Made by a program: the position numbers and the translations under genes
The notes under the pieces: model-generated
Told to the model about the DNA's origin: nothing
Databases searched by the model: none
What the model saw: the letters and a program-made list of their open reading frames with translations, nothing else
Part shown: in pieces, positions 1 to 64,000 of the stretch
Layout of the letters: each line of letters starts with the position of its first letter
How positions within the stretch are numbered: the first letter of the stretch is position 1
Source of the DNA: Chloracidobacterium sp.
GTDB taxonomy: Bacteria; Acidobacteriota; Blastocatellia; Pyrinomonadales; Pyrinomonadaceae
Assembly (NCBI GenBank): GCA_031402865.1
Contig: JANNST010000052.1
Coordinates: 4,089 to 68,088 of the forward strand
Reading direction: 5' to 3'
Length of the DNA stretch: 64,000 nt

Positions 1-177
1 GTGTGGAAGAAAATCGAGGATGCACCGGGTCGAGGACGCTTAGGCACTAACGCCGATGTCAAAATAAATATTTCCGTACGTGTAAGATCGATCATAGTTT
101 TACCTCAAGTGCAGTCCTGTCCGCAGCTACCGTTTGAGTGTCCCTCAGAAGAAATTTTAGCTGTCGAATAGCTGTCA

Positions 178-855
178 TCACTTCTTCACCCTCATTATTT
201 TTTTGACGCGTGCATAGTTGTTATTTATTCGTGCCATAATCGCCTTTAGCAGCGCGGGCTTGTCCAATCGTGTTCCGGTCGACGAAGTCTCCAACAGCGG
301 CACACCATATCGCTTTGCAAGGTCGTTCAGTTGATTGCTGAAGCGAGCGTATTCTTCTGAACCTGCGTCGAGGACCGCCATGATTTCTACAACCGTCGTC
401 TCGTTCTGTTGTAGCAGCTTCGTGATCTCGCCGCTTTTGATGCCTTCGCCGCCGAACCTGCCGGTGCGTTGTACATCCGCAACATCCACAATGCCAACGA
501 TATGGTGTTCGAAGTACTTTCTAAATCCCGACGATGGTGCAATATCGACGTTGCTCCTCAACACGCGTAACAATTCCGCCTCCATAAACTCCGACTTCTC
601 AATGAGCACACTGAGGGTTTCGAAGATATGTTGATCCACGTACTCTACTTTCGTCACAGATTGCGAATTGACGGTCGAGGTCAATCCCGTATTCGCAAAA
701 ACCCCGTTACTCACGCCAAACTGATCGAGCATCGGGCGTCGCGCAGCGGGTTTCGGTGTCGGTGATGGCGAAGTTGAGGTCGTCGATTGTGCAATTAAGG
801 TGCTGCTCAGCACCATGATCGCGAGCGGTAAGAAAAAGAACTCTTTTCTAAACAT
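178..855 (-). CDS. hypothetical secreted protein
   Basis: 225-aa ORF starting 12 nt after the response-regulator stop. The N-terminus MFRKEFFFLPLAIMVLSSTLIAQS resembles a signal peptide and is followed by an S/T/P-rich linker. No family recognised by eye. Confidence 0.55.
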   Translation of the reverse strand: MFRKEFFFLPLAIMVLSSTLIAQSTTSTSPSPTPKPAARRPMLDQFGVSNGVFANTGLTSTVNSQSVTKVEYVDQHIFETLSVLIEKSEFMEAELLRVLRSNVDIAPSSGFRKYFEHHIVGIVDVADVQRTGRFGGEGIKSGEITKLLQQNETTVVEIMAVLDAGSEEYARFSNQLNDLAKRYGVPLLETSSTGTRLDKPALLKAIMARINNNYARVKKIMRVKK

Positions 856-867
856 GTAAATCCTCCT

Positions 868-2259
868 TTAGCGGATTTCTAGATCGTATTCGCGGAGTCT
901 GCGGTAAAGCGTCGATGGCGAAATGCCTAGAAGCTCAGCGGTCTTGCCCCTGTGCCATCCGGTCTTTTCCAAGGCGGTCAGGATCTGCTGACGCTCGGCG
1001 TCGCGAAGATTTGTCGGTGCCACATTGTGAAATGAAGAGGTGCCGTTTTGATGTGGTGCGTTGTAGCTGACAGAGATGTTTGCCTTCTCGATCCGGTATA
1101 CGACTTCCGGCGGAAGTTCCTTGATCGTGATCCTGTTATTGTCAGCGAGAAGCACGGCCCGCTCGAGACAGTTGCGAAGCTGACGCACATTTCCGGTCCA
1201 TGAGAAACCGTTCAATGCGTCGATTGCGGGCTGCGTAAGCTCCGGAGAGTTGTTTCCGGCAATCTTCTGCAACAGGTAGCGGGCAAGCGGCTCGATGTCT
1301 TCGAAACGCTCACGCAGCGGAGGCAGGTTGATCTCGAAACTGTTGATTCGGTATAGGAGATCGGCTCGAAAAACACCTTCTCCTACGGCCCGGTCGGTGT
1401 CACGGTTCGTGGCAGCGACAAGCCGTACATCTACTTCTACTTTTTTCACGCCGCCTACGCGAAAGAACGAACGCGTTTCAAGCGCTCGAAGCAATTTCGA
1501 CTGAAGCTGCGCAGGCATTTCCATTATCTCGTCCAGAAATAATGTTCCCCCGTGAGCCAGCTCGAAAAGTCCGAGTTTACGCGCCCTTGCACCCGAAAAA
1601 GCACCGGCCTCGTGGCCGAAAAGCTCCGATTCAAGCAGGCTGTCCTGCAACGCGGCACAGTTCAGATCGATGAATGTCTTGTCGGCCCGCGGACTTAACC
1701 GGTGGATCGCCTGTGCAATCAGCTCTTTACCTGTACCCGATTCCCCCGTTATCAAAACCGATGTGTCCGACGGAGCAACCCGGCGAACGAGGCGAAGAAC
1801 TTCCTTCATCTGCGGTGACTCGGCGACAATCTCCGGCAGATTTTTGTGAGTGCGTTCGATCTGGGCGCGAAGCCTTTGATTGTCGATCTTTAGCTGCTGT
1901 TTTTCGTCGGCTTGCGTGACCAGAGCGGCAAGCTCGTTAAGCCGATATGGCTTTGTAAGGTAATCGTAAGCGCCAAGCTTCATCGCCTCGATCGCTGTCT
2001 CAACCGTCGCCTGACCCGTAAGCATTATGACCTCCGGCGGCGTCTGGCTTTTCTCCCGCATACGCCGCAGCAGGCCGATGCCGTCCAATCTCGGCATATT
2101 TATATCGCAAAGGAGAACGTCAAAATCCTTGCCCTCGAGAGCTTCCCATGCCTCTTCGCCATCGGACGCAGTTTCAACCTCATGCCCCTGACGGCTGAGT
2201 TCTTTCTGCACAACAAGACGAAGGTTCTTTTCATCGTCAACAACAAGTAGTTTTGCCAT
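868..2259 (-). CDS. sigma-54-dependent response regulator (NtrC family: receiver + AAA+ + Fis-type HTH)
   Basis: Receiver N-terminus (LLVVDDE, DVLLCDINMP), Walker A GESGTGKE, GAFSGA loop (GAFTGA variant) and C-terminal HTH (KTAELLGISPSTLYRRL). Confidence 0.92.
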   Translation of the reverse strand: MAKLLVVDDEKNLRLVVQKELSRQGHEVETASDGEEAWEALEGKDFDVLLCDINMPRLDGIGLLRRMREKSQTPPEVIMLTGQATVETAIEAMKLGAYDYLTKPYRLNELAALVTQADEKQQLKIDNQRLRAQIERTHKNLPEIVAESPQMKEVLRLVRRVAPSDTSVLITGESGTGKELIAQAIHRLSPRADKTFIDLNCAALQDSLLESELFGHEAGAFSGARARKLGLFELAHGGTLFLDEIMEMPAQLQSKLLRALETRSFFRVGGVKKVEVDVRLVAATNRDTDRAVGEGVFRADLLYRINSFEINLPPLRERFEDIEPLARYLLQKIAGNNSPELTQPAIDALNGFSWTGNVRQLRNCLERAVLLADNNRITIKELPPEVVYRIEKANISVSYNAPHQNGTSSFHNVAPTNLRDAERQQILTALEKTGWHRGKTAELLGISPSTLYRRLREYDLEIR

Positions 2260-2271
2260 AATGGGTTTGGG

Positions 2272-2371
2272 GAAAGTCGAGAGTCGAGAGTCTAGTGTCG
2301 AGAGACGGATTTAAGAGCTTCGGAGATGTTCACTAGGTTCATCGACTTTTGACTCTTGACTCTCGACTTTC
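2272..2371. repeat. imperfect palindrome of GAGTCGAGAG-type units straddling the histidine-kinase stop codon
   Basis: Arms 2272-2301 and 2342-2371 are reverse complements (26/30 by my count). The right arm encodes the kinase tail [12 protein letters not shown]. The same unit recurs at 58504-58568 and as CTGACT tandems at 11985-12029. Confidence 0.8.
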
Positions 2372-4014
2372 TGACTAACGGGGAGAAGGATCGTGAATGT
2401 CGTACCTTTGCCTGGGTTCGAGCGAACGCTCAGACGGCCGCCGTGGTCGGTAATTATGCCGTAACAGACCGCCAGGCCGAGGCCTGTACCTTCGCCGACC
2501 TCTTTTGTCGTGAAGAAAGGCTCGAAGATCTTTGAAAGGTCTTCGGGCCGGATGCCGACCCCTGTATCTTCGACTTCGATCGCGACGCGGTTGAACTGCC
2601 CCGTGGCCCGGAATGTAAGCGTCCCGCCATCGGGCATGGCATCGATAGCATTTGTTCCGAGTGCAATAACCGCTTGCTGCAGTTGTCCGCCATCGGCATT
2701 GAGCAACGGAAGATCGTCTTCGGCTTCGATCTTTATCTGTATGTTTTCGCCGCGTTTTTGATGCGAGATAAGGTTTGCGGATGACTTCAATATTTCCGCA
2801 ACATCGAGCGGATGCCTGTCACCGGTACGGAGACGGCTGAAATCCAATAAGCCCGTTGTGATGGACTTACAGCGAAATGCCTCGCTCTTGATCAGGCCAA
2901 GATACTCGTTCAGGTCGTCCGAAGCCTCAGAGGCTTCAAATGCTCCCTCTTCGGCCCTTTTTTCTAGAGCTTCCGCACATGCGGCAATTGTCGCGAGCGG
3001 ATTGTTTATTTCATGTACAACGCCTGCAGCAAGCCTGCCGACGGCTGCCAGCTTTTCCGCCCGGCCGACCGCATGAATTGCTTCAACCCGAGCCGTGATG
3101 TCCTCGCCTACGGTAATAACATGGGTAACGTCGCCCGTCTCGTCATCCATCATCGGAACTTTGCTCACCATCCAGTGTTTCGTCGAACCGTCCTCGGCGG
3201 CAGTCTGTTGCTCGATCCTTTCAATTCTTCCGGTCCTAAAGGCACGCTCGAACTCTTCACGTACACGGCCCTCCGGATATCGAGCCAATACGTTAAAGAC
3301 ATTTCGGCCAAGTGCCGCATCGCGTGAGATGCCCTGCACACCTATTTCCCGATGCCTGTTCCAGGTTACGATCCGGAAATCGCGGTCCACCACATAAAGA
3401 GAAACGGGAAGAGCATCCAGGACGGCTTCCGTGAATCGGCGGTGTTCTTCCTTAGCACGATTGATTGAATTATTGATAGCTGCTTCATAGTGGGCGGATA
3501 AATTCACGCTCATTGCGGCCATCTGTGTAGCGGCCTCGATCATGCTGCCTTTGGCCTCGTTAAAATCGCGTTTTGCTGAAAATCCCACAACGATCGCCCC
3601 TTTTATCTCGCCATTGATATGGAGCGGGGCGACGTATTCGAGTTTGTGGCTGCTGCCATTCAATAGAAATGATTCTTCGTTCTCCTGCTTGTACCCGATC
3701 TGGGGAGGCAACAGTTCGAGCCATTTTTCAAACTTCGATTTGGAGAAGGACCGTGGGTCGATCTCGCCCCGGTCGTCGAATGCACAGCTCACGATCCCGA
3801 TATTTTCCAATTCGACAACAAATGCACACATCTCCGCCTCGACGCATTTCTGAATTGCACTGGCCACCCGGCTTGCGACTTTTTTGGGGTGAACAGTAAA
3901 AAGCAGGCTTCTTCCAAGGTCGGAAATGAATCTTAATTCTTGCGAAGAATCGGCCCTTTCAGTTATAGGCGAGAATATCCTGCTCTGTTTTTTTGCGGCA
4001 GACGGGAGTGGCAT
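2311..4014 (-). CDS. sensor histidine kinase with GAF-like and PAS domains (HisKA + HATPase_c)
   Basis: H-box [14 protein letters not shown] boxes ([24 protein letters not shown]) and a PAS-like segment ([18 protein letters not shown]). It lies directly upstream of the NtrC-type regulator. Confidence 0.88.
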
Positions 4015-4212
4015 CGTGGTTTGCGAGAAGCCGAATGGATTACTATTTTCAGTAGTGAACTACCGGTGAGATGGTTGAAATGGCGAACACTGGAACACGT
4101 GTGGGCTTCCTCAGTAATTAGAAACGTTTTTAAACATTTTGTCAACGGTTTTAACTGTCAGGAGATGGTTTGACTGTCTTGATGTTTCAAGCAAGAATGT
4201 GAGTTAACGGTT

Positions 4213-4911
4213 ATGTGGCGAAAAGGAACTTCAACTTTTGGAACTTTGACACGCGTTTGCGTGCTTGCAGGCCTTTTCATCGTTTCGCTGTCCAATATCG
4301 GGGCACAGACTGTCGTTGATAAGACCGTTGCGACCGTCAGTGACGGCACCAGGACCGAGTTGATAACCTACTCGGATCTGCGGTGGCAGTTGGCACTGCA
4401 GCCGAATGTCCAGCTTTCCCCGCCAAGCTCGGAAGACCTCAACAGCGCATTGCAATTGCTGATTAACCAGCGGATCTTTGCACTCGAAGCCGAACGGCTG
4501 CCGAGGTCCGCGCCGACAGATAAAGAGATCGAAGCGGAGATGCGTCGAGTTTTAGCTCAGTTTCCGTCAAACGCCGAATTTGAGAGAAGGCTGAGGATTG
4601 TAGGTTTTGAATCTGTTAAAGACAGTAATCTTGAACGGTTGATAACTCAACGAATCAGTATCGAAAAATACCTCGATTTTCGATTTCGATCCTTTATAGT
4701 CAATACTCCAGAGGATGAAGCAAAGTATTACAAAGAGACCTTCGTTCCTGACTTCCGCCGTCGATTTCCGGGCCTGCTGATGCCGACTCTTGATGAAAAA
4801 CGTGCTGAGATCGACGCCCTTCTTACCGAAACAAAAGTTGTTGTAAATATCGAGGCTTTTCTGGACGACGCAAAGAGAAGGGTCGAAATTGTGATCCTCA
4901 ACGCTGTCTAG
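4213..4911 (+). CDS. SurA N-terminal-domain-like periplasmic chaperone (no PPIase domain seen)
   Basis: 232-aa ORF with a signal-like N-terminus (VCVLAGLFIVSLSNIGAQT). DKTVATVSDG...ITYSDL and the helical remainder resemble SurA_N-type proteins. Assignment is by eye only. Confidence 0.5.
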   Translation: MWRKGTSTFGTLTRVCVLAGLFIVSLSNIGAQTVVDKTVATVSDGTRTELITYSDLRWQLALQPNVQLSPPSSEDLNSALQLLINQRIFALEAERLPRSAPTDKEIEAEMRRVLAQFPSNAEFERRLRIVGFESVKDSNLERLITQRISIEKYLDFRFRSFIVNTPEDEAKYYKETFVPDFRRRFPGLLMPTLDEKRAEIDALLTETKVVVNIEAFLDDAKRRVEIVILNAV

Positions 4912-5028
4912 CGTCCGCCACTCATAAACCCCGATGCGTTATTCAACGTATTAAGCCATAACTTCGCGAATCCGAAGGATTTCATAATATAAACTGAGGC
5001 GACTTAATTCAAGAGTCTGGAGAACTGA

Positions 5029-6699
5029 ATGACATTGTTTTTTAACACTACGGCTGCGCGGCGATGCGCGTTTGCATTTCTAATCATCGGGACCCTGGTT
5101 ATACAGCCCTTTGCGCAGGCTGCTGCACCCGCGGTTACGCCGCTTTCAACGCTAGAAGGCGAGATTTCGGCGAAAGTCACGGTCGGGACTATCAAAGAAA
5201 TCACCGCAGCCCTTTCGTCCGCGGAAATGCAGGGGCGGGGCACAATGCAGCCCGGCGGCGACAAAGCGGCAAAGTGGATAGCGGACCGATTCCAAAAACT
5301 AGGCCTCAAACCTCTGGGAGACAAGGGTTCGTACCTGCAAAAGATCGATTTCAAGGAAACCTTGTTTACGTCCGACACGATGTTCAAAGTGGGCGATGAA
5401 TCCTTGAAATTTGGCTCTGATTACGCGTTCATCCCGTATTCCAAAGATGATAAGAGTGCGAGCGGCGATCTCGTCTTTGTTGCTTACGGCATTCAGGCGC
5501 CTCAAATCAAGCGCGACGACCTACGAGGAGTATCCATCCGGGGAAAAGTAGTCGTGATGTTGGACGGCCCGCCCGCCAGTATATCCAAAGAGGCTTGGGA
5601 AAAGGGGAACGCCAAGTACGTCATACTAGGGAACATTTTTCGCGAAGGCGCGGCGGCCGTTGTAATAATCGGCCACGGTCGGGAGAAGGACCCGCCTGAG
5701 CTTATCGTCGATTATTTGAGTCGCAGGCAGATTTCCCTCGCGGGCGAAAGCGAACAGTCACAGCCGATACCGCCCATTATCATGGCCGGCAAGGCCGCGG
5801 CTGAAAAATTATTCTCTAAATCGGGCACGACACTTAAAGAAGCTCTTGCAGCCGCGGAGCAAGACAGTTTCAAGCCGATCGATCTGAAACAGACCGCGAA
5901 AATAGTTTCGAAAACAAAGTCTGTTAAGGGCACGGCGAGCAACGTTGTCGGATATATTGAAGGTTCCGATCCAAAACTGAAGGAAGAGGCGGTATTATTC
6001 TCGGCCCACTACGACGCATACGGCACTGAGAATGGCAAGGTTTATTTCGGGGCGGCCGACAATGCCCTTGGCACGGCCGAGATGATGTCGGTGGCGGAGG
6101 CTTACTCACAACTTTCCAGCAAGCCGAAGCGCTCGATGATATTTTTGGCTGTAACCGGAGAAGAATATGGCCTTTACGGTTCGAAGTACTGGGCGAAAAA
6201 TCCGACCTGGAACATCAAGAAGGTTGCCGCTAATCTGAACCTTGACGGCATTGGATCGGAAGTTTACGGGCCCGTAAAGACAATGGTCGGGTACGGGTCA
6301 GAGCATTCCACTATCGGCGTTTTGCTTGATGATCTTGCCAAAACGCTGGGGATAAATGTAATTCCGGATCCGGTGCCGGAAGAAAAAGTGTTTTATCGTT
6401 CGGACCACTATTCGTTTGTCGAACGCGGCGTGCCGGCTCTTATGATCCTCGGTGCTCCGGCCGGCGATAAGGAATTATGGCTTAAGCGTATCGAAGCTTG
6501 GGAAAAGACCGACTATCATCAACCGGGCGACGTCATCCAGCCGAATTGGGCATGGGAAGGTGCCGAAACCGTTGCCGAGACAATGGGCATTCTTGGATGG
6601 CGAATAGCGGACACGGAAACGATGCCGTCATGGCTCGCTGCATCGCGCTTCGCCAAGCTCGAACGCGGAAATACGAAGGAGTTGCCGGAAGAAAAGTAG
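5029..6699 (+). CDS. M28 family metallopeptidase with PA (protease-associated) domain
   Basis: Signal peptide, then a PA-like insert (GKVVVMLDG). M28 metal-ligand contexts are AHYDAYG, GAADNALGTAEMM, TGEEYGLYGS, NLDGIG and SDHYSF. Confidence 0.82.
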   Translation: MTLFFNTTAARRCAFAFLIIGTLVIQPFAQAAAPAVTPLSTLEGEISAKVTVGTIKEITAALSSAEMQGRGTMQPGGDKAAKWIADRFQKLGLKPLGDKGSYLQKIDFKETLFTSDTMFKVGDESLKFGSDYAFIPYSKDDKSASGDLVFVAYGIQAPQIKRDDLRGVSIRGKVVVMLDGPPASISKEAWEKGNAKYVILGNIFREGAAAVVIIGHGREKDPPELIVDYLSRRQISLAGESEQSQPIPPIIMAGKAAAEKLFSKSGTTLKEALAAAEQDSFKPIDLKQTAKIVSKTKSVKGTASNVVGYIEGSDPKLKEEAVLFSAHYDAYGTENGKVYFGAADNALGTAEMMSVAEAYSQLSSKPKRSMIFLAVTGEEYGLYGSKYWAKNPTWNIKKVAANLNLDGIGSEVYGPVKTMVGYGSEHSTIGVLLDDLAKTLGINVIPDPVPEEKVFYRSDHYSFVERGVPALMILGAPAGDKELWLKRIEAWEKTDYHQPGDVIQPNWAWEGAETVAETMGILGWRIADTETMPSWLAASRFAKLERGNTKELPEEK

Positions 6700-6843
6700 A
6701 TTTTTGCGGTTGATGAGATTTTAACGCTAAGATCGCAAAGTTTTCCGCAAAGGCCGCGAAGTGAAGAGCCGTGCCCGGTAACGCCTAATGAGAATCGGCG
6801 TTCTTGACCCGGCGGGGTACTCATCGTATCATTCTAAGTTCCC

Positions 6844-6931
6844 GCCGGAGTGGCGAAATTGGTATACGCACTAGACTCAAAATCTAGCGGGCTTAACGCC
6901 CATGTCGGTTCGATTCCGACCTCCGGCACCA
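6844..6931 (+). tRNA. tRNA-Leu (anticodon CAA), CCA encoded
   Basis: Manual cloverleaf: acceptor GCCGGAG/CTCCGGC, anticodon stem CTAGA/TCTAG with loop CTCAAAA, long variable arm GGGC-TTAAC-GCCC, T arm GTCGG-TTCGATT-CCGAC, discriminator A, then CCA. Confidence 0.93.
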
Positions 6932-6977
6932 TCTTTCTGCAATATTCTCAGTTAATATAAATAGTGAATAAAAAGAC

Positions 6978-7008
6978 TTGACTCACACGGGTAGCAGTGT
7001 GCAATACT
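6978..7008 (+). promoter_or_regulatory. candidate sigma-70-type promoter (TTGACT ... TGCAAT/AATACT)
   Basis: TTGACT at 6978-6983. TGCAAT lies 16 nt downstream (7000-7005), or AATACT at 7003-7008. It sits between the tRNA and a strong plus-strand terminator. Confidence 0.3.
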
Positions 7009-7029
7009 GAGTTCACTGGGGGTGATATT

Positions 7030-7065
7030 ATGATAAATAATAAAACTGGGGACAGTAAAATCTAA
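7030..7065 (+). other. candidate 11-codon sORF (MINNKTGDSKI) within a short terminator-bounded transcription unit
   Basis: ATG preceded by GGGGGTGATATT (SD-like). It is followed by a GGATC-GCAA-GATCC hairpin (7068-7081) and the 7094-7136 terminator. There is no evidence of translation. Confidence 0.2.
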
Positions 7066-7093
7066 GCGGATCGCAAGATCCAGACAATAAACA

Positions 7094-7136
7094 GAAACAG
7101 CGTACCCTTTTGCGGATACGCGGTTTCTTTTTTTTT
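7094..7136 (+). terminator. rho-independent terminator (plus strand; may also serve the convergent minus-strand gene)
   Basis: Stem GAAACAGCGTACC / GGATACGCGGTTTC (about 12 bp with 2 mismatches, loop TTTTGC), followed by a run of 9 T. Confidence 0.75.
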
Positions 7137-7156
7137 ACTGAAGAAAAAAAGGTCTG

Positions 7157-8185
7157 CTAATTTCGGCGATAGTTTGTCGTTTGTCCTGTATTACGGTTGT
7201 AGGTCCTAATACCGTTACCGTTCCGGCTGACAGTCGAAGTATCGTTGTTCAGCACGATGGATCCCTGATAATAGTTACCATAAAAAGTTTGACCCCCGAC
7301 GTTAGCGGTTACCGAGCCGTTTGCGTTGATCGTCAATTGAATATCGGATCCATTCGTTGCGTAGAATGTGCCGCGTGCCCAGTCCGGAGGCCTGCTGGAA
7401 TTGCCGCCGCCGCCCGAACCACCGTCGTTGTTACGTGAATAATTCGTTGTCTGTCCCGTATTCCGGTTGTAGGTCCTTATTCCGTTGCCGTTCCTGCTAA
7501 CGGTCGAAACGTCATTATTGAGCGCAATCTCGTTTCGAAAATACGTTCCGTAATATGTCTGGCCATCAACGTTCGCCGACACAGTTCCGTTCTGGTTTAT
7601 CGTCAACGTCGTATCCGAACCACTAGTCGAATAAAATGTGCCGCGTGCCCAGTTCGGCGGAGTACTTGTATTGCCGCCGCCGCCTCCACCGCCTCCGCCG
7701 CCATTCCAGCCGCCGCCGTTTAAGCCGGGCAGGTCATATGTATCGGCTAAAGTGTTGACGTTGGTGCGTAAGCCATTCCATTGACGTTCAAGGTTGCGGC
7801 GGAATGGAAGGGTCGTCATCATTGTGTTGACTGGTCGGGAATCCCGCACCATACTTTCAACTTGATTGCGGCTTTCCCACCATGAATCTCCGCTATCGAA
7901 CTGGCTACGAAGCCGGTCGACCGAATTTTCAAAATCTCTGACGATGTTGTTGAACCGGTCTTCAGCCTGTGAACCGTTCAGATTACTGCGATCCATTTGG
8001 CGGTCGAAATCGCGGCGAAAGGTGTCGCTGCTTTGCTCTAGTCGTGAAATGATGTTGCTCACATCGCTTTTCGAATATCGCGCCGCATAGCGGCCCTGCC
8101 CATTTGCTCCAACCGTCGCAAAAAGCGTCACCATAGCAACGCAAAATACGAATCCCGCAGTGGAAAATCGATAAATGTTTTTCAT
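7157..8185 (-). CDS. secreted protein with a helical N-domain, poly-Gly linkers and two 77-aa tandem repeats
   Basis: Start moved to the internal ATG at 8185 (SD AAGGGAGAG upstream; signal-like MKNIYRFSTAGFVFCVAMVTLFATVGANG). Two near-identical modules PP(N/D)WARGTFY...GIRTYNRNTGQTTNY are separated by Gly-rich linkers. Confidence 0.7.
   Translation of the reverse strand: MKNIYRFSTAGFVFCVAMVTLFATVGANGQGRYAARYSKSDVSNIISRLEQSSDTFRRDFDRQMDRSNLNGSQAEDRFNNIVRDFENSVDRLRSQFDSGDSWWESRNQVESMVRDSRPVNTMMTTLPFRRNLERQWNGLRTNVNTLADTYDLPGLNGGGWNGGGGGGGGGGNTSTPPNWARGTFYSTSGSDTTLTINQNGTVSANVDGQTYYGTYFRNEIALNNDVSTVSRNGNGIRTYNRNTGQTTNYSRNNDGGSGGGGNSSRPPDWARGTFYATNGSDIQLTINANGSVTANVGGQTFYGNYYQGSIVLNNDTSTVSRNGNGIRTYNRNTGQTTNYRRN
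7160..7660 (-). repeat. intragenic tandem duplication (2 x 231 nt separated by a 39-nt Gly-rich linker)
   Basis: Repeat 1 is 7430-7660 and repeat 2 is 7160-7390. Boundaries were set from the PPNW/PPDW codons and the C-terminus. Confidence 0.85.
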
Positions 8186-8261
8186 ATGCTCTCCCTTGTC
8201 AAATTTAAGTATGGTTCCCAACGATTGTTGTAAGGTCCAAAACCATCCGTGGTAAAGATAA

Positions 8262-8276
8262 ACAAAAACCGTGCCA
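8262..8276 (-). promoter_or_regulatory. sigma-54-like -24/-12 element (TGGCACGGTTTTTGT)
   Basis: The reverse complement reads TGGCACG-GTTT-TTGT with correct GG-N10 spacing, but GT replaces the conserved GC at -12. It lies about 75 nt upstream of the 8185 start. Confidence 0.3.
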
Positions 8277-8389
8277 GTAATTAGAAAATCCGCTTAAGCA
8301 AAATGCTAAAAGTGAATATAATGTGGGTTACAACTCTGCAATAATAAAAAATTATAGTCGAAACGTTTTCTGCATACAATACTGTTCTT

Positions 8390-9421
8390 ATGTTTATTTC
8401 CGACTTCCATTTTGACTTCCCGGAACAATTAATTGCTCAGGAACCCCTTTTAAATCGCGACGATTCACGTATGTTAGTAGTCAGCCGGGGACCAGCAACA
8501 GTCGCGGATGAACAATTTGCACACTTTCCACGGTTTTTAAGGAAAACGGACGTGATCGTGTTAAATAACACGAAGGTATTTCCGGCCCGGCTTCTGGGGA
8601 AATCAGAGACGGGTGCCGCAATTGAATTGTTTCTCATTGAGGAAATAGAAGACGGCATTTGGGCGACTCTGGCACGCCCGGCAAGGAGGCTTAAACCGGG
8701 CAAGAAAATTATTTTCGGCGATCTGCTTACGATGGAAGTTTTGGAGAAAAACGTAGGTGGAAAGGTGATCGTGCAATGCAAAACCGAAGGTAAGTTCGAC
8801 GATATCGTGCAGAAAATTGGTCAGACACCGCTTCCGCCGTATATAAAGCGTAATCGAACCACAATCGACTCGGATCGCGATCGTTATCAGACAATTTATG
8901 CGAGTCAGCGCGGTGCGATTGCCGCACCAACCGCAGGACTGCACTTTACGCCAAAGGTTCTCGACGCGATCAAGAATCTTGGGGCAACGGTGGCCGAGAT
9001 CACGCTGCACGTGGGGTATGGGACGTTCGAACCTGTCCGTGTCAACGATTTGTCACAGCACAAAGTATCATCCGAACGATACGAGATTGGTGAAGAAAAC
9101 GCCGAGATCCTCAACAGAGCAAAATCCGACGGAAACCGGATCATCGCAATCGGAACAACCACGACCCGGACGCTGGAGACGGCGTTGGCAAAGCACGACA
9201 AGTTCCTGGCCGAGAAAGGCTCGGCAACGCTGACGATCACGCCGGGATTCAGTTTTCGGGCGATCGATGCCTTACTGACAAATTTTCATTTGCCGCAAAG
9301 CTCTTTGCTGGTTTTGGTTTCAGCTTTTGCAGGCCTCGAACCTATAATGGAAGCATACCGTCACGCTGTAGCTTCAAAATACCGGTTCTACAGCTATGGC
9401 GACTGCATGCTGATAATCTAG
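8390..9421 (+). CDS. queA: S-adenosylmethionine:tRNA ribosyltransferase-isomerase
   Basis: Full-length match by eye to QueA: FDFPEQLIAQEP, GTFEPV, IAIGTTTTRTLE, LLTNFHLPQSSLL. Confidence 0.95.
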   Translation: MFISDFHFDFPEQLIAQEPLLNRDDSRMLVVSRGPATVADEQFAHFPRFLRKTDVIVLNNTKVFPARLLGKSETGAAIELFLIEEIEDGIWATLARPARRLKPGKKIIFGDLLTMEVLEKNVGGKVIVQCKTEGKFDDIVQKIGQTPLPPYIKRNRTTIDSDRDRYQTIYASQRGAIAAPTAGLHFTPKVLDAIKNLGATVAEITLHVGYGTFEPVRVNDLSQHKVSSERYEIGEENAEILNRAKSDGNRIIAIGTTTTRTLETALAKHDKFLAEKGSATLTITPGFSFRAIDALLTNFHLPQSSLLVLVSAFAGLEPIMEAYRHAVASKYRFYSYGDCMLII

Positions 9422-9425
9422 TCTT

Positions 9426-9959
9426 ATGGCTGTGTTTCAGACGATTCGAAATTTGCTGCTACCTTTCGCTGAGCCTGAGGAAGATATTGTTGTGCCTGCA
9501 CCGCCGACAACCTACGTTGTTCACCCTCTCTTAGACAAAAACTTAGATGAGGTTCTTCGTCTGAATATGAGGTGCTTTAAGAATGGCGAAAACTACACTA
9601 AACACACTTTTGCATATTTGTTGAATGAACCGAATGCTCTCAGCTACAAGATAATTACAGCCGAAAATCAGATGGCCGGATTCGTTTGTGTTCTTGTCGG
9701 AGAGGACGGAGCCGCTCACATAACGACGATTGGGGTTGCGCCCGAGCATCGGCGGCGGGGACTTGCCGAGCAATTGCTGGCTCACCTCGAACAGTCGCTA
9801 AAGGCAAAGAAGATCGGGGCAATTGTGCTTGAGGTGAGGGTCGGAAACACCACCGCCCAAAACCTGTATAAGCGATGCGGTTTTTCGGTCACCCAGCAAA
9901 TCTCGCGATACTACAACAACGGCGAGGATGGATTCCTGATGATGAAATCACTCATCTGA
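9426..9959 (+). CDS. rimI: GNAT family N-acetyltransferase (RimI-like)
   Basis: Acetyl-CoA motif A is IGVAPEHRRRGLAEQLL, followed by LEVRVGNTTAQNLYKRCGF. The symbol is tentative. Confidence 0.65.
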   Translation: MAVFQTIRNLLLPFAEPEEDIVVPAPPTTYVVHPLLDKNLDEVLRLNMRCFKNGENYTKHTFAYLLNEPNALSYKIITAENQMAGFVCVLVGEDGAAHITTIGVAPEHRRRGLAEQLLAHLEQSLKAKKIGAIVLEVRVGNTTAQNLYKRCGFSVTQQISRYYNNGEDGFLMMKSLI

Positions 9960-9986
9960 GCGGTCGTTATCTACTTCATAAGACGC

Positions 9987-10607
9987 GTGAGATTTGAACT
10001 CCCGAAAATATATCCCATCACCGACGCACGCATCTCCGGGATCTCGATTCCAGAGCAAGTCAGGCGGCTGATTGCGGGCGGCTCAACATTCATCCAACTG
10101 CGGGACAAGCACGCGTCATCCCGAGCCTTTTTTGCGTCGGCCGCCGAGGCGATCTCGATTGCCCGGCCTCACGGGGTTCGAATAATCATCAACGATCGAG
10201 TAGACATCGCCCTCGCACTGAACGCGGATGGCGTTCACCTTGGTCAAGACGACCTGCCATGTATCCACGCACGTCGTGTTTTGGGCGACGAAGCGATTAT
10301 CGGACTCTCAACCCACTCCCCGGAACAAGCAATTGCGGCACTAACTTTGCCCATAGACTACATTGCTATCGGCCCGATATTTTCGACAAAAACCAAGGAC
10401 GATTCGGACCCGCCGGTCGGGCTAAACGGCCTGACTCAAATACGACGCATTATTGCTGATTTCCCACTCGTAGCGATCGGCGGAATCACGTGTGCCAACA
10501 TGCAGGACGTAATCGAAGCGGGTGCGGATTCGGCGGCGATAATAAGCGATCTGGTTTCCGATGCCGATCAAATTAGCCTAAAGCTGCGAACGACGTTGAC
10601 GCAATGA
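9987..10607 (+). CDS. thiE: thiamine-phosphate synthase
   Basis: GTG start. ThiE-like motifs: IQLRDK, INDRVDIALA..ADGVHLGQDDL, IAIGPIFST.TK, VAIGGI. Confidence 0.85.
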   Translation: MRFELPKIYPITDARISGISIPEQVRRLIAGGSTFIQLRDKHASSRAFFASAAEAISIARPHGVRIIINDRVDIALALNADGVHLGQDDLPCIHARRVLGDEAIIGLSTHSPEQAIAALTLPIDYIAIGPIFSTKTKDDSDPPVGLNGLTQIRRIIADFPLVAIGGITCANMQDVIEAGADSAAIISDLVSDADQISLKLRTTLTQ

Positions 10608-10650
10608 TCCGACACAAAGCTCAACAAGATTAAGCATTGTTAAAAAATGC

Positions 10651-10680
10651 TTGCATTACCGTTAGCCGATGGTTCATAAT
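10651..10680 (+). promoter_or_regulatory. candidate sigma-70 promoter upstream of pilT (TTGCAT-18-CATAAT)
   Basis: Hexamers read directly from the sequence. About 90 nt upstream of the pilT ATG. Confidence 0.3.
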
Positions 10681-10772
10681 ACCGGTAGCGAAACGGCTGG
10701 ACTTCAGCTGCTTTCAACAGCTCAAATCCTTTCCCGCCCTTCTTTCTAAATTTTCAGGAGTTTCACCACCCA

Positions 10773-11978
10773 ATGAGTTTGCTTGATGTAGCACCCATTA
10801 TTGAGCAGATGCTGCTCACGTCCGACAATGTAAGTGACCTCAACTTTTCTTGCGGGCAAAAACCACAGGTCGAGATCAACGGCACGCTTTATTCGGCCAC
10901 TCCCCTCGGACTGGGCCGGTTAACTTCGTTCCAAACGGAAATGATCGCGATGTCGATACTTCGGGATAATCCGGAAGCGGCGGCACAGTTAGCTAAATAT
11001 CGCACATCCGACCTGAGTTATGCGTTGCCCGGCAAATGCAGGTTTCGTGTCAATATCTTTCAACAACGAAATTCGTTCTCGATCGTCATGCGTGTTATTC
11101 CGCATGAGGTTCCAAGCTTTGAATCATTGGGCGTTCCGCCGCAGCTTGCCGACATTTGCGAGATTAGAAACGGCGTTGTATTGCTTACCGGGCCGACCGG
11201 TTCGGGTAAGAGTTCGACACTGGCGGCCATTATAGACCGGATCAACGAAACGAAAAGCTATCACATTGTAACGATCGAGGACCCGATCGAATTCCTGCAC
11301 AACCATAAGAAAAGCACCATAAACCAGCGCGAGGTCGGTGCCGATACAAAAGATTTTGCTTCTGCTCTCAGGGCTGCCCTTCGACAGGCTCCTAAAGTCA
11401 TCTTAGTAGGCGAGATGCGTGATCTGGAGACCGCTGAGATCGCGTTGGAAGCCGCAGAAACAGGCCACCTCGTTTTGTCGACGCTGCACACGATCGACGC
11501 GTCGAAAACCATCGATCGCATCATCGGCCTTTATCCGAAGAACGAAGAGCGAATAATCCGCACCCGGCTTGCACAGACATTTCGCTACATAGTTTCACAA
11601 CGGCTTATTCCGAAGGCCGACGGGACCGGGCGCGTTGCCGCCGTGGAGATCCTGCGGTCGAATCCGCGAACGCGCGAGTATATCGAGAAGGGTGAAAGCG
11701 AGGGCAAGACGCTGCTTGACGCGATCCGCGATGGCGAGATTGACGGAATGCAGGACTTTGACGGGGTGATCCGCAAAATGATCGAGTCAAAACAAATTTC
11801 GCTGGAAGATGGCCTTTCCTATGCCACCAACCAAAACAATTTGCTGCTCCAGCTTAAGGGTCTTTCTTCGACCGAGGACTATGCCACGCCGCAGAAGACT
11901 CCTCGAATGCCAGTGCCTATGACGCCGCCGCCGCCGGTACCAGCGACCACGACCTCAGTCCTGGATATGATGGAGTAA
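10773..11978 (+). CDS. pilT: type IV pilus retraction (twitching motility) ATPase
   Basis: Walker A GPTGSGKSS, Asp/His boxes, Walker B ILVGEMRD and TGHLVLSTLHT, typical of the PilT/PilU family. It has a Pro-rich C-terminal tail. Confidence 0.9.
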   Translation: MSLLDVAPIIEQMLLTSDNVSDLNFSCGQKPQVEINGTLYSATPLGLGRLTSFQTEMIAMSILRDNPEAAAQLAKYRTSDLSYALPGKCRFRVNIFQQRNSFSIVMRVIPHEVPSFESLGVPPQLADICEIRNGVVLLTGPTGSGKSSTLAAIIDRINETKSYHIVTIEDPIEFLHNHKKSTINQREVGADTKDFASALRAALRQAPKVILVGEMRDLETAEIALEAAETGHLVLSTLHTIDASKTIDRIIGLYPKNEERIIRTRLAQTFRYIVSQRLIPKADGTGRVAAVEILRSNPRTREYIEKGESEGKTLLDAIRDGEIDGMQDFDGVIRKMIESKQISLEDGLSYATNQNNLLLQLKGLSSTEDYATPQKTPRMPVPMTPPPPVPATTTSVLDMME

Positions 11979-11984
11979 GACAAA

Positions 11985-12029
11985 GCTGACTATTGCTACT
12001 GACTACTGACTTCTGACCTCTGACTACCG
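11985..12029. repeat. tandem CTGACT(A/T)-type units
   Basis: gctgactattgctactgactactgacttctgacctctgactacc lies between pilT and the next gene. It is the complement of the GAGTC/AGTCAG units seen at 2272-2371. Confidence 0.7.
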
Positions 12030-12032
12030 ATT

Positions 12033-12764
12033 ATGATTATACGCTGTGATAATTGCTCTGTTTCCTTACAGTTAGACGAATCGAAGATCCCCAGTGGAAA
12101 CTTCACGGTGCGCTGTCCGCGGTGCCAGAATATGCTTCGCGCAAATAAGGAGCACTCGGGTCGCGGTTCGGCAACTGCGCATCAGCTTGAGGAGAATAAG
12201 CCGGCACCCGCGGCCGACTCGGATTCGGGCGCGTTTACAGAGAAGGAGTCGGAATTTCAGATCAACAACGCCCTCAGGTCACTGCTTTCGGCACTGCAAT
12301 CCGGCACGACGGCACTTGATGCGAACGATGAGAAAGGCGAAAAACCGCGTAGAGTTCTGCTATGTCTCGGCGATAGAAAGGACGAGGTAGCAAAGCTCCT
12401 TACCGGCAGCGGTTACAAGGTTTACCTTGCCCAAACGCCGGCACAGGCTAACGAACGCCTGCGCGAAGGAAAAACCGAGCTGGTTATTTTTTCGCCGGAT
12501 TTTGCGGCCGAGTTTGGCGGTGCCGCAATCTTGCAGCAAAAGGCCAATGCGATGTACACGTCGGAAAGACGTCGACTTTTCCTGGTCTCGCTGGAAGATG
12601 GCGGAACAACTATGAACGCCCACGACGCATTCCTGCGAAACTTGAATCTGATCGTAAATACCAACGATATTCCGCAGCTTCCGCTTATTCTTAATCGTGC
12701 GGTTCTTGATTTTAACGATCTTTATCACTATCTGAACAAAGGCTTGGGCGTCGAACCGATCTAG
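12033..12764 (+). CDS. zinc-ribbon (MJ0042-type) protein with a C-terminal receiver-like domain
   Basis: N-terminus MIIRCDNCSVSLQLDE...VRCPRCQNML (CxxC...CxxC). The C-terminal half has a beta-alpha pattern resembling a response-regulator receiver (RVLLCLGD, ELVIFSPDF), but canonical residues are not all evident. Confidence 0.6.
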   Translation: MIIRCDNCSVSLQLDESKIPSGNFTVRCPRCQNMLRANKEHSGRGSATAHQLEENKPAPAADSDSGAFTEKESEFQINNALRSLLSALQSGTTALDANDEKGEKPRRVLLCLGDRKDEVAKLLTGSGYKVYLAQTPAQANERLREGKTELVIFSPDFAAEFGGAAILQQKANAMYTSERRRLFLVSLEDGGTTMNAHDAFLRNLNLIVNTNDIPQLPLILNRAVLDFNDLYHYLNKGLGVEPI

Positions 12765-12809
12765 CCCAAACATTTCAAAATATGGCAGGCCGATCGCTTG
12801 CCGCAAACT

Positions 12810-12890
12810 TTGTAGGGGCAGGGCCGTCCCCGCCGATCTGCCTTTCCCAGGTACTAGATCAACGGGCAGCCAAGTATGCTGCCCCTACAA
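12810..12890. repeat. palindromic element with TTGTAGGGGCAG termini
   Basis: ttgtaggggcag (12810-12821) and its exact reverse complement ctgcccctacaa (12879-12890) lie between convergent genes. Confidence 0.75.
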
Positions 12891-12911
12891 TCTCAAATCC
12901 ATCACCCGCTA

Positions 12912-13973
12912 TTACTTGCCAGGCCCGCCCATCAAAGTAAGTTCGCAGACGAGCATTTCGAGCTGTAGTCGTGAACCAACCGGGCCGCTGCCGCCGACTG
13001 AGGTTTTGATGGCGAGGTCGGTTTTTGCGATGCGGTTGATGGCAGCGATGAGTTTAGCCGTTTCGACGCGTCGGGCGAGCGAGAGGAATGCGTCCTGGCC
13101 TGAGCCGTAAGCTTTGGAAACTGAAATCACGTCGCTGCGGGAAGAGCCATTGGTGAACATCTCCTTTGCGATCAGCAAGCGGCGATAATTTGACGCGATG
13201 AGTCCGAGCAATGCGAGCGGTTCGGCTCCGTCGTCAAGGACTTTTTGCAGAACGCGGATCGCTTCGGCGTTTCGCCCGGCGACGAGATTGTCGGTCAAGC
13301 CGAAATTCGAGATCTCGCGCGAATTCGGCACCAGCGAATCTATAAGCTCTTTGGTAATTAGTTTTCCGGGTAGGGCGGCGGCCGAAAGTTTTTCGATCTC
13401 GTTGGTCAATCGCCGAACGTCGTCGCCGGTCATATTGAGCAAATAGCGGACAGTTTGGTCGTCCGCCTCCGAACCGGCGTCGCGAATGTGACCACGCGCC
13501 CAATCGAAGAGATCCGCGTTCTCCAATCTTTTGAACTCGACGGCGACGGAGTTGGCTGTCAGCAATTTAGTAAGCCTGCGGGTGCCGTTCAGCTCGTCGG
13601 CGACGAAAATTACAACCGTGCTCGGCGAAGGATTTTTCAGATAGTCGGCAACGATCTGCTCAGCATCTTCCTTTAGCGTGTCCTTCATCGCCGAGGTCGA
13701 AACGCGGACATCGGTTATGCGGACGACCCGCCTAGCGGCCATCATCGGAAGCTGCTCGGCGGCGGAAAGGGCTGATTTTATGTTGTCCGAAACATCAAGG
13801 CTGAACTCCGTCTCATTAAAATCGCGCATCTCGCCATCGGTAAAACACAGGTCGGCGATGTATTTGGCTGCCTTGTCGCGAAGATAGGTTTCCGCTCCGA
13901 AGAGCACATAAACCGGTGCTATTTTGCGTCTTTGGAGTTGTTCGCGTAAACCTTGCCGGGTTAGAGTCGCCAT
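12912..13973 (-). CDS. holA: DNA polymerase III subunit delta
   Basis: About 353 aa. The N-terminus has IAPVYVLFGAETYLRD and the C-terminal helical domain is HolA-like. Adjacency to an lptE-like gene matches the classical lptE-holA arrangement. The start could instead be 14000. Confidence 0.8.
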   Translation of the reverse strand: MATLTRQGLREQLQRRKIAPVYVLFGAETYLRDKAAKYIADLCFTDGEMRDFNETEFSLDVSDNIKSALSAAEQLPMMAARRVVRITDVRVSTSAMKDTLKEDAEQIVADYLKNPSPSTVVIFVADELNGTRRLTKLLTANSVAVEFKRLENADLFDWARGHIRDAGSEADDQTVRYLLNMTGDDVRRLTNEIEKLSAAALPGKLITKELIDSLVPNSREISNFGLTDNLVAGRNAEAIRVLQKVLDDGAEPLALLGLIASNYRRLLIAKEMFTNGSSRSDVISVSKAYGSGQDAFLSLARRVETAKLIAAINRIAKTDLAIKTSVGGSGPVGSRLQLEMLVCELTLMGGPGK

Positions 13974-14053
13974 AAGAAAGTTGGCCGCAAGAAGGCACAA
14001 AAGGTTCGAAAAAAGAAGAAAAAGTTTGTTCGGATTATTAAATTCACTTGTCT

Positions 14054-14476
14054 TTATTTATCAGTACTGCTCAGTGCAAACTTTTTGATCTCGAACCTTT
14101 GGCTTCCGAAGTTTATCAGAAGGCCGTGTTCAATTCGCGACGACCGCAGATAGCCTAGAAGCTGTGCCGTATGTTCACTGATCAGCGTATTACACGCTTT
14201 CACCTCGATAATAAGACAATTCTCAACGAACAGATCGGCGTAGTAATCTCCGAGAACCGTGCCATCCTCGTCTAAAACCTTTAATGGATATTGCTGCTCA
14301 ACACGTACTCCAAGCTTACGCAACCGGTGTGTAAGAGCGTTTTCGTAAACCTTCTCCAAGTGTCCGTAACGGTGGAATTTGTGAATCGCGAACCCCGTTT
14401 CCCGGATAATATCGCACACTTTGAAGATCTGGTCCTTTTCCCCGCCGTCATCCGAAAATAAGCCTTCTAAACTCAT
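14054..14476 (-). CDS. GxxExxY family protein (PD-(D/E)XK-like)
   Basis: Contains the family signature GHLEKVYENAL (G-x-x-E-x-x-Y) and the C-terminal GLLINFG motif. Confidence 0.85.
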   Translation of the reverse strand: MSLEGLFSDDGGEKDQIFKVCDIIRETGFAIHKFHRYGHLEKVYENALTHRLRKLGVRVEQQYPLKVLDEDGTVLGDYYADLFVENCLIIEVKACNTLISEHTAQLLGYLRSSRIEHGLLINFGSQRFEIKKFALSSTDK

Positions 14477-14490
14477 TCAAATCTTCCCGA

Positions 14491-14520
14491 CTTTTTGTGC
14501 TTTTTGTGCCTCTTTGCGGC
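14491..14520. repeat. half-copy of the TTTGTGC/TTTGCGGC repeat family
   Basis: ctttttgtgctttttgtgcctctttgcggc is the same unit as at 19471-19502 and 40857-40884. Confidence 0.7.
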
Positions 14521-14522
14521 CC

Positions 14523-15074
14523 TCACTTCTTCTCTTCCTTCACGCCCAATCCGTTGACGACGGTTGAGACTACGGATTCGGCGAAAGTACGTGCAATGCG
14601 TTCGACGGCAGGGTCTTCTTCGTTAAAGAACGAGCGCGGATCGGACGAGAATTCAAATGAATCGCGGAAGATAAAATTCTGATTGTCGTAAAGTATCTTG
14701 TTTTCTTTTAGATCGCGGATGGTCACGGCCGAGACAATGGTCACTTCATAAACGCGGGCCCGACCGTCGCGGTCGAGCAGCACCCCTGTGAAGCTGAAAT
14801 CGCGGACCGTTCCTTCAATAACGGCATCGGCACCGGTCGGCGTTCCCTGGACCTTCAGCCCGTTACCGCGCCGAATGATCTCCTTCGACACAGCCTCAGT
14901 AAACCGCGAGCTAACGCGATATCGAAGCGCCCGTGCTTCAAACTGAAACGCCGGCACGGCAACTATCTTGATGTGCCTCGGCAGGCCCGAATTAGTCACG
15001 GGTTTATAGCATTCGGTAAAGCCCGATACGAAAAGGAGAGTTGCGATAATTGGTAAAACTCTGAGGTATTTCAT
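14523..15074 (-). CDS. lptE: LptE-like outer-membrane lipoprotein
   Basis: Start moved to MKYLRVLPIIATLLFVSGFTEC (lipoprotein-like signal). Size and position upstream of holA fit LptE. Sequence-level support is weak. Confidence 0.45.
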   Translation of the reverse strand: MKYLRVLPIIATLLFVSGFTECYKPVTNSGLPRHIKIVAVPAFQFEARALRYRVSSRFTEAVSKEIIRRGNGLKVQGTPTGADAVIEGTVRDFSFTGVLLDRDGRARVYEVTIVSAVTIRDLKENKILYDNQNFIFRDSFEFSSDPRSFFNEEDPAVERIARTFAESVVSTVVNGLGVKEEKK

Positions 15075-15125
15075 TTTATCTGCCCAACGTATTATCCTTC
15101 GTCCGGTCAACCGTCGATCCGCTTT

Positions 15126-15974
15126 CTACACCTTCTGACCCATAATTCCTTTCGTCACTTTGATCACTTCGACCGTTTCTTTGACATCATGAACCCGAAC
15201 GACCTTTGCACCGTTCCAGACGGCGATGGCGACGCTGGCTAGCGATCCGCTGAGACGTTCAATCGCCGGTGCTCCGTCGAGGATCTTGCCGATGAACGAT
15301 TTTCGCGATGTGCCGACGAGGATCGGATACTGGTCGAATTCAATAACAAGCTTATCAAGTTTTGCGATCAGCTCTAAATTCTGGTCGAGAGTTTTGCCAA
15401 AGCCGATGCCTATATCCAATACGATGCATTCGGACGGGACACCGGATGCTCCGGCCGCTGTGATCGCACGGCGGAAATCGGACGCTACGTCGGACATAAT
15501 GTCGTCGACCGGCGGTTGCGAATGCATCGTTTCGAACTCGCCCCGTGAGTGCATTAGAACGAGACCGGCCTTGTGATTTGCCGCTATCACTGCAATATGG
15601 CGATCAAACCGGAGGCCGGATATGTCGTTAATGATCTCGGCGCCGGCTTCAACGGCCGCTTTCGCGACTTCGGACTTTGTTGTGTCGATAGAAAGAGGTG
15701 TATCAAAACGGCTGGTAATTGCTTCGATCACGGATACGACCCGGGCGATCTCCTCTTCAACGGAAACACGTTGGCTGCCGGGCCGCGTCGATTCGCCGCC
15801 GATGTCGAGGATATCGGCACCTTCTGCGATCAATTTTTCAGCCTGTTTTAAGGCCGAATCAAGATCAGCAAATTTCCCGCCGTCGGAGAAGCTGTCGGGC
15901 GTTACGTTCAGGATCGCCATGACGATCGGTATTTTAAGCGGTAATTTGCGTTTGGATGTTTGCAAGTAGCTCAT
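15126..15974 (-). CDS. folP: dihydropteroate synthase
   Basis: Motifs ILNVTPDSFSDGG, DIGGESTRPG, INDISG, DIGIGFGK and GTSRKSF. Classical ftsH-folP linkage. Confidence 0.93.
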   Translation of the reverse strand: MSYLQTSKRKLPLKIPIVMAILNVTPDSFSDGGKFADLDSALKQAEKLIAEGADILDIGGESTRPGSQRVSVEEEIARVVSVIEAITSRFDTPLSIDTTKSEVAKAAVEAGAEIINDISGLRFDRHIAVIAANHKAGLVLMHSRGEFETMHSQPPVDDIMSDVASDFRRAITAAGASGVPSECIVLDIGIGFGKTLDQNLELIAKLDKLVIEFDQYPILVGTSRKSFIGKILDGAPAIERLSGSLASVAIAVWNGAKVVRVHDVKETVEVIKVTKGIMGQKV

Positions 15975-15980
15975 TGTTTA

Positions 15981-16119
15981 AGAAGCGGGGGCAAGCCGCC
16001 CTTCCGAACCTGAAATCTGTGCAAGGTCGATTGATATATTTTACCTTGAAATCAACTTAAATATCTCGAAGTAAGTCTGGATAATTACAGGTTGGGAAGG
16101 GCGGCTTTGCCCCCGCTCT
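15981..16119. repeat. long-loop inverted repeat (AGAAGCGGGGGCAAGCCGCCCTTCC arms, about 90-nt loop)
   Basis: Arms 15981-16005 and 16096-16119 are reverse complements with 2 mismatches. The arm start AGAAGCGGG resembles the perfect palindrome at 42024-42086. Confidence 0.75.
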
Positions 16120-16124
16120 TTCGC

Positions 16125-16157
16125 AAAAAAAGGGATGAAAGCTCTGGCCTTCATCCC
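16125..16157 (-). terminator. rho-independent terminator of ftsH
   Basis: On the minus strand: GGGATGAA-loop(10)-TTCATCCC followed by 7 U, 26 nt after the ftsH stop. Confidence 0.75.
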
Positions 16158-16182
16158 TCATCATTCATCTCTCGTTCGCCGG

Positions 16183-18153
<1,971 letters not shown>

Positions 18154-18266
18154 AAAGCAAAAGTTTTACCATTGCCATTTGATGAGAATTTCGAACTTCT
18201 CGTTGTTCTCAAAGCGGTGGCCGACCGCGTACCGAACGCCAACGTATAATTGTAGTTCGCGCCCTT

Positions 18267-19388
18267 TCATTTATCAACCATTATATTACCAAAGGCTAAA
18301 CGGCCGCCGTGCTTGCGAACAAACCCTCCACCCGGCAGTTCGACCAACCGGCCGCTTTTCGGGCTTAGAATCAAACGCTCGATCGATTCGATATGTTTTA
18401 GGCTGATAGAGCGGAGATCGCCGCGGTTTGTGCGTAACCAGGATCGGAGCGTCCGGTACAGCTGGGGTTCTGCGAGTAATTTCAGGTCTTTTATCATCAG
18501 ATCTTTTTGGCTGCCATCCGAGATTCCGCTTTCCGCCTTTCGCGTTACGTCTTCGAGGAGACCGGTCGCCACTGCTCCCGGTTCTGACTGGCGCATCAGA
18601 TCGGCTGTTCGAGCAAGCGTTTCTATTATCTTGGGGTTGAGGTCCGTCAGTACCGGTAACAGTATCTTGCGGACGCGGACACGTTTGAATGACAAATCCT
18701 CATTCATGGTGTCGTAACGGTATTCGACGCCGCATTCACGGCAGAAATTCTCCGTGTCCTTACGTCGCGCCCAGGTGAGGAGCGGGCGGATCAGTAGTTG
18801 AGGAGTGGAGGAGAAGGGGAGAAAGGGAGACGGGGAGATGGGGAGACGCGGAGACACGGAGTCATTGTCTTGTCTGATCTCCGCGTTCCCGTGTCTCCGC
18901 GTCTCCGTGTCACGCATTTCTCGCACCGGCCACATTCCGCTCAGCCCGTCGATGCCGCTGCCGCGAATTAGGTTAAGCAAGAAGGTTTCCGCCTGGTCAT
19001 TCATTGTATGAGCGGTCACAACGCCGTATGCTTTTAGGTTTTCGGCCGTGCGGGTAAGGAAATCGTACCTTGCATCACGGGCGTTCTGTTCGAGATTTCC
19101 TTCAGCCGGGATCGGGCCATGTCCGATCGCGAGTTCGAAGCCCCTTTCGGCCGTCAGATGCTTTATAAACTCCTCGTCGGCATCGCTCTCGTGTCCGCGA
19201 AGCTTGTGATTAAAGTGGGCGGCGACCAGCCGGAGTTTTAATTTATCGCGTTTGCGCAGATCGTCGAGAGCGAGCAAAAGGCTTGAGGAATCGGCACCGC
19301 CGGAGACCGCGACGATCAGTGTTTCGTCGGTAAACGGAAGCCCGAGCTTTCGCCACTCGGTGATCAGATCTCGGACAAACTTGTGCAT
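18267..19388 (-). CDS. tilS: tRNA(Ile)-lysidine synthetase, carrying in-frame repeat insertions
   Basis: PP-loop VAVSGGADSS, NHKLRG, HTMNDQAETFLLNLIRGSG, LIRPLL. The ORF stays intact across the repeats at 18555-18590 and 18798-18915. Confidence 0.9.
   Translation of the reverse strand: MHKFVRDLITEWRKLGLPFTDETLIVAVSGGADSSSLLLALDDLRKRDKLKLRLVAAHFNHKLRGHESDADEEFIKHLTAERGFELAIGHGPIPAEGNLEQNARDARYDFLTRTAENLKAYGVVTAHTMNDQAETFLLNLIRGSGIDGLSGMWPVREMRDTETRRHGNAEIRQDNDSVSPRLPISPSPFLPFSSTPQLLIRPLLTWARRKDTENFCRECGVEYRYDTMNEDLSFKRVRVRKILLPVLTDLNPKIIETLARTADLMRQSEPGAVATGLLEDVTRKAESGISDGSQKDLMIKDLKLLAEPQLYRTLRSWLRTNRGDLRSISLKHIESIERLILSPKSGRLVELPGGGFVRKHGGRLAFGNIMVDK
18555..18590. repeat. copy of the CCGGTCGC(C/T)ACTGCTCCCGGTTCTGACTG element inside tilS
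   Basis: 29 nt match 56598-56626 with one mismatch (my count). Translated in tilS as QSEPGAVATG. Confidence 0.8.
18798..18915. repeat. palindromic GGAGAC(G/A)C-octamer element inserted in frame in tilS
   Basis: Arms 18842-18861 and 18879-18911 include a 17-nt exact reverse complement (cgtgtctccgcgtctcc). The flanking GAGGAGTGGAGGAG also occurs at 63031-63044. Translated as MRDTETRRHGNAEIRQDNDSVSPRLPISPSPFLPFSSTPQ. Confidence 0.8.
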
Positions 19389-19420
19389 TTAAGAGATTAT
19401 AGCCGCAAGCCTGAATTAAT

Positions 19421-19502
19421 AGCCGCAAAAAGGCTCAAAAATCCCAAAAAAGATATTGAGTATATTTCTTACTTTTTGCGCTTTCTGTGCCTTTTTGCGG
19501 CT
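19421..19502. repeat. hairpin of the AGCCGCAAAAAGGC.CA.AAA family
   Basis: The left arm agccgcaaaaaggctcaaaaatcccaaaaaag pairs with the right arm actttttgcgctttctgtgcctttttgcggct. The last 2 nt overlap the argH stop codon. Confidence 0.8.
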
Positions 19503-20883
19503 ATTCCATTTTTTTCTTTGCAGCCAAAAGAGCTTCAGCAACGCGTTTGGGTGATGTTCCGCCGGTTTGGGATTTGCTGGCAAGGGTTTGTTCGAGGCTC
19601 AATGCGTTGAAAACATCAGCTTCGACTTGATCCGAGACCTTCGCTAGATCTTCGAGGCTCATTTGGTGCAGTTCTTTATTCTGTTCGATGGCAGAGAGCA
19701 CAATTCGGCCGACGGTGTCATGCGCGGTGCGGAACGGGACGCCTTTTTTTACGAGGTAATCGGCAAGCTCGGTAGCGTTAAGATAGCCGTTGACGGCGGC
19801 TTCTCGAGTTCTCGCTTCGTTTACGGTCAAATTGTTCAGCACAACAGCCGCGACATTCAGGCACATTCGCACCGTGTCTACCGTGTCGAAAACCGCTTCT
19901 TTGTCCTCCTGCGTGTCCTTGTTGTACGCCAGCGGCAGCCCTTTAAGTATTGCAAGCAAAGCGGTTTGATGGCCGAAGATGCGGCCGGCCTTGCCTCGCA
20001 AAAGCTCAAGCGCGTCTGGATTTTTCTTCTGCGGCATGAGGCTCGAACCGGTAGACACGGCGTCGCTGAGAGTAATAAAGCCGAACTCTGTCGTCGCGTA
20101 AATAATCAGGTCTTCGGCAAGCCGCGAAAGGTGTACCATTATGAGCGAACACGCCCCGACGAATTCGACGGCGAAATCTCGGTCCGAAACGGCGTCGAGA
20201 CTGTTTGCCGAAACGGCATCGAATCCGAGTTCGGCCGCAACGGCTTCGCGGTCGATATTGAAACTAGTTCCGGCAAGCGCGGCCGAGCCGAGCGGCAGAA
20301 TATTCATACGTCGCGCGGCGTCTGACAGTCGTTCGAGATCACGGGACAGCATTTCAAAGTACGCCAGACACCAATGGGTCCAAAGCACGGGCTGTGCACG
20401 CTGAAGGTGTGTGTAGCCGGGCAGGACTGCTTCCTTGTGGCGTTCGGCAGCGGCGATCAGTGCAGCCTGCATACCTTTCGCATCATTTCGAATGTGCTCA
20501 ATCTCGTCACGAAGCCAAAGGCGAAACGCCGTCGCAACCTGATCGTTGCGGCTGCGGCCCGTATGGACTTTTTTTCCGGTGTCGCCGATGAGCTCGACAA
20601 GTCTCGATTCGATAAACGAATGCACATCTTCCGCATCGGAATCCATATAGGCGGGATCGCCAGCGGCTAGTTCGAGTATTGTCCGCAACGCTCCTGTTAG
20701 GCCGGCGTTTTCGTCCTCAGTCAATATTCCCGCCCGCAAGAGTCCATTGGCATGAGCAATACTCGCGCGGACATCGGCGGTTAACAGCCGTTTATCAAAA
20801 CGAAAGGAATTGTTGAATTCTGCGAAGGTTTCATCCGGCTTCCCCGTGAATCTGCCGCCCCAAAGCTGATCGGATTTGTCCAT
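19501..20883 (-). CDS. argH: argininosuccinate lyase
   Basis: Fumarate-lyase signature GSSLMPQKKNPD, with full-length ArgH-like sequence (LWGGRF, TGRSRNDQVAT). Confidence 0.97.
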   Translation of the reverse strand: MDKSDQLWGGRFTGKPDETFAEFNNSFRFDKRLLTADVRASIAHANGLLRAGILTEDENAGLTGALRTILELAAGDPAYMDSDAEDVHSFIESRLVELIGDTGKKVHTGRSRNDQVATAFRLWLRDEIEHIRNDAKGMQAALIAAAERHKEAVLPGYTHLQRAQPVLWTHWCLAYFEMLSRDLERLSDAARRMNILPLGSAALAGTSFNIDREAVAAELGFDAVSANSLDAVSDRDFAVEFVGACSLIMVHLSRLAEDLIIYATTEFGFITLSDAVSTGSSLMPQKKNPDALELLRGKAGRIFGHQTALLAILKGLPLAYNKDTQEDKEAVFDTVDTVRMCLNVAAVVLNNLTVNEARTREAAVNGYLNATELADYLVKKGVPFRTAHDTVGRIVLSAIEQNKELHQMSLEDLAKVSDQVEADVFNALSLEQTLASKSQTGGTSPKRVAEALLAAKKKME

Positions 20884-20935
20884 TTGCGTTAATTGTAGAT
20901 TCGAAGCGGCGTCGTTGCCAACTTGTGTTTTTCTT

Positions 20936-20996
20936 CTTTGCTACTTTGCGTCTCTGCGGGAGAAGATTTTTCCCGCAAAGACGCAAAGCTGCAAAG
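20936..20996. repeat. hairpin of CTTTGC/GCAAAG-type units in the argH-argG divergent intergenic region
   Basis: ctttgctactttgcgtctctgcggga (20936-20961) is the near reverse complement of tcccgcaaagacgcaaagctgcaaag (20971-20996). Confidence 0.8.
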
Positions 20997-21059
20997 CAGA
21001 AGAGGCCGTTTGTCGAACAACTTGATTGATCGGGGAATTGCATTTAACCTATTTCGAGA

Positions 21060-22259
21060 ATGAGTAAGAAGATAAATAAAGTCGTGCTTGCCTATTCGGG
21101 CGGGCTTGATACATCGGCGATGCTACTTTGGCTTAAGGAGACTTACGAGTGCGAGGTCATTTGTTACTGCGCCGACGTCGGCCAGGGCGAGGAACTGAGC
21201 GGGCTTGAGGAAAAAGCTTTGGCGACCGGTGCTTCGAAGCTGTATGTAGAGGATCTGCGCGAGGAGTTCGTCAAGGATTTTGTCTGGACGGCAGTCAAGG
21301 CAAATGCCCTGTACGAAGGTGTTTACTTGCTCGGCACGTCACTGGCTCGCCCGGTGATAGCTAAAAAGCAGATCGAGATCGCCCAACGCGAAGGTGCTGA
21401 CGCCGTTGCCCACGGCGCTACTGGTAAGGGTAACGATCAGGTGCGTTTTGAGCTGACGTATTATGCGTTGCAGCCGGATATAAAAGTGATCGCACCGTGG
21501 CGTTCGTGGGAATTTAAGGGACGCGCCGACCTCATCGCGTATTGCTCGAAGCACGGAATTCCCGTGGCGGCAACGGCCGCGAAACCTTATTCGATGGATC
21601 GCAACCTGATGCATTGCTCGTACGAAGGCGGCATTCTCGAAGACCCGTGGGCCGCTCCGCCGGATGATATTTTCCTGCTTTCTAAATCACCCGAGAAAGC
21701 CGCCGACAAGGCCGAGGAGATCGTTTTGACCTTCAAAAAAGGCGAGCCGGTCGCCATTAACGGCGAGAAATACGGGGCCGTCGATCTGCTGACAAAGCTA
21801 AATTTTATCGGCGGCGGACACGGAATAGGCCGCGTCGATCTGGTCGAAAATCGATTTGTCGGAATGAAGTCGCGTGGAATTTATGAGACGCCCGGTGTAA
21901 CTATCTTGCAGACCGCACACCGCGCCGTCGAATCGATAACGATTGATCGCGAAGTGATGCGCCTTCGTGACACCCTCGGCGTAAAGTTTGCAGAATCGGT
22001 GTATAACGGCTTTTGGTTCGCACCGGAATTCGAAATTTTGCGCTCGATGGTCGATCAAACGCAGGAAAACGTTTCGGGTGACGTCCGGCTAAAACTATAC
22101 AAAGGCAACGTCATCGTCACCGGCCGCAAATCGCCGTATTCGCTGTATAAACAGCGCATCGTCACGTTCGAAGACGACGCAGGAGCCTACGACCAGCACG
22201 ACGCCGAAGGGTTTATTAAATTGCAGGCGTTGAGGTTGCGTCTCCGAAACATGGAATGA
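21060..22259 (+). CDS. argG: argininosuccinate synthase
   Basis: [24 protein letters not shown] and [17 protein letters not shown] match ArgG over its full length. Confidence 0.97.
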
Positions 22260-22267
22260 TTTTTCTC

Positions 22268-22295
22268 TTGATTATTCATTTATTTTCATTATAAT
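22268..22295 (+). promoter_or_regulatory. candidate promoter TTGATT-16-TATAAT overlapping three TTCATT direct repeats
   Basis: The -10 ends 8 nt before the antitoxin ATG (22304), so the mRNA would be leaderless or nearly so. TTCATT occurs at 22275, 22285 and 22295 (about 10-nt phasing) and is a plausible operator. Confidence 0.45.
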
Positions 22296-22303
22296 TCATT
22301 ATT

Positions 22304-22522
22304 ATGTCTGAAACGGCCACACTTTCAACGATTATCGATGCCCGAGTAAAAGATGCTCTGGTTAACTTTTGCAAGAGACGAGGTATCAAGATGCGTTACT
22401 TGATCGAACAAGCTCTGGTCGAACAACTTGAAGACGAGATCGATATCGAGGCATATCATGCCCGACGTAATGAAGAGACCGTCTCTTTAGAACAAGTTTT
22501 GGCGGGTGTTAAGCACAAGTAA
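22304..22522 (+). CDS. type II antitoxin (ribbon-helix-helix / RelB-DinJ-like)
   Basis: 72 aa and acidic in the C-terminal half. It lies 6 nt upstream of a RelE/ParE-type toxin gene. The N-terminal beta-strand plus helices (TLSTIIDARVKDALVNFCKRRG) fit an RHH fold. Confidence 0.7.
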   Translation: MSETATLSTIIDARVKDALVNFCKRRGIKMRYLIEQALVEQLEDEIDIEAYHARRNEETVSLEQVLAGVKHK

Positions 22523-22528
22523 GCACTG

Positions 22529-22798
22529 ATGGAGACTTATAAGGTTGAGTTCGTCAAAAGCGCCCAAAAAGAGTTTGACGGGTTGCCCGCTAAGATGCAA
22601 ATCAAAACGGCCGAAGCCTCGCGGTTGCTTGCTCAAAACCCATTTTCGGAGTTGATAAAGGTCAAGAAGCTCAAAGGAGCGGACAAGCTATACCGGATCA
22701 GATTGGGCGATTATCGCGTGGTCTATGAGATACGAAACGAGCAACTGATCGTCTTAGAAATTAAGATCGGGCATAGGCGCGAGATTTACAAGCGTTGA
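22529..22798 (+). CDS. type II toxin, RelE/ParE superfamily
   Basis: 89 aa. YKVEFVKSAQKEFDGLP...KKLKG...YRIRLGDYRVVYEI....LIVLEIKIGHRREIY is a typical RelE/StbE pattern. Confidence 0.8.
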   Translation: METYKVEFVKSAQKEFDGLPAKMQIKTAEASRLLAQNPFSELIKVKKLKGADKLYRIRLGDYRVVYEIRNEQLIVLEIKIGHRREIYKR

Positions 22799-22801
22799 TA
22801 G

Positions 22802-23290
22802 TTGGAACCCAAATGCGTAGGCCGAAGGTTACTTAAAATTGCAGACGTTGACATTGAGGGAGATGGAGTCGTTGTGGGAAAGTTCATTCACATCAAATCA
22901 CATAAGTTTCCAATACTTCAGGGCGAGGATGACGAGATTGTAAACAATGGAATGTATGGAAAAGCACTGGCGGAATATCTGAAGGCAGAACTGACGAAAC
23001 AAAGATATCGGGTTCCGTTCGTTTGTGCCGAAGATTGGGGATGGTGGGTAGAACTCTCAGTAGATCAGATGCGAGCAGGTATTTGTGTCTATGCAGTTCC
23101 GGAAACTAGCGAACCGATCGAATACGTATGCACGGACGGATTTAAGAGCGACAGAAAATGGAACTGGTCAAAATTTCGATTCATTGACACACGCTTAATA
23201 GCGGCCGGGTTGCACGATGCGGTTTTGAGCGTATTTCAGAATGACCGAGAGATCGAGATAATCGCGGTCACGGACGAATTCCCCTGCTGA
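22802..23290 (+). CDS. hypothetical protein (no recognised family); start uncertain
   Basis: Open frame begins 3 nt after the toxin stop. There is no ATG near the 5' end; the track uses TTG 22802, and an in-frame GTG at 22874 has GGAG 5 nt upstream. Trp-rich core AEDWGWWVEL. Confidence 0.4.
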   Translation: MEPKCVGRRLLKIADVDIEGDGVVVGKFIHIKSHKFPILQGEDDEIVNNGMYGKALAEYLKAELTKQRYRVPFVCAEDWGWWVELSVDQMRAGICVYAVPETSEPIEYVCTDGFKSDRKWNWSKFRFIDTRLIAAGLHDAVLSVFQNDREIEIIAVTDEFPC

Positions 23291-23369
23291 TTTGTGGGGT
23301 GTTTCGCCTCGAATGCCGGAAAGAACTTGGTCTTTATATTGGTGTTGGAGATTTTTTTGATTTTCGAAG

Positions 23370-23759
23370 ATGACATCAGAAGTTATTGAGAAATGGCACA
23401 GCATTGTCCGAAAGCGGGATCAGAGCGGCCTGAATGAGTTGTTAGATGACGATGTAGTGTTCTACTCGCCTGTCGTTCACACGCCACAGCATGGCAAGGC
23501 GGTCACGACGGCGTATCTGACGGCGGCCCTCCATGTGTTTGGCAACGGGAGTTTCAGGTATGTTCGCGAAGTTGTGGGTGAGAGTGATGCGGTGCTTGAG
23601 TTCGAGACCGAGATCGACGGCATCACCGTCAACGGAGTCGATATGATCAAGTGGAACGACGAAGGCAGGATCGTTGAATTCAAGGTGATGATCCGTCCGC
23701 TAAAGGCGATCAACCTAATCCATCAAAAGACGGCGACAATGCTGTCGGCAAGTCAATAA
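23370..23759 (+). CDS. SnoaL-like / NTF2-fold protein
   Basis: 129 aa. The pattern DDDVVFYSPVVHTP..G...........F.Y......GESDAVLEF.......VNGVDMIKWNDEGRIVEFKVMIRP fits the NTF2-like fold. Confidence 0.6.
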   Translation: MTSEVIEKWHSIVRKRDQSGLNELLDDDVVFYSPVVHTPQHGKAVTTAYLTAALHVFGNGSFRYVREVVGESDAVLEFETEIDGITVNGVDMIKWNDEGRIVEFKVMIRPLKAINLIHQKTATMLSASQ

Positions 23760-23766
23760 ATACAGT

Positions 23767-24462
23767 TCACCCCGAGCAAAGCACAACTCGATAAGGGGCG
23801 AACCGAGTTACGGCAAACTCTGATAAACCGGCTTTTTCGCCAAGGGTTTGAAGATCGGGAATCCGAAATCCTTTCCTTATCGACAGCGAACCGTCCTGCC
23901 TAACCAGTGGGCTAATACGATACACGACGCAAAATAGCTGATAGAGAAACCATGCTTTTACGCTTCGTTCAAGGTCGATGACGACGATGCCGCGGCTGGC
24001 AACGCGGGACATTTCCTTCAATACTACCGGAATTTGCTTGTCGGTCAGGTGATGGGTGAAAAGGGAGCAGATGGCGTAGTCGAACGAATTGTCGGCGAAA
24101 GGCAGATTCAAGGCGTCGCCCTGAACCGGAGATATCTCATCGTATTTGAGAGATTCAGCACCGATCTCTTTAACCGACAAAGCGTTTAGATCTAGTCCGA
24201 CAAGACGCGTTTTTCTCGTTCTGGCCCGGGAAAATTCAGCAATAACCCCCAGCAATTCGCCCGTTCCCGCCCCCACATCGAGCACGCTAAATTCTTTCAA
24301 ATTAAGGCGGGTAACTTCTGCAAGCAGAGTCTTTTCAAGCGCCGCACGGTCGCCAAGCCGTTGATTGATGAAGCGGATTTCACGAAGGAAAGTGGCGTAT
24401 TCTTCGGGCGTGTAATCGCCGGTATCGATGCGTTCGAGTTTGAGGCTGCGGGTTTTGAACAC
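23767..24462 (-). CDS. class I SAM-dependent methyltransferase
   Basis: Motif I VLDVGAGTGEL. The start was trimmed to an in-frame GTG (24462) because the upstream part of the track ORF (to 24774) runs through the palindromic repeat 24492-24657. The exact start is uncertain. Confidence 0.72.
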   Translation of the reverse strand: MFKTRSLKLERIDTGDYTPEEYATFLREIRFINQRLGDRAALEKTLLAEVTRLNLKEFSVLDVGAGTGELLGVIAEFSRARTRKTRLVGLDLNALSVKEIGAESLKYDEISPVQGDALNLPFADNSFDYAICSLFTHHLTDKQIPVVLKEMSRVASRGIVVIDLERSVKAWFLYQLFCVVYRISPLVRQDGSLSIRKGFRIPDLQTLGEKAGLSEFAVTRFAPYRVVLCSG

Positions 24463-24491
24463 TCGTTGAGCATAGCAGAAGGGAAATTTTA

Positions 24492-24657
24492 ACGCAGAGA
24501 CGCAGAGACGCAGAGACGCTGAGGAAGGAAGGATTAGCCACGGATGAACACAGATGGACACAGATGAATCTCGATATTTTCTGGTTTTCCTATCCGTGTT
24601 CATCCGTGTAAATCTGTGGATGAAATTCTTTTCTCTCTGCGTCTCCGCGTCTCGGCG
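24492..24657. repeat. nested palindrome: outer GCAGAGAC octamers, inner CACGGATGAACACAGATG arms
   Basis: The outer arm acgcagagacgcagagacgcagagacgctgag pairs with ctctctgcgtctccgcgtctcggcg. The inner arm ccacggatgaacacagatggacacagatg pairs with tatccgtgttcatccgtgtaaatctgtgg. Confidence 0.85.
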
Positions 24658-24667
24658 GTGAAAAATC

Positions 24668-25927
24668 CTATCCAAGATAACCGCGGAAGTTCGCCGGGAT
24701 CGCCGTGTACTTCGGAAAAAGCTTTGCAAGATCTTTTGTACCGAGGTGTTTGCTGGCAGCTTCGGCAAAGACATCTCGGAAGTCTGTTGTCAATGCCAGG
24801 TCGCGGCCTTCGTTTAGCTGGTCGGGTTTTAGGCCTTTCCAGTCGCCGTAGACCTTGCCGCCCTTTACGGAATTGCCTAGCACGAACATCGCGTTGGCGT
24901 GGCCGTGATCTGTGCCGCGTGATCCATTTTCGCGGGCCGTGCGGCCGAACTCTGACATTGTCAGCAGAACCACGTCGTCCATTCGCTGGCCAAGATCGGT
25001 TGCGAATGCGGCGATAGCGGCGCCGAAATCGCGAAGCAGGTTCGCAAGCTGGCCGCGGGCTCCGCCTTGGTTAACGTGCGTATCCCAGCCGCCAGCTTCG
25101 GCGAATGCTACTTCTAATCCCACACCCGCTTTTATCAACTGCGCGATCTGCATAAGCGAGCGGCCAAGCGGCGTTGTTGGATAGATCGCACCGTTCTCAG
25201 GCTTGTATTTTGCGGGGTTTGCCTGCTTCAAAAAATTGACCGCTTCGAACGTTTCCTTGCCCGTTTCACCCAGGCTGTCCTTTGTTGCCTGGCCGTAAAC
25301 GCCCTCGAAACCGCCCTGCACATTCTTTGTATAAACGCCGGCTTTGATGGCAAAATCGGCGAGGTTCGTCATCGCGATTGACGGTGAACGTCCGTATAGC
25401 GCTCGGGGCAGTTGCTGTGTCATGGCGACGGCGCGAAACGGCGAATCGTCTTTGCCGGACGTCGCCTGCATTGCCCGATTTAACCAGCCGTCACGTGTAC
25501 CCTTGAATCCTGGCGTGCCGGACTCCATATAATCCTGAGCGTCAAAATGCGAACGCGTGTTGTCGGGCGAACCGGCTGAATGAATAACGGCAAGCTGTTT
25601 CGCGGCCCAGAATTTTTCCAGCGGTTTGAGCGACGGATGCAGGCCGAAAAAGCCATCCAGATTCACGGCACCGTCAGTCTTATTGGGTGCGGGAATAGCA
25701 ATCGTGCGGCGGATATTGTAATACTCGCTGTCACCATGCGGAACAACCATATTCAGGCCATCGACCGCTCCGCGCTGGAATATCGTGACCAAAACCTTCT
25801 TTCTACCGTAACCGTTTTTAGTATCGGCCGCGTTTGCAAACTGGTGTAGAAAGTCCGGTGCGGCGGCCATCATGCCGAAACTTGCCAGTCCGATACCGCT
25901 CGTCTTTAGAAAAAATCTTCTGTCCAT
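24668..25927 (-). CDS. DUF1501 domain protein (sulfatase-like fold, Tat signal)
   Basis: Twin-arginine-type N-terminus MDRRFFLKTSGIGLASFG. SEFGRT..ENGS.GTDHGHAN is characteristic of DUF1501. Confidence 0.85.
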   Translation of the reverse strand: MDRRFFLKTSGIGLASFGMMAAAPDFLHQFANAADTKNGYGRKKVLVTIFQRGAVDGLNMVVPHGDSEYYNIRRTIAIPAPNKTDGAVNLDGFFGLHPSLKPLEKFWAAKQLAVIHSAGSPDNTRSHFDAQDYMESGTPGFKGTRDGWLNRAMQATSGKDDSPFRAVAMTQQLPRALYGRSPSIAMTNLADFAIKAGVYTKNVQGGFEGVYGQATKDSLGETGKETFEAVNFLKQANPAKYKPENGAIYPTTPLGRSLMQIAQLIKAGVGLEVAFAEAGGWDTHVNQGGARGQLANLLRDFGAAIAAFATDLGQRMDDVVLLTMSEFGRTARENGSRGTDHGHANAMFVLGNSVKGGKVYGDWKGLKPDQLNEGRDLALTTDFRDVFAEAASKHLGTKDLAKLFPKYTAIPANFRGYLG

Positions 25928-26055
25928 TATTGCTTACCTCTTGTCTTTATTACCGCCCGCGTTCGATCACCCACATTATCTTAGACGTCCAGGAAAGTGG
26001 AATGGTCATTTTTTATTTTTTGCTTTTGCCTTGTGTTCATTATAGATTAGTAAAA

Positions 26056-26871
26056 ATGCGTGAAGAACTAGTAAAACTTATCGTCGAACGTCTGGGGCGT
26101 GATGCGGAAGCCATCAGCCGCGATTTTGCGTCGGAAAGAGAGATTCCAACCCGATTCTGCGCTATCGACGATCTTCTTCCCGAAGAGATCGCCCTTAAAT
26201 TTGACGCGTCGTTTCCCGCATCGAGCGAAATGCGGCTGCTTGACACCTTTCGAGAGAAGAAGTTCACCTCGAAATCACTTGATAAGTTCGACCCGCTGAT
26301 CGCCGATATAACTTTCGCATTTCAGGACGAACGGGTAATCGAAAAGGTTGCTGAGGTGACGGGAATCAAGGACGCAGTCGGTGATCCGCATCTGTACGCC
26401 GGTGGCATAAGCGCAATGGAACGGGGGCATTTTCTTAATCCGCATATAGACAATTCGCACGACGGTGAACAGAAAAACTACCGGGTGTTGAACCTTCTTT
26501 ATTACATTACACCTGATTGGAAAGCCGAAAACGGCGGGAATCTCGAGCTTTGGGATGAGAAGGTAAAGCGGCCGGTCGAGATACCCAGCCTTTTTAACCG
26601 CCTTGTGTTGATGTCAACAAACGACAAGGCGTGGCATTCAGTTAACGAGGTCAAAACCGACGGCACACGCCGCTGTATCTCGAATTACTACTTCTCACCG
26701 CACTCGCCAAACGGATATGAGACGACCCACGTCACATACTTCATGGCCCGCCCCGAACAGAAACTCCGCCGCCTTGTAACAAAAGCCGACAGCGACCTCC
26801 GAACCGTTTTGCGCAAGATAAAGAAAAGCGGTTTTGCGAAGAAGGATGTGTTCGAGGGCAAGGCGAAGTAA
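26056..26871 (+). CDS. 2OG-Fe(II) oxygenase superfamily protein
   Basis: Start trimmed to MREELVKL (26056). The HxD...H context is FLNPHIDNSHD ... KAWHSV, with NGGNLELWD, typical of prolyl-hydroxylase-like dioxygenases. Confidence 0.7.
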   Translation: MREELVKLIVERLGRDAEAISRDFASEREIPTRFCAIDDLLPEEIALKFDASFPASSEMRLLDTFREKKFTSKSLDKFDPLIADITFAFQDERVIEKVAEVTGIKDAVGDPHLYAGGISAMERGHFLNPHIDNSHDGEQKNYRVLNLLYYITPDWKAENGGNLELWDEKVKRPVEIPSLFNRLVLMSTNDKAWHSVNEVKTDGTRRCISNYYFSPHSPNGYETTHVTYFMARPEQKLRRLVTKADSDLRTVLRKIKKSGFAKKDVFEGKAK

Positions 26872-26873
26872 CT

Positions 26874-27515
26874 TGCGAAAGCCCGCACGAAGTAAGGGCG
26901 ATACACTCAACGAACCCAATCATCCGTTTCAAACGGCACATCGTCCTGACAATAGAGAACGTAGTTCACAGCCGCCTCGACGTGGGGCGGCTTCCACAAA
27001 TAGCGCCGACTCCGGCCCCGGGACCAAACTCGCTCCGTAGCTCCGACTAGTCCGAGTTCCCTCAACCGTTTCGTCGCAAATGCTTTCATCGCATCAGCAA
27101 TCCTTTCGGGCTTCGCAGCAGCGGATGCTACTGCATGAACATGATTCGTGCGCACGTTCAGCGCATGGAGCCCATAATTTCTTTGGCCGCACAGCATCTC
27201 AATAGCGTCCGTAACGGCTCGTCGCTGGTCGGTTTTTAGTATTACAGGAGACTGCGCCATTTTTTCCTGCATACGTTCTTGAAGCGGCAGATTCGGATCA
27301 AGTTTTACTGTGCCCGGTACATCACGGTTGCTTCGGTTGATCGAAGATCGGTCATCGCCGTGCAGCCACGTTCCGAATGTCCGAAAGGTCATCAGGTATG
27401 CAAGGGGAAACTCGTTTTCTCCGTAGATATCAAATCCGTAGTCGTCGAGCATTTTGAGTTTGAGCGTGCCTCCTTCACTTGAGCATATCGCCCTTACTTC
27501 GTGCGGGCTTTCGCA
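26874..27515 (-). mobile_element. RAYT-like unit: Y1 (HUH) transposase gene bracketed by inverted 35-nt REP-like repeats
   Basis: TGCGAAAGCCCGCACGAAGTAAGGGCGATACACTC at 26874-26908 has its reverse complement at 27481-27515 (33/35 identical). Confidence 0.7.
26907..27452 (-). CDS. IS200/IS605-family Y1 transposase-like protein (REP-associated tyrosine transposase candidate)
   Basis: HUH motif NHVHAV and a C-terminal Tyr region NYVLYCQ. About 181 aa from the internal ATG 27452. The longer track ORF (to 27611) runs through the flanking repeat and the GH92 3' end. Confidence 0.72.
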   Translation of the reverse strand: MLDDYGFDIYGENEFPLAYLMTFRTFGTWLHGDDRSSINRSNRDVPGTVKLDPNLPLQERMQEKMAQSPVILKTDQRRAVTDAIEMLCGQRNYGLHALNVRTNHVHAVASAAAKPERIADAMKAFATKRLRELGLVGATERVWSRGRSRRYLWKPPHVEAAVNYVLYCQDDVPFETDDWVR

Positions 27516-27522
27516 TAAAAAG

Positions 27523-30500
27523 TCACCTGATAATAATCTCATCCACAAAGATCCACGGATCGCCGCCCGCTCCCGGATGCCATGATGGGATCTTGCCGAA
27601 ATTGTAAGCACGGATGCGAACGTAACGGGCCTTTGCCGGTGAGATCGTTTGAGTGAATTCTTTGATCTTAGGCGTCATCTCGCGTCGCGGAAAGCTGGGT
27701 TTGATCTCGGCGGCCTTAGTGAAATTCGTGCCGTCGCTCGAGGTTTCAAATTCGATCCGGTCCGGCATCCATATCCACGGCCCGGCGACCTGTAAAAAGC
27801 TGCCGCCGAGTTCCTTTATCTCCGTTTCCCGCTTTAGATCGATGATCGCGTCATAAGGTTTGCCCTGCACACCCTGCCATTCGCCGCTGGCGAAATTCAC
27901 CGTGCCGCGAATGCCGTCGATGATCGCGTTATCGCCGCCGCCGGTGTACTGAGTGCTGTAGCCGGAGACGACTTTAACGGTCCAGTCGTTCGGACGTTTC
28001 GCAAAAACTGCGTCGACAATCGGGCTTTCATTTCCTGGAGAAAAGTAAGTAAATGCCTTTACTGTGGCCGCAGCTCGGAGGACAACTGGTTCGAAGTATG
28101 TCTTTGATGACCGCGTTGGAGTGCTGCCGTCGGTCGTATAGAAGATCATCGCGTCTGGATTTGTCTTTCGCATCGTCACGATCGTTTTGTCGTTGAACAG
28201 ACGCTCGCCATCAATCACCGGAACCGCCGTCGCAACTCCGTGTATGCTCGAAAGCGGAAATTCAGTGAATGCGGTTTCAACTGGCTGGTCGATCATCGCA
28301 AATTCAAGTACGCCGCCGCGCATAAGTTCTTCATGGGTGATGAAGGCTTTTTTGTAAGGAGAGCCGTTCAGCTTTGCGTTGAGAATATAGATATTCTTCG
28401 GCGACACATGCTTCGCACGGATGGTAAACGTCTTGCCGTTCTCCAACCGGTATGTCATTTCGGGAAACAACGGTGTGCCGAGTGCATAGACGGGCGAGCC
28501 GGGAGCAACGGGATAGAAGCCACCCGCACTTAATATGTACCACGCGGACATCTGGCCGCAGTCCTCGTTGCCGATCAGGCCGTCGGGCGCGTTCTTGTAG
28601 AACTCGTCCATTATCTTTCGGACGTATTTCTGTGTTTTCCATGGCTCGCCGGCGTAGTTGTAAAGATAGGTGATGTGGTGCGACGGCTCGTTGCCATGGG
28701 CGTATTGGCCGATCAGCCCCGTCAGGTCGGCCTGCTCGCGACCGGCGAGTTTCTGGTCGGTGGTAAAGAGTTCGTCGAGCTTTGCGACAAATTTCTCACG
28801 CCCTCCCATCAGCTCCATCAAACGCGTTACGTCATGCGGGACAAAGAAGGAGTATTGCCACGAGTTGCCCTCGGTAAAGCCGAAGGTCACTTCGTTAGGT
28901 GCAAAAGGCTCGACAAAAACGCCATTCTTTTTCGGACGGAAGAAGCCGGTTTTTGTGTCGAAGAGGTTTTCGAAATGGCGAGCTCTATAACGAAAATCCC
29001 CATCTTTGAATGCCGGTGGCAGTTGTTCAATATTTCGATCTCCGCTCCGCGTTAAGCTCGCTTGCATTTGGGCAATGCACCAATCGTTATATGCATACTC
29101 GAGCGTCCGCGATACCGATTCGTTCTCGTCCTCCATTGAGATGTAGCCGCGTTTTTTGTAGGCGGCGAGGCCGAAGTGGTCGAGTTCGGCGGAGTGTTTG
29201 GCGGCCGCATAGGCTTTTTCGTAGTCGAAGCCTTTGATAGATTTAGCCATCGCGTCGGCGATGACCGAGGCGGCGTGGTAGCCGATCATGGTGTCGGTCT
29301 CTTCGCCCCACAGTTCCCAAACCGGCAGCCGCCCGCCCTGTTCGTAGATGCGGATGAACGTGTTTATAAAATCGACCGTGCGTTTCTGGTCGATGATAGT
29401 GTAAAGCGGATGCGCCGCTCGGAAGGTGTCCCATAGGGAAAAAACGGTGTAGTGGTTCTGAAGCTCCCCTCCTGTCTTAGGAGGGGTGGCCGCGTTTCGC
29501 GGACGGGGTGGTGATCCATGTTGAGCAGTAAGCAACGGTGAGCCCTTCCTCACGGTCGGGCTACTTACACGTGCGGCCTTCTGCATTTCGTAGCCCGGCA
29601 AAGAATGAACCTTTCCGTCGTGCCCTTTGTACCGTCCATCTACATCGTTGAAAACGTTCGGCTGGATTATCGTGTGATACAGCGCCGTGTAAAAATTGGT
29701 CGTCTGATCGTTCGTTCCGCCGGAGACCTCTATTTTGGTTAACTCTTTGTTCCAAGCCGCCTTTGCGTCGGCACGAACCTTGTCGAAATCCCAATGCGGC
29801 AACTCGGCAGCTAGGTTCTTGCGTGCGCCTTCGATAGAGACGTAAGAGATTGCGACCTTGAGCAAAAGGGGTTCTTCCGGCACGGTTTGGAATTGAAGCG
29901 ACAATAACCCGCCGTTGCTGGTTGCTTGAGCCGAGGGACCCATTAAACCAGTTGACTCAAGTCCGTTCCCGATCTGACCGCCTGTAAAAAGCTGCGAGAA
30001 TTCTGCCACGAAATACACCGTTTGGTTTTTCGCCCACGAAGTCGAGCGCCTTACACCTTCGATCCGGCGCTGTGCACCGTTAACTGACACGTCTGTTTGA
30101 AGCCATTTGTCACGCCATCTCAGGTCAAGTATCAAATTGGCGTGATCGGTTCTCGGGAATGTATATCTGTGCAATCCAACTCTTTTTGTAGAGGTCAACT
30201 CGGCAAGAATTCCATCGTCATCCAGCTTCACCGAATAGTATCCGGGCTCAGCTTTCTCATTGGCGTGAGAAAATTTAGACGCATAGCCATTAACCGACTT
30301 GTCGCCTTCTTTCGCGAAGAATTGCGGTTCGCCGACAGTCGGCATAAACAAGATATCGCACCCGTCCGGAATGCCGGTGCCGCTAAGGTGGGTGTGCGAA
30401 AAGCCGTAGATGATGTCGTCGGAGTAGTGATAGCCGCTTGAGCCGTCCCAGTTGTCGATGCGCGTGTCGGGCGAGAGTTGGACCATCCCGAACGGCATCG

Positions 30501-30648
30501 TCGCACCGGGAAAAGTGTGGCCATGGCCGCCGGTGCCGATGAACGGGTTGACGTGGCGGGTGTAGTCACGGGTTTGTCCCGCGACAGCAGGCGCTAGGCA
30601 TAGAAGAACTAAAACGCAGAGACGCTGAGACGCTGAGAGAACTTTCAT
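27523..30648 (-). CDS. GH92 family alpha-mannosidase with C-terminal F5/8 type C (discoidin) domain; in-frame repeat insertion
   Basis: NPFIGTGGHGHTFPGA, GFSHTHLSGTG, FSLWDTFRAAHPL and GNEPSHH are GH92 hallmarks. The C-terminal about 150 aa are discoidin-like. Confidence 0.9.
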   Translation of the reverse strand: MKVLSASQRLCVLVLLCLAPAVAGQTRDYTRHVNPFIGTGGHGHTFPGATMPFGMVQLSPDTRIDNWDGSSGYHYSDDIIYGFSHTHLSGTGIPDGCDILFMPTVGEPQFFAKEGDKSVNGYASKFSHANEKAEPGYYSVKLDDDGILAELTSTKRVGLHRYTFPRTDHANLILDLRWRDKWLQTDVSVNGAQRRIEGVRRSTSWAKNQTVYFVAEFSQLFTGGQIGNGLESTGLMGPSAQATSNGGLLSLQFQTVPEEPLLLKVAISYVSIEGARKNLAAELPHWDFDKVRADAKAAWNKELTKIEVSGGTNDQTTNFYTALYHTIIQPNVFNDVDGRYKGHDGKVHSLPGYEMQKAARVSSPTVRKGSPLLTAQHGSPPRPRNAATPPKTGGELQNHYTVFSLWDTFRAAHPLYTIIDQKRTVDFINTFIRIYEQGGRLPVWELWGEETDTMIGYHAASVIADAMAKSIKGFDYEKAYAAAKHSAELDHFGLAAYKKRGYISMEDENESVSRTLEYAYNDWCIAQMQASLTRSGDRNIEQLPPAFKDGDFRYRARHFENLFDTKTGFFRPKKNGVFVEPFAPNEVTFGFTEGNSWQYSFFVPHDVTRLMELMGGREKFVAKLDELFTTDQKLAGREQADLTGLIGQYAHGNEPSHHITYLYNYAGEPWKTQKYVRKIMDEFYKNAPDGLIGNEDCGQMSAWYILSAGGFYPVAPGSPVYALGTPLFPEMTYRLENGKTFTIRAKHVSPKNIYILNAKLNGSPYKKAFITHEELMRGGVLEFAMIDQPVETAFTEFPLSSIHGVATAVPVIDGERLFNDKTIVTMRKTNPDAMIFYTTDGSTPTRSSKTYFEPVVLRAAATVKAFTYFSPGNESPIVDAVFAKRPNDWTVKVVSGYSTQYTGGGDNAIIDGIRGTVNFASGEWQGVQGKPYDAIIDLKRETEIKELGGSFLQVAGPWIWMPDRIEFETSSDGTNFTKAAEIKPSFPRREMTPKIKEFTQTISPAKARYVRIRAYNFGKIPSWHPGAGGDPWIFVDEIIIR
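29458..29585. repeat. composite palindromic element in frame within the GH92 gene
   Basis: Contains perfect small hairpins cccctcc-tgtctta-ggagggg and ccgcg-ttt-cgcgg. The core matches 57091-57136 in reverse orientation. 29558-29584 is a degenerate look-alike of the RAYT-flanking REP. Confidence 0.7.
30614..30640. repeat. GCAGAGAC/GCTGAGAC octamer repeat inside the GH92 signal-peptide codons
   Basis: acgcagagacgctgagacgctgagaga is translated on the minus strand as LSASQRLCV within MKVLSASQRLCVLVLLCLAPAVAG. Confidence 0.75.
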
Positions 30649-30665
30649 AGCTTTTTAAGGAAGAT

Positions 30666-30750
30666 TTTTGCCCGCGAATAACACGAATTGCCGCGAATAT
30701 CTCTTAAGAGATTTCTTATTCGTGTTTATTCGCGTAATTCGCGGGCAAAA
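30666..30750. repeat. hairpin of the TTTTGCCCGCGAATAA family
   Basis: ttttgcccgcgaataacacgaattgccgcgaata (30666-30699) pairs with tattcgtgtttattcgcgtaattcgcgggcaaaa (30717-30750), between the GH92 start and the GH20 stop. Confidence 0.8.
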
Positions 30751-30753
30751 TTC

Positions 30754-33048
30754 CTAATGCACAAACTCGCCGCCGTAAGCCTGTCGTAAACCTTGGCCCT
30801 TAATGCCCCAGCGGAAGCGAAACGCCGCGTCGCCGCCGCGATGGTTGTAACGCAACGTCATCTTATGCAGCCCGGCCTTTAGCGGAACTATAGCGGAACG
30901 CACTTTTCGGTCTTTTGTACCTGAATCACCTATAATATCCCCGCCGCCGAGAGTGACCGCGGCATCCCAAGTCGAATCAACCTGAAACTCGTAAACTCCG
31001 TCGGTAGGAACACTAAAATAGCCGTCAAACGACACCGCAAACGGCCGCTTGAGAACATCCGGGGTCCGCGAAGCGAACTGCTGCAGACCAATGCTCTTTG
31101 TCTCGCCGCCTCGTATCGGCATCGAGCCGTCATCGGGCGGCATTGCAAAGGCGAATGTTACGCCGGGACGCTTCTCGCTTAATTGCATCGGTTCAAACAT
31201 TTTGCCGCGGACTATCGAAGCGGCGTAGACGGCACTTTTGCGGCCAGCCGGATTCACTACGACTGTTTTGAGCGTCTTTATGTCGAGAACACGGTCTGAA
31301 GCGCCTGTGCCGTTCAACGCGATTTCGATCGGTTTTGTATAGCTCTCCGACCTTTCATCGGGCGTAGATCCGTCGGTCGTGTAGTGGACGCGAGTTCCGG
31401 GAGCCGGCCGCAGTTCGACGGAAATCTTATCGCCCTCGGTAACCTTGTTTTGCAAGCCTCCGGGCTCCGGAATCCGATAATTTACATTCTGCTTATCCAG
31501 ACGCGGAAACTGAGTAGCGAGCCGGTTTGAAAAATCCTCGAAAGTACTGGCTCCCGCACGCGACCACAGAACTTCGGCCAAGGCGATCATACGCGGGAAC
31601 GACATGTATTCGACGTGCGAAGGCGTTTTTATATATTCGGTCCAGATGTTGGCCTGGCCGCCGATAACGTATTTGGCTTCGTCCGCTGTGAGTTCGGGTG
31701 GGACAGGATCGAAGCTGTAAACCTTTTCAAGCGGGACGTAACTGCCGATGTTGAGCGGTTCGTAGGCAGGGTCGCCTTGGCCATAGTCGAGATAGACGTA
31801 ATCGGTCGGCGTCATTATCACGTCATGTTTGGACTTCGCTGCTTCGATGCCGCCTTTCATCCCTCGCCATGACATTACCGTAGCGTTCGGAGCAAGGCCG
31901 CCTTCGAGAATTTCATCCCATCCGATAATCTTTTTGCCTTTCGAATTGATGTACTTTTCGATGCGGCGGACAAAATAGCTCTGCACCTCATGCTCGTCCT
32001 TTAGGTTCTCTTTCTTTTTGAGTTCCTGCACAAAGGCCGATTCCTTCCAATGATCCTTCAGTACTTCATCGCCGCCGATGTGGATGTAGGGCGAATCGGG
32101 GAACAAGGCTATCGTTTCGTCGAGCACGTCTTCGAGAAATTTAAAGGTCGCCTCTGTCGGGCAATAGACCTCCTTGAAAATTCCCCATGTCGTCTGCACC
32201 TTGTATTGATAATCCGCTTTGCAGCCAAATTGCGGGTATGCAGCCAAAGCGGCTGAGGCGTGGCCAGGCAATTCGATCTCCGGAATCACGGTGATAAACC
32301 TTGCCTTTGCGTATTTGACGACATCCTTTATCTCGTCCTGCGTGTAAAAACCGCCGTGCGGGATGCCGTCGCCGATGTATGGGGTTAGGTTACGCTCCTT
32401 AACCGACTCGGGGCGTTTTGAGCCGATTTCGGTCAGCTTCGGATATTTTTTGATCTCGATCCGCCAGCCCTGATCTTCGGTCAAATGCCAGTGAAACGTG
32501 TTGAATTTGTACTGCGACATGAGGTCGATGAACTTTTTGACGAATGAGACGGGCATGAAATGCCGTGCTACATCGAGATGCATGCCACGATATTTGAATC
32601 GCGGTAAATCGCTGATAGCGGTGTACGGAAGCTCGATGCGGCCTGAATATTTGACGGAAATTATCTGAATAAACGATTGAAGGCCGTAGAACAAACCACG
32701 CTGATTGCCCGAGATTCGGATCGCATTCGCGTCTATCTGTATCTCATAGTCTTCAGCGTCCGCAGATTTGCCGACAACCGTGTCGAAAACTATTGCGTCC
32801 TTCGCCGGACGTTTTTTTACGACCGCCAGTTTGAACCCGTAATTTTTCGACAGGAAATCGTTTAAGATCGCTGCCGTTTCTCGGCTAGCTGTATCGGTTG
32901 CCGCGATCTTTGTCTTATCGCTAAAAATAAAACTCCCGCGTCCGTATTCGATCGAAACCGGTTTCGGAATGATATTGATCTCAACGGGCTGGGCGAAGGC
33001 AAAACCGGAGAATGCTAGCACAAGAATGAAGGATGTATATGTTTTCAT
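30754..33048 (-). CDS. GH20 beta-N-acetylhexosaminidase with C-terminal PA14-like domain
   Basis: GMHLDVARHF, FHWHLTEDQGWR and HIGGDE (catalytic D-E) are present. The start was trimmed to MKTYTSFILVLAFSGFAFA because the first 7 track codons lie in the repeat at 33059. Confidence 0.9.
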   Translation of the reverse strand: MKTYTSFILVLAFSGFAFAQPVEINIIPKPVSIEYGRGSFIFSDKTKIAATDTASRETAAILNDFLSKNYGFKLAVVKKRPAKDAIVFDTVVGKSADAEDYEIQIDANAIRISGNQRGLFYGLQSFIQIISVKYSGRIELPYTAISDLPRFKYRGMHLDVARHFMPVSFVKKFIDLMSQYKFNTFHWHLTEDQGWRIEIKKYPKLTEIGSKRPESVKERNLTPYIGDGIPHGGFYTQDEIKDVVKYAKARFITVIPEIELPGHASAALAAYPQFGCKADYQYKVQTTWGIFKEVYCPTEATFKFLEDVLDETIALFPDSPYIHIGGDEVLKDHWKESAFVQELKKKENLKDEHEVQSYFVRRIEKYINSKGKKIIGWDEILEGGLAPNATVMSWRGMKGGIEAAKSKHDVIMTPTDYVYLDYGQGDPAYEPLNIGSYVPLEKVYSFDPVPPELTADEAKYVIGGQANIWTEYIKTPSHVEYMSFPRMIALAEVLWSRAGASTFEDFSNRLATQFPRLDKQNVNYRIPEPGGLQNKVTEGDKISVELRPAPGTRVHYTTDGSTPDERSESYTKPIEIALNGTGASDRVLDIKTLKTVVVNPAGRKSAVYAASIVRGKMFEPMQLSEKRPGVTFAFAMPPDDGSMPIRGGETKSIGLQQFASRTPDVLKRPFAVSFDGYFSVPTDGVYEFQVDSTWDAAVTLGGGDIIGDSGTKDRKVRSAIVPLKAGLHKMTLRYNHRGGDAAFRFRWGIKGQGLRQAYGGEFVH

Positions 33049-33058
33049 AGTAGCGAAA

Positions 33059-33201
33059 GGCGGAAACACGACTGGTAGGGAGTGTGTTCTTCAAGATTCG
33101 ACGAAAGAGGCCCAGTCGCTACGAATTCCGGCTACGACACGGAAATCCTTTCCCGCTCGCTGACGCCGGGAAACACACTTCCTACCGGTCGTGTTTCCGC
33201 C
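33059..33201. repeat. GGCGGAAACAC hairpin element, copy 1 (long loop)
   Basis: The left arm is 33059-88. The right arm 33174-33201 reads CACACTTCCTACCGGTCGTGTTTCCGCC. The 83-nt interior contains agtcgctacgaattccggctacgac. Confidence 0.85.
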
Positions 33202-33211
33202 TGTGCGTTCT

Positions 33212-34312
33212 CTACAAACCGATTATATCCAAAAACCGTTTTAGTTCATCCGGCAGCGGCAGGACAAACGCTAATTGCTCTTTTGTAACGGGATGTGTGA
33301 ACGAAAGCTTTTCTGCATGCAGGAAAAAACGGCCCATTATTCGGATCGCATTCTTTACGTCTATGTTCGCGACCGTGTTGTCACGGCCTTCGTTATAGGT
33401 TTCGTCACCCACTACGGGGTGATTGATCGACGCAAGATGGACACGAATCTGGTGCGTGCGGCCGGTTTTTATCTCGACCTCGACAAGTGCGAATTTATCG
33501 AACCGCTTGCGGACCTTCCACAATGAAAGGGCGTTTCGGCCATTTGCGGCGACTGTCATTTTGGTGCGGTGCCAGCGGTCGCGGGCCATCGGCCGGTCGA
33601 TGATGCCCGTGTTGTCACGCGGACTTCCGTGAACGAGGGCGAGGTAGCTCTTATAAACCTCGCGCGTACGGAACAGCTCGGACATCGCTTCGTGTATCTC
33701 CTCGCTTTTGGCGACAACGATGAGGCCGGAGGTTTGTTTATCTAAACGGTGGACGATGCCGACGCGACTTGTATTGGTTGCAGAAGCCTGCACGTTAGTA
33801 AGGGCGATATGCTCAACGTTGGCGGTATCGCCCTTACTTCGTGCGGGCTTCTGCGGCAGAACCTCGTCACCTGCTGACGCAGTTGTTTCTGACCTTACAG
33901 GCTGCATCCCGCTAACGCCGAAATGGTAGGCGATTGCGTTTGCCAATGTGCCCGAACTAACGCCGGCACCCGGATGAACGACCAATCCGGCCGGTTTGTT
34001 GATAACGGCAAGATATTCGTCTTCAAAAACAATTTCGAGCGGGATATTTTCGGGCTCGAACCGGGCGGGCGGGGCTTCGGCAAGGTCTACGTCGATGTCA
34101 TCATTTTCGCGCAGTTTATACGATGGTTTTGCCGTCGCCTGGTTAACCAGAACGTCGCCGTCTTCAATCAAACGCTGAAGACGAGACCGCGACCAGCCTT
34201 CGATGTTCTCCGCTAGAAAGGCATCAAGGCGCTTTCCTACTTCAGAACCGGTAATTGCGAAATTTAGTATCGGATTTTCGTCAGGCGATGGCGGTGTGTT
34301 AGCTGGGTTCAA
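33212..34312 (-). CDS. rluD: 23S rRNA pseudouridine synthase (RluD/RluA family), carrying an in-frame REPIN-like insertion
   Basis: S4-like N-terminus (RLDAFL...SRSRLQRLI), catalytic GIVHRLDKQTSGL, and HQIRVH. Confidence 0.9.
   Translation of the reverse strand: MNPANTPPSPDENPILNFAITGSEVGKRLDAFLAENIEGWSRSRLQRLIEDGDVLVNQATAKPSYKLRENDDIDVDLAEAPPARFEPENIPLEIVFEDEYLAVINKPAGLVVHPGAGVSSGTLANAIAYHFGVSGMQPVRSETTASAGDEVLPQKPARSKGDTANVEHIALTNVQASATNTSRVGIVHRLDKQTSGLIVVAKSEEIHEAMSELFRTREVYKSYLALVHGSPRDNTGIIDRPMARDRWHRTKMTVAANGRNALSLWKVRKRFDKFALVEVEIKTGRTHQIRVHLASINHPVVGDETYNEGRDNTVANIDVKNAIRIMGRFFLHAEKLSFTHPVTKEQLAFVLPLPDELKRFLDIIGL
33780..33854. repeat. 75-nt REPIN-like inverted doublet of the RAYT-associated REP, inside rluD
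   Basis: The reverse complement of the right half contains AAGCCCGCACGAAGTAAGGGCGATA, 25/25 identical to the repeat at 26879-26903. The left half is a diverged direct copy. Confidence 0.85.
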
Positions 34313-35111
34313 TTATTTCCTTTCTACCGGCGGTTCTGATTCGCATAATCATAAATACGATCGTGCTTGCCGCGACAACGAGGCTGACGAGCTGCGAGGT
34401 TGAGAGGCCGGTCATCGTTGTCAATCCGAATAAGTCTCCGCGCGGGTCGTCGCGGATAAATTCAATTGAGAAACGAAAGATCGAGTAAATAATTCCGTAG
34501 GCGATCAGGATCTGGCCGTCAAATTTCTTGCGGCGGTGCAGCCATACCAGCAGGCCGAAAACGGCGAGCATTGTGAACGATTCGATGAGCTGTGTCGGGT
34601 GCAGAAAGAGATCACTGCCGCCGGGTCCGTACATCGGAACGCCGGTGTATTCGTTGCCTTTCTCGGTAAAATGCACGCCCCACCAGAGATCGGTCGGCTT
34701 TCCCCAACAGCATCCGGCCGCGAAACAGCCCTGGCGGCCAAACGCCTGTCCAAGAGCGAGGCCGGGAGCGAAAGCATCGGCTACCTTCCAGAACGGGAGC
34801 TTGTAAAAATAGACAAGCACCGCGACGGCAAGAAATCCACCGATCAATCCGCCGTAATAAACTCCGCCCGAACGTAGAAAATCGAGCGAGAAGATCTGAA
34901 CATTGTCTTCAACAAACAACATCAGTATCTTCGATCCAAGCAGCCCGCCTAGAAGCGCCCACAGGCCAAGATCGTAAATACGTTCGCGCGGCAACCCGTC
35001 ACGCGCCGCCAGCCTTGATGCGACGAAGAGAGCAAGCAACATCCCAACGGCAAGGAAAATGCCGTAGGTGGTTATTGGGAAATTGCCGATGCGGAATAGC
35101 TCTGGATACAT
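34299..35111 (-). CDS. lgt: prolipoprotein diacylglyceryl transferase
   Basis: The start was trimmed to MYPELFRIGNFPITTYG because the track start lies in the repeat. Lgt motifs YGGLIGG, GR.GCF..GCC.G and HPTQL are present. Confidence 0.9.
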   Translation of the reverse strand: MYPELFRIGNFPITTYGIFLAVGMLLALFVASRLAARDGLPRERIYDLGLWALLGGLLGSKILMLFVEDNVQIFSLDFLRSGGVYYGGLIGGFLAVAVLVYFYKLPFWKVADAFAPGLALGQAFGRQGCFAAGCCWGKPTDLWWGVHFTEKGNEYTGVPMYGPGGSDLFLHPTQLIESFTMLAVFGLLVWLHRRKKFDGQILIAYGIIYSIFRFSIEFIRDDPRGDLFGLTTMTGLSTSQLVSLVVAASTIVFMIMRIRTAGRKEIIEPS

Positions 35112-35130
35112 GGTTTCGATAAGCAATGAA

Positions 35131-35219
35131 GGCGGAAACACGAGCCGTAGCGAGTGTGTTCTTCGTCAGGCCGGGTTATTCGTCATTCAGACACACTCCC
35201 TACCGGTCGTGTTTCCGCC
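35131..35219. repeat. GGCGGAAACAC hairpin element, copy 2
   Basis: The left arm is 35131-35160. The right arm 35192-35219 reads CACACTCCCTACCGGTCGTGTTTCCGCC. The loop is 30 nt and contains the lspA stop codon. Confidence 0.85.
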
Positions 35220-35707
35220 TGCTTTTGTTTGCTCAGGAACATATCTATTATCATTAATCCGGCACCCATAACAATCGCCATGTCGGCGACATTGAATGTC
35301 GGGTAGTGCCATGAGCCGAACTGAACATCGATAAAATCGACGACATACCCGAGCCTGATCCGGTCCGTAACGTTCCCGGCGATTCCAGCAAGGAGCAATG
35401 CGAGCGCACCCAAAATACGATCATCGCTGCGCGGAGTTCTCCAAAAGAAATAGAGTACGAGCGCACCGGCGATAAACGCAACTACCGATAATCCCCAGCG
35501 GCCCGCGTCGCCGTGGTCGTCTAACATGCTGAACGCCACGCCCGTATTTTGAGCGTAGGCAAAATTCAAAAAACCTGAAATGAGAGGTATGTCTTCGCCA
35601 AAACGCAGCCGACGCACCGCCCACGCCTTGCTCGCCTGATCGATCATAAAAACCCCGCCGGCAATGGCGAGGTATGCTATTTTCCAAAGAATATCTTTTT
35701 TATTCAC
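35183..35707 (-). CDS. lspA: lipoprotein signal peptidase II
   Basis: LspA motifs N.G.AF and VVDFIDV....PTFNVAD. The last 11 codons ([11 protein letters not shown]) are encoded by the repeat arm. Confidence 0.9.
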   Translation of the reverse strand: MNKKDILWKIAYLAIAGGVFMIDQASKAWAVRRLRFGEDIPLISGFLNFAYAQNTGVAFSMLDDHGDAGRWGLSVVAFIAGALVLYFFWRTPRSDDRILGALALLLAGIAGNVTDRIRLGYVVDFIDVQFGSWHYPTFNVADMAIVMGAGLMIIDMFLSKQKQAETRPVGSVSE

Positions 35708-36147
35708 TGTGCCTTTTTCGGTTCGGCGTAGAATGATTTATTTACTATCTTCCACTCACCGTTTATCTTCAGCAGCGTCATATAATCTACGAATTTCACG
35801 CTGGGATAATCAAGGACGATCCTCGCAACCGCCGCGTTCCCCGTGATGTCGACTGCCTCGATCCGCCTGTGATCCTTACGCTTCTCCTCGTCCGCCGCCG
35901 GTTTACCGGTAAATGCCCGCTTGATAAAGGCATCGAGATTATCCATCGCGAACTTGCCGTCGCGAATCCAGATCATATTGCCCTCGGTGTGAAACGCCTT
36001 CCTGGCAAATTCCGGATCTCCCGTCGCATGGGCTTTGATGTAATTTTCGAGCGGAACTTTGACCGCTTCTTTATCGGGTATCTGAGCTTTGGAAGCAACG
36101 GCGAATGTGCAAAGAACGAATGCGAATAATGTGTATACTTTTCTCAT
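35704..36147 (-). CDS. NTF2-fold (putative lumazine-binding-like) secreted protein
   Basis: Start at MRKVYTLFAFVLCTFAVASKAQ (signal-like, GGAGG upstream). The C-terminus VDYMTLLKINGEWKIVNK is typical of the NTF2-like family. Its stop overlaps the lspA start by 4 nt. Confidence 0.55.
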   Translation of the reverse strand: MRKVYTLFAFVLCTFAVASKAQIPDKEAVKVPLENYIKAHATGDPEFARKAFHTEGNMIWIRDGKFAMDNLDAFIKRAFTGKPAADEEKRKDHRRIEAVDITGNAAVARIVLDYPSVKFVDYMTLLKINGEWKIVNKSFYAEPKKAQ

Positions 36148-36224
36148 TTCAGAAAATTCCTCCATTCCTCAAAATTCACTATAAGAATACGCCGCAATCC
36201 GACTACCGGTTTCGCCTAAAAGTC

Positions 36225-36857
36225 CTACTCTTCGTTTCTTTCGGCCGCCGAAACGACCGAGAGCCAAAGTTCGACGTATTTTCCCCGTACAAAGGGATCA
36301 AGACGGTCGGCGAAGTCTTCGCCCAGATTCTTTATCTTGATCAATTCCTGCACATCCGCAAGATCTTTCAGCCGGTCGCCGGCGGTCATCCCCGACGTTA
36401 GTTTCAGCTCGACCAGCTTGTCAAGCGTTACGGTTTTTACTCCATCGATAAGGACTGAGAAATCTGAAGGATCGGGAAATTGGACCGGTTTGGGCAAGCC
36501 GTCACCAGGAAATTCGCCCGATGTGATAATTTCGACGGGTATATTTTCGTCAGTAGTTCGAAACTTTTTCTTTGCTCCTTCAAAGGCTGGTCGGTAGCCC
36601 AAACCGACAAGCTTTTCGCGAAAATCTTCCAGCCCCTGTTTGGAAAGAAGCAGGTCGATGTCTTCCGTAAAACGCCTGTAACCGTGACGATTTAAGGCAA
36701 TAGCGCCGATAGCCGCGTAATCGATCCCTTCCCGGTCAAGATCGGCGGCTATTTTGCGCAAGGCTTTGTTAAGCATTCCTTTTCCTTTAAAGAATCTGCG
36801 CCCTTCGTCATAGGTCGCGTCGGGCGAGGACAGTATTGTTTGGAAATCGACTGCCAT
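36225..36857 (-). CDS. nucleotidyltransferase-fold protein (tentative)
   Basis: Start trimmed to MAVDFQT. G..AL..HGY.R.T.DIDLL resembles the minimal nucleotidyltransferase GS-x-D-x-D region. Low certainty. Confidence 0.4.
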   Translation of the reverse strand: MAVDFQTILSSPDATYDEGRRFFKGKGMLNKALRKIAADLDREGIDYAAIGAIALNRHGYRRFTEDIDLLLSKQGLEDFREKLVGLGYRPAFEGAKKKFRTTDENIPVEIITSGEFPGDGLPKPVQFPDPSDFSVLIDGVKTVTLDKLVELKLTSGMTAGDRLKDLADVQELIKIKNLGEDFADRLDPFVRGKYVELWLSVVSAAERNEE

Positions 36858-36859
36858 AA

Positions 36860-37294
36860 CTATTCGGCATACGGGAAAATTGCCTTCGGCGCCTTGTGCG
36901 TCCGCCACCAATCGGCGTAGCAAACATCTGTGCAGCCGATTGCTTTTATGACAACCCGCCATCTACTACCCGTTTTTCGCAGCAATGCGAAAAAGTTGTT
37001 GTCGAACGCGTCGGATTTGAACGCGTCCCAATACACCGTATTGCGGTAATCGGGCCGACCGCCGACGGGATTCTGCGGGGTGCCGCTAACAAATACCCAT
37101 GTTCCCTGCACCTTAAAATTATCGGTCACGAACACGATCCTCTGCTTCAGCTCTTTTTCAACCGGAACGCGTAACGCGTCGAGTATCGCCTTGCGTTCGG
37201 GCGAGCCTTTCTCCGGGGTGTGGGCCGATTGAGCCGACACCATAATAGCCGCCGCGATGATTATCGTTGAACCAACAATGAGCTTACTCAGCAT
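36860..37294 (-). CDS. hypothetical secreted protein
   Basis: Signal-like MLSKLIVGSTIIIAAAIMVSAQS. No family recognised. Confidence 0.5.
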   Translation of the reverse strand: MLSKLIVGSTIIIAAAIMVSAQSAHTPEKGSPERKAILDALRVPVEKELKQRIVFVTDNFKVQGTWVFVSGTPQNPVGGRPDYRNTVYWDAFKSDAFDNNFFALLRKTGSRWRVVIKAIGCTDVCYADWWRTHKAPKAIFPYAE

Positions 37295-37343
37295 ACATTC
37301 TAAGTACATCTTCTTTGTGATTATTGCGTCATAACTTTGGGCT

Positions 37344-37406
37344 CTTTGTGTTGAAAGAAAAGGCTTTCAACACAAAGGACACCAAGCTGGCACAAAGGAC
37401 GCAAAT
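37344..37406. repeat. CTTTGTG/CACAAAG-type hairpin plus trailing units
   Basis: ctctttgtgttgaaag pairs with ctttcaacacaaagga, and is followed by caccaagctggcacaaaggacgcaaa. Confidence 0.75.
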
Positions 37407-37451
37407 GAAGAATTGAGTTCACAGGCTCATCAAGCGCACGCCAGGTTCGAA

Positions 37452-40319
37452 TCACGCGGCCGTCGCCGTCTCTATCTCAGTTAGTGCTTCAATACACCTT
37501 TCGCAGACGGTCGGGTACTGTGCGAACTCTCCAACACGTGTCGAATAGTTCCAGCACCGCTCGCATTTGGTGCCATCGGCCTTCTCGATCGTGACATTCA
37601 TTGCATCGCCTTCGTGAACCTCGACCTGCGAAACGATAAAGATGTAACGCAAATCCTCATAATAGTTTAGGAGAAACATCGTCGTGCCTTTATCAGCTGT
37701 CAGTATCACTTTTGCCTCAAGCGAAGAGCCGATCTGCTTCGCGTTCCGGGCTTCTTCAAGCGCCTTAAGCACCTCATCCCGGATCGCGAAAACACGTTCC
37801 CAATCGCTCAACAACGCACCGTTCACATTTTCGACCGCCTTCGGAAACTCGGCCAAATGAACCGAGGCGACCATTTGCCCGGGTAGATTCTCCCATGCTT
37901 CGTCAGACGTAAACGCGAGGATCGGAGCCAGCAAGCGGCAAAGCGTTTCCGTTATTTGATACAGCGCCGTCTGGGCCGAACGCCGCTCGATCGACCTTGG
38001 TGCGTAAATATAGAGGCGGTCTTTGATGATGTCAAAATAACGTGCCGAAAGCGTGACCGTACAGAAATGATAGATCGCGTGATAGGCCGCTTGAAAATCG
38101 AAATCCTCATAGCCCTTCTGCACTTTTGCGGAAACCTCGTCCAAATTTGCCAGCGCCCAGCGGTCGGTCTCAAGCATTTCGCCGTCGGCGACGGAATCGG
38201 TTTCGACGTTGAACCCATCCAGATTGCCGAGAGCGTAACGCAGGGTATTTCGGAATTTGCGGTAAGCATCGACAATTCGGGAAAGGATCTCATCCGAGCA
38301 GCGTACATCCTCGGTATAATCGACCGCCGCCGCCCAAAGCCGCAAAACTTCGGCACCCGATTTGTCGATGATCTCCTGCGGAGCGGTAACGTTTCCGACC
38401 GATTTGCTTTGTTTCTTGCCGTCACCGTCAACGACCCAACCATGCGTAACCACTTGCCTGTACGGAGCCGTGTCGTGCGCCGCCATTCCGCACATCAAAC
38501 TTGAATTGAACCAGCCGCGATACTGGTCGCCGCCTTCAAGATAAACGTCGGCTGGAAACCGGAGCGTGTCGCCGCGGGTTTCCAGAACCGCCACGCAGCT
38601 TGAACCGGAATCGAACCAAACGTCCAGAATATCGGTCTCCTTTCGGAAATCTGCGCCGTTGCATTTTGAACAAACGTATCCTTCAGGCAGCAGCTCGCTT
38701 TCCGGCCGGTTGTACCAGGCATCCGCCGTTTCGAAAGCGAAAATGTCGGCAACATGATCGACCACTTTCGGATCGGCAACCGGTTCGTCGCAGGCCTGAC
38801 AATAAAAAACAGGTATCGGCACGCCCCACGAACGCTGCCGCGAAACGCACCAGTCAGGCCGGCCTCTGAACATATTCCGCATCCGGTCACGGCCCCATGC
38901 CGGGTGCCATTTGACCTTATCGATATGATTGAAGGCATTGTCGCGGAGCGATATTTCTTCGCCGGTCTTAGCCGCTGCATCCATTGAGATAAACCACTGC
39001 GGAGTTGCACGATAAATTACCGGATTCTTGCACCGCCAGCAATGCGGATAGCGATGGTTGTAATTTTCGACATGCAGCAGAGCGCCTTTTTCGCGAAGCA
39101 ATTCGACGATCTTCGGATTCGCCGTAAAGATGTTCTCGCCGGCGAAATGCTCGACTTCCGAGGTAAACCGCCCTGCATTATCAACCGGGCAATAAATTTC
39201 CAAGCCGTACTCTTTCCCGATTAAAAAGTCGTCCGTGCCGTGGCCGGGAGCGGTGTGAACGCAGCCCGTACCCGATTTTCCGGCGGCCTTGTTTTCGTGC
39301 CGGGCATCAAGTTCGACCTCGGCGTCCGCTTCGCCAAATGTTACGTGCTCGCCGTTCATTATCAGCGAGACGCGGTCTATCCAGGCATGCTGGGCTTCGA
39401 GGCGGTCGAGCTTTGAGCCCTTAAAACGGGCAAGCTCCTTTGTCTCACCAAGATCGCACGTTTCAGCGAAAGCAGCGGCCAGTTCCGACGCGACGATATA
39501 GACGTTTTCGCCGGCTTCAACCGCTGAGTAATCAAAATCCGGGTGAATCGAAATACCGAGGTTTGCCGGCAATGTCCAAGGCGTCGTCGTCCATATAACG
39601 ACGGAAACCATCTTTCCCTCGAGCGCCGGGTCGATCAGAGCGGGATCGGACCGCAGGGGAAATTTGACGTAAACAGAAGGCGATGTGTGTTCCTTGTACT
39701 CAACCTCAGCCTCTGCAAGCGCGGTTTGATCGTGGATGCACCAATAAACGGGGCGCAGGCCCTTATAAACATACCCGCGTTCGAGAAATCTACCGAACAG
39801 GCGTGCCGTCGATGATTCGTATTCCGCCGACATCGTCAGGTATGGCGTGTCCCATTCGCCCAAAACGCCAAGTCGCGAAAAGTCGCGCGTTTGCCCGTCC
39901 ATTGCCTTGGATGCGTGCTCGCGGCAGATGCGACGAAACGTCGAAACGGGAATATCAGCCTTGTTCTTGCCTTTTTCGGCCAGTTTTTTCTCGACGTGCG
40001 TTTCAATCGGCAAGCCGTGACAGTCGTAGCCGGGCACATACGGCGCATCAAAGCCCATCATCGAACGCGATTTGACGACGAAATCTTTTAGAATTTTATT
40101 GAGAGCTGTTCCGATGTGTATATCCGCATTCGCATACGGCGGCCCGTCGTGGAGGATAAACTTGTCGCGGCCCTTTCGCGTCTCCGCGATCTTGTTGTAA
40201 AGATCGATGTCCTTCCACTTCTTCAGCCGCGCGGGTTCGCTCTGACCAAGATTCGCCTTTTGCGCAAAATCGGTCTTGGGTAAATTAATAGTCTTCTTCA
40301 GGTCCAAAGGTTCGGTCAT
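37452..40319 (-). CDS. ileS: isoleucine--tRNA ligase
   Basis: HIGH-type motif [16 protein letters not shown]-type KQSKSVGN, and a C-terminal zinc-binding CERCW...CERC. The start was trimmed to [18 protein letters not shown] because the track start lies in the repeat. Confidence 0.97.
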
Positions 40320-40338
40320 AAAGTTGATGGCATTAAAA

Positions 40339-40408
40339 GGCGGAAACCCGCACGGTAGCAAGGGTGTGATCTTAAAGAGGCACACTCCCTACCGGTCGTG
40401 TTTCCGCC
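40339..40408. repeat. GGCGGAAACAC hairpin element, copy 3 (short loop)
   Basis: The right arm 40381-40408 is identical (28/28) to 35192-35219. The left arm 40339-40368 is more diverged. Confidence 0.85.
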
Positions 40409-40468
40409 TTCGGAGCCAAGGTCCGTGTCAAACTCTAAATTTTATCATCTATCGGAGGAAAAATCCCG

Positions 40469-40786
40469 TTACTCTTCTTCGACTGTACACAGCAGCGGAT
40501 ATTCGCGGGCTTTTGCGAGATTCATCGCCTTTTCGGATTTCATATTAGCTATCTCATAGGGATACACCCCGGCGAGGCCGAGGCCTTCGTTGTGGACCTT
40601 GAGCATTATTGAAAAGGCTTCGGGGGCTGAACGCATGAAGACGTATTCCAGGACGAAAACGACGAATTCCATGGTGGTGAAATCGTCGTTGTGCAGCAGC
40701 ACTTTGAAAAGCTTTGGTTTTTCGAGCTTTGTCTCGCGTTCGGTCAGAACGTCGCCGCCGCGTTCAATGTCGGGAAATTCGGGCAT
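40469..40786 (-). CDS. clpS: ATP-dependent Clp protease adaptor
   Basis: 105 aa. YKVLLHNDDFTTMEFVV.VL is the ClpS core. Confidence 0.9.
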   Translation of the reverse strand: MPEFPDIERGGDVLTERETKLEKPKLFKVLLHNDDFTTMEFVVFVLEYVFMRSAPEAFSIMLKVHNEGLGLAGVYPYEIANMKSEKAMNLAKAREYPLLCTVEEE

Positions 40787-40815
40787 AGGAGAAATTTAAC
40801 ACAATAGGAGTAGTA

Positions 40816-40884
40816 AGCCGCAGAGATGCGCAAAAAGCACAAATATGAAGAGAAATTTTGTGCCTTTTGTGCCTTTTTGCGGCT
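40816..40884. repeat. hairpin of the AGCCGCA.A.A.GC.CAAAA family
   Basis: agccgcagagatgcgcaaaaagcacaaa pairs with tttgtgccttttgtgcctttttgcggct. Same family as 19421-19502 and 14491-14520. Confidence 0.8.
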
Positions 40885-42007
40885 ATATCTTATTGACTTC
40901 GAAGTAGGTCTTAATTGCCTTGTATTTCGCGGAGTCGTTCAGGATATCAAATGCCTTAGCGTAATTCTCCAATCCGTCGATCTTGTGCGTCATCATCTGG
41001 CCGAGCCAGCCAAGGTGCATTGCTTCGCATAGGGCCAGATCTTTAACGCCCATTTCGAAATGCTCGCGGCCGGCGTTCACCGTGCCGACCATCGCGCGGT
41101 TGCCGAGCACGAACATCTGATTGATCTTGTCAGACGGGACCTGATCGGTTTTCCGTTCACCGCCCGTGACGGAGGCGAGGATCAGAATACCGTTTTCGTT
41201 CAATGTCTGCATCGCGTCAAAGATGATCGGCGAATAGCCTGTGCATTCAAACACGAGGTCGTACTGATCGTATTTTTTTATCGATTCGGTAATCGGAAGG
41301 TCATCCGTCGAGTCGTACGTCGCGCCTATCGCTAAACACAATTCGGCGTTCAGATAGCCGTCGCCGCTCTGCTTTCCAAAGCTGTGCACTTCGTAACCGC
41401 GCATCCTCAACGCCATTACCGTCAGCAATCCGACGTTTCCCGTTCCCAACACCGCAGCCGTTTTTGGGTGCCAAATCTTGAGGCGTTCCTGAATATCGCT
41501 CGCTTGTTTGAGCCCTTTCTCGATTATCGAAAGCGGTTCAAGCAGAACCCCTATCTCCGCAATCGGCGCCGGTATCCCTACCAAAAAATCGGCGTCTTCG
41601 ACGTAGAAGTCGGCCATGTAGCCATGCAGGCGTGAGATGCCGCGCTCGAAATACTTATCGTCAGTCGTAAAATCCTGCTCGCCGATCTTGTCATAAATGC
41701 TTGAACCGCGCGGGCGCCGCACCGTAGCTACAACGTAATTACCTGCCTCAAATTCCTTAACATTTTCACCCGTCTCAACAACGCGACCAAAATTTTCGTG
41801 GCCAAGTACAAGATAATCAAAGCCCTTTGGCGCGACGCCGTATTCGCCATTGTTGATCTCGCGGTCGGTGCCGCACGCTCCCACGCGAAGCACTTCGACC
41901 AATACGCCGCGTCCGTTTTTTATTTCACTCAATTCCGGTTTTTTCATCTCGATGAGATGAACACTGTTCATTTTTTCTGGAATTACCGCAATCGCCTTCA
42001 TGTTCAT
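40883..42007 (-). CDS. zinc-dependent medium-chain dehydrogenase, glucose 1-dehydrogenase-like
   Basis: VGACGTDREI, LGHENFG and the Rossmann motif VLGTGNVGL. The overall layout resembles archaeal-type glucose dehydrogenases. The substrate is not established. Confidence 0.7.
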   Translation of the reverse strand: MNMKAIAVIPEKMNSVHLIEMKKPELSEIKNGRGVLVEVLRVGACGTDREINNGEYGVAPKGFDYLVLGHENFGRVVETGENVKEFEAGNYVVATVRRPRGSSIYDKIGEQDFTTDDKYFERGISRLHGYMADFYVEDADFLVGIPAPIAEIGVLLEPLSIIEKGLKQASDIQERLKIWHPKTAAVLGTGNVGLLTVMALRMRGYEVHSFGKQSGDGYLNAELCLAIGATYDSTDDLPITESIKKYDQYDLVFECTGYSPIIFDAMQTLNENGILILASVTGGERKTDQVPSDKINQMFVLGNRAMVGTVNAGREHFEMGVKDLALCEAMHLGWLGQMMTHKIDGLENYAKAFDILNDSAKYKAIKTYFEVNKI

Positions 42008-42023
42008 AATAATAAATTTACCT

Positions 42024-42086
42024 CGTTTAGAAGCGGGCTTGCCCGCTGTAAGATAATTGACGCCCGGGCAAGCCCGCTTCTAAACG
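42024..42086. repeat. perfect 22-bp inverted repeat CGTTTAGAAGCGGGCTTGCCCG
   Basis: 42024-42045 and 42065-42086 are exact reverse complements. It lies between the GH63-like stop and the dehydrogenase start. Confidence 0.85.
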
Positions 42087-42119
42087 GCGGATCTTTTTTT
42101 CAAAGGTTTCTCAAAAATG

Positions 42120-44780
42120 TCAGTCCGCGTATTCACCAACCTGTTTTAATAATTTTGCGATCAAGCCTGTCCAGCCTGTTTGATGACTGGCACCAAGGCC
42201 ACGGCCCGTATCGCCGTCAAAATATTCGTGGAATAGAAGATTATCGCGCCAATGATCGTTTCCTTGTAGAGCCGGAACGTCACCAAACACCGGCCGCGAT
42301 CCGCTCTGATCGCGCAGAAAGATGTTGATCAATCGTTTTTCCAGCTCCTGCGACACCTGCCACAGCGTCATCATTTTGCCCGAACCGGTTGGGAATTCTA
42401 CCTTCAGATCGTCGCCATAATAATGGTCGAATTTTTGCAAAGCCTCGATCAGCAAATAATTTACAGGGAACCAAACAGGGCCACGCCAATTCGAATTCCC
42501 GCCAAACATTCCGCTCCGCGATTCAGCCGGTTCGTATTCTACGCGGTACTCTACGTTGTCCATTTCGAGAAAATACGGGCAATCCTTGTGAAACCGCGAC
42601 AGTGACCGAACGCCGAAGTCGGAGAGAAATTCGTCTTCATCAAGCATCGTTTGCAGCACACGTTGGAGCCGCTCTTTGTTCACCAAAGCTAACAGATGGC
42701 GGCCATCGCGGCCCGGCCGCTGCATGCACGCAATGTCCGCGACCAGGTCTTTACGATTTTCGATTAGCCACTGTGTACGGCGGCGGAAGTCCGGTAATTT
42801 ATCCAGCCATTCGTTTTCGATCGTTTCAACCGCAAAGAGTGGGATGAGCCCGACCATTGATCGCAGCTTTATTGGAAACTGGTGCCCGCTCAGATGCAGA
42901 ACGTCGTAATAGAAGCCGTCATGCTCGTCCCACAGCTCAGTCTCCTCGTTACCAAGATTGTTCATTGCGTCAGAGATAAAGACAAAATGCTCGAAGAACT
43001 TGCTCGCAACATCTTCGTAAGCTTTGTCTTCCAACGCGAGCTCCAAAGCAATTGCCAACATGTTCAGACAATACATTGCCATCCAGCTTGTGCCGTCGGA
43101 CTGTTCGAGAAAACCGCCGCCAGGCAGGGGCTTGCTGCGGTCGAAAACACCGACATTGTCGAGGCCGAGGAATCCGCCTTCGAACACGTTGTTTCCTTCG
43201 GCATCTTTGCGATTAACCCACCACGTAAAATTGAGCAGAAGTTTGTGAAAGACCTTCTCAAGAAAGGCGCGGTCGCCAACACCTTTTTTCTTTTCCTCGA
43301 TCTGGTAAACGCGCAATGCTGCCCAGGCATGCACCGGCGGATTTACATCACTGAAAGCCCATTCGTAGGCCGGGATTTGCCCGTTCGGATGCATATACCA
43401 TTCTCGCAGCAGTAAAATCAGCTGTCGTTTTGCAAATCCGGGATCGACAAGCGCTAGCGGGATACAGTGAAACGCCAGGTCCCATGCCGCGTACCAAGGA
43501 TACTCCCATTTATCGGGCATCGAAATAATGTCGTCATTGTATAGGTGCTTCCATTCGGTATTACGCCCAGAAAGACGCTGGTTCGGCGGCGGCGGACTCG
43601 CGGGATCGCCGTCGAGCCACTCTTTAACAACGTAATGATAAAACTGTTTCGACCAGAGCAAGCCTGCAAGCGACTGACGCATCACGCTTTTTGCGTCGTC
43701 GGATAGATTGGCGGGAACAATGTCGGCATAAAACTCATCGGCGTCGGCCTTACGTTGTTCAAAGACGGCTTTGCAGCCATCGCTGAAATCGCCCGGCGGC
43801 ATTCCAGACGCGGTAAACCGAAGATACACCTCCTGCGATTCACCTGAACCGATATCGAAACGATAAAGAGCGGCGGCCTTTGTACCAGTTCGTTTCGGAT
43901 TTACGGCAGCGGTATTTCGGTTAACTATATAGTCGCCAATCCCGTCTTTTGTGTATGCCGACTTATTTTCCGCACTAAAAAGCTTGCTGTTGTTTGTTTC
44001 ATTTTCACAGAACAAAGTCGGGGGCGAACCTTCGCAATAAAGCGTGTAATTACTTTGTAATTCCTTTTCCAGCTTTATTGCGGTGACACCGTTTTCTATG
44101 GTTTCTGATGCCTGGGGTTTTGCCGCATCTACTGACCACGACCACGTATTTCGAAACCAGACAGTCGGCAAAACATGCAATGGAGCTGAGTCGGGTCCCC
44201 GGTTCACGGCGGTTATCCTTATACAGATGTCTTCCGGACCCGCTTTGGCATATTCGATAAAAATATCGAAATACCTGTTATCGTCAAACACGCCGGTGTC
44301 GACAAGTTCATACTCGCGCTCGGATTTGTCGCGGCTGGCATTCCTTTCGTAGAGATCCGCGTACGGGAATGGCGCCTGCGGATATTTGTAAAGATACTTC
44401 ATCGAACAGTGCGCGGGTGTATTGTCGAGATAGTAGTAATACTCCTTCACATCCTCGCCGTGGTTCCCTTTTGGACCGGCCAAGCCAAACAACCTCTCTT
44501 TCAAGATCGGGTCATTTTCGTTCCAAAGCGAAACGGCGAAACATATGTTTTGTTTGCGGTCGCAAATCCCGGCAATTCCGTCTTCATTCCACCGGTAGGC
44601 CCGCAGATGAGAATGCTCAAACGGAAAATAGTCCCACGCGGCACCGTCCGGCGAATAATCTTCGCGGACGGTTCCCCACGCGCGTTCGCTTACATACGGC
44701 CCCCATAGCTTCCAGTCGGCGGTATTGCCGGCGGCCTGTTCGAGCCGTTTTTCTACAGCGCTGAGTTTGTTTTCGGGCAT
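42120..44780 (-). CDS. GH63-like (MGH1/YgjK-type) glycoside hydrolase
   Basis: 886 aa. [14 protein letters not shown] and the (alpha/alpha)6-type C-terminal half with [11 protein letters not shown] are typical of GH63-related glucosidases. Confidence 0.78.
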
Positions 44781-44989
44781 AGATCGCTAAAAGAATGTCA
44801 TAAAATCGGCGGGCTAGTCCAACACTTTGCGGTCCGGGTGAAAGAAAATTATGGACGCGGGTATTTTTTTTTGATAGATTTCCTATGCACTGTTTACTAA
44901 GTATTCAATTTGAGAGGCAATTGTGCCGGACTTGTTTTTGAAACAAGGCGGTGATTGATCGTTTTTCCCGCGTATTCTTTGAGGTAAAG

Positions 44990-47900
44990 ATGAATTCGCT
45001 TTCGAACAGGTCAAATTCGAAGTCCGCAAAGGTTCGCGCGTCGGCGGCTGGTAAAGACGCGCGTTTGACTCCGCCGCGAAACATCGGCAATGACAAGCTC
45101 AGCGACATTTTTTTAAGTGTCGGCCGCAAGCTGCGCGAAGGCCTGTCTAACGAAGCGGAAAAAATATTGATAAAGACGATCGAAGGCTACAGCCATTCGG
45201 CCGACAATTTTGCAAACCTCAAGCGGCTGCTGTCTTTCACCCTTGAAACCGTCGGACGGTACAAAGAATCGCTCGAAGTTGTAAAGCCCTTCGAGGACGA
45301 AGATGTGCTGAAACGTCTTGGTCAGGAAACACAGATCAGGGTGACGACACAGCTCGCGATCGCGTACAACAACCTGACCGATCAGCCAAAGGCCGTTACG
45401 CTTCTAAAAGAAACACTTAAACAGGCGCAGGAAAACAACCTCGGCCACCTATCGGGAATCATTGACAGCGCTCTGGCCCGCGTATATCGCAAACTGAATG
45501 AGTTTCCGATCGCCCGCGATTATGCCGAAAAATCCTTAACGTATTTTCGCGAGACGGGTAATTGGCTCGGCATGGCCGAGGCATATCGAGAGCTCGCAAT
45601 TAGCTATCACCAGGAAGGCGGGAGCGAGAAAGCGTTGGAGTATTTCGATCTTGGCATCCAGATCATCGGCGAACGCTCGGCTCCGTTCATGCTAGGCAAG
45701 CTATACACAGACATGTCGGGGGCATACGTATTCCTGCGAAGGCCGCAGGAGGGCATTGCCTGTCTTGAGAAATCGATCGCGTTCTTTGACCGTACCGAGC
45801 ATGTCCTGAATACCGTAATCGCTTATAACAATCTCGGCCTGAATCTTTTGCTTATCGGCGATTGGACCAAGGCTGAAGAAATGATAAAGCGGGCGCTCGA
45901 TCTCGCTTCTAAAAATAATCATGCACATGTCGCAGGAATTCTAGATTCGCTCGGTGAACTAAAGATATTGCGTGGCGAACTTGACGAAGCCGAGGAGCTG
46001 CTTGAAAAAGCGGTTTCGCTTGCTAAAGAGAGGAAGAATGGCTGGTACACGGTACAAGCTATGCGAAATCTGGCTCGCTGCCGACTCGCCCAGGGAAAGC
46101 ACGGCAGAGCGGCGGCGACTGCTCGTGCAGCCATCGAATTATCACGTGAGATAGACGATAAGCACTATGCGAATATGGCCGGCCTCGTACTCGCGGAGAG
46201 CTATTTGCACGTTGGTACGATTGCCGAGTGTGAAAATTACCTTAAAGTTATAGAGGAAACGGACGCCACTTCTGACTTTTTCGTGCTTGGAAGTATCCAG
46301 CACATACGCGGCCTGGCGGCCCTTAAAGATAGCGACAAGCAGCTAGCCGTTCATCATTTTAACCGTAGTTTGACTATCTTCGAAGCTGCGGAAGACCTTT
46401 ATCATTCAGCGTTGGCACATTTTCTGATCGGCGGAAATCTGGACGGGTCGCAATCATCGCGCGCGATCAAACATCTAACGACGGCGGGCGAGATATTCAA
46501 AAAACTCAGTATTCCATCGTATGTTGCCGCGGTGGCTGAAAAGATCCACGAACTAAAGGACCCGAAGCTTGCGAAAAGGCCTGCCGGAGAAAATTTACGT
46601 CAGAATTCGGTGGTTTCGCAACTGTTGATGGTACGCCTTGCTGAGGCTACGGCGTCTCGCGAACTGCTGTTCCGTGAACTTGTTGCAGTGCTCCAGCAGG
46701 AGAGTCAGGCCAAAAAGATCATCATCGCCGAGCCGCACGAGAACAAGAAATTGCGGCCGTTTATTACACACGGCTATTCGCCCGAAGAAAGCGTCGAGCT
46801 GGTTGCAAAGTTTGACGCCGCGCAACAGAAGGGAGACGAAAAGGCGTTTGTGAAGCTAAAGAATCTGGCGGTTTTTCCGCTGCGTGCGTCAAGCGCGACA
46901 CCGGCGTTTCTATTAATCCAGCCGCAGTCGGGTGCGGTGTTGAATGACGACAGCTCACTGCAACCACTGCTTCGAGTGGTCGAATTGGGAATGGACGTCG
47001 TCTCGCTCCGGGCACGTGACAAATCGACGCCGATCGAGCAGGAATCAAGCCCTTACACGTCGAACAGCTTGATGCCGGGATTTATTCATTCGTCGCCGGC
47101 GATGACATCGCTTGTCGAAGAAGTTTATAAGATACGGTCGTCGGACGTAACGGTGCTGGTAACGGGTGAATCTGGAACGGGTAAGGAACTTGTGTCGCGT
47201 GCGATCCATGCGATCTCAAACCGCAAGGACAAGATATTCGTTCCATTCAACTGCACGGCCGTACCCAAGGAGCTTGCCGAAGGGCATCTGTTCGGATACC
47301 GCAAGGGAGCCTTTACCGGTGCTGTCACGGATTCGCCGGGTATGATCCGCGCGGCCGATGGCGGCACCCTGTTTTTGGATGAGATCGGCGACCTACCTAT
47401 AGAAGTTCAGCCAAAGATCCTCCGGTTTCTGCAGGAAGGCGAGGTGCAGCCGATCGGTGAGAAGCGGCCAATGAAGGTCGATGTGCGCGTCATCGCCGCC
47501 ACGAACATGCCGCTTGAAGACAAGGTCGCGGACGGCAGTTTCCGTGAGGATCTCTATTACCGCCTTAATGTAATAAGGCTGCGCGTGCCGCCGCTGCGGG
47601 AGCGCCGTTCGGAGATACCGCCGATAATCAACTACTACATCAATCACTATTCGTCACGGTTCGACAAGCATGACATCACCTTTACGCCGCAGACAGTCGA
47701 TCTGTTGATGGTTTGCGATTGGGAAGGCAACGTACGGCAATTGTGCAACGAGGTGCAGCGGATAATTGCCCGTGCCGTCGATAACGAGGTCGTCACGCCC
47801 GATCACCTTTCGCCGGAACTAAAGCGAAGCGCCAAGCCGTTAACTACTTTCGGCGAGAATTCAAACGTAACGCCGATCGCTTCCTACGACAGCTTATTTT

Positions 47901-48085
47901 CATTCAATACTGGTACCACCGGCGGAACCCTCGAAGAGGCGGTCAGCGAACTGGAAATGCAGATGATAAAAGGCTCTCTCGCCCGCCACAACTGGAACAT
48001 CTCGCGTGTCGCGAATGAGCTAGGTCTCACACGGCGCGGGCTTTACTTGAAGTTGTCGCGGTATAGAATTGAGAAAGCGGCTTAG
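44990..48085 (+). CDS. sigma-54-dependent transcriptional activator with a long N-terminal TPR/sensor region
   Basis: Start at MNSLSNR (GAGG 5 nt upstream). About 690 aa of TPR-like repeats, then the AAA+ module (GESGTGKE, GAFTGA, Walker B LFLDEIGD) and a C-terminal HTH (ISRVANELGLTRRGLYLKL). Confidence 0.88.
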   Translation: MNSLSNRSNSKSAKVRASAAGKDARLTPPRNIGNDKLSDIFLSVGRKLREGLSNEAEKILIKTIEGYSHSADNFANLKRLLSFTLETVGRYKESLEVVKPFEDEDVLKRLGQETQIRVTTQLAIAYNNLTDQPKAVTLLKETLKQAQENNLGHLSGIIDSALARVYRKLNEFPIARDYAEKSLTYFRETGNWLGMAEAYRELAISYHQEGGSEKALEYFDLGIQIIGERSAPFMLGKLYTDMSGAYVFLRRPQEGIACLEKSIAFFDRTEHVLNTVIAYNNLGLNLLLIGDWTKAEEMIKRALDLASKNNHAHVAGILDSLGELKILRGELDEAEELLEKAVSLAKERKNGWYTVQAMRNLARCRLAQGKHGRAAATARAAIELSREIDDKHYANMAGLVLAESYLHVGTIAECENYLKVIEETDATSDFFVLGSIQHIRGLAALKDSDKQLAVHHFNRSLTIFEAAEDLYHSALAHFLIGGNLDGSQSSRAIKHLTTAGEIFKKLSIPSYVAAVAEKIHELKDPKLAKRPAGENLRQNSVVSQLLMVRLAEATASRELLFRELVAVLQQESQAKKIIIAEPHENKKLRPFITHGYSPEESVELVAKFDAAQQKGDEKAFVKLKNLAVFPLRASSATPAFLLIQPQSGAVLNDDSSLQPLLRVVELGMDVVSLRARDKSTPIEQESSPYTSNSLMPGFIHSSPAMTSLVEEVYKIRSSDVTVLVTGESGTGKELVSRAIHAISNRKDKIFVPFNCTAVPKELAEGHLFGYRKGAFTGAVTDSPGMIRAADGGTLFLDEIGDLPIEVQPKILRFLQEGEVQPIGEKRPMKVDVRVIAATNMPLEDKVADGSFREDLYYRLNVIRLRVPPLRERRSEIPPIINYYINHYSSRFDKHDITFTPQTVDLLMVCDWEGNVRQLCNEVQRIIARAVDNEVVTPDHLSPELKRSAKPLTTFGENSNVTPIASYDSLFSFNTGTTGGTLEEAVSELEMQMIKGSLARHNWNISRVANELGLTRRGLYLKLSRYRIEKAA

Positions 48086-48387
48086 TTTGAAAAGTCCTCG
48101 TCGAATATGGTTTCGATGTCGCGGGCGGAGTGAAGAACCCGCATTATCTGAACTCCGTTGGGATCGGGATAGTAGAAAATACAATACTCATTCCTAGGAA
48201 ACATGCGGAGATTTTCTCGTACGTCGGAACGATTCCTTCCCGCCATTGGATTTTGGGCCAACATCCAGAACGCTTCCAGAAGGTCGAGCGAAAATCTGGT
48301 CGCGTTTTTCGTGTCATATTGGGCGAAGTAATTCCATATTGAGTCCAGATCCTCTTCGGCTAGAGGAGAGAGAATAAAAGTTGCCAT
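48082..48387 (-). CDS. parE: type II toxin ParE
   Basis: 101 aa. LSPLAEEDLDSIWNYF ... R....EYCIFY......VQIMRVLHSARD is a ParE/RelE-fold pattern. The stop overlaps the convergent activator gene by 4 nt. Confidence 0.8.
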   Translation of the reverse strand: MATFILSPLAEEDLDSIWNYFAQYDTKNATRFSLDLLEAFWMLAQNPMAGRNRSDVRENLRMFPRNEYCIFYYPDPNGVQIMRVLHSARDIETIFDEDFSN

Positions 48388-48390
48388 ACT

Positions 48391-48684
48391 TTATTCTGCC
48401 TTATGTATTGCCGCAAGCCGTTCATGTCCCTGACGAACTAGACTCTCTCCAAACTCTCGCATCTCCATCTCCGACCTTATTTCCCGAAATTGTCCGCTCT
48501 TAATTTGCTCCTCGGCTTTAATTATCTCCTTCCTAAGTTCTTCGAGCCGTATTTCTTTAATCCGATCTTGTTCTTCCAAAAGCCGAAGGGCCTCGCGGAC
48601 AACTTCGCTGGCTGAATTATAGAGTCCAGTCTTGACCTTATTGTTGACGAGGGATTTTAATTCGGGTGTTAGTGAGATATTCAT
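48391..48684 (-). CDS. parD: type II antitoxin ParD (CC2985-type)
   Basis: Start trimmed to MNISLTPELKSLV (GGAG 5 nt upstream). G.Y.SASEVVREALRLLEE is the ParD signature. Confidence 0.8.
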   Translation of the reverse strand: MNISLTPELKSLVNNKVKTGLYNSASEVVREALRLLEEQDRIKEIRLEELRKEIIKAEEQIKSGQFREIRSEMEMREFGESLVRQGHERLAAIHKAE

Positions 48685-48708
48685 AATAACTCCATTCCTC
48701 CACACCTT

Positions 48709-48737
48709 AGAATAAGTCGGATAACAGTCTTTGTCAA
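48709..48737 (-). promoter_or_regulatory. candidate sigma-70 promoter of parDE (TTGACA-17-TATTCT)
   Basis: Read on the minus strand: TTGACA (48732-48737), a 17-nt spacer, then TATTCT (48709-48714), about 25 nt upstream of the parD ATG. Confidence 0.45.
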
Positions 48738-48743
48738 TCTTTG

Positions 48744-49907
48744 CTATTGGCCGTTTTGTTTCTTTCCTGCCATTGCACGAATGTCTTCTACGATCTTTGG
48801 CAGTTTATCCAAGACAAAATAAACGTTATTTTCAGTATTGTAACGGCCGAGTGAGAATCTAATTGCTCCCATTGCTTGGTAATACGGGATGTTCATTGCC
48901 TGTAGAACCGGCGAGGCCGTGTGATCTTTAGAGTTACATGCCGAACCGGTCGAGACGTAAACCTTGAGGTCGTCCAGGCGGACGAGGATGTTTTCGCCGT
49001 TGGTGTTTTCGAAGGAAATGTTCGACGTGTTTGGGAGCCGCTTTTGGGGATCGGGCGTGCCGTTCAACCGAGAATTTGGAATTCTGTCCAATATTTCGCT
49101 TTCGAGTCGGTCGCGAAGTAATCTGACGCGGGCAGTCGCCGACAAATCTTTTACTAAATTTGCCGCCGCTCCGAGCCCGACGGTCTGATGGACTGCTTCG
49201 GTTCCCGGTCGCCTGCCGCCTTCCTGTCCGCCGCCGGTAAATAATGGCGGTAGAGTCACGCCTTCGCAAACATATAAGGCCCCGATACCTTTTGGTCCGT
49301 GAAATTTATGCCCGGAGATCGAATATAAATCTACGGCAGTGCTTTTTAGATCGACCGGCAGCTTGCCCGCAGCATTTACTCCATCGACGTGAAACACGGC
49401 ATTTGAGCGGCTTTTCACCACTTCGGCGATCTTTTCAATCGGAAAAACGACGCCCGTTTCGTTATTTGCATGCATGACGGAAACAACCGCCGTTTGGTCA
49501 CTCAAAGCGCCTTTTAATTGGTCGAGGTCGAGTTCGCCATTTTCATCGACATCAAGCCAAGTGACGCTGTATCCTATCGTCTCAAGCTTTTGGCACAGTT
49601 TGCGGACGGCTTCGTGCTCAACACGAGTGGTGATTATATGATTGCGTTCTGGATTTGCTTCGAGCGTGCCGAGAATCGCCCAGTTGTTGCCTTCCGTGCC
49701 GCCGGATGTGAATACGATCTCGCTCACATTACCAGCACCGATCAATTCTGCGACAGATTCGCGGGCATTGGCGATTGCTGTCGAATTTTGTCTTCCCAGC
49801 GAATAGGCTGACGACGGATTGCCGTACGAGGCTCCGAGAAACGGCAGCATCGCGTCTAATACTTCCGGTGCGACCTCGGTCGTAGCATTGTTATCGAAGT
49901 AAATCAT
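48744..49907 (-). CDS. cysteine desulfurase (NifS/IscS family)
   Basis: PLP-lysine context SISGHKFHGPKG and active-site loop GSACNS. Confidence 0.9.
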   Translation of the reverse strand: MIYFDNNATTEVAPEVLDAMLPFLGASYGNPSSAYSLGRQNSTAIANARESVAELIGAGNVSEIVFTSGGTEGNNWAILGTLEANPERNHIITTRVEHEAVRKLCQKLETIGYSVTWLDVDENGELDLDQLKGALSDQTAVVSVMHANNETGVVFPIEKIAEVVKSRSNAVFHVDGVNAAGKLPVDLKSTAVDLYSISGHKFHGPKGIGALYVCEGVTLPPLFTGGGQEGGRRPGTEAVHQTVGLGAAANLVKDLSATARVRLLRDRLESEILDRIPNSRLNGTPDPQKRLPNTSNISFENTNGENILVRLDDLKVYVSTGSACNSKDHTASPVLQAMNIPYYQAMGAIRFSLGRYNTENNVYFVLDKLPKIVEDIRAMAGKKQNGQ

Positions 49908-49936
49908 AGGATGTTACGAAATGACGGTGTCCTCAA

Positions 49937-49962
49937 TTTACCATTTACCGTTTACCCATTAC
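49937..49962. repeat. TTTACC(A/G/C)-type tandem units
   Basis: tttaccatttaccgtttacccattac lies in the divergent intergenic region. Confidence 0.6.
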
Positions 49963-49975
49963 AATTAGCCTAACT

Positions 49976-51706
49976 GTGAGTGCATTGTTACAAATAACCG
50001 AACCGAACGGTCGGATCTGGGAGACCGATCTTGTTCCCGGCGCCGCCTATTCCATTGGCCGCGCAAAGGAAAACGATATCGTTCTGAACGACCGCCGCGT
50101 TTCGCGCAAGCACGCTCGGGTTACGAGCGACGGCGACAGATTCATGATCGTGGACGGTTATTTAGAGAACGGCAACCTCGTCCGCAGCGTCAATCATGTA
50201 TTCGTAAACGGCGCGCCGATGCTTGAAAAGCACTTGGAGGCGGGTGATGCGATCATCATCGGTGAAAGCAAACTCGAATACAAGGTCACGCAACCCGTAG
50301 AGCTGACGCCGGACACGCTGCCGCCCGATGTTTTAAGCCGTCCGATTTCGGGCGGCACCTATGATACCAAGACGTCTGACGTCATCACCGAAGGCGTAAA
50401 TTATGACGACAAACCGCTTGGCCACACGCAGGTGCAGCTTTCGGCGAACGAAATAATCGGGCGGCAAACGCATCTTTCGATTGAATCTTCTATCGCGACG
50501 CCCGAAGAGGTGAAGGATCTGAGGCGTAAGGCGAAGATGCTCGAACTGCTTTACGAAATGAGCAAATCGATTGGCACGGTGTTTGACTTAAAAGAAATCT
50601 TTGAAAAAGCGACCGGACTGATCTTTCGCGGCACTCCGGCCGATCGGGTTGTTGCTTTGATCGCCGACGAAACGATCGACGGCAAGATACTTGATTACAG
50701 CCTGATTCCAATCGCGGTAAAAACACGCGACGAAACGACTGACATGCTGACGGACAAGTTGACGATCAGTCGCACGATCACGCAAAAGGTAATGCGCGAG
50801 AAAGTCGCTTTGTTGTCGCAAGACGCCAAGACCGATGCTCAGTTTTCGGGTGCGGACTCGATAGTTTCGCAGGGCGTAAGGTCAACGATATGCGCGCCGC
50901 TGATAACCGAATCGAATGTCCATGGTGTGCTGTATGCCGACAGGCTCGATCCGTTCGCTTCGTTTACGCCGGACCACCTTGAGATGATCAGCGCGGTTGC
51001 GGCGCAGACGGCGGTCACGGTGGAAACGGTGAAAGCCCATAAACGACTCGCCCGCGAAGAGGTTGCAAGAGCAAATTACAGTCGTTTCATGCCGGAATAC
51101 GTGGTGAAGCAGCTGCTTGAGAATCCCGATTCATTCCGTCTCGGCGGCGTAAACCAGGTTATCACCGTGCTGTTTGCTGATATTCGCGGATTCACCGCTT
51201 TTTCCGAAAAAGAGAAGCCGGAGAAAGTGGTTGGCCTGCTGAACCGCTATTTTTCGGTGATGACCGACATCATTTTTGAGCATGGCGGAACGCTGGACAA
51301 ATATATTGGAGACGGGCTGATGGCAATTTTCGGTGCCCCGACAGCGACCGAAGAAGATGCTCTGAATGCCGTAAAGGCGGCGGTGACAATGCAAAAGCGG
51401 CTGGCGCAGTTGAATACAGAGCTGACTTCGGAAGGCTACGGACAGATCTCGGTTGGCATTGGCCTGCATACGGGCGAGGCGACGATCGGATACATCGGGT
51501 CGAACAAGCGGTCGGAGTACACGGCCATCGGCGACACCGTTAATCTGGCTTCGAGGCTCGAATCGAACGCGGTCGGCGGTCAGATTCTGATGAGCGAGGC
51601 GACAGCGGCGGCCAGTGGCAACCTCGTACCGGTAAATACGCTTGAGCCGTTGACCGTAAAAAACCGCGTGCAGCCGGTAAATGTGCTCGAAGTAAGGTGG
51701 GGTTAG
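49976..51706 (+). CDS. FHA domain - GAF domain - class III adenylate/guanylate cyclase
   Basis: GTG start. FHA: YSIGRAKENDIVLNDRRVSRKHARV. A central GAF-like region follows. Cyclase: VLFADIRGFT, GDGLMAIFGAP, GLHTGEATIGYIGS, YTAIGDTVNLASRLE. Confidence 0.87.
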   Translation: MSALLQITEPNGRIWETDLVPGAAYSIGRAKENDIVLNDRRVSRKHARVTSDGDRFMIVDGYLENGNLVRSVNHVFVNGAPMLEKHLEAGDAIIIGESKLEYKVTQPVELTPDTLPPDVLSRPISGGTYDTKTSDVITEGVNYDDKPLGHTQVQLSANEIIGRQTHLSIESSIATPEEVKDLRRKAKMLELLYEMSKSIGTVFDLKEIFEKATGLIFRGTPADRVVALIADETIDGKILDYSLIPIAVKTRDETTDMLTDKLTISRTITQKVMREKVALLSQDAKTDAQFSGADSIVSQGVRSTICAPLITESNVHGVLYADRLDPFASFTPDHLEMISAVAAQTAVTVETVKAHKRLAREEVARANYSRFMPEYVVKQLLENPDSFRLGGVNQVITVLFADIRGFTAFSEKEKPEKVVGLLNRYFSVMTDIIFEHGGTLDKYIGDGLMAIFGAPTATEEDALNAVKAAVTMQKRLAQLNTELTSEGYGQISVGIGLHTGEATIGYIGSNKRSEYTAIGDTVNLASRLESNAVGGQILMSEATAAASGNLVPVNTLEPLTVKNRVQPVNVLEVRWG

Positions 51707-51733
51707 CGGCCCAAAACACGGCGAGAATATTTG

Positions 51734-51763
51734 TTGTCAGACGTTGTTCAAAAGGAATATAAT
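51734..51763 (+). promoter_or_regulatory. candidate sigma-70 promoter (TTGTCA-18-TATAAT)
   Basis: The -10 ends 15 nt before the ATG at 51779 and no SD is visible. Confidence 0.35.
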
Positions 51764-51778
51764 TGAACTGCCACCAAT

Positions 51779-52852
51779 ATGCTTAGGATCTCTTCTCTCA
51801 AAAAACTGGTTACCGATTCGATGGCTATCGATCTGGGAACGGCCAGTACGATCATCGCGGTCAAAGGCCGCGGCGTCGTATTGGACGAGCCCTCGCTGGT
51901 TGCGATCAACGAGATGACGGAAGAGATCGTCGCGTTCGGCCAGGAAGCGGGGGACATGACGGGCCGCGAAGGCCGGGATATCGTTGTCCGCGCACCGCTG
52001 ATCGGCGGCGTCGTAGGCGATTTTGAGCGGACCAAAAAGATGCTTGCGCACTTCGTTAAGAAGGCCAAGACGGGCGGTTCGCAGGTTTCGCTTCAGGCCG
52101 TAATGAGCATGGTCTCGGACGTAACCCACGTCGAGCAGCGCGCCCTTTTGAATGCCGCCGAAGAGTCGCATATCGGCAAGGTTTTCATGATGGAAGAAGG
52201 CCTTGCAGCGGCTTTTGGAGCTGGAGTACTACCCACTGACAAACGTGCTTCGGCAATAATCGATATCGGCGCCGCGACGACAAATATTGCCATTGTCGCG
52301 AAAGGCACGATCGTCCATTCGATGTCGGAACGCTACGGCAGCAGCTCGATAAACGAAGTGCTTGCGACACATCTGCGGCGGCACCGCGGCTTGCAGGTCG
52401 GTGAAGAAACGACCGAATTTCTCAAGACTACATTTGCGTCCGCGTATTTACCCGAAGACATTTCAAAATCGATAGTCGTTCGCGGCCGCGATGTCCAGAC
52501 CGGCAGCCCGGCGGCGGTCGATATTACGACCGGCGAACTCTACCCGATCGTCGAAGCAATCGTCCGCAAGATCGCGGAAACCGTCCGCGACACGCTGACC
52601 GAGCTTCGCCCCGAAGTCGCCGCCGATATCTACGACCGCGGCGTGATCCTGACCGGCGGCGGAGCGCTGCTCGATGGAATCGATAAGTACCTCAGAAATT
52701 TCATTAATCTGCCTGTAGTCGTCTCCGAAGAACCCCGCTACGCGACCGTCAACGGCCTCGTAAAAATGTTCGACGACCCAAAACTCCTGGAACGCGTCTC
52801 CCGCAACGAACTAAGCGTCCTCCAAAACGCCGAGATACCATTCGAGGCCTAA
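51779..52852 (+). CDS. divergent MreB-like actin-family ATPase
   Basis: Collinear by eye with MreB (AIDLGTASTII..KG.GVVLDEPSLVAI, EEGLAAAFGAG, LTGGGALL), but with altered phosphate-2 motif DIGAATTN. No mreC/mreD/rodA neighbours. Confidence 0.75.
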   Translation: MLRISSLKKLVTDSMAIDLGTASTIIAVKGRGVVLDEPSLVAINEMTEEIVAFGQEAGDMTGREGRDIVVRAPLIGGVVGDFERTKKMLAHFVKKAKTGGSQVSLQAVMSMVSDVTHVEQRALLNAAEESHIGKVFMMEEGLAAAFGAGVLPTDKRASAIIDIGAATTNIAIVAKGTIVHSMSERYGSSSINEVLATHLRRHRGLQVGEETTEFLKTTFASAYLPEDISKSIVVRGRDVQTGSPAAVDITTGELYPIVEAIVRKIAETVRDTLTELRPEVAADIYDRGVILTGGGALLDGIDKYLRNFINLPVVVSEEPRYATVNGLVKMFDDPKLLERVSRNELSVLQNAEIPFEA

Positions 52853-52967
52853 CAAAATTCCTTCGAGATCTGCAATATTATAGTCGAGATCAGTCCGCTG
52901 TCGTAAGGGTTAGAACAGGCTTTAACGGGAAGACCTTTTATTTTGTTATCTTGACTCGTTTTTCAAC

Positions 52968-53033
52968 GTGTTCCGTTCCCCGACGCATAGAACAACTGGA
53001 ACGGCTGGAACAGACTGGAACAAGCCGGAACGC
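52968..53033. repeat. CTGGAAC-type units with an inverted partner
   Basis: gtgttccgttcc is followed by ctggaacggctggaacagactggaacaagccggaacgc. Confidence 0.65.
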
Positions 53034-53083
53034 AGGCCAGCACGATATGATCGTTCTGCAAGTAATAGTCCAACTAGAATCCT

Positions 53084-53695
53084 ATGAGCATATTTTCAAA
53101 ACTATTCGGTAAAGAATCGCCAAAGCGGCCGTTTGAGATGGAGCCAACAGCGGTGATGATGGACGAGGACACGTATTGGGAGTTGATCGATGCCTCGCTC
53201 GCCGCGACCAACGGTGAACAGGAAACTCAGGAAGACTACTTAATAACCGCGCTCGAAAAGCTGCCGCCGCCGGAGATCGTTGGATTTCGGCTTCGGACGG
53301 ACAAGCTGCTTTACGACACCTATAACTCCGAAATGTGGTGTGCGGGTTATATCATGAACGGCGGCTGCTCCGACGACGCCTTCGAATACTTCCGCCTCTG
53401 GGTCATCGCTCAAGGCCGCGAAGTCTACGAAAACGCCAAAGCGAACCCCGATTCTCTCGTGACCGGAATCGACGACACCGCCGAATTCTACGACTTCGAA
53501 AGCCTCTGGTACGTCGCCCTCAAAGCCTTCGAAAACAAAACCGGCAAACAGCTTTACGATTACATCGATTACGACAACTTTAAGACCAGTGAAGGAAAAT
53601 ACCCGCAGTTCGATTTCAATTGGCAAGAAGACGATCCCGATTCAATGAAGAAAATATGCCCGAATCTTTTCGAGCGGTTCGAAGATGTGAGATGA
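53084..53695 (+). CDS. DUF4240 domain protein
   Basis: MDEDTYWELIDASL ... FRLWVIAQGREVYE resembles DUF4240 as I remember it. Confidence 0.6.
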   Translation: MSIFSKLFGKESPKRPFEMEPTAVMMDEDTYWELIDASLAATNGEQETQEDYLITALEKLPPPEIVGFRLRTDKLLYDTYNSEMWCAGYIMNGGCSDDAFEYFRLWVIAQGREVYENAKANPDSLVTGIDDTAEFYDFESLWYVALKAFENKTGKQLYDYIDYDNFKTSEGKYPQFDFNWQEDDPDSMKKICPNLFERFEDVR

Positions 53696-53750
53696 TTTGA
53701 CAAATTAGGCCGTCAGTTCGTTACTGAAGGTTTTTTGGAATCGCGAATCC

Positions 53751-54905
53751 TTGAAAATGGAAAAACTTGAGTCCATCAATATTGATCGAATCCTTTGGTG
53801 CTGTGAGGACCGCGGAATCACTGTGCCAGAACTTGCGGTCGCTATCAAGATTGAGCCGGAGAAATTAAGCTCGATCTTAGATCTACAGGATGAACTTTCC
53901 ATCGGGCAACTAAAGAAAATTGCTAAATTCTTCAATAGGGGTCTGCTTTTTTTTCTAGAACGTGAGCCGGTTGACGAGAATCGTTTACGGACGACAGGAT
54001 TCCGTACCCTTGCGAACGAGTATCCCGATTTGAGTCCTAAGCTGAAGACTCTAATCGAAAGAGTGGAACGACAACGACAGGTTTTTCTTAGTTTGAGGGA
54101 AGACGTTGACGAAGACGCCATTCAGAAATTTGACCCGCCAACTGTTCGAGGGTTAGATGTCCGCGACGCAGCACGTACAGTTCGTGATTGGCTTGGGATG
54201 AATGGCAACCTTAGTTTCAATGGATACCGCGATGCAATCGAGAAGTGCGGGGTTCTGGTCTTTCGAAGTAATGGCTACGCGGGTGCTTGGCAGATTCCGT
54301 CCGATAGTCCTGTGTGCGGTTTCTCTATCATCCACCGGGAATTCCCGATAATCTTTGTTCGAAAGCAAGACTCTGAGAACCGGCAACTATTCACATTGAT
54401 TCACGAGTTGGGACATTTGATAGTTCACGTGAGTGGTTTTGTGGATAACCTGGATGACCTGTTCTCGTATTCGGGCAAAGAGCGGGAGGCCAATGCATTC
54501 GCGGGCAATCTCCTCGTTCCCGACAGTTTCCTTAACGAGATCAACGACGATAATAATCCGCACAAACCCAATGAATTTGACGCTTGGCTCAAACCTTACA
54601 GTTTTCGATGGGGAGTCAGTCCGGAAGTCATCCTTCGTCGATTGCTTGATTCGCAACGATTATCGAAAATCGATTATAAAGCCTATCGCGAATGGAAGAG
54701 TACGGAAGTGTTTGCAAATACGTCTAGCGGCTCGCGTGCTTATCGTTTTCGTGAACCCAAGCATCTTTTCGGCGATAGGTTTGTCAAAACGGTATTAGAC
54801 GCACTGCACTCGAAGCAGATTAATATTACTCGAGCTAGTACCTATCTCGACAATCTAAAAATAGCTGACATTCACAAGCTGGAGCGTGTTTATAATGCAT
54901 TTTGA
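53751..54905 (+). CDS. Xre-type HTH fused to an ImmA/IrrE (COG2856) zinc metallopeptidase domain
   Basis: N-terminal HTH-like region (ITVPELAVAIKIEPEKLSSIL). HEXXH motif in FTLIHELGHLIVH with a downstream E (EREANAFAGNLLVP). Confidence 0.85.
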   Translation: MKMEKLESINIDRILWCCEDRGITVPELAVAIKIEPEKLSSILDLQDELSIGQLKKIAKFFNRGLLFFLEREPVDENRLRTTGFRTLANEYPDLSPKLKTLIERVERQRQVFLSLREDVDEDAIQKFDPPTVRGLDVRDAARTVRDWLGMNGNLSFNGYRDAIEKCGVLVFRSNGYAGAWQIPSDSPVCGFSIIHREFPIIFVRKQDSENRQLFTLIHELGHLIVHVSGFVDNLDDLFSYSGKEREANAFAGNLLVPDSFLNEINDDNNPHKPNEFDAWLKPYSFRWGVSPEVILRRLLDSQRLSKIDYKAYREWKSTEVFANTSSGSRAYRFREPKHLFGDRFVKTVLDALHSKQINITRASTYLDNLKIADIHKLERVYNAF

Positions 54906-55374
54906 CGCTTCAGGAATTATTCACGCCTGGGATAACTATCCTATCGGGAACTTCCCGGCTTTTTGGGACTGGATCGATGCGGAGATTCGGAAGGAGAATT
55001 TCGCCATTAGCGAAGTTGCCTTTGACGAAGTGAAGAATAAGTCCCCCGAGTGTTCCGAATGGCTAAAGAATAAGGGTATTAGGAAAATAAATCTTTCGGA
55101 AAAGGTTCTGCTTCGAGCGAATGAGATAAAGGATCTTTTGGGCATAGTCGCCGAAGCCTATAACCCAAAAGGCGTTGGAGAAAATGACCTATTAATAATT
55201 GCAACAGCGCAAATCGAGATTGCGATACTGATAACTGAAGAAAGTCGCCAACCCTCGCTCCCGCAACAAAGAAGTAGATTCAAGATACCTGCGGTGTGTG
55301 AACTGGCCGCGATTGGAGTGACTTGCAAAAACATACGCGAGCTGATTGGAACATCGGGAGTTGTATTTAAGTGA
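54895..55374 (+). CDS. DUF4411 (PIN-like) protein, putative nuclease partner of ImmA/IrrE
   Basis: HFDASGIIHAWDNYPIGNFPAFWDWI matches the DUF4411 N-terminal signature as I remember it. The ATG overlaps the upstream gene by 11 nt. Confidence 0.68.
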   Translation: MHFDASGIIHAWDNYPIGNFPAFWDWIDAEIRKENFAISEVAFDEVKNKSPECSEWLKNKGIRKINLSEKVLLRANEIKDLLGIVAEAYNPKGVGENDLLIIATAQIEIAILITEESRQPSLPQQRSRFKIPAVCELAAIGVTCKNIRELIGTSGVVFK

Positions 55375-55495
55375 ATTCCGGCATATAGCGGATGCACGAG
55401 CAGATATAAGAGATTAAGGTTAGCCAAAATGTTTTGAGTCGTCTGAGATTATTCGAAGCCAACCAATGACGCGGTGGCCGTGGATGATAGGGCCG

Positions 55496-56425
55496 CTAAA
55501 GTTGAGAAGATATTAGGTCATCGGCTGCGGCCTTTTTCTTTTCTCCTATGCGTTCGTAGGCACGGGCACGCCAGAAATATGTATCGGCATCTTTTGGATC
55601 GAGCTTGATCGCACGGGTGAGGTCTCGGATCGCCCGTTTGTCGTTTCCCATCTTGTAGTAGGTGTTCCCCCGGTTGTAGTAAATAATAGAGTCGGACGGA
55701 CCTAGCCTGATAGATCTTGTATAGTCGGCGACCGCCTTTTCGAATTCGCCAAGGCTGTCGAATGAGTTTCCGCGATTGCAGTAGGCGTCCGCATCGCCAG
55801 GCGTTAGCCTGATCGCGTTTGTGTAATCGCTGATCGCGGCGGCGTAATTGCCGTTGTTGTCCTGAATAAGCGCTCGGTTGAAATAAGAATCGGCATCATT
55901 CGGATCAAGCTCAAGGGCTTTTGAATAGTCGGCAACGGCAAGTGCGGTCGAGCCCATTTCGCCGTAATTATGAGCTCGGTCGTAGTAGATGGCAGCGTCC
56001 GACGGGGCAAGTTCTATCGCTGCATTAAAATCTTCGACCGCGCCGCTCCGGTCGCCGAGTTCGATGCGGCTATCAGTACGGTTATGGAAGTATTGGGCGT
56101 TTGCCGGTTCCAGCTCTATCGCCCGGGTAAAGTCTTCGACAGCAAGCTTGTATTCCTTTAGCTCGGCGTATTCCAACCCGCGGTTGGCGAAGATAGCCGC
56201 GTTCTGAGGGTCGAGATCGATGTACCGCGTGTACTCGCGCACGGCCTCTTGATGCCGGCCGCTTTCTCCGTATGCGTACGCAAGACGAAATATGGAGTCG
56301 GTGTCGTCCGCATCTTTGTAGGCGGAGATCTGGCAGGCATAATCGCTGTCCTCACAATCTTGTCCGAATGCGCTCGGTATAGATATCAGACAAAACAATA
56401 TAGCGAGATATTTCATTTGAAACAT
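55496..56425 (-). CDS. secreted tetratricopeptide-repeat protein
   Basis: Signal-like N-terminus (KYLAILFCLISIPSAFG), then about 7 consecutive 34-aa TPR units (A..Y.NRG..Y...G....A..D...AI.L.P). Confidence 0.8.
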   Translation of the reverse strand: MFQMKYLAILFCLISIPSAFGQDCEDSDYACQISAYKDADDTDSIFRLAYAYGESGRHQEAVREYTRYIDLDPQNAAIFANRGLEYAELKEYKLAVEDFTRAIELEPANAQYFHNRTDSRIELGDRSGAVEDFNAAIELAPSDAAIYYDRAHNYGEMGSTALAVADYSKALELDPNDADSYFNRALIQDNNGNYAAAISDYTNAIRLTPGDADAYCNRGNSFDSLGEFEKAVADYTRSIRLGPSDSIIYYNRGNTYYKMGNDKRAIRDLTRAIKLDPKDADTYFWRARAYERIGEKKKAAADDLISSQL

Positions 56426-56591
56426 TCTAACAGACTATGCAAGAGCGGCGGCGGAGCCGCGAGAATCACTAGGCCGCTGAACGGAAAAGCATAGCCCTTC
56501 CGCAGATAGACGGGCGTAACCCGAAGAACAGTCGCCTCCCACCACACGTACGCGAAGCGTTACTACCCATCCTCAGGCAGGAGGGTGTTTT

Positions 56592-56626
56592 AGGAGGCCG
56601 GTCGCTACTGCTCCCGGTTCTGACTG
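56592..56626. repeat. CCGGTCGCTACTGCTCCCGGTTCTGACTG element at the 3' end of the DUF3010-like gene
   Basis: Matches 18555-18590. It provides the last codons LLSQNREQ and the stop of the 56605-57033 ORF. Confidence 0.8.
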
Positions 56627-57033
56627 AGGAGGCAGTAGGCGGCTCCGTAGGCTTCGTGCTGGAATTTGGCGATCGGCAGTTCCGTGAATTCGATATTGGC
56701 GGCTGACACGGCCTTGCGGATGGTCGCGGGCGGGATTAGGATGACGTCTTGACGGCAGGTTTGAATAAGCCCTTCGAGTTTGAAGGTGATCGTGCCGCCT
56801 TTCATTCGGCCCTTCGAAAGACGCTCGCGTATGCCGACTTGCTCAATGCCGTTGTCGTCGAAGAACGCCTGGATGGCTGCCTGATATTCCCGAACTTCGC
56901 TCTGGCTTTTGGGATCGGCAAGAACTAGCCGCAGGACGCCGGTCGGGATCACCTCAAACCTCCCGGCGTGCCCATCCAGTACAACGAAACGGGCTTCGTT
57001 CTTATCGAGGTCGATTCCGCAAATTCTTGACAT
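56605..57033 (-). CDS. DUF3010-like protein (tentative)
   Basis: 142 aa. The N-terminus MSRICGIDLDKNEARFVVLDG resembles DUF3010 as I remember it. No catalytic motifs identified. Confidence 0.45.
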   Translation of the reverse strand: MSRICGIDLDKNEARFVVLDGHAGRFEVIPTGVLRLVLADPKSQSEVREYQAAIQAFFDDNGIEQVGIRERLSKGRMKGGTITFKLEGLIQTCRQDVILIPPATIRKAVSAANIEFTELPIAKFQHEAYGAAYCLLSQNREQ

Positions 57034-57090
57034 AGGTCGAGCGGCGGCAAGTAGTCGGTAAATTCAATACAGAAGTATATTACAGACCTA

Positions 57091-57177
57091 CCTCCCCATC
57101 CGCGAAACGCGGCCTCGCCTCCTTACCACGAGGGAGTTTTTTTTCAAACCCCGTCCCTACCGCTAGCGGTTCTGACT
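57091..57177. repeat. two adjacent repeat units: the CCGCGAAACGCGG-core element and a CCCTACCGCTAGCGGTTCTGAC unit
   Basis: 57091-57136 (cctccccatccgcgaaacgcggcctcgcctccttaccacgagggag) matches the reverse complement of 29465-29513. 57151-57177 resembles the GGTTCTGACT element. Confidence 0.7.
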
Positions 57178-57210
57178 TGTGATAATCTGAGTGCATTTAG
57201 CGAGAGTTAC

Positions 57211-58296
57211 ATGGCGGAGTTGGAATTTTACAAGCGGCAGATGGTTTTGGGGCGTGTTTTGGGGATACCGGTGCGTGCGGATGTGCGTTGGTTTTTGGTG
57301 CTGTTTTTGATGACCGGGATCACGGCGGCGAGTATCGAGCCGCTGGTCAAGAATCTGGCCGGGAGCGTCGTTCTCGGGTTTTTGACGACGATCGGTTTCT
57401 TTGTTTCGATATTTTTGCATGAGCTTGCTCACGCGGTTTTGGCGCGGATGGAAGGGCTGACGGTGGTCGAGATAGTATTGCACCCGTTTGGCGGGCTGAC
57501 GCGGTTTTCGACCGAGCCCAAGACGCCGCGGGCGGAGTTTCGTGTCGCCATTGCAGGGCCGGCGGCGAGTTTTGTGCTGGCGGTTTTGTTCGCTCTTTTG
57601 ATGACCGCGGCCAGTTCGGCGGGAATGGACATTTTGTGGATGCTCCTGTTCCTGCTCGCTCTCGCCAATTTTCTGCTCGCGGTCTTTAACCTGTTTCCCG
57701 GCTACCCGCTGGACGGCGGCCGCGTTCTGCGGGCCTACTTGTGGCGAAACGGCAAGGACCTGAACGAAGCGACGATATTGACGGGTCGCAGCGGACAAGC
57801 GATCGCTATCGGGCTGGTAGTATTGGGAGCTTTTTTCGTTCTCGCACGCGGGCAGTTTTTCACAGGATTTTGGGCGATACTGACCGGCGTTTTTTTGTTC
57901 GATTCGGCACGGAGCATAATTAGCGAGGTACGTGCCTCGGAAAAGCGGCAGGTTGGGGACGTGATGCAGCTTCCCGTTTCGATCGCCCCCGACGCATTTA
58001 TCCAGCACGTCGTCGACAACATCCTGCCGATGCACCGGCAAACCGCCTTTCCCGTCGCGAATCAGCGGCAGCTTTACGGCATACTATTGCTTGAGGATTT
58101 GAAGGAAGTGCCGAAGGACGACTGGCGAAAGGTAATGGTACGGGATGTGATGCGGCCGATCACGGCGGAACATTTTGTCGAACCTGACGCGTCGCTTATC
58201 GACGCGCGTGAGTTGATGCGCACAAACGGCGTCGGTGCTCTTGGCGTGATCGACGAGGCGGGGAATCTGGTCGGGTTTCTGGCTGGGAAAGGCTGA
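57211..58296 (+). CDS. site-2 protease family (M50) metalloprotease with tandem CBS domains
   Basis: HELAHA zinc motif in TM helices, NLFPGYPLDGG, and a C-terminal CBS pair (VMQLPVSI..., GVGALGVIDEAGNLVGFL). Confidence 0.85.
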   Translation: MAELEFYKRQMVLGRVLGIPVRADVRWFLVLFLMTGITAASIEPLVKNLAGSVVLGFLTTIGFFVSIFLHELAHAVLARMEGLTVVEIVLHPFGGLTRFSTEPKTPRAEFRVAIAGPAASFVLAVLFALLMTAASSAGMDILWMLLFLLALANFLLAVFNLFPGYPLDGGRVLRAYLWRNGKDLNEATILTGRSGQAIAIGLVVLGAFFVLARGQFFTGFWAILTGVFLFDSARSIISEVRASEKRQVGDVMQLPVSIAPDAFIQHVVDNILPMHRQTAFPVANQRQLYGILLLEDLKEVPKDDWRKVMVRDVMRPITAEHFVEPDASLIDARELMRTNGVGALGVIDEAGNLVGFLAGKG

Positions 58297-58303
58297 GAAT
58301 TAC

Positions 58304-58327
58304 CTGCAAAGACGCGAAGACGCAAAG
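58304..58327. repeat. GCAAAGAC/GCGAAGAC octamer units
   Basis: ctgcaaagacgcgaagacgcaaag lies just after the M50 stop. Related to 20971-20996. Confidence 0.65.
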
Positions 58328-58503
58328 GTATTACTATGCACATGGCGCCGTAGCAAATTTTGCAAATGCGCACGTCAATTTGAGGGAAGAACTTACGAGC
58401 AGCGCGATCGTACAAACGATTGCGGAAATAGAGGAAAAGATCAACCAGGCCGAGCCAAAGGTCGATATGATATTCTTAGAAGCGGCAAGCGTTACGGCGA
58501 AGA

Positions 58504-58568
58504 AGTCGAGAGTGGAGAGTCAAGAGTCTTGAGTCGGACGTTCTGCCCAAGACTCACGACTCTCGACT
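58504..58568. repeat. GAGTCGAGAG-family palindrome upstream of cdaA
   Basis: agtcgagagtggagagtcaagagtcttgagtc pairs with gactcacgactctcgact. Confidence 0.75.
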
Positions 58569-58576
58569 CAACAAAA

Positions 58577-59416
58577 ATGCAGTTAACCGACTACATACCA
58601 GCGATAAATAGCGTGCGAAACGTCGTGGACATTGCGTTCGTGTTTATCATTGTGTACGTCGTCCTGCGCCTGCTTCGCGGGACGCGGGCGGTGCCGACGA
58701 TCATCGGGCTGGTGCTGTTGTTTTTGCTTTACTGGCTGGCGATTTCGCAGGAGCTTTCGACGCTTGAATTCGTGCTGCGGTACGCGGTCGTCTATGTCGG
58801 TTTCGCGATCATCGTGCTGTTTCAATCCGAGATACGCCAGGCGTTGATTTACTTTGCGAATCGGCTGCGGTTTCCGATATTGCGTCGGCAGCGGGGGCAA
58901 TTCGGCGGCAGCGTTTATGACGAGATCGTATTGGCGGTGACGACCTTGTCGTCTGAAAAAATCGGAGCGTTGATCGTCATTGAAAGAAACGTCGGCCTGA
59001 GGAATTTTATCGATGCCGGTGTGCAGCTTGACGCGGCCATCGGGTACGATCTGCTTGTGACGATTTTTAATCCATCCACACCGCTTCATGACGGGGCTGT
59101 AATTATTCAAAATGAGAGGCTTGCAGCCGCGTCTGTATTCCTGCCGCTGACCAAAAACCCGAGCATTTCGCGCGAAATGGGAACTCGGCATCGTGCGGCC
59201 ATCGGCATTACTGAGGGAACGGACGCGATATCGCTTGTCGTTTCCGAAGAAACGGGTCTGATCACATATGTCGAGGCCGGCGAGGTAAAACGAAATATCG
59301 ATACGACCGTGCTCCGCAAATTGCTGCTGGAAGCGATGGAGATACCCGTGATCCAGAAAAAGCGCGAGCCGACCAAAACGATGAAAGAATCTGAGAGCGA
59401 AATCACCGTGGGTTAG
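58577..59416 (+). CDS. cdaA: diadenylate cyclase (membrane-anchored DAC domain)
   Basis: Start trimmed to MQLTDYIP. Three N-terminal TM helices, and DAC motifs PLHDGAVII and GTRHRAA. Confidence 0.9.
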   Translation: MQLTDYIPAINSVRNVVDIAFVFIIVYVVLRLLRGTRAVPTIIGLVLLFLLYWLAISQELSTLEFVLRYAVVYVGFAIIVLFQSEIRQALIYFANRLRFPILRRQRGQFGGSVYDEIVLAVTTLSSEKIGALIVIERNVGLRNFIDAGVQLDAAIGYDLLVTIFNPSTPLHDGAVIIQNERLAAASVFLPLTKNPSISREMGTRHRAAIGITEGTDAISLVVSEETGLITYVEAGEVKRNIDTTVLRKLLLEAMEIPVIQKKREPTKTMKESESEITVG

Positions 59417-59423
59417 TTCTTTT

Positions 59424-60356
59424 ATGCCGCCTGCTGCTGACAACTATGTCGAAAGACAGCAATACAAGCTGTATTTCAAAAACATCCTACGCAAGGTCTT
59501 TCTCGAAGACTGGCTGATGAAGGTTGTTGCGCTAGTTATTACTTTAGCTCTATGGATTGGCGTTACGGGGCTTAGCGAGCCGGGCACGCGGCAAATAAAT
59601 GGCGTCGCGCTTACGCTGGATTATTCGACCAATACGATCCTGACAAACGAGCCTATTGAAAAGCTAGACATCGTGGTCAGCGGCGACAAAAGAAAACTGA
59701 AAGACATTGTGGAAAGCACGCTGGTCATTACGGTCGATATGACGGACGTTGCTCCCGGCTCGCGCGTCGTCACGCTGACCCGCGACAACGTTTCCATTGA
59801 CCTGCCGGCCGGCGTTAAATGGGACGAGATTCGACCAAACAAGGTAGCCGTTAGGCTGGAGGCGGTAGAGGAAAAAGATATAGCAGTTCAGGTAGAAACA
59901 GCGGGCCAGGTTCCCGACGGAATGGAGATTTACAGCCAGACGATCACGCCGCCGAAGATTCCCGTCCGCGGTCCGGCCAGCTTTATAAAAGCTCTTACTT
60001 CAGTGACGACCGATAAGATCGACCTTACGAATAAGGGTGCCGACTTCACGACAAAACAAGTGTCAGTTAATGTTTCGAATCCAAAGGCGACGCTTCTCGA
60101 AACGGTCGTGGACGTGTCGTTTCGAATTGGGGAAAAGCGCACCGAAAAAACTTTCGTCGTGCAGTCCAAAGGCGATCCGAAACGAAAGGTGACGGTCGTA
60201 CTTTTCGGCGGAAGATCACTTTTCGAGGGTGTGAAGGCAGACGATCTGCAAGTGGAGTTCGTCAAAAACTCCGCCGGCGAAGACTCGCCGCAGGTCACAC
60301 TGCCCGCCTCATTGCAGGATAAGGTCGAGGTCAGAAAGCCGAAGCCGGCCAACTAA
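59424..60356 (+). CDS. cdaR: YbbR-domain protein (CdaR-like regulator of CdaA)
   Basis: N-terminal TM helix followed by repeated YbbR-like beta modules. Conserved cdaA-cdaR gene order. Confidence 0.72.
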   Translation: MPPAADNYVERQQYKLYFKNILRKVFLEDWLMKVVALVITLALWIGVTGLSEPGTRQINGVALTLDYSTNTILTNEPIEKLDIVVSGDKRKLKDIVESTLVITVDMTDVAPGSRVVTLTRDNVSIDLPAGVKWDEIRPNKVAVRLEAVEEKDIAVQVETAGQVPDGMEIYSQTITPPKIPVRGPASFIKALTSVTTDKIDLTNKGADFTTKQVSVNVSNPKATLLETVVDVSFRIGEKRTEKTFVVQSKGDPKRKVTVVLFGGRSLFEGVKADDLQVEFVKNSAGEDSPQVTLPASLQDKVEVRKPKPAN

Positions 60357-61357
60357 TAGATATTAAAGCCGTATTCCAGGGTCATGACGGTCGAAACACG
60401 TTTACCGTCCTTCATTTTTGGCTGAAAAACGATTTGCTTTGCCGCGTTATAAGCAAGCTCGTCCAGACCGTATCCCAAACCCGACAGCACTAATACATGT
60501 TCGACCTTGCCGCTTGCGCCGAACAGAGCCGCGACGCGTATTTTGCCCTGCACACCAGCTTGGCGAGCGCTCTCGGTGTAGGTCGCGGGTTTTTTTGAGA
60601 GGATTTTAACCGGAGTCACGCCCGGTTCCGGGAGCTGAGGCGTTGCGGGAGCTCCAGTGCGGTCCTTGCTAAAATACGCGTTGAACGCAGCGATGCCCTC
60701 AAGTTTCTGTTCGAGCGTCCGACGCATCTCACGAGTCTCAGAGTTCCTGATCCCTTCCTCTAAAATCGAAACCGATTGTCGCAGGAGATCGATTTCTTTT
60801 TTCATTGTCGAACCGGCCGCCACCTTCTTTCCGAAAACGGCGAGCAGCACGTCCGACTTTAGCGAATAACCCTGCGAATTTTGGGGATCGAGCGTCAACA
60901 TTCTATCCGCGGTTTCCAGAGCGCTCTCAGTCTTGCCTTCCCAAAGATCGGCGGTACCAAAAACGAAATGAGCGCCCACGTTTGCAGGGTCGATCTCAAG
61001 CGCCTTTTTTGCCTGGGTTTGGGACTTGTCCAACTGGCGGGCCAAAAGATATGTGAACGCGAGATTTGCCCGATACGCTGCTTTGCCCGCATCCAGTTTC
61101 ACGGCCTTCTCGAACATTTTACGAGCCTTTTTGGAGTCGAGAACGTTCTGATATGCCAGTCCGAGGAAGTTAATGGCCTCAGCGTCCGACGCATACTGTT
61201 TTTGCTTAATTATAGCTTCGAGCGCCAGTATGGCTTCGATATCGTTTCCGTCAATATAATGTTTTATGGCTCGGTCACGGTCGCTTTCCTGTGCGGCCGA
61301 AGACAATGCTGAGAGTAAGATAAACGTAGTGGTGAAAATTATGCGGAGATACTTCAT
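60353..61357 (-). CDS. TPR protein with C-terminal TonB-type domain
   Basis: Signal peptide and TPR units. The C-terminus PATYTESARQAGVQGKIRVAALFGASGKVEHV.VLSGLGYGLDE.A..A fits TonB_C. Confidence 0.72.
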   Translation of the reverse strand: MKYLRIIFTTTFILLSALSSAAQESDRDRAIKHYIDGNDIEAILALEAIIKQKQYASDAEAINFLGLAYQNVLDSKKARKMFEKAVKLDAGKAAYRANLAFTYLLARQLDKSQTQAKKALEIDPANVGAHFVFGTADLWEGKTESALETADRMLTLDPQNSQGYSLKSDVLLAVFGKKVAAGSTMKKEIDLLRQSVSILEEGIRNSETREMRRTLEQKLEGIAAFNAYFSKDRTGAPATPQLPEPGVTPVKILSKKPATYTESARQAGVQGKIRVAALFGASGKVEHVLVLSGLGYGLDELAYNAAKQIVFQPKMKDGKRVSTVMTLEYGFNIY

Positions 61358-61395
61358 ATAATAACGTTAAGGCAATCTAAATAATAGACGACGAC

Positions 61396-62076
61396 CTATA
61401 GCGCCGCCAAGAAGTTTTTAGTGTCGGCACGCATTTCGTCTGTTATTTCATGTTTCGCCGTGTATTGCTTTGAACGGAAATTGGGCAGGCGGTCACGCAG
61501 TTTTTGCTCGAAGGCGGTAAACTTTTCCTGGGTGTAAAACTCGTCGTCATCACCGTATAAATAGAACGTGTTGGCATCAAACGGTTTGTAGATCGGGTTT
61601 GTTTCCAGATCGCCCGGGATGCCGCCGCAGATGCCGACGATGCCGCGCATTGTGTCGGGGTTTGTGAATGCGAAGCGGAAATTTAGTGCGCAGGCCTGAG
61701 AGAAACCGTAGAGATAGACCTGCTCGCGGTCGACTATACCGTCGGTTGATAGTTTTTCTATAACATCAAGCAAAAATTTGTGGTGCAGGGCTACGGACTC
61801 TTCAGGTTTGTGGTCGGTTAGCCATCCAAAACCGATGCGGTATCCAGCGTCGAGCTTGCTGAAATGCTGGTGCGGCGCTTGTACGGATGCGATCACCCAA
61901 CCTTCGGGTGCAACGGCCCGAGCTTCACGCATCATGTAGCGTTTGTGTGCTCCGTAACCGTGGACCGCGATCAGAAGCGGCGCATTTGTCCGAGCATTTT
62001 CGGGTGTATAGAGATCGTAATATAGTTTGATCTCTGCGGTTAAGCTAAGATCGGTTTGTAAGGTTTTGTCGGGCAT
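61396..62076 (-). CDS. alpha/beta hydrolase (carboxylesterase/phospholipase-like)
   Basis: Start trimmed to MPDKTLQT because the upstream 44 track codons lie in the repeat. Nucleophile elbow GFSQA, and HG near the N-terminus. Confidence 0.7.
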   Translation of the reverse strand: MPDKTLQTDLSLTAEIKLYYDLYTPENARTNAPLLIAVHGYGAHKRYMMREARAVAPEGWVIASVQAPHQHFSKLDAGYRIGFGWLTDHKPEESVALHHKFLLDVIEKLSTDGIVDREQVYLYGFSQACALNFRFAFTNPDTMRGIVGICGGIPGDLETNPIYKPFDANTFYLYGDDDEFYTQEKFTAFEQKLRDRLPNFRSKQYTAKHEITDEMRADTKNFLAAL

Positions 62077-62083
62077 ACAGGGA

Positions 62084-62180
62084 TTCTTTGTGTTCGTTGC
62101 GAAAAACTTAGTGAACTTTGTGTTGAAAAAAATCATATACACAAAGAACACAGTGGAAGACACGGAACAGCACAAAGTTT
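62084..62180. repeat. cluster of CTTTGTG / CACAAAG units
   Basis: ttctttgtgttcg...gaactttgtgttg is followed by cacaaagaacacag...cagcacaaagttt. Arranged A-B / rcA-rcB rather than as a simple hairpin. Confidence 0.65.
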
Positions 62181-62195
62181 CGTGGCGTAACTGGT

Positions 62196-63791
62196 ATGAT
62201 AATCGCATTTATGGAGAAATTTTTCGACCGGTTGGACGCACTTGCGGGAATTGAATCGGTGAACCCGATAGTTAAATGGCTTGAGCGCATTGCGTTTGTA
62301 TTTCTCACGTTGATGCTCGTTTCGGCGCCGCATTCCATCGCGGCTACGCAGACGGCCTGGATTACGGGAATGTTTGTCTGGATCGTCAGGCTGTTTTTCA
62401 AGCCGCGAGTGAGTTTTAAGTTCGGGGCTCTGGACGCTGCACTTTGGGGATTATTCGGGTGGTCGGTGATATCCTCACTCGTTTCTTACGACCCTGCGAC
62501 CTCGATCGATAAGCTTCGCGGCGTTGCTCTTTTTCTGATCGTCTATTTCGTAATCTACAACCTGAGAAATCTTCGGGCGGTGTATTTCGCGGCGTTCATT
62601 CTGATATTTTCGTGCATGGTAAATGTCGTTTGGACGCCGGTACAGCGTTTGATCGGCCGCGGTGTCGAGATTCACGGTCTGAGGACCGACAGCCCGCTCG
62701 CAAAAGCCCTGCTACGGGAAGCCGACGCTCTGCTGGCAGCCGACGGAATAAAGCTGCACACACCCGAAGATGTCGCGGCTCATATTGAAGAACACGAAGT
62801 CACAAAGATCAAATTCTACCGGCCTGATTACGAGTTTTCAGTCGATGTAAAAAAGGCAGATATTTTGCCCGGAGCATCCGCGATGGAAAAACTCGGAATC
62901 GAAAGCTGGAAAAAGAGCCGCAACTGGCGGTCAAGCGGTTTTTACGGCCATTACGTAACCTATGCCGAGGTGTTGCAGCTTATCGCGTCGCTTGCTTTTG
63001 GGTTGCTGATCGCGGGCTTATTGCGGAGTCGAGGAGTGGAGGAGGAAAGGAGTGGAGGCGTCCAGAACCTTTCGAATCGTTCCTCTTTATCCCTCCACTC
63101 CTTCACTCCTTTACTCGTCATAGTTGTCCTCGCTATGGCCTTTGCCCTTCTGCTAACTGTCACACGGGCGCCGCAACTTGCCTTTGTGATCTCGGCCGCT
63201 GTGATCGTGATTATTGGGCTCGGGAGAAAATGGGTCTTTCGAGCAGCGGTTATCGGACTGCCGGTCGTGATCATCGGCCTGCTGTTTTTGCAGCAAAGCC
63301 GTCAGGTCGGCTTTTTTGATACCAACGACGATTCAATACGCTGGCGCCAGACCGTCTGGCGCGAGGGGTTTGAGCTTTGGACGAAAGAGCCGCGCCATTT
63401 CGTGTTCGGAGTCGGCATGGATTCGATCAAGAAATACGCGAAGGAATGGCATCTGTTCGACGACGGGCGATTGAACATGGGCCATTTTCATTCGACGCCG
63501 CTGCAGCTTTTAGTTGAAAGAGGTTTGCCGGCTTTGCTCATCTGGCTGATAGTTTTGGGAATTTACGCACGAACGTTGTGGAAAGGGCTGAAGGTTAGCG
63601 GCGATTGGCGTTCACGCGGCATTCTACTCGGCTGTCTCGGCGGCACGATCGGTTTTTTTGCGAGCAGCTTGGTTCACTACAACCTGGGCGACCAGGAGGT
63701 TGCGATGGTATTTTTTATACTCATGGGCTTTGGCCTCAAAGTCAGCGAAATGGGCAAGAACGAAGATGGTGAGAAGTTATCAGCTATCTGA
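62196..63791 (+). CDS. O-antigen ligase (Wzy_C) family membrane protein with a soluble insert and an in-frame repeat insertion
   Basis: Multiple TM helices. The Wzy_C-like region is WRQTVWREGFELW...GVGMDS...HFHSTPLQLLVERGLPALL. An alternative ATG lies at 62211. Confidence 0.72.
   Translation: MIIAFMEKFFDRLDALAGIESVNPIVKWLERIAFVFLTLMLVSAPHSIAATQTAWITGMFVWIVRLFFKPRVSFKFGALDAALWGLFGWSVISSLVSYDPATSIDKLRGVALFLIVYFVIYNLRNLRAVYFAAFILIFSCMVNVVWTPVQRLIGRGVEIHGLRTDSPLAKALLREADALLAADGIKLHTPEDVAAHIEEHEVTKIKFYRPDYEFSVDVKKADILPGASAMEKLGIESWKKSRNWRSSGFYGHYVTYAEVLQLIASLAFGLLIAGLLRSRGVEEERSGGVQNLSNRSSLSLHSFTPLLVIVVLAMAFALLLTVTRAPQLAFVISAAVIVIIGLGRKWVFRAAVIGLPVVIIGLLFLQQSRQVGFFDTNDDSIRWRQTVWREGFELWTKEPRHFVFGVGMDSIKKYAKEWHLFDDGRLNMGHFHSTPLQLLVERGLPALLIWLIVLGIYARTLWKGLKVSGDWRSRGILLGCLGGTIGFFASSLVHYNLGDQEVAMVFFILMGFGLKVSEMGKNEDGEKLSAI
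63031..63110. repeat. GGAGTGGAGG-type palindrome in frame within the O-antigen-ligase-like gene
   Basis: gaggagtggaggaggaaaggagtggagg (63031-63058) pairs with cctctttatccctccactccttcactcct (63082-63110). Translated as RGVEEERSGGVQNLSNRSSLSLHSFTP. Confidence 0.75.
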
Positions 63792-64000
63792 ACCTTCAAC
63801 TTCGACCGGCTTTTCTGGGAAATTTACCCTCCGATAGATCTCGTCGAGGTTTGTGGTCAATCCTACCGATTGAAATTCGATATCCACATCCAAGTCGTTA
63901 TCGTTATAAAAATAAGTAATCCAGTTGCCGTTCGGCTGGCGGCGGTGGAGCTCAATATGCAGTTTGTCCTGTTCGATAACGGCATATTCTAAAACGTCTG
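63780..64000 (-). CDS. partial CDS (C-terminal 72 aa), Uma2/DUF820-like endonuclease
   Basis: My own translation of the minus strand gives DVLEYAVIEQDKLHIELHRRQPNGNWITYFYNDNDLDVDIEFQSVGLTTNLDEIYRRVNFPEKPVEVEGSDS, then a stop at 63780-63782. The EY.V(I/V).......EL(Y/H)R pattern resembles Uma2-family C-termini. It runs off the window. Confidence 0.4.
   Translation of the reverse strand, partial: DVLEYAVIEQDKLHIELHRRQPNGNWITYFYNDNDLDVDIEFQSVGLTTNLDEIYRRVNFPEKPVEVEGSDS

What the first reader, a model, noticed from the sequence alone, without database searches (positions are those of the whole stretch)
29458..29585. Composite repeat insertion read through in the GH92 mannosidase gene
Just upstream of the conserved GH92 block YTVFSLWDTFRAAHPL, the protein has a low-complexity stretch: QKAARVSSPTVRKGSPLLTAQHGSPPRPRNAATPPKTGGELQ.

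The encoding DNA contains perfect mini-hairpins (cccctcc-tgtctta-ggagggg and ccgcg-ttt-cgcgg). Its core matches, in opposite orientation, the intergenic element at 57091-57136 (shared CCGCGAAACGCGGCC...CCTCCT core).

The adjacent 29558-29584 (reverse complement GCAGAAGGCCGCACGTGTAAGTAGCCC) looks like a degenerate copy of the RAYT-associated REP. This suggests nested or successive insertions in a coding region with the reading frame maintained.
Basis: partly seen in the sequence, partly recalled or inferred. Interest (0 to 1): 0.6.

Follow-up and report, generated by a model that had tools for sequence, protein, structure and literature searches.

The report
Mobile hairpin repeats translated inside mannosidase
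A sugar-cutting enzyme gene of a soil acidobacterium carries, in frame, a 132-base patchwork of three small mobile hairpin repeats that is read as a floppy 44-residue loop. Every close relative has some other repeat patchwork at the same spot, so this is a clear but not new kind of selfish DNA in a gene.

Summary
The GH92 alpha-mannosidase gene (27523-30648, minus strand) has a 132-nt in-frame insert (29458-29589, residues E354-Q397). 53 Bacteroidota and Ignavibacteria orthologues aligned residue by residue, and five of six Acidobacteriota with one residue at the site, lack it.

On the coding strand the insert has four parts:
- a truncated arm of the REP repeat that also flanks the neighbouring RAYT-like gene
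- a second, GTAG-type REP arm
- a REPIN-loop-like spacer
- one intact copy of a 50-nt two-hairpin element ("element A")

Element A is a real dispersed repeat. It has 55 metagenome copies with unrelated flanks, a 30-100-fold depth spike in four runs, and profile E-values of 5e-17 here and 1.5e-11 at 57089-57143.

AlphaFold models an intact GH92 fold. Its only long disordered segment is 363-396, ending 11 residues before the substrate-binding Asp407.

All ~115 orthologues of the close Pyrinomonadaceae-type clade carry an insert here, built from at least eight repeat families. Content is inherited between near relatives and is random beyond ~0.3 substitutions per site.

This is a Rickettsia-RPE-like / intragenic-REP phenomenon, with a persistent, re-invaded insertion site as the less familiar aspect.

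The parts
27523..30648 (-). GH92 alpha-mannosidase gene: 1041 aa with signal peptide, GH92 N domain, GH92 catalytic domain, CHB_HEX_C/Fn3_assoc and F5/8 type C domains
   Evidence: ORF. Pfam Glyco_hydro_92 E 1.8e-178 in two stretches split at the insert, and Glyco_hydro_92N E 1.7e-77. PDB 6f8z E 7e-188. AF2 model against 6f90_A gives TM 0.91. Synteny rluD-GH20-GH92 is shared with L081 and L084.
29458..29589 (-). The 132-nt in-frame insert, residues E354-Q397
   Evidence: It is the only insertion of 12 aa or more in P0001 relative to 53 outgroup orthologues. The empty site has one residue between the anchors. AF2 gives pLDDT below 50 for 363-396.
29461..29513 (-). Element A, an intact copy of a dispersed two-hairpin repeat: CCACCCCGTCCGCGAAACGCGGCCACCCCTCCT-AAGAC-AGGAGGGGAGCTT, read as PPRPRNAATPPKTGGEL
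   Evidence: nhmmer profile of 51 metagenome copies scores it at E 5.3e-17. 55 metagenome loci have unrelated flanks. Summed contig depth spikes 30-100-fold with sharp bounds at 29463/29512 in four runs.
29466..29486 (.). Hairpin B of element A: CCCCTCCT / AGGAGGGG, 8 bp, 5-nt loop
   Evidence: Stems are invariant and loops variable among the 51 copies.
29490..29502 (.). Hairpin A of element A: CCGCG-TTT-CGCGG, preceded on the coding strand by CGTC
29514..29539 (-). Spacer ACCGTTGCTTACTGCTCAACATGGAT. TGCTCAACAT resembles the REPIN loop TGCTCAACGT of 33810-33819
   Evidence: Direct comparison of sequences. The assignment is an inference, with no statistic.
29540..29567 (-). GTAG-type REP arm no. 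2: TAAGTAGCCCGACCGTGAGGAAGGGCTC, read as (V)SSPTVRKGS
   Evidence: 23/28 match to TCAGTAGCCCGCACGTAAGTAAGGGCTC of L081 and L089, with 0 hits in 100 shuffles of the window. The same arm in this frame (VSSPTVREG) is at the site in P0003, P0008, P0014, P0017 and P0044.
29570..29584 (-). Truncated REP arm no. 1: GCAGAAGGCCGCACG, read as QKAAR
   Evidence: 14/15 match to the REP arm, with 0.01 hits expected by chance. An intact arm sits at the same position and frame in L140, L082, L141, L001 and L007. The profile score alone is weak (E 1.6).
57089..57143 (+). Diverged intergenic copy of element A, followed by T8, lying between divergently oriented ORFs
   Evidence: nhmmer E 1.5e-11. BLAST 27/30. 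Fold. ORF map.
56545..56593 (+). Decayed third copy of element A, intergenic
   Evidence: nhmmer E 0.005. Sequence.
26875..27514 (-). RAYT-like gene (about 26907-27452) bracketed by inverted REP arms at 26875-26904(+) and 27485-27514(-). This is the source family of REP arm no. 1
   Evidence: Arms. Pfam Y1_Tnp only E 0.0026, below the cut-off. 90%-identical genes sit downstream of GH92 in L082, L083 and L142.
33780..33854 (.). Complete REPIN (two inverted arms) used as the reference copy; it lies in the rluD gene

Best explanation
The stretch is a patchwork of small non-autonomous mobile palindromic repeats. They landed one after another in the codons of a tight surface turn of a GH92 alpha-mannosidase, and selection kept them only because the sum is a multiple of three without stops.

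Shown:
- The ancestral turn is H-x-x-x-[G/D]-[F/Y]-x-[N/H]-Y.
- In the window it holds 132 extra bases: a truncated REP arm of the RAYT-associated family, a second GTAG-type REP arm, a spacer, and one intact 50-nt two-hairpin element A.
- The gene stays open, keeps its catalytic residues, and is modelled with a normal GH92 fold. The insert is a disordered loop that ends 11 residues before the -1-subsite Asp407.
- Every orthologue of the close clade has an insert at this spot, from at least eight repeat families, with content turning over at roughly 0.2-0.3 amino-acid substitutions per site.

Inferred:
- A founding insertion, probably a REPIN, turned the turn into a long, tolerant loop. It cannot be excised precisely, so the site stays occupied.
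- Later elements inserted into or beside the resident repeats: into the REPIN loop, and after ...GCACG in the arm. Internal deletions removed older pieces.
- The protein-level effect is neutral or nearly so.
- Mobilisation of the REP arms by the adjacent Y1 (RAYT-like) transposase on single-stranded DNA is assumed from the family's known biology. The mobilising enzyme of element A is unknown.
For: - Empty site: 66 of 80 fetched loci, including Pyrinomonas K22, have zero or one residue at the site. The insert is the only large one in the protein.
- Element A is dispersed and sharply bounded. It has 55 metagenome copies with unrelated flanks, profile E 5e-17, and a 30-100-fold depth spike bounded at 29463/29512.
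- Element A is in frame, in both orientations, in kynureninase, ABC-F, dihydroorotase, P-type ATPase and Pyr_redox genes.
- REP arms.
- Stepwise series in orthologues: a full REPIN in L141, L001 and L007; left arm plus loop plus element A in L082, L140 and L081; the window with an extra nested arm. The same kind of arm-after-GCACG nesting is seen at L097:323.
- Element A non-loop positions are 45-46/46 identical among five orthologues whose flanks are 72-88% identical. Loops, left junctions and reading frame differ.
- Eight or more families sit at one site, near-randomly on the gene tree. For example, family C has 24 carriers and needs at least 22 changes, against 22.3 when shuffled. Sharing decays from 100% to the ~20% background by 0.3 substitutions per site.
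- Not an assembly artefact. Contigs from four samples in three studies span the junctions. These include ~90%-identical relatives that cover parts of the same arrangement without gaps.
- Protein integrity: AF2 pLDDT 87.7, with 363-396 the only long low-confidence segment. TM 0.91 to BT3130. D407 and E593 align with BT3130 Asp353 and Glu535 (PMC5930347).
Against: - No direct evidence that the loop is translated or that the enzyme is active; there is no RNA or proteome data.
- REP arm no. 1 is only 15-17 nt and is insignificant under a profile search of the whole window (E 1.6). The spacer assignment has no statistic.
- The order of insertions is inferred from orthologues that are not sisters.
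Copy numbers in this genome are therefore unknown. The 64-kb window holds only one intact and two decayed copies of element A.
- Retention of one old allele plus DNA-level homogenisation, rather than repeated new insertion, would also give non-monophyletic carriers.
Confidence: 0.88

Rival explanations
1. The site is a true target. The mobile hairpins home to resident repeats or to a DNA feature of this locus, by hairpin- or sequence-specific single-strand insertion. The recurrent occupation would then reflect insertion preference rather than only the tolerance of a disordered loop. This refines the best explanation rather than replacing it.
For: - Element A abuts the right flank at the same codon in the window, L081, L082 and L084, although left junctions and loops differ.
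- It follows the REPIN loop exactly where the right arm would start (L082 against L141).
- Truncated-arm-then-new-arm junctions after GCACG occur in the window and in L097.
- Element A copies elsewhere often sit next to other repeats: L115, L116, L124 and window 56534-56620.
Against: - The outer boundaries could be fixed simply because the neighbouring residues are structurally essential.
- Element A occurs with entirely unrelated flanks in 55 loci and no shared target motif was evident by eye.
- No transposase for element A was identified. None of the 55 loci encodes a relative of the window's RAYT-like protein.
Confidence: 0.35
2. The loop is adaptive. A long flexible segment 11 residues before the -1-subsite Asp, or the mRNA hairpins it encodes, would be selected for. 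It might act as a lid or substrate-access modulator, a protease-resistant linker, or a translational pause between the beta-sandwich and the barrel. The repeats would merely be the raw material.
For: - All ~115 orthologues of the clade keep an insert of 11-114 residues and none has reverted to the one-residue turn.
- The site is close in sequence to Asp407.
- The coding-strand RNA folds better than shuffles (z -2.4).
Against: - Sequence, length (4 to more than 100 extra residues) and family are unconstrained and turn over to randomness.
- P0083 keeps only 4 extra residues.
- Precise excision is mechanistically improbable, so persistence needs no selection.
- Outgroup enzymes, including characterised Bacteroides GH92s, work with the tight turn (PMC5930347).
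- The same elements sit in many unrelated enzymes.
Confidence: 0.1
3. The gene is inactivated. The insert would disrupt folding near the active site, and the ORF would be a young pseudogene that has not yet accumulated stops.
For: The insertion is only 11 residues from a substrate-binding residue. One orthologue (L013) shows several frame changes and a stop in its insert.
Against: - The 1041-codon frame is open. All invariant GH92 residues are kept.
- Some 115 orthologues with inserts remain full length at 65-80% identity, which implies long-term purifying selection.
- AF2 places the insert as an excursion from an otherwise native fold.
- L013 comes from a long-read bin with frame changes all along the gene, which fits sequencing error.
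Confidence: 0.04
4. Artefact or chance. The insert would be an assembly chimera at a repeat, or an old lineage-specific loop whose resemblance to repeats is coincidental.
For: Repeats of 50 nt break short-read assembly graphs. Logan contigs do end inside element A.
Against: - Both flanks belong to the same gene in the same frame.
- Junction-spanning contigs with 0 mismatches are present in two samples. Diverged relatives in two further studies cover parts of the same arrangement without gaps.
- Long-read and complete assemblies of orthologues also carry inserts here (L002, L005).
- Profile E-values are 5e-17 and 1.5e-11.
Confidence: 0.02

Closest known systems
Rickettsia palindromic elements (RPE; Ogata et al. 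2000 Science 290:347; 2002 Genome Res 12:808; summarised in PMC10969869)
   Same: Short palindromic mobile repeats inserted in frame in conserved, functional genes. They are translated as extra surface segments compatible with the fold. Several families occur per genome.
   Different: - Unrelated sequences and host: a free-living soil acidobacterium, not an obligate intracellular alphaproteobacterium.
- RPEs are ~100-150 bp single units. To my knowledge (from memory) they mostly decay in place.
- Here the units are 30-50 nt, nested and composite. The same site is occupied by different families across orthologues.
Intragenic GTAG- and CGTC-tagged REPs (Di Nocera, De Gregorio, Rocco 2013, BMC Genomics 14:522, PMC3733652)
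   Same: - REP monomers, dimers and clusters sit inside known ORFs and encode 20-82 residues.
- The window's arm no. 2 carries GTAG.
- Element A has CGTC directly at the 5' foot of its first hairpin.
[quoted passage not shown]
   Different: - That survey names GTAG repeats in Proteobacteria, Cyanobacteria, Chloroflexi and the PVC superphylum. 'Acidobacteria' occurs once in its text, and I did not read that passage.
- In the passages I read it does not report turnover of families at one orthologous site.
- Element A is a two-hairpin unit, not a single stem-loop.
REPIN-RAYT systems (Bertels and Rainey 2011, PLoS Genet 7:e1002132, PMC3116915) and class 3 TnpA-Y1 systems (Quentin et al. 2018, BMC Genomics 19:475, PMC6006769)
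   Same: Inverted REP doublets are dispersed in the genome. The same arms flank a single small HUH-Y1-like gene (26875-27514). Orthologues carry the complete doublet at the GH92 site.
   Different: - In the window only truncated single arms remain in GH92.
- The neighbouring protein matches Pfam Y1_Tnp only weakly (E 0.0026).
- Classical REPINs are extragenic.
Characterised GH92 mannosidases BT3130, BT3965 and BT3990 (PDB 6f8z/6f90, 6f91, 2wvx; Thompson et al. 2018, PMC5930347)
   Same: Same two-domain catalytic core (TM 0.91, 41% identity to BT3130). Conserved acid (E593) and -1-subsite Asp (D407).
   Different: The solved enzymes have about 8 residues where the window's protein has about 51. 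The window's protein also has C-terminal CHB_HEX_C and F5/8 type C domains.

Membership tests
Glycoside hydrolase family 92 (host gene) | GH92 N-terminal beta-sandwich plus (alpha/alpha)6 catalytic domain | tested here: met
   Pfam PF17678 E 1.7e-77 and PF07971 E 1.8e-178. Foldseek 6f90_A TM 0.91, rmsd 2.9.
Glycoside hydrolase family 92 (host gene) | Catalytic acid (BT3130 Glu535) and -1-subsite Asp (BT3130 Asp353) conserved | tested here: met
   E593 in FTEGN and D407 in SLWDTFR align with chain positions 519 and 337 of 6f8z_A. An offset of 16 fits both residues named in PMC5930347. Both are invariant in 89 sequences. Enzyme activity was not tested.
REP / REPIN (RAYT-associated) | Same short arm repeated at dispersed sites of the genome | tested here: met
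   The 64-kb window holds five further arms: 26875, 27514, 33780, 33854 and 40340.
REP / REPIN (RAYT-associated) | Arms flank a single-copy Y1 (RAYT-type) transposase gene | tested here: inconclusive
   Inverted arms bracket ORF 26907-27452. The protein has an HVHAV motif, but Pfam Y1_Tnp scores only E 0.0026, 18.3 bits against a cut-off of 23.
REP / REPIN (RAYT-associated) | Two inverted arms able to form the REPIN hairpin | tested here: not met
   In the window's GH92 insert only a 15-17-nt arm stub and one other single arm remain, with no inverted partner. The complete doublet is present at the same site in L141, L001 and L007. The window therefore holds REPIN remnants, not a REPIN.
REP / REPIN (RAYT-associated) | GTAG tetranucleotide at one end of the arm | tested here: met
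   Arm no. 2 reads TAAGTAGCCCG..., as do the L081, L084 and L089 copies (TCAGTAGCCCG). Arm no. 1 has GAAG instead.
CGTC-tagged REPs (Di Nocera 2013) - considered for element A | Short GC-rich stem-loop tagged by CGTC at one end, in many dispersed copies | tested here: inconclusive
   CCCCGTCCGCGAAACGCGG has CGTC overlapping the foot of hairpin A, and positions are over 90% invariant in 51 copies. Dispersal is shown. Element A has a second, larger hairpin and was not compared with the published CGTC families.
MITE | Terminal inverted repeats and target-site duplication | tested here: not met
   Element A's ends (GAACCACCCC... / ...GGAGGGGAGCT) are not inverted copies of each other. By eye, the 55 flanks show no duplicated target.
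Rickettsia palindromic elements | Sequence membership in RPE-1 to RPE-10 | not tested
   No RPE sequences were fetched. The resemblance is in behaviour only.
Any Rfam RNA family | Covariance-model match | tested here: not met
   No match in 29380-29660 up to E 10. The only match in the window at gathering score is a tRNA.

The most novel reading that the evidence does not exclude
The GH92 turn is a persistent landing pad. After one founding insertion in the ancestor of the clade, mobile hairpins have homed again and again to the resident repeats rather than inserting at random. They enter the REPIN loop and a fixed break point after GCACG in the arm. Repeat-into-repeat insertion plus internal deletion would then be a distinct, lineage-wide engine of protein-loop evolution in Pyrinomonadaceae-type Acidobacteria. 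In this reading, element A is a widespread, sequence-invariant 50-nt two-hairpin element with no known transposase. It is mobilised by an undescribed single-strand mechanism.
Probability: 0.3. Interest if true: 0.65.

Novelty: new member of a known kind. Interest (0 to 1): 0.45.

Why it matters
It adds a well-documented free-living example, with a large comparative series, to the short list of bacteria in which selfish palindromic DNA is routinely translated inside conserved enzymes.

The series of about 115 orthologues, one site and at least eight repeat families lets one measure how long such inserts last. Content is shared below 0.1 substitutions per site and random by 0.3. Once a loop is opened it is never closed again. 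This bears on how disordered loops arise in proteins.

Practically, these repeat-encoded peptides (PPRPRNAATPP..GGE, TTPSAKRGHPSF, QKPAR.QGR, VSSPTVREG and others) will seed false homology. They will also split Pfam domains and break short-read assemblies in soil metagenomes.

Tried and rejected
There is therefore no census of the repeats in the window's own genome and no genome-wide dot plot. I substituted the 64-kb window, 143 fetched loci, one metagenome pattern scan and contig depth in four runs.
- Rfam gave nothing for the region.
- A look-up of earlier findings by sequence returned nothing.
- The first AF2 run, on 33 close sequences, was too poor to use (pLDDT 59). A second run with 89 diverse rows worked. 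Model coordinates are not exposed, so the distance from the loop anchors to the catalytic centre could not be measured.
- A REP-arm profile search does not by itself support arm no. 1 (E 1.6). The support comes from the exact-word statistic and from orthologues.
- The AU test rejects a single clade for the four frame-2 carriers of element A (p 0.0002). I do not count this as proof of independent gain, for two reasons. Retention of an old allele with replacement elsewhere would give the same result, and the group was named after I had seen a tree.
- Intein, intron and translational-bypass readings were considered and dropped. The segment has no stop, its length is a multiple of three, and no intein-type junction residues are visible in the peptide. 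None of these was tested further.
- The idea that the intergenic copy at 57089-57143 is a terminator was dropped. It lies between divergently oriented ORFs.
- The apparent 1.3-kb extra length of L003 was a second HSP in the neighbouring gene, not an insertion.
Full report
**Tools.** Nothing below rests on the window's complete genome.

**1. What is at the coordinates**

The minus strand of 27523-30648 is one open frame of 1041 codons. It has:
- a signal peptide
- a GH92 N-terminal domain (Pfam E 1.7e-77)
- a GH92 catalytic domain (E 1.8e-178), which Pfam matches in two stretches broken at the finding
- C-terminal CHB_HEX_C/Fn3_assoc and F5/8 type C domains

The two hairpins are real:
- CCCCTCCT/AGGAGGGG at 29466-29486, an 8-bp stem with a 5-nt loop
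- CCGCG-TTT-CGCGG at 29490-29502

The coding-strand RNA of the segment folds somewhat better than shuffles (-51.4 kcal/mol, z -2.4).

**2. Size of the insert and the empty site**

A scan of one genome per species returned 80 orthologous loci. I anchored on the conserved flanks ...GHDGKVHSLP and QNHYTVFSLWDTF.
- 66 loci have zero or one residue between the anchors.
- These are Bacteroidota, Ignavibacteria, Pyrinomonas methylaliphatogenes K22 (L032) and five other Acidobacteriota (L006, L009, L010, L055, L060).
- The local sequence in these loci is H-x-x-x-[G/D]-[F/Y]-x-[N/H]-Y-T-V-F-S.

Against 53 outgroup rows, P0001 has only two insertions of four or more residues. One is E354-Q397 (44 aa) and the other is an 11-residue one at 535-545. 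In window coordinates the insert is 29458-29589, 132 nt. The best solved relative, BT3130 (6f8z), has 8 residues where the window has 51.

**3. Element A (29461-29513)**

BLAST of the region against the window finds 57123-57094 at 27/30 identity, E 1.4e-4.

One exact-pattern scan of metagenome contigs with CCGCGAAACGCGGCCNNNCCTCCT gave 55 loci. In all of them the conserved block has the same sharp limits: (ga)ACCACCCCGTCCGCGAAACGCGGCCACCCCTCCT - loop of 4-7 nt - AGGAGGGGAG(c/t)t. The flanks are unrelated to one another. One 1.3-Mb contig holds four copies, and some loci hold tandem copies.

A profile built from 51 of these copies, none from the window, gave three hits:
- 29459-29513(-), E 5.3e-17
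- 57089-57143(+), E 1.5e-11
- 56545-56593(+), E 0.005, a decayed copy (sequence)

Stem positions are over 90% invariant. The hairpin-B loop varies: TCGTA 14 times, ATCC 5 times, TTTCCA 4 times, and many others.

Logan contigs of four metagenome runs were laid on 29200-29900. Summed depth was:

| Run | Depth on neighbouring sequence | Depth over 29464-29487 |
|---|---|---|
| X1 | about 7 | 468 |
| X2 | about 19 | 2015 |
| X3 | about 5 | 387 |
| X4 | about 10-20 | 912 |

Many contigs fit only 29462-29512 and run on into unrelated sequence at 29463/64 and 29512/13. Element A is therefore a high-copy dispersed repeat of soil and sediment communities.

It is also translated elsewhere. It sits in frame, in either orientation and in several frames, in long ORFs that Pfam identifies as kynureninase, an ABC-F ATPase, dihydroorotase, a heavy-metal P-type ATPase and a pyridine-nucleotide-disulphide oxidoreductase.

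No Rfam family matches.

**4. The REP part (29514-29589)**

The arm GCAGAAGCCCGCACGAAGTAAGGGCGATAC brackets, in inverted orientation, the small RAYT-like ORF just downstream of GH92 (26875-26904 and 27485-27514). It also forms a complete REPIN at 33780-33854 and occurs at 40340.

*Arm no. 1.* In the insert, 29570-29584(-) is GCAGAAGGCCGCACG, a 14/15 match. Hits with at most one mismatch number 3 in the window, against 0.01 in shuffles. A profile of the arm alone gives only E 1.6 here, because the match stops after about 17 nt. Orthologues give the stronger argument. L140, L082, L141, L001 and L007 have the intact arm at exactly this place and frame, read as [L/M]QKPAR.

*Arm no. 2.* Directly after ...GCACGT comes 29567-29540, TAAGTAGCCCGACCGTGAGGAAGGGCTC. 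It matches a GTAG-type arm subfamily at 23/28, with no such match in 100 shuffled windows. That subfamily (TCAGTAGCCCGCACGTAAGTAAGGGCTC) is found outside GH92 in L081 and L089. In this frame it reads VSSPTVR(K/E)G. Several orthologues have the same peptide at the site (P0003, P0008, P0014, P0017, P0044).

*Frames.* The two subfamilies are read in different frames, QKPAR against VSSP.V. Substitutions alone cannot convert one into the other.

*Nesting.* An arm stub ending in GCACG followed by a new arm is also seen in an unrelated metagenome locus (L097:323).

*Spacer.* 29539-29514 contains TGCTCAACAT, which resembles the REPIN loop TGCTCAACGT. I give no statistic for this.

**5. Order of events (inferred)**
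- L141, L001 and L007 carry a whole REPIN (87-90 nt) at the site.
- L082 is identical to L141 through ...GGGCGTAACATTCAACG. It then continues into element A where the right arm would begin.
- L140 and L081 have the same layout.
- The window has it too, plus the nested second arm.

The simplest reading is: REPIN first; element A into or next to its loop, with loss of the right arm; then a GTAG-type arm into arm no. 1.

**6. Age of element A**

The 46 non-loop positions of element A are 45-46/46 identical among the window, L081, L082, L084 and L140. The 300 nt of coding DNA on either side are only 72-75% (upstream) and 83-88% (downstream) identical.
- Loops differ: AAGAC, AAGAC, AATCA, TTGAA, TCGTA.
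- Left junctions differ.
- The window reads the element in frame 2 (PPRPRNAATPP). Its nearest relative, L140, reads it in frame 1 (TTLSAKRGHPSF).

So the copies are younger than the species, or they are homogenised from other copies. They are not an old loop drifting in place.

**7. The site across orthologues**

Of the best 120 database homologues, the 111 or so whose anchors could be found all carry an insert here. The segment between the regex anchors, which is 7 residues long in the empty site, measures 11-114 residues in them. At least eight peptide signatures recur:

| Family | Signature |
|---|---|
| A | element A, in two frames |
| B | REP arm, in two frames, plus its reverse arm ALPNGRASA |
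| C | YLRRSSASP...RKSGAFPQIDGQSP |
| D | ADTPVR...DKSVRAP |
| E | SPGFSRP...PPKGGTP |
| F | NRRDAETQR (octamer repeats) |
| G | NPKSKIQNPKS (octamer repeats) |
| H | RRGDGE...SPRRRV |

I built a tree of 123 sequences with the insert removed.
- The insert-bearing sequences form one supported clade (100*).
- L006 (empty) and L005 (17 residues between the anchors, about 10 extra) sit at its base. The other empty-site Acidobacteriota lie outside.
- Within the clade the families are scattered almost at random. Family C has 24 carriers and needs at least 22 changes (22.3 shuffled). Family B has 30 carriers and needs 22 (27.0 shuffled).

Pairs sharing at least one family, by patristic distance:

| Patristic distance (substitutions per site) | Pairs sharing a family |
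|---|---|
| below 0.1 | 100% (5 pairs) |
| 0.1-0.2 | 71% |
| 0.2-0.3 | 50% |
| beyond 0.3 | about 16-25% (background) |

Two sister pairs differ completely:
- L081 (families F, B and A; 159 nt between the anchors) and L143 (a 15-nt remnant of D)
- L141 (a REPIN) and L142 (families C and G; 216 nt)

No member of the clade has returned to the one-residue turn.

The AU test rejects one clade for the four frame-2 carriers of element A (p 0.0002). Retention with replacement elsewhere would give the same result, so I do not use it to count gains.

**8. Not an artefact**
- In runs X1 and X2, contigs with no mismatch cross both junctions of element A with GH92 sequence.
- In X3 and X4, which come from other studies, contigs of ~90%-identical relatives cover 29483-29859 and 29317-29570 without gaps. 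At least parts of the same arrangement therefore exist in independent samples.
- Long-read and complete assemblies of orthologues also carry inserts (L002, L005).
- L013 has an 83-nt segment, but it also changes frame four times along the gene. It may be a poor long-read consensus or a pseudogene.

**9. Protein consequences**
- With an 89-row alignment, AlphaFold2 gives mean pLDDT 87.7 and pTM 0.88.
- The only long segment below 50 is 363-396, preceded by a short, less confident helix at 353-361. Flanking blocks are at about 92.
- The model superposes on BT3130 (6f90_A) with TM 0.91 and rmsd 2.9 Å.
- From the HMMER alignment to 6f8z and the residue numbers in Thompson et al. 2018 (PMC5930347), D407 of SLWDTFR corresponds to Asp353. 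That residue bridges O3 and O4 of the -1 mannose. E593 of FTEGN corresponds to the acid Glu535. The same offset of 16 fits both, and both are invariant.
- The loop thus ends 11 residues before a substrate-binding residue. I could not measure distances in three dimensions.
- Translation of the loop and activity of the enzyme are inferred, not shown.

**10. Comparison with what is known**

In-frame palindromic repeats in functional genes are the hallmark of Rickettsia RPEs (Ogata 2000, 2002; review PMC10969869). Di Nocera et al. 2013 (PMC3733652) described intragenic GTAG and CGTC REPs, including clusters encoding 43-82 residues. [quoted passage not shown]
- Arm no. 2 carries GTAG.
- Element A carries CGTC at the foot of its first hairpin.
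- The REP arms flank a Y1-like gene, as in REPIN-RAYT and class 3 TnpA-Y1 systems. The Pfam match of that protein is below threshold (E 0.0026).

Earlier notes of this scan report the same habit in rluD and tilS of this window. I treated those as leads. My own data agree for GH92.

**11. Verdict**

It is a new, well-supported member of a known kind. What goes beyond the textbook case is the persistent occupation of one codon-level site by ever-changing repeat families. Whether that reflects homing to resident repeats or merely the tolerance of an already disordered loop remains open.

Noticed in passing
window 26875-27514; L082 3566-4204; L083; L142 3505-3842: The RAYT-like gene with its flanking REP arms lies immediately downstream of GH92 in the window and in two other lineages (P0006, P0054). 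It is 90% identical in protein, while the adjacent GH92 proteins are only 64-75% identical to the window's across the aligned homologues. In other orthologues (L081, L140, L143, L084, L141) nrfH/nrfA or a 2OG-Fe oxygenase gene follows instead.
   Followed up: partly
window 56534-56620: A decayed third copy of element A (E 0.005) is followed directly by another repeat family, CCGGTCGCTACTGCTCCCGGTTC. That family also sits next to element A in metagenome loci L093, L116 and L124.
   Followed up: partly
L090, L093, L097, L121, L137 and others (metagenome loci): Element A is in frame in kynureninase, ABC-F ATPase, Pyr_redox oxidoreductase, dihydroorotase and P-type ATPase genes, in both orientations. 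The recurring peptides are PPRPRNAATPP..GGE, TTPSAKRGHPSF, HPVRETRPPLL, SPPY.GGVAAFRGRGG and PLL.KEGWPRFADGVV. In L132, L133 and L137 a second related repeat (SSPPYKGGV(A/D)AASADGVV) precedes it.
   Followed up: partly
L097:323: Tandem truncated REP arms, TCAGCAGCCCGCACG-CGTG-TCAGTAGCCTGCACG. The break point after GCACG is the same as in the window's GH92 insert. This hints at a defined insertion or cleavage point inside the arm.
   Followed up: no
L013 2501-5563: This GH92 orthologue from a long-read bin changes frame four times and has a stop inside its insert (family D-like). It is either a consensus with indel errors or a real pseudogene.
   Followed up: partly
P0057, P0022, P0096, P0113 (proteins): Extreme versions of the same loop. 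P0057 has four tandem AKAGTPSAP units. P0022, P0096 and P0113 have more than 100 repeat-derived residues at the site.
   Followed up: no
window 30614-30648 and N-termini of orthologues: The signal-peptide n-region (LSASQRLCV) recurs as SASLRLCG/SASRRLGG in many orthologues' N-termini. This fits the octamer-repeat origin noted by another first-stage finding.
   Followed up: no
window 29020-29055 region (residues 535-545): This is the second, 11-residue clade-specific insertion (SGDRNIEQLPP), in a helical region that varies in length among orthologues. It does not look repeat-derived.
   Followed up: no

Follow-up and report, generated by a model that had tools for sequence, protein, structure and literature searches.

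Genes and inverted-repeat elements of the window

The window, i.e. the whole 64,000-nt stretch of DNA that was analysed, carries genes whose products were assigned by Pfam to GH20, an RluD-type pseudouridine synthase, Lgt, LspA, IleRS and ClpS. Three inverted-repeat elements, each with a near-invariant 28-nt arm, were located at junctions of these genes (Table 1). The 28-mer CACACTYCCTACCGGTCGTGTTTCCGCC was present with 0 mismatches on the plus strand at 33174-33201, 35192-35219 and 40381-40408, when 0.00 matches were expected by chance (100 dinucleotide shuffles), and the hairpins noticed in the sequence-only reading were thereby confirmed. The reverse-complement partners at 33059-33086 and 35131-35158 had 1 and 3 mismatches, respectively, and the third partner arm (40339-40366) aligned with 6 substitutions and no indel. 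Loop lengths were 87, 33 and 14 nt for copies 1, 2 and 3 when 28-nt arms are assumed, near the ca. 83, 30 and 12 nt proposed earlier, where extra paired bases had been counted. Minus-strand (mRNA-sense) folding resulted in -83.3 kcal/mol for copy 1 (z-score -7.0), -53.0 kcal/mol for copy 2 (z-score -5.7) and -46.7 kcal/mol for copy 3 (z-score -4.3).

The ATG codons at 33048, 35111 and 40319 were situated 10, 19 and 19 nt from copies 1, 2 and 3, the rluD stop codon (33212-33214) was 10 nt from copy 1, the lspA stop codon (35183-35185) was within the loop of copy 2, and clpS was upstream of ileS, all as first described; the distance from the end of clpS to copy 3 was 60 nt. The a1 arm of copy 2 encodes the final residues of the 174-residue lspA ORF, past the Peptidase_A8 domain, which extends to residue 157. 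No Rfam 15 covariance model matched the window elements at gathering score, and only chance-level matches were obtained at E ≤ 10. None of the three elements was among the terminator-like sites called (GC-rich stem, short loop, U-tract), which argues against the terminator function considered earlier.

Table 1. Repeat elements of the window and their arms.
Feature	Position	Strand	Description
Copy 1	33059..33201	-	REPIN-like doublet, a1/a1 arms, 87-nt loop; fills rluD-GH20 spacer
Copy 1 arm (REP unit)	33059..33086	+	GGCGGAAACACGACTGGTAGGGAGTGTG read 5' on + strand; type a1, 1 mismatch
Copy 1 arm	33174..33201	-	GGCGGAAACACGACCGGTAGGAAGTGTG read on - strand; type a1, 1 mismatch
Copy 2	35131..35219	-	Heterotypic doublet at lspA-lgt junction; mRNA 5' a1, 3' b1/A', 33-nt loop
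Copy 2 a1 arm	35192..35219	-	Consensus match 28/28
Copy 2 b1 (A') arm	35131..35158	+	GGCGGAAACACGAGCCGTAGCGAGTGTG; 1 nt off A' consensus
Copy 3	40339..40408	-	Heterotypic doublet in clpS-ileS spacer; mRNA 5' a1, 3' B-like, 14-nt loop
Copy 3 a1 arm	40381..40408	-	Consensus match 28/28
Copy 3 B-type arm	40339..40366	+	GGCGGAAACCCGCACGGTAGCAAGGGTG; subtype ..CCCGC(G/A)CGGTAGCAAGGGTG

Repeat unit, subtypes and distribution

The window arms belong to a family identified at a minimum of 117 loci, all in Blastocatellia/Pyrinomonadaceae/'Chloracidobacterium' MAGs, when a single genome of each species was scanned for the arm pattern; the pattern favoured arm types a1 and b1, and subtype frequencies and the 'near-invariance' of the arm are accordingly biased. 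The nhmmer catalogue of 0.85 Mb contained 219 arms, which comprised 67 inverted pairs and 85 singles, with clusters of arms in L032, L097, L125 and L126.

The arm unit of about 30 nt reads A-GG-C(G/A)GA-A-[ACAC-GA-CC-GGTA-GG-GA-GTGT]-G-Y. Each arm is a small stem-loop of its own on one strand, whose interior is a tandem G.A/A.G and whose 5' foot is CnGA. The fold is supported by compensatory changes: in the within-arm helix (8-11/24-27 and 14-15/20-21) 95.2% of the cells were paired, double changes were found in 52 cells versus 20.3 ± 2.6 in shuffles (0/500), and the covariation score was 0.333 versus 0.114 for shuffled data (0/500), with slid controls at 0.06 or below. Pair 10-25 occurred as A:T, C:G and G:C and pair 14-21 as C:G and G:C, and the two assorted independently. 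At the foot, C(G/A)GA, arms start with GG-CGGA or GG-CAGA directly before the stem. The 5' GT[AG]G canonical to class 2 REPs was absent from the hairpin foot; the GTAG at arm positions 17-20 spans loop and stem, and is replaced by GTTG in L126. A scan for the arm architecture produced 185 matches versus 0 in shuffled sequence, and a second repeat family of the same architecture (CAGA-A-CCGG-GA-GC-AGTG-GC-GA-CCGG) was identified in the window.

Doublets consisted of two inverted arms, mostly of unlike subtypes, with a freely evolving loop in between, and single arms, which are unable to form the long hairpin, were as conserved as the paired ones. The partner arms of the window were previously taken for diverging counterparts of one constrained arm. 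Instead, they are recurrent subtypes, with A' and B in many species: the A' consensus occurred 23 times in different species, and the B-type arm of copy 3 was also present in L009, L026, L049 and L064.

Orthologous sites

Copy 1 has an intact orthologue in L105, with the GGAAG variant in common, and a decayed relic at the rluD-GH20 junction of L064. For copy 2, both arms were the same in L064, with a loop of about 314 nt. The clpS-ileS site of L064 carried the element in inverted orientation with respect to the window, and another REP was nested in its loop. Both arms were equally conserved at orthologous sites (26-27/28 each), which again contradicts the proposed arm asymmetry. In total, orthologous arms of the window, L064 and L105 were identical at 106/112 positions, when 4-fold sites of ileS were 41.7% identical. 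Presence of the elements also varied: the lgt-rluD junction had a copy in L064 and none in the window, and the filled and empty sites of L003 and L092 differed by 42 nt in frame, with no target-site duplication in this comparison.

Transposase gene bracketed by the arms

A gene for a 172-aa HUH-Y1 transposase was found with arms on both sides in 8/8 species (L063, L118, L119, L120, L123, L124, L125, L126). A forward arm was located 4-71 nt before the ATG and a reverse arm after the gene, often together with another forward arm. A FAA-hydrolase gene adjoined in all eight, and ruvC was nearby in 6/8, a count that excludes L063, with no ruvC seen within the fetched flanks of L124 and L125. In L126, the two flanking arms have co-diverged. 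The gene was not found within the 64-kb window, and its co-occurrence with the arms was seen in relatives.

More than 1100 homologues of the protein were obtained, many annotated as RayT, the name used by JGI, or as transposase. The conserved motifs were HuH as RTNHAH and Y....Q as Y(T/V)xxGQ, and in the alignment the N-terminal residues W6, D7, P12 ... G23, W25, L26 and H27 were invariant. Matches to Pfam Y1_Tnp and to the NCBIfam RAYT and IS200 models were weak, with 22-26.5 bits for the curated RAYT model NF047646 (cutoff 80) and 22-25.6 bits for the IS200 model NF033573 (cutoff 55), and a sequence profile search against PDB returned nothing. With the AF2 model (pLDDT 79.2), the best 30 Foldseek matches in PDB were all TnpA-type (probability 1.00, E = 3e-5 to 1e-3), each being the TnpA of ISDra2, IS608, IS200 or Sulfolobus or else E. 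coli TnpA-REP (4er8). The arms and the gene that they bracket constitute a REPtron, for which the 'class 3 TnpA-Y1' group (Quentin et al. 2018) is the best match.

These findings agree with the earlier suggestion of a REPIN or MITE family, the arms being of REP type, and make the conserved arm, as a stand-alone hairpin unit beside a cognate HUH-Y1 gene, a plausible protein-recognition site. A classical MITE bounded by terminal inverted repeats and mobilised in trans by the DDE transposase of a full-length IS would share the 28-33-nt inverted ends, the size of 70-143 bp, the variable cores and the presence/absence polymorphism. We nevertheless regard it as extremely improbable, since the filled/empty comparison lacked a target-site duplication, conserved single arms are abundant, the covariation makes each arm a hairpin in itself, the Y1 HUH gene was the only arm-bracketed gene found, and no DDE IS with these ends was present in the 0.85 Mb of flanks.

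Copies between and within genes

By crude longest-ORF calls, 72/152 copies were within ORFs, in frame and in recurrent frames. All of the host ORFs tested (10/10) had Pfam domains flanking or spanning the insert, and the length of coding doublets was divisible by three in 18/25 cases (binomial p = 1.3e-4). Genes hosting in-frame copies included those for an M1 peptidase, mfd, carA, ALDH and a class II aaRS, and in M1 peptidases both filled and decayed orthologous sites were found. Copies inside genes appear to be translated, with predicted peptides such as AETRPVGSV and GGN..SGSEG...TLPTGRVSA. Copies also re-terminated genes, as lspA in the window and, elsewhere, by a TAG inside the arm.

Intergenic copies were found between convergent and divergent genes as well. 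In co-directional spacers, the 5' arm was a-type in 5-8 cases and b-type in 9, and there is no fixed orientation. The co-directional intergenic doublets were at a median of ca. 10 nt from the next start codon and about 0-16 nt from upstream stop codons; they are near both because they fill short operon spacers. The special placement upstream of start codons and the uniform orientation that three copies had suggested were therefore not general. The absence of a Shine-Dalgarno sequence, noted earlier, is not unusual either, as just ca. 20% of the genes in the crude calls had an SD-like 4-mer.

A cis-acting RNA structure, or 'starting block', for translation initiation of ileS, lgt and the GH20 gene would be in line with window copies ending 10-19 nt before an ATG without obvious SD, with the short median distance to the next start and with the high stability of the hairpins. 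Yet it is very unlikely in view of the many copies in frame inside genes or between convergent and divergent genes, the varying orientation in relation to the downstream gene, the inverted clpS-ileS and decayed rluD-GH20 copies of L064, the equal conservation of single arms that cannot form a long hairpin, the lack of an Rfam match, and the genome-wide rarity of SD-like motifs.

Somewhat less improbable, and still unlikely, is an intercistronic element of the mRNA that the host maintains as a 3' stabiliser, as a partial terminator or as an RNase site, with an incidental or ancestral link to the transposase. E. coli REPs stabilise upstream mRNA and affect expression of the upstream gene when close to its stop codon, and the proximity of copies to upstream stops, together with orthologous arms that are 95% identical when neutral sites are saturated, would suit such a role. 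However, it makes little sense for the half of the copies in coding sequence, no window element is terminator-like, and loops, orientation and presence differ among close relatives. Moreover, conservation applies to the single arm as a CnGA-footed hairpin and not to the long hairpin of the RNA, which fits the need of a DNA-recognising enzyme.

Interpretation

The three window hairpins are very probably REPIN/BIME-like doublets of a high-copy REP-type family of Pyrinomonadaceae/Blastocatellia with a RayT-like HUH-Y1 transposase, and not a device for start-codon control. The putatively single-copy and vertically inherited 172-aa enzyme probably recognises the arm as single-stranded DNA, and would catalyse its spread or maintenance. 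The doublets would be the non-autonomous form. Copies land wherever they are tolerated: in short operon spacers, at gene ends, and in frame within genes. The window copies would then be resident selfish or commensal DNA, presumably transcribed as part of the gene string clpS-ileS...lspA-lgt-rluD-GH20. An effect on mRNA stability or translation coupling, if any, would be a by-product, in analogy to the REPs of E. coli, and any regulatory role of the window hairpins secondary.

Simple selfish spread leaves the strong arm conservation at orthologous sites unexplained, and host-level function or gene conversion may be behind it. A bolder reading, which we consider possible but rather doubtful, is that the system is the first well-resolved class 3 HUH-Y1 REPtron, with units kept at consensus and peptides written into about half of the insertion sites, beyond plain selfish spread. 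Under this reading, the coexistence of 95%-identical orthologous arms with saturated 4-fold sites and with fully decayed copies indicates that units are actively kept at consensus. If this is true, resident copies would be homogenised or re-copied by the enzyme, or the DNA hairpin would have a host-level function, and essential genes would be among the sites that receive short peptides. A class 3 HUH-Y1 REPtron has been proposed as an intermediate that links IS200 transposons to domesticated RAYTs.

For annotation, a tempting regulatory reading of the window hairpins is removed, and the family can be expected to confuse gene calls in Pyrinomonadaceae/Blastocatellia MAGs, as it would extend genes falsely at the 5' end, alter C-termini and add inserts in frame. 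For biology, a 28-nt CnGA-footed hairpin tied, by sequence association, to a 172-aa enzyme would make the little-known class 3 HUH-Y1 group experimentally approachable, and RPE-like 'coding palindromes' are common in abundant free-living soil bacteria, beyond Rickettsia.

Comparison with known systems

The REP/BIME/REPIN-RAYT (TnpA-REP) systems, reported from Enterobacteria and Pseudomonas (Nunvar 2010; Bertels & Rainey 2011; Messing 2012), likewise have short hairpins as singlets, inverted doublets and clusters, heterotypic doublets (the Y/Z REPs in BIMEs), units that lie in operon spacers and persist long at orthologous sites, and a transposase gene of conserved synteny with its own repeats on either side (single-copy, putatively, here). 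The Pyrinomonadaceae arms differ in that no 5' GTAG guide is next to the stem, the protein is outside the RAYT equivalog (26 bits versus the cutoff of 80), and a far higher share of copies is inside genes.

With IS200/IS605 elements and their MITE derivatives (PATEs), the system shares the Y1 HUH fold and subterminal imperfect hairpin ends, which in IS200/IS605 are recognised as ssDNA, and a doublet resembles a left end and a right end with the gene deleted. In contrast, the two ends in Pyrinomonadaceae share one hairpin type and are inverted relative to each other, tnpB is lacking, and the gene, being syntenic and putatively single-copy, is not itself hopping.

Housekeeping genes also carry palindromes in frame in the case of RPEs and of the REPs inside genes of, among others, Opitutus terrae (Ogata 2000; Di Nocera 2013, PMC3733652). 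Similarly, about 10-35 residues are added here, some genes have two copies, and repair and translation genes are among the hosts. The sequence is unrelated, the CGTC tag belonging to RPEs, the Pyrinomonadaceae hosts are free-living soil bacteria, and a cognate transposase is identifiable for their arms, unlike for the CGTC repeats.

The closest likeness is to class 3 TnpA-Y1, described by 24 proteins, with Solibacter usitatus as an example, and by a Y----Q motif, CnGA-footed atypical hairpins, high copy number and occurrence in Acidobacteria (Quentin 2018, BMC Genomics 19:475, PMC6006769). In common are the small size of the HuH-Y1 protein, its Y----Q motif and the conservation of its N-terminal extension, the weak matches to IS200 and RAYT profiles, the gene flanked by atypical high-copy hairpins with a 5' CnGA foot (here CGGA or CAGA), and the Acidobacteria as hosts. 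With class 3 matched by its description, the Pyrinomonadaceae family, the 28-nt consensus, the subtypes, the doublets and the coding insertions are new in comparison with that study.

Hairpin elements at three gene junctions

The 28-mer CACACTYCCTACCGGTCGTGTTTCCGCC was present in three copies without mismatches on the plus strand of the window, each with a reverse-complement partner arm, when neither was expected by chance. The flanking genes were all on the minus strand and were identified by Pfam as GH20 hexosaminidase, RluD-type pseudouridine synthase, Lgt, LspA, IleRS and ClpS. On the mRNA-sense strand, each copy followed the same order, i.e. perfect arm GGCGGAAACACGACCGGTAGGGAGTGTG, loop, partner arm, 10-19 nt, and ATG. 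Exact matches, partner arms and predicted folds (Table) bore out the three hairpins with 28-nt arms which had been described in a sequence-only reading, and the distances given there to the rluD, lspA and clpS stops were correct. The terminator role suggested there did not hold, as none of the three elements was terminator-like, and a terminator and promoter scan flagged none of them. No relevant match to the arms or elements was obtained from Rfam, whether at gathering score or at E ≤10; the only gathering-level match in the window was one tRNA.

Table. Location of repeat elements and associated features (window coordinates unless a locus is named).
Feature	Location	Properties
Copy 1, rluD-GH20	33059-33201	28-mer at 33174; partner arm at 33059 (1 mismatch); fold -83.3 kcal/mol, z-score -7.0
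Copy 2, lspA-lgt	35131-35219	28-mer at 35192; partner arm at 35131 (3 mismatches); fold -53.0 kcal/mol, z-score -5.7
Copy 3, clpS-ileS	40339-40408	28-mer at 40381; partner arm at 40339 (6 substitutions, no indel needed); fold -46.7 kcal/mol, z-score -4.3
Second REP family	18549-18590, 56585-56626, 57137-57178	CAGA foot, CCGG stem
rluD	33212-34312	minus strand
rluD in-frame insert	33785-33899	ca. 45 aa
Sister repeat of rluD-insert hairpins	26874-26910 / 27479-27515, 27486-27510, 37184-37208	25-mer TATCGCCCTTACTTCGTGCGGGCTT
Tandem 7-8-mer hairpins	24482-24668, 2272-2371, 58503-58568, 19418-19505, 40817-40886, 13984-14011, 14493-14523, 30663-30753, 15980-16120, 42011-42099	intergenic spacers
Tandem copies	7169-7693	spacing 270 nt, 70-78% identical
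tRNA	6844-6928	Rfam
Synteny with L064	32230-40786
Synteny with L105	30756-33714
lspA-lgt element of L064	L064 4933-5246	loop ca. 314 nt (window loop 33 nt)
ileS frame of L064	L064 534-1680	closes after ca. 381 codons, at alignment gap to window 39158-39275
Arm clusters of L032	L032 2333-2510, 3812-4026	three direct arms each
ORF with RAYT domain	L045 754-3990	minus strand, 1079 aa

A repeat family of Blastocatellia

The degenerate pattern GGCGGAAACACGNNNNGTAGNNAGTGTG, scanned over one genome per species, matched at least 117 stretches, and the matches listed were all from Acidobacteriota, class Blastocatellia (Pyrinomonadaceae, Pyrinomonadales and “Chloracidobacterium” MAGs). The option of a REPIN/MITE family, raised in the sequence-only reading, is thereby substantiated as a dispersed REP/REPIN-type repeat of one bacterial lineage. 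Iterated nhmmer search of the matched loci and the window resulted in 219 arms, of which 85 were single and the others formed 67 inverted pairs (doublets) around loops of 9-192 nt. The exact 28-mer accounted for 77 copies, a dominance which is partly ascertainment, since the loci had been picked by a pattern with 22 fixed positions.

Arm types a1 (..ACGACCGGTAGGGAGTGTG), b1 or A' (..ACGAGCGGTAGCGAGTGTG), a2 (..CCGACCGGTAGGGAGGGTG) and b2 (..CYRAGCGGTAGCGAGGGTG), and a further variant CGCGCGGTAGCAAG, each recurred across many species. Doublets were mostly heterotypic (a1/b1 18, a1/b2 16), with 10 homotypic a1/a1 pairs. The partner arm of copy 2 was of type b1 with one change, and that of copy 3 of the CGC(G/A)CGGTAGCAAGGGTG subtype; partner arms that had been taken as diverged are instead recurrent alternative subtypes, common to many species.

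In the relative locus L032, two mutually inverted arm clusters, separated by GGATTTT-type repeats, formed a BIME-like array; its reading as a transposase locus was rejected, as the bracketed gene is moeA.

The arm as a hairpin of its own

Differences between the types were compensatory within the single arm: pair 10-25 was A:T (48), C:G (20) or G:C (1), pair 14-21 was C:G (35) or G:C (27), and the two pairs assorted independently. In a covariation test on 73 distinct arms (helix 8-11/24-27 + 14-15/20-21), 95.2% of cells were paired and 52 were double-change cells, against 20.3 +/- 2.6 in shuffles (0/500), with a covariation score of 0.333 against 0.114 shuffled and ≤0.06 in slid registers. On the basis of these compensatory changes and helix statistics, the unit is A-GG-C(G/A)GA-A-[ACAC-GA-CC-GGTA-GG-GA-GTGT]-G-Y, with GG-CGGA or GG-CAGA as its 5′ start. 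The interior carries tandem G.A/A.G and occasional G.T pairs, which makes the fold strand-specific. A canonical GTAG-REP reading was rejected, as GTAG is located away from the hairpin foot and is not kept in the L126 arms.

A scan for this architecture gave 185 matches in the loci and 0 in shuffled sequence. A second REP family in the window, CAGA-A-CCGG-GA-GC-AGTG-GC-GA-CCGG, has the same architecture with another stem. Copies of this family were also nested inside doublet loops of the relatives L060 and L064.

A putative cognate transposase gene

A tblastn search with IS608 TnpA and E. coli RAYT as bait, in which every match was re-tested by Pfam, pointed to the relative locus L063, where a forward b1 arm and a reverse a1 arm exactly bracketed a 172-aa ORF weakly matching Y1_Tnp. 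The protein had over 1100 homologues, many of them named “REP element-mobilizing transposase RayT” by JGI or “transposase [Pyrinomonadaceae]” by NCBI, and their alignment contained invariant RTNHAH (HuH) and Y(T/V)xxGQ motifs and a conserved N-terminus. Against the curated RAYT and IS200 models it scored 22-26 bits, far below the cutoffs of 80 and 55. Since a profile search against PDB sequences returned no match, a fold search was needed, and the top 30 PDB neighbours of the AlphaFold model (pLDDT 79) were all ISDra2, IS608 or IS200 TnpA, or the E. coli REP transposase 4er8.

In 8/8 species (L063, L118, L119, L120, L123, L124, L125 and L126) the gene was directly upstream of a FAA-hydrolase gene, with at least one forward arm before and a reverse arm after it. 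ruvC was nearby in L118, L119, L120, L121, L123 and L126; the shorter flanks of L124 and L125 contained no ruvC call. In L126, a co-diverged arm GGCAGAAACCCGACCTGTTGGGAGGGTG was present on both flanks of the gene. This arm-bracketed locus is a REPtron arrangement.

Another relative, L045, had a RAYT domain of canonical type (Pfam Y1_Tnp, E = 9e-12) within a single ORF that also contained acetyl-CoA-synthetase-like sequence, the domain being flanked by translated tandem repeats (RNADT.., LVRNEGRLGPND). The ORF may result from in-frame insertion of a different family's REPtron into a gene, or may be an artefact of assembly or of ORF prediction.

Copies inside genes

According to crude longest-ORF calls, 47 of the 85 single arms and 25 of the 67 doublets were over 60 nt inside long ORFs, in recurrent frames: (K/Q/E)AETRPVGSV in 33 cases, and GGNTTGREC and TLPTGRVSA in 6 each, when coding doublets mostly read GGN.SGSEG(A/V)...TLPTGRVSA. 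All ten host ORFs tested were real genes, in which Pfam domains either flanked the insert or spanned it; hosts were M1 aminopeptidases, ALDH, CarA, saccharopine dehydrogenase, Mfd, class II aaRS, alpha-2-macroglobulin and Fer2-FAD-binding dehydrogenase. Four aligned M1 peptidases shared two orthologous insertion sites, at each of which three species had near-consensus arms and the fourth visibly decayed ones. Doublet length was divisible by three in 18/25 coding against 18/42 intergenic cases (binomial p = 1.3e-4; Fisher p = 0.025).

The search for empty sites was dominated by repeat-to-repeat matches, and the usable comparisons were L003/L092 and L064/window. The former was a filled/empty pair differing by a 42-nt in-frame block with one arm, with no target duplication at the site. 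The SD-like GGGAG of single arms, considered as a ribosome-binding site on account of L018, L027 and L092 (“GTGTGcccgATG”), was dropped, as the ATGs are internal to long ORFs and flanked by Pfam domains.

The rluD gene of the window contained an in-frame insert between “..YHFG” and “RVGIVHRLDK”, encoded by other REP-like hairpins with a CAGA foot (GCAGAAGCCCGCACGAAGTAAGGGCGATA, 16 nt, TATCGCCCTTACTAACGTGCAGGCTTCTGC) directly preceded by GTCAGAAACAAC...GAGGTTCTGCC; thus a sister family has an in-frame coding palindrome in the window itself. The hairpin sequences had no exact match in the fetched loci. Intragenic REPs are a known phenomenon, reported in Opitutus, Rickettsia (RPE) and others (Di Nocera et al. 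2013, PMC3733652), although the share of copies inside genes is high here.

Among other repeats of the window, the sister repeat formed one 95%-complementary inverted pair enclosing 568 nt, and short tandem 7-8-mers (GACGCAGA, AGTCGAG, TTTTGCGC/GCCGCAAAAAGG and others) formed further hairpin families, which in other loci directly adjoin arms and whose coding copies read as RRGD/RNADT-like peptides. Two tandem copies with a 270-nt spacing are probably a repeated domain in a coding region.

Orthologous sites and placement

In the syntenic relative L064 (“Chloracidobacterium sp. UBA7659”), the clpS-ileS element was inverted and enclosed a further REP, nested in the loop, the lspA-lgt element had the two arms of copy 2 around a much longer loop, and the rluD-GH20 element had decayed; in L105 the last was intact. 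L064 also had a copy at lgt-rluD, absent from the window. The early closure of its ileS frame may reflect a frameshift, misassembly or an insertion.

Fourfold degenerate sites of ileS were 41.7% identical between the window and L064, i.e. saturated, when four orthologous arms were identical at 106/112 positions (P ~5e-33), and therefore either purifying selection or homogenisation acts on the arms. Arms of both sides were equally conserved, so that the constraint on one arm proposed earlier is not supported; the loops were unalignable. The arm conservation agrees with the long persistence claimed for REPINs in the literature, is left unexplained by plain selfish spread, and is the most interesting point of the case.

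In co-directional spacers, doublets abutted both neighbours (median ca. 3 nt to the upstream stop, ca. 10 nt to the next start); the upstream stop was often a TAG within the arm, and the lspA stop of the window was in the loop. The elements simply fill short operon spacers. Their 5′ arm was a-type in 5-8 cases and b-type in 9, and single arms were split 16:11; orientation relative to transcription is therefore not fixed, as the inversion at clpS-ileS in L064 also indicates. SD-like 4-mers preceded only ca. 20% of called genes. Placement, orientation and orthologous sites argue against a position- or orientation-dependent function, being results of the kind which that reading had itself named as counting against one. 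A regulatory reading of the window hairpins is not supported; effects of the copies on mRNA stability or translational coupling are possible.

Proposed mechanism and relation to known systems

The observed basis is a CnGA-foot hairpin unit in singlets, doublets and clusters, a HUH-Y1 REPtron in all eight species, and in-frame coding copies, with presence/absence, inversion and decay of elements between relatives. Going by what is established for TnpA of IS608/ISDra2 and for E. coli TnpA-REP, the enzyme would bind an arm as its folded top strand while the DNA is single-stranded, most likely at replication forks. Cleavage and rejoining beside the arm would then copy or move units and doublets, leaving no duplicated target. 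A doublet may be flipped when its two inverted arms recombine or when the template switches from one to the other. The three window copies would be transcribed passengers of the clpS-ileS...lspA-lgt-rluD-GH20 gene string, and copy 2 would have to be melted by ribosomes completing lspA.

The elements form a REP/REPIN-type family with a class-3-like RayT. Class 3 TnpA-Y1 has been described with “atypical hairpins with a 5' foot CnGA” (Quentin et al. 2018, PMC6006769), and that description is matched here in the Y----Q motif, the weak relation to IS200 and RAYT, the taxon, and the CnGA-foot hairpins.

Follow-up and report, generated by a model that had tools for sequence, protein, structure and literature searches.

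A RAYT-associated REPIN-type doublet read in frame in the variable loop of an RluD-like pseudouridine synthase from Pyrinomonadaceae

Within a stretch of 64,000 nucleotides of Pyrinomonadaceae DNA (hereafter the window), we found that the gene of an RluD-like pseudouridine synthase is interrupted in frame by a palindromic repeat of 75 nt. We consider it likely, with a probability of roughly 0.8, that a REPIN of a RAYT-associated family integrated into a hypervariable loop of this enzyme through a RAYT acting in trans, that it is co-translated with its host and that it represents one case of a lineage-wide process. It would thus appear to be a clean, transposase-linked case of a selfish palindromic repeat translated inside an RNA-modification enzyme of the essential type.

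The doublet and its host gene

The host gene, at 33212-34312 on the minus strand, encodes a 366-residue protein of the RluA family of 23S rRNA pseudouridine synthases. Pfam recognises an S4 domain (PF01479, 2.3e-9) and a PseudoU_synth_2 domain (PF00849, 3e-34), and the NCBIfam model TIGR00005 scores 295 bits, above its cutoff of 192.7. The RluD equivalog NF008385 reaches 248 bits, below its cutoff of 351, and is still the best-scoring named equivalog; the best PDB relatives are likewise E. coli RluD (7bl5_7/1v9f_A, E 3e-54). Since this equivalog score stays below its cutoff, we use "RluD-like" as the safe name, RluD itself being the 23S rRNA Psi1911/1915/1917 synthase. The protein has an N-terminal S4 domain, a catalytic domain of the RluA type and the HRLD motif, and its GIVHRLDK aligns with E. 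coli RluD. The in-frame read-through of an intact gene, as first proposed in an earlier note on this DNA, is thus borne out.

The doublet occupies 33780-33854 (no strand; GCAGAAGCCTGCACGTTAGTAAGGGCGATATGCTCAACGTTGGCGGTATCGCCCTTACTTCGTGCGGGCTTCTGC), or 33779-33855 when the terminal T...A of the family is included, and is a palindrome, as the earlier note had described it, and nearly a perfect one. Its inverted arms pair over 15 nt at 93% identity (33780-33794 with 33840-33854) and over 13 nt at 100% (33797-33809 with 33826-33838). When folded as single-stranded DNA, it reaches -34.3 kcal/mol against -12.9 +/- 2.4 for 200 shuffled sequences, none of which folds as well (0/200; z = -9.1). Two inverted REP arms of about 30 nt enclose a loop of 15-16 nt, a geometry that is the same as that of the predominant +/- doublets found elsewhere.

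Arm 1 (33825-33854, minus strand), the 5′ arm in gene sense, is a canonical class-a REP coding for QKPARSKGD(T). Its proposed identity with the RAYT-associated REP holds: it is identical to 26879-26904 over 26/26 nt by BLAST and to 27486-27510 over 25/25, and the 25-mer AAGCCCGCACGAAGTAAGGGCGATA has three exact occurrences in the window, at 26879-26903 (+), 27486-27510 (-) and 33826-33850 (-), with 0 expected by chance. Arm 2 (33780-33809, plus strand), the 3′ arm in gene sense, codes for IALTNVQASA. It was rightly taken for a slightly diverged copy, as it departs from arm 1 by one substitution and by a 1-nt insertion accompanied by a substitution (CACG-A-AGTAAGG versus CACG-TT-AGTAAGG). This +1-nt form is common to the rluD copies of L208 and L209 and is absent from symmetric intergenic REPINs. 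The central loop (33810-33824, no strand) reads ...CCGCCAACGTTGAGCA... in gene sense, and its CAACGTTGA type is also found in dispersed copies of L009, L016, L029 and L106. The designation as a REPIN-type doublet can be maintained, since the arm is that of the REPs flanking the RAYT gene, and since dispersed full-length copies have matching arms, a matching loop type and the same termini, TGCAG...CTGCA. The REP core CGAAGTAAGGGCG carries the tetranucleotide GTAA, and some variants of the family read CGTAGTAAGG. A second repeat family present in the window, at 40337-40410, carries CGGTAGC.

Read on the minus strand, the 75-nt element gives (P)QKPARSKGDTANVEHIALTNVQASA, in the context ...DEVLPQKPARSKGDTANVEHIALTNVQASATNTSRVGIVHRLDK, and the predicted tryptic peptide derived from the insert is GDTANVEHIALTNVQASATNTSR. 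The element sits in the loop that links the NAIAYHF helix to the strand carrying the catalytic HRLD motif, where ...AYHF and RVGIVHRLDK are spaced by 51 residues. This loop is indeed longer than that of E. coli RluD, as had been noted, but the dozen or so residues given there for the E. coli enzyme were, if anything, too many: query residues 131-180 align with E. coli residues 123-128, which amounts to 48 residues against 4 (E. coli positions 124-127). The AF2 model, built with 38 close homologues, is poor (mean pLDDT 59) and shows the loop (136-182) at less than 50 and without secondary structure. The enzyme, with its approximately 25 extra residues, is probably not destroyed and presumably continues to be active.

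The RAYT-like gene and its repeat family

The presumed mobiliser of the doublet in trans is encoded 6.3 kb away, at 26907-27455 on the minus strand, by the gene of a 182-residue RAYT-like protein, a Y1/HUH tyrosine transposase. Two REPs that are 30/30 identical in inverted orientation flank this gene, one at its 3′ end (26874-26903, plus strand) and one at its 5′ end, 30 nt upstream of the ATG (27486-27515, minus strand). On its own, the protein remains below threshold with both NF047646 REP_Tyr_transpos (21 bits versus 80, E 2e-4) and PF01797 (18.3 bits versus 23, E 0.0026). PF01797 is nevertheless matched at E <= 0.01 by 23 of 24 aligned sequences, which are 57-88% identical to the protein and which JGI names RayT. 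Residues H105 and H107 (NHVHAV) and Y165 are invariant in the alignment. While a PDB sequence search gave no match with either the single sequence or a profile, the fold search worked: the top 30 PDB matches found by Foldseek with the AF2 model (pLDDT 76.5) are only IS200/IS605 TnpA proteins and the E. coli TnpA-REP 4er8_A. The RAYT assignment rests on the family-level Pfam matches, the invariant HUH/Tyr motifs and these matches of the modelled fold.

The predicted fold thus resembles that of IS200/IS605 TnpA and E. coli TnpA-REP (PDB 2xma, 2vjv, 4er8), with conserved HUH and Tyr motifs, but the matches to ISDra2/IS608 TnpA and to 4er8 TnpA-REP have TM-scores of only 0.44-0.48 at 9-14% identity, and a corresponding activity is to be read as a prediction from the model. 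Enzymes of this type recognise hairpins in DNA and do not duplicate their target. Likewise, we saw no consistent target-site duplication around 23 full-length REPIN copies from other Pyrinomonadaceae MAGs (0-3 nt matches in A/T-rich flanks).

The closest relative, L001, is syntenic (88% DNA identity) and has neither the REPIN nor the RAYT gene. In L003, a RAYT-like ORF occupies the corresponding syntenic position, and rluD contains a class-a REP. Judged from these sequences, the presence or absence of the REPIN in the window, L001 and L003 tracks that of the transposase. It is from their association that we infer the mobilisation of the rluD REPIN by the RAYT of 26907-27455.

The class-a REP family matched at least 118 genomic stretches; among the first 80 listed, all titles are those of Acidobacteriota MAGs, several of them with many loci. 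Related MAGs such as SE1515_concoct.bin.35 and VAR_78_metabat_320 hold many REP loci each, and the 64-kb window holds three; the genome of the window does not itself appear among the loci listed. About 200 REP copies were found, among which +/- doublets 15-16 nt apart are frequent. The 23 full-length REPINs measure 70-79 nt, the commonest length being 75 nt, or 25 codons. Approximately one tenth of the sampled family copies sit in long ORFs. In related MAGs, the class-a REP is read through in ten Pfam-verified hosts: PyrD, ThiC, MetRS, TatD, IleRS, GluRS, ThiD, a PALP enzyme, an amidohydrolase and an Eco57I-type methylase.

A loop occupied by several repeat families

The presence of a mobile element inside rluD is confirmed, and it is no lone event, since repeats of class a, b, c, d or e are found in this loop in most Pyrinomonadaceae orthologues. 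The rluD loop of related soil Acidobacteria hosts at least five palindromic repeat families, and the REPIN of the window is one instance of a lineage-wide habit. Repeat-derived loop peptides of these five classes are recognisable in 95 of 116 RluD orthologues, with a patchy distribution on an NJ tree (57 state changes), and the loop ranges from 11 to 51 aa over 67 orthologous loci. Strong DNA palindromes also make up the class b, c and e inserts of other orthologues: L122, for instance, has a perfect stem of 33 bp (z = -13), and the class-c palindromes have z values of -4.6 to -9.

Relative to its closest orthologues, the window does carry an insertion, as had been proposed: L001/P0002 has a loop of 31 aa without REP, and this REP-less orthologue therefore lacks an equally long homologous segment. 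We found no empty-site allele with otherwise identical flanks, the loop of L001 being a different one and not a clean empty site. The loop of the window itself appears to contain a decayed class-c REP beside a young class-a REPIN. The older REP, of a second family ("SEPPASAGG" type), lies directly upstream of the REPIN in gene sense (33857-33895, minus strand) and codes for RSETTASAGDEVL. This relic reads GAA ACA ACT GCG TCA GCA GGT GAC, against GAA CCG CCT GCG TCA GCG GGT GGT in the intact hairpin of L207 at the same place.

What is new is that several repeat families have repeatedly used one and the same loop, and that the 5′ arm has stayed constant. L003, L208 and L209 all carry the 24-nt core of arm 1 unchanged (24/24) in their rluD loops, although their rluD genes are only 70-78% identical outside the loop. 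The arms seem to differ in age, and one recent insertion may therefore not be the whole history. Moreover, an old insertion fits better than a fresh one, because the 1-nt indel between the arms is common to the rluD copies of distant genomes.

Origin of the insert and known precedents

In the reading that we favour, the 75-nt palindrome is a genuine REPIN copy, whose two inverted REPs belong to the family found on both sides of the RAYT-like Y1/HUH gene, and it has integrated into the length-hypervariable loop, from the NAIAYHF helix to the HRLD strand, of an otherwise intact RluD-like synthase. By analogy with TnpA-REP and IS200/IS605, its arrival or renewal would most likely proceed by hairpin-guided single-strand cut-and-join chemistry, with the RAYT supplied in trans. 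The REPIN would persist in rluD because the commonest length of the family is a whole number of codons (75 nt, 25 codons), because the REP core has no stop codons in five of its six frames and because the loop tolerates almost any hydrophilic filler; the approximately 25 extra residues (QKPARSKGDTANVEHIALTNVQASA) would therefore be co-translated without destruction of the enzyme. In Pyrinomonadaceae, REPs and REPINs would routinely become fixed in frame in housekeeping genes, and at least five palindromic families would have settled in the RluD loop one after another. A stronger version, to which we give somewhat less than even odds, is that the loop constitutes a nucleotide-precise and recurrent REP/REPIN landing pad that at least five families have entered, replaced or overwritten, the 5′ unit being kept at the master sequence and the rest decaying. 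The 5′ REP unit would then be maintained by re-insertion, or by overwriting driven by the RAYT or by conversion. If this were true, REP turnover would continuously generate protein loop sequence, and resident hairpins would themselves be targets of incoming REPs.

The constancy of the 5′ arm could also stem from one ancient insertion of an a'/b-like REPIN, before the Pyrinomonadaceae lineages split, with the 5′ arm overwritten since by conversion or RAYT-mediated replacement. Short tracts from the live class-a copies of the genome would renew this arm, and the 3′ arm, which cannot be converted without a frameshift, would decay. This scenario, which we hold to be rather unlikely, would account for the inserts of the window (WIN, class a), L003 (a), L202 (b) and L203 (b) being each exactly 25 codons long with the same 3′ junction before AAY-ACA-AGC-CGC. 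It is also in line with the loop and 3′ arm of the window being in register with the class-b copy of L202 and its 5′ arm being purely of class a, with a shift of 1 nt that is compensated, with the +1-nt 3′ arm of all four class-a rluD copies (4/4), not seen in intergenic REPINs, and with a 5′ arm that is 24/24 identical across rluD genes only 70-78% identical. However, the arms match perfectly in L122 (class b) and nearly so in L209 (class a; one indel and one substitution), which looks like fresh insertion, and the rluD arm of L003 (CGAAG) differs from most of the nearby REP variants of that genome (CGCAG). In addition, several clean losses would be needed, because the closest relatives of the window, P0002, P0006 and P0008, have no trace of an a/b element.

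Alternatively, the element might have been exapted, through its hairpin (in DNA or in the mRNA) or through the peptide that it encodes, and selection would then preserve the 5′ arm. It could, for instance, regulate the expression of rluD or the stability of its mRNA from within the gene, or extend the enzyme beside its active site so as to contact RNA or the ribosome. While the conservation of this arm in DNA, synonymous sites included, across divergent genomes, its position immediately upstream of the catalytic HRLD strand and the retention of an insert in most orthologues would fit such a role, we find it improbable. Five unrelated families use the site, with peptides, lengths (11-69 aa) and decay that are all very different, and tolerance is therefore favoured over a specific function. 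The class-a REP is also scattered through unrelated enzymes. Furthermore, an Rfam scan of the window gave no family at the REPIN site, its sole match being a tRNA elsewhere, and a terminator/promoter scan around rluD gave nothing above chance, with no terminator-like T-run after the hairpin. As for a mis-assembly at the repeat, or a dead rluD staying open by chance, the source is probably a MAG and repeats are classic mis-assembly sites; we nonetheless give these readings almost no credence and reject them. Two independent Logan assemblies from different runs (SRR20217205 and SRR20217196) are 100% identical in DNA over the whole gene, and the protein, P0001, is identical in NCBI and Logan. Both flanks of the REPIN belong to one Pfam domain and one gene, and orthologous in-frame copies occur in independent MAGs. 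The ORF is open with all conserved motifs, in an alignment of 38 orthologues with 100+ invariant columns, so that neither the artefact nor the disrupted gene against which the earlier note had cautioned is found.

Palindromic repeats, REPs and REP dimers among them, have been described in frame within genes before, both as Rickettsia RPEs and as RAYT-associated GTAG/CGTC REPs; the latter occur in frame, singly or as dimers, in conserved genes, among them those for tRNA synthetases and repair functions (Di Nocera, De Gregorio, Rocco 2013, BMC Genomics 14:522, PMC3733652). The rluD element is, like the latter, a translated dimer, here of 25 aa, but it differs by its lineage (Pyrinomonadaceae, Acidobacteriota), by its sequence family and by carrying GTAA where they have GTAG. 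Neither RluD nor the reuse of one loop by several families is reported in the main text or supplement of PMC3733652, and the literature on Acidobacteria, RluD or an intragenic-REP hotspot provided general precedents only. The likeness to Rickettsia RPEs suggested in the earlier note is apt as an analogy, but these intragenic GTAG/CGTC dimers are the closer precedent. RPEs are selfish palindromic repeats carried in frame by many housekeeping genes unrelated to one another, whose proteins tolerate them (Ogata et al. 2000; summarised in PMC10969869 and PMC3733652). Similarly, the Pyrinomonadaceae family is found in frame in rluD, PyrD, ThiC and aminoacyl-tRNA synthetases, with intact host ORFs. 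In contrast, the first-described RPE-1 is about 150 bp long, while the present element measures 75 bp and has an identifiable transposase as its partner; moreover, the RPE host is a reduced intracellular genome and ours a free-living soil bacterium. Given taxon and length, membership in the RPE-1 to RPE-10 families is unlikely.

The system is also coherent with REPIN-RAYT systems (Bertels and Rainey 2011, PLoS Genet 7:e1002132, PMC3116915), with which it shares two inverted REPs predicted to form a long hairpin, a RAYT gene bracketed by inverted REP copies and a repeat dispersed in multiple copies, here across related MAGs. However, REPINs are extragenic by definition, whereas the rluD copy lies inside a reading frame, and the RAYT subfamily described here has an N-terminal extension and, on its own, falls below the Pfam and NCBIfam cutoffs. 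Altogether, an RPE-like phenomenon would extend to a free-living soil phylum, lineage-wide in Pyrinomonadaceae and not confined to a reduced endosymbiont. The RluD loop, where five repeat families, copies both fresh and decayed and arms that differ in age are found together, offers a natural time series, useful for asking how REPs choose their targets, whether they replace each other and what share of protein loop diversity in these bacteria is made by repeats. Finally, in-frame REP inserts inflate protein length and may mislead annotation and alignment; they also depress family-model scores, as here with the RluD equivalog, which falls below its cutoff.

The palindromic element in the window's rluD gene

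The sequence at 33780-33854 forms a near-perfect palindrome of 75 nt, with complementary arms at 33780-33794/33840-33854 and 33797-33809/33826-33838 in an inverted-repeat search. Its folding energy as single-stranded DNA is -34.3 kcal/mol (shuffles, -12.9 ± 2.4; z = -9.1), and none of 200 shuffles gave an equally good fold. The 25-mer AAGCCCGCACGAAGTAAGGGCGATA of its right arm (33826-33850, minus strand) is found again exactly at 26879-26903 (plus) and 27486-27510 (minus), with 0 occurrences expected by chance. By BLAST, the match between the rluD copy and the one at 26879 is 26 nt long, and no REP copy beyond these three was detected in the 64 kb window. The left arm is the diverged one, with one C-to-T change and CACG-TT-AGTAAGG replacing CACG-A-AGTAAGG.

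We confirmed that the element is read through in frame. Its minus-strand frame runs without a stop (...GDEVLPQKPARSKGDTANVEHIALTNVQASATNTSRVGIVHRLDK) within an intact ORF of 366 aa (33212-34312) that carries S4 and PseudoU_synth_2 domains (Pfam). This ORF scores above the cutoff of the RluA-subfamily model TIGR00005; RluD is its best named equivalog, yet below cutoff (248 vs 351 bits), and E. coli RluD chains are its best relatives of solved structure (E 3e-54). Residues 131-180 align with E. coli RluD 123-128. From the NAxxxH(F/Y) helix to the strand bearing the catalytic HRLD motif (the RluD loop), the window protein thus has 48 residues vs 4 in E. coli, in agreement with the long segment pointed out in the earlier note. 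An identical protein is present in public collections (P0001). Moreover, contigs of two independent Logan assemblies (runs SRR20217205 and SRR20217196) match the window at 100% identity across the whole gene, so that mis-assembly or a hidden frameshift is ruled out as far as assemblies allow. The AF2 model of RluD is poor, the loop having pLDDT <50 and no secondary structure.

The top 120 rluD orthologues, all Pyrinomonadaceae-like, range from 297 to 382 aa. In their alignment, length variation within the protein body is confined to the RluD loop, the N terminus being the sole other variable part. The window's closest relatives (P0002, P0006 and P0008; DNA of locus L001 88.1% identical outside the loop) are fully syntenic with it (lgt-rluD-GH20-GH92-2OG oxygenase), but their RluD loop is 31 aa long without a REP, and they have no RAYT gene between the GH92 and oxygenase genes. 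Hence the element is absent from the nearest relatives, and no equally long homologous segment was found in REP-free orthologues. At the more distant locus L003 (GCA_964422815.1, 77.6% identical), a RAYT-like ORF lies at the syntenic site amid five REPs, and rluD bears a REP of the same family (class a) in the same place and frame as in the window. Altogether, these results support the reading of the element as an in-frame REPIN insertion in rluD.

The RAYT-like gene and its repeat family

The two other exact REP copies bracket the ORF at 26907-27455 (minus strand, 182 aa) in inverted orientation with 30/30 identity, one 3 nt past its stop and one 30 nt ahead of its ATG. Taken alone, the protein gives weak scores (NF047646, REP-associated tyrosine transposase, E 2e-4; IS200, E 4e-4; PF01797, E 0.0026). 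Its family is large (921 matches), is named 'REP element-mobilizing transposase RayT' by JGI, and matches PF01797 in 23 of 24 aligned sequences (the protein itself and 23 members 57-88% identical to it). H105, H107 (NHVHAV) and Y165 are invariant in this alignment, and the AF2 model (pLDDT 76.5, core >90) has only ISDra2, IS608 and IS200 TnpA and the E. coli TnpA-REP (4er8_A) as its top 30 PDB neighbours. Given these family matches, invariant residues and fold neighbours, the product is a RAYT-like Y1/HUH enzyme in a classical REP-RAYT-REP arrangement.

We scanned one genome per GTDB species for the exact pattern of this REP family (class a) and found at least 118 stretches, holding about 200 copies. 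Among the first 80 matches listed, all titles designate MAGs of Pyrinomonadaceae, Blastocatellia or other Acidobacteriota, and several of these have at least ten class-a loci each. The commonest geometry is a +/- doublet with cores 15-16 nt apart. Full-length units (TGCNG...CNGCA, n=23) measure 70-79 nt, with 75 nt (9 copies) and 76 nt (6 copies) as the commonest lengths, and have symmetric arms and, in many cases, a CAACGTTGA-type loop. The rluD element shares termini, arm and loop with them and is a bona fide family member, which bears out its description as a REPIN-like doublet of the RAYT-associated repeat. No consistent target-site duplication was seen around the 23 units, which is consistent with mobilisation by a Y1/HUH RAYT. 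By analogy with TnpA-REP and IS200/IS605, such an enzyme would mobilise REPs and REPINs in trans through recognition of single-stranded hairpins; the insert would be translated as a flexible hydrophilic loop and may be retained as nearly neutral.

At L208 (GCA_041749635.1), rluD also bears a class-a REP and is followed, only 1.1 kb downstream, by a different Y1_Tnp/RAYT gene (3833-4411, 192 aa, clear PF01797 match). In three genomes with a REP in rluD, a Y1 transposase gene lies 1-8 kb away. At L207, an exact class-a REP (6497-6521) directly follows GH92, the site of the window's RAYT flank, while rluD (P0003) holds class c only; presence of the family, and perhaps of its RAYT, is thus not always accompanied by a class-a copy in rluD. 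The neighbouring 2OG-Fe(II) oxygenase ORF of the window (25834-26871, plus strand, 345 aa) starts about 75 codons upstream of the start of its homologues (270-271 aa in L001, L003 and L202), and this N-terminal extension is probably not coding.

Recurrent occupation of the RluD loop

The RluD loop spans 11-51 aa in 67 orthologous loci and up to 69 aa in 116 orthologous proteins. Its inserts sort into five peptide and DNA classes: a (QKPARSKGD...ALT.V.ASA; the window, P0016, P0017, P0029, P0059 and P0101), b (QKPAREQGR...ALA.A.ASA), c ((S)EPPASAGG...PPAHAGGSD), d (SPPYEGGV..ASADGVV) and e (ISDLGF...SKIQNLKS, or shorter at 11 aa, as in EIRNPQSAIRN). One of them was recognised by regular expression in 95 of the 116 orthologues. 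Classes b to e are dispersed repeats rather than local oddities, since copies of each lie outside rluD among the sampled loci (18, 4, 5 and 16, respectively). Loop DNA is strongly palindromic: the stem of L122 (class b) is 33 bp long and perfect (-46.8 kcal/mol, z = -13), class-c loops in L128, L133, L141 and L158 reach z -4.6 to -9 and a class-e loop in L132 z = -7.4; others are visibly decayed. The classes are spread across a neighbour-joining tree of loop-masked proteins (57 parsimony changes), and the tight 'GVSGMQPV...NTS' clade (members at least 79% identical to the window protein) mixes loops of classes a, b, c and d with loops of none among its branches. The RluD loop is therefore occupied recurrently. 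In the window the loop is itself a composite: RSETTASAGDEVL (33857-33895), located upstream of the REPIN, agrees codon for codon with the class-c hairpin that is intact in L207 (KAEPPASAGGTDEG) and, read from this sequence likeness, is an older, decayed REP.

The two arms appear to differ in age. Class-a copies in rluD are those of the window, L003, L208 and L209; outside the loop, the rluD DNA of the latter three is 77.6%, 77.1% and 70.1% identical to the window's, respectively. All four nonetheless share an identical 24-nt core in the gene-sense 5′ arm, for which the neutral estimate is ~0.002 or less; L003 and L208 have a decayed 3′ arm. It is possible that elements re-insert at a nucleotide-precise site, and the perfect palindrome of L122 and the near-perfect one of L209 indeed look like fresh insertions. 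Alternatively, one old insertion may have had its 5′ REP unit overwritten again and again: the 3′ arm is 1 nt longer in 4/4 class-a rluD copies, a feature absent from intergenic REPINs that speaks for common descent. Overwriting would also account for the arm asymmetry, because conversion of the 3′ arm to the canonical form would cause a frameshift, but it fits less well with the palindromes of L122 and L209. The inserts of the window (class a), L202 and L203 (both class b) are exactly 25 codons long with a common 3′ junction, and the window's loop and 3′ arm are in register with the class-b copy of L202. We tentatively propose, with a probability of about 0.4, that the RluD loop is a landing pad for REPs, precise to the nucleotide and self-renewing, from which a protein loop is built.

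Di Nocera et al. 2013 (PMC3733652) catalogued intragenic REPs and REP dimers that encode 20-30 aa in frame, some of them in tRNA synthetases and repair genes; RluD appears in neither their main text nor their supplement. REPIN-RAYT biology is well described (PMC3116915), and Rickettsia RPEs are the classic analogue. An in-frame REPIN in a coding gene is thus of a known kind. Our literature searches turned up nothing for Acidobacteria and no multi-family hotspot of intragenic REPs; the recurrent landing pad and the unequal arms go beyond the reachable literature. A specialist would recognise the phenomenon and find the hotspot and its turnover notable.

Repeats in other genes and spacers

Tolerance of in-frame REPs is lineage-wide. 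Screening the ~200 class-a copies for an open frame of at least 50 codons to either side yielded many candidates, and all ten hosts then checked with Pfam are conserved genes with a domain match running across the repeat (dihydroorotate dehydrogenase, ThiC, MetRS, TatD, IleRS, GluRS, ThiD, a PALP enzyme, an amidohydrolase and an Eco57I-type methylase). The repeat peptide is mostly (Q)KPARSKGE, at times SPHEVRA in a second frame. In-frame survivors are frequent because five of the six frames of the class-a core are free of stops (the sixth has TAA), as read directly from the sequence, and because the commonest length equals 25 codons.

Different classes also stand side by side in single host genes of related MAGs (L056 1284-2246, L100 206-2011, L017 211-2481 and L033 5722-6879): ThiD with KPAREQGRY and KPARSKGE, GluRS with KPARSKGE, KTAREQGRY and PPANAGGSD, and TatD with a duplicated block. 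This suggests that the same permissive sites gather repeats, or that repeats draw one another to them. Relatives also differ in the palindrome family found at a second site, the spacer downstream of ileS, which holds a class-a REPIN in L031 (5091-5166, CAVSZR010000006.1) and another family in the window (40337-40410, within 40320-40895).

That family has a second REPIN-like copy in the window at 35125-35225, with shared arms AAGGCGGAAAC(A/C)CG..CGGTAGC.AG.GTG and nearly identical second arms. This copy extends over both the stop codon of lspA (35183) and the start of lgt (35141), so that the C-terminal tail of lspA is repeat-encoded. In the GH92 gene (27523-30648), the in-frame segment YEMQKAARVSSPTVRKGSPLLTAQHGSPPRPRNAATPPKTGGELQ (29431-29595, minus strand), conserved in L001, starts at the DNA level with TGCAGAAGGCCGCACGTGTAAGTAGCCCG, resembling the start of REPs a and b, and holds a CCACCCCTCC...GGAGGGGAG hairpin. 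A second gene of the window thus seems to carry an older insert derived from a repeat. Long inverted repeats of several unrelated sequences (arms 17-41 nt, spacers 3-36 nt) lie at nine further places, 2279-2371, 18814-18918, 19418-19505, 20931-21001, 24539-24608, 30663-30753, 42011-42099, 58504-58568 and 63025-63119; palindromic repeats are abundant in this genome.
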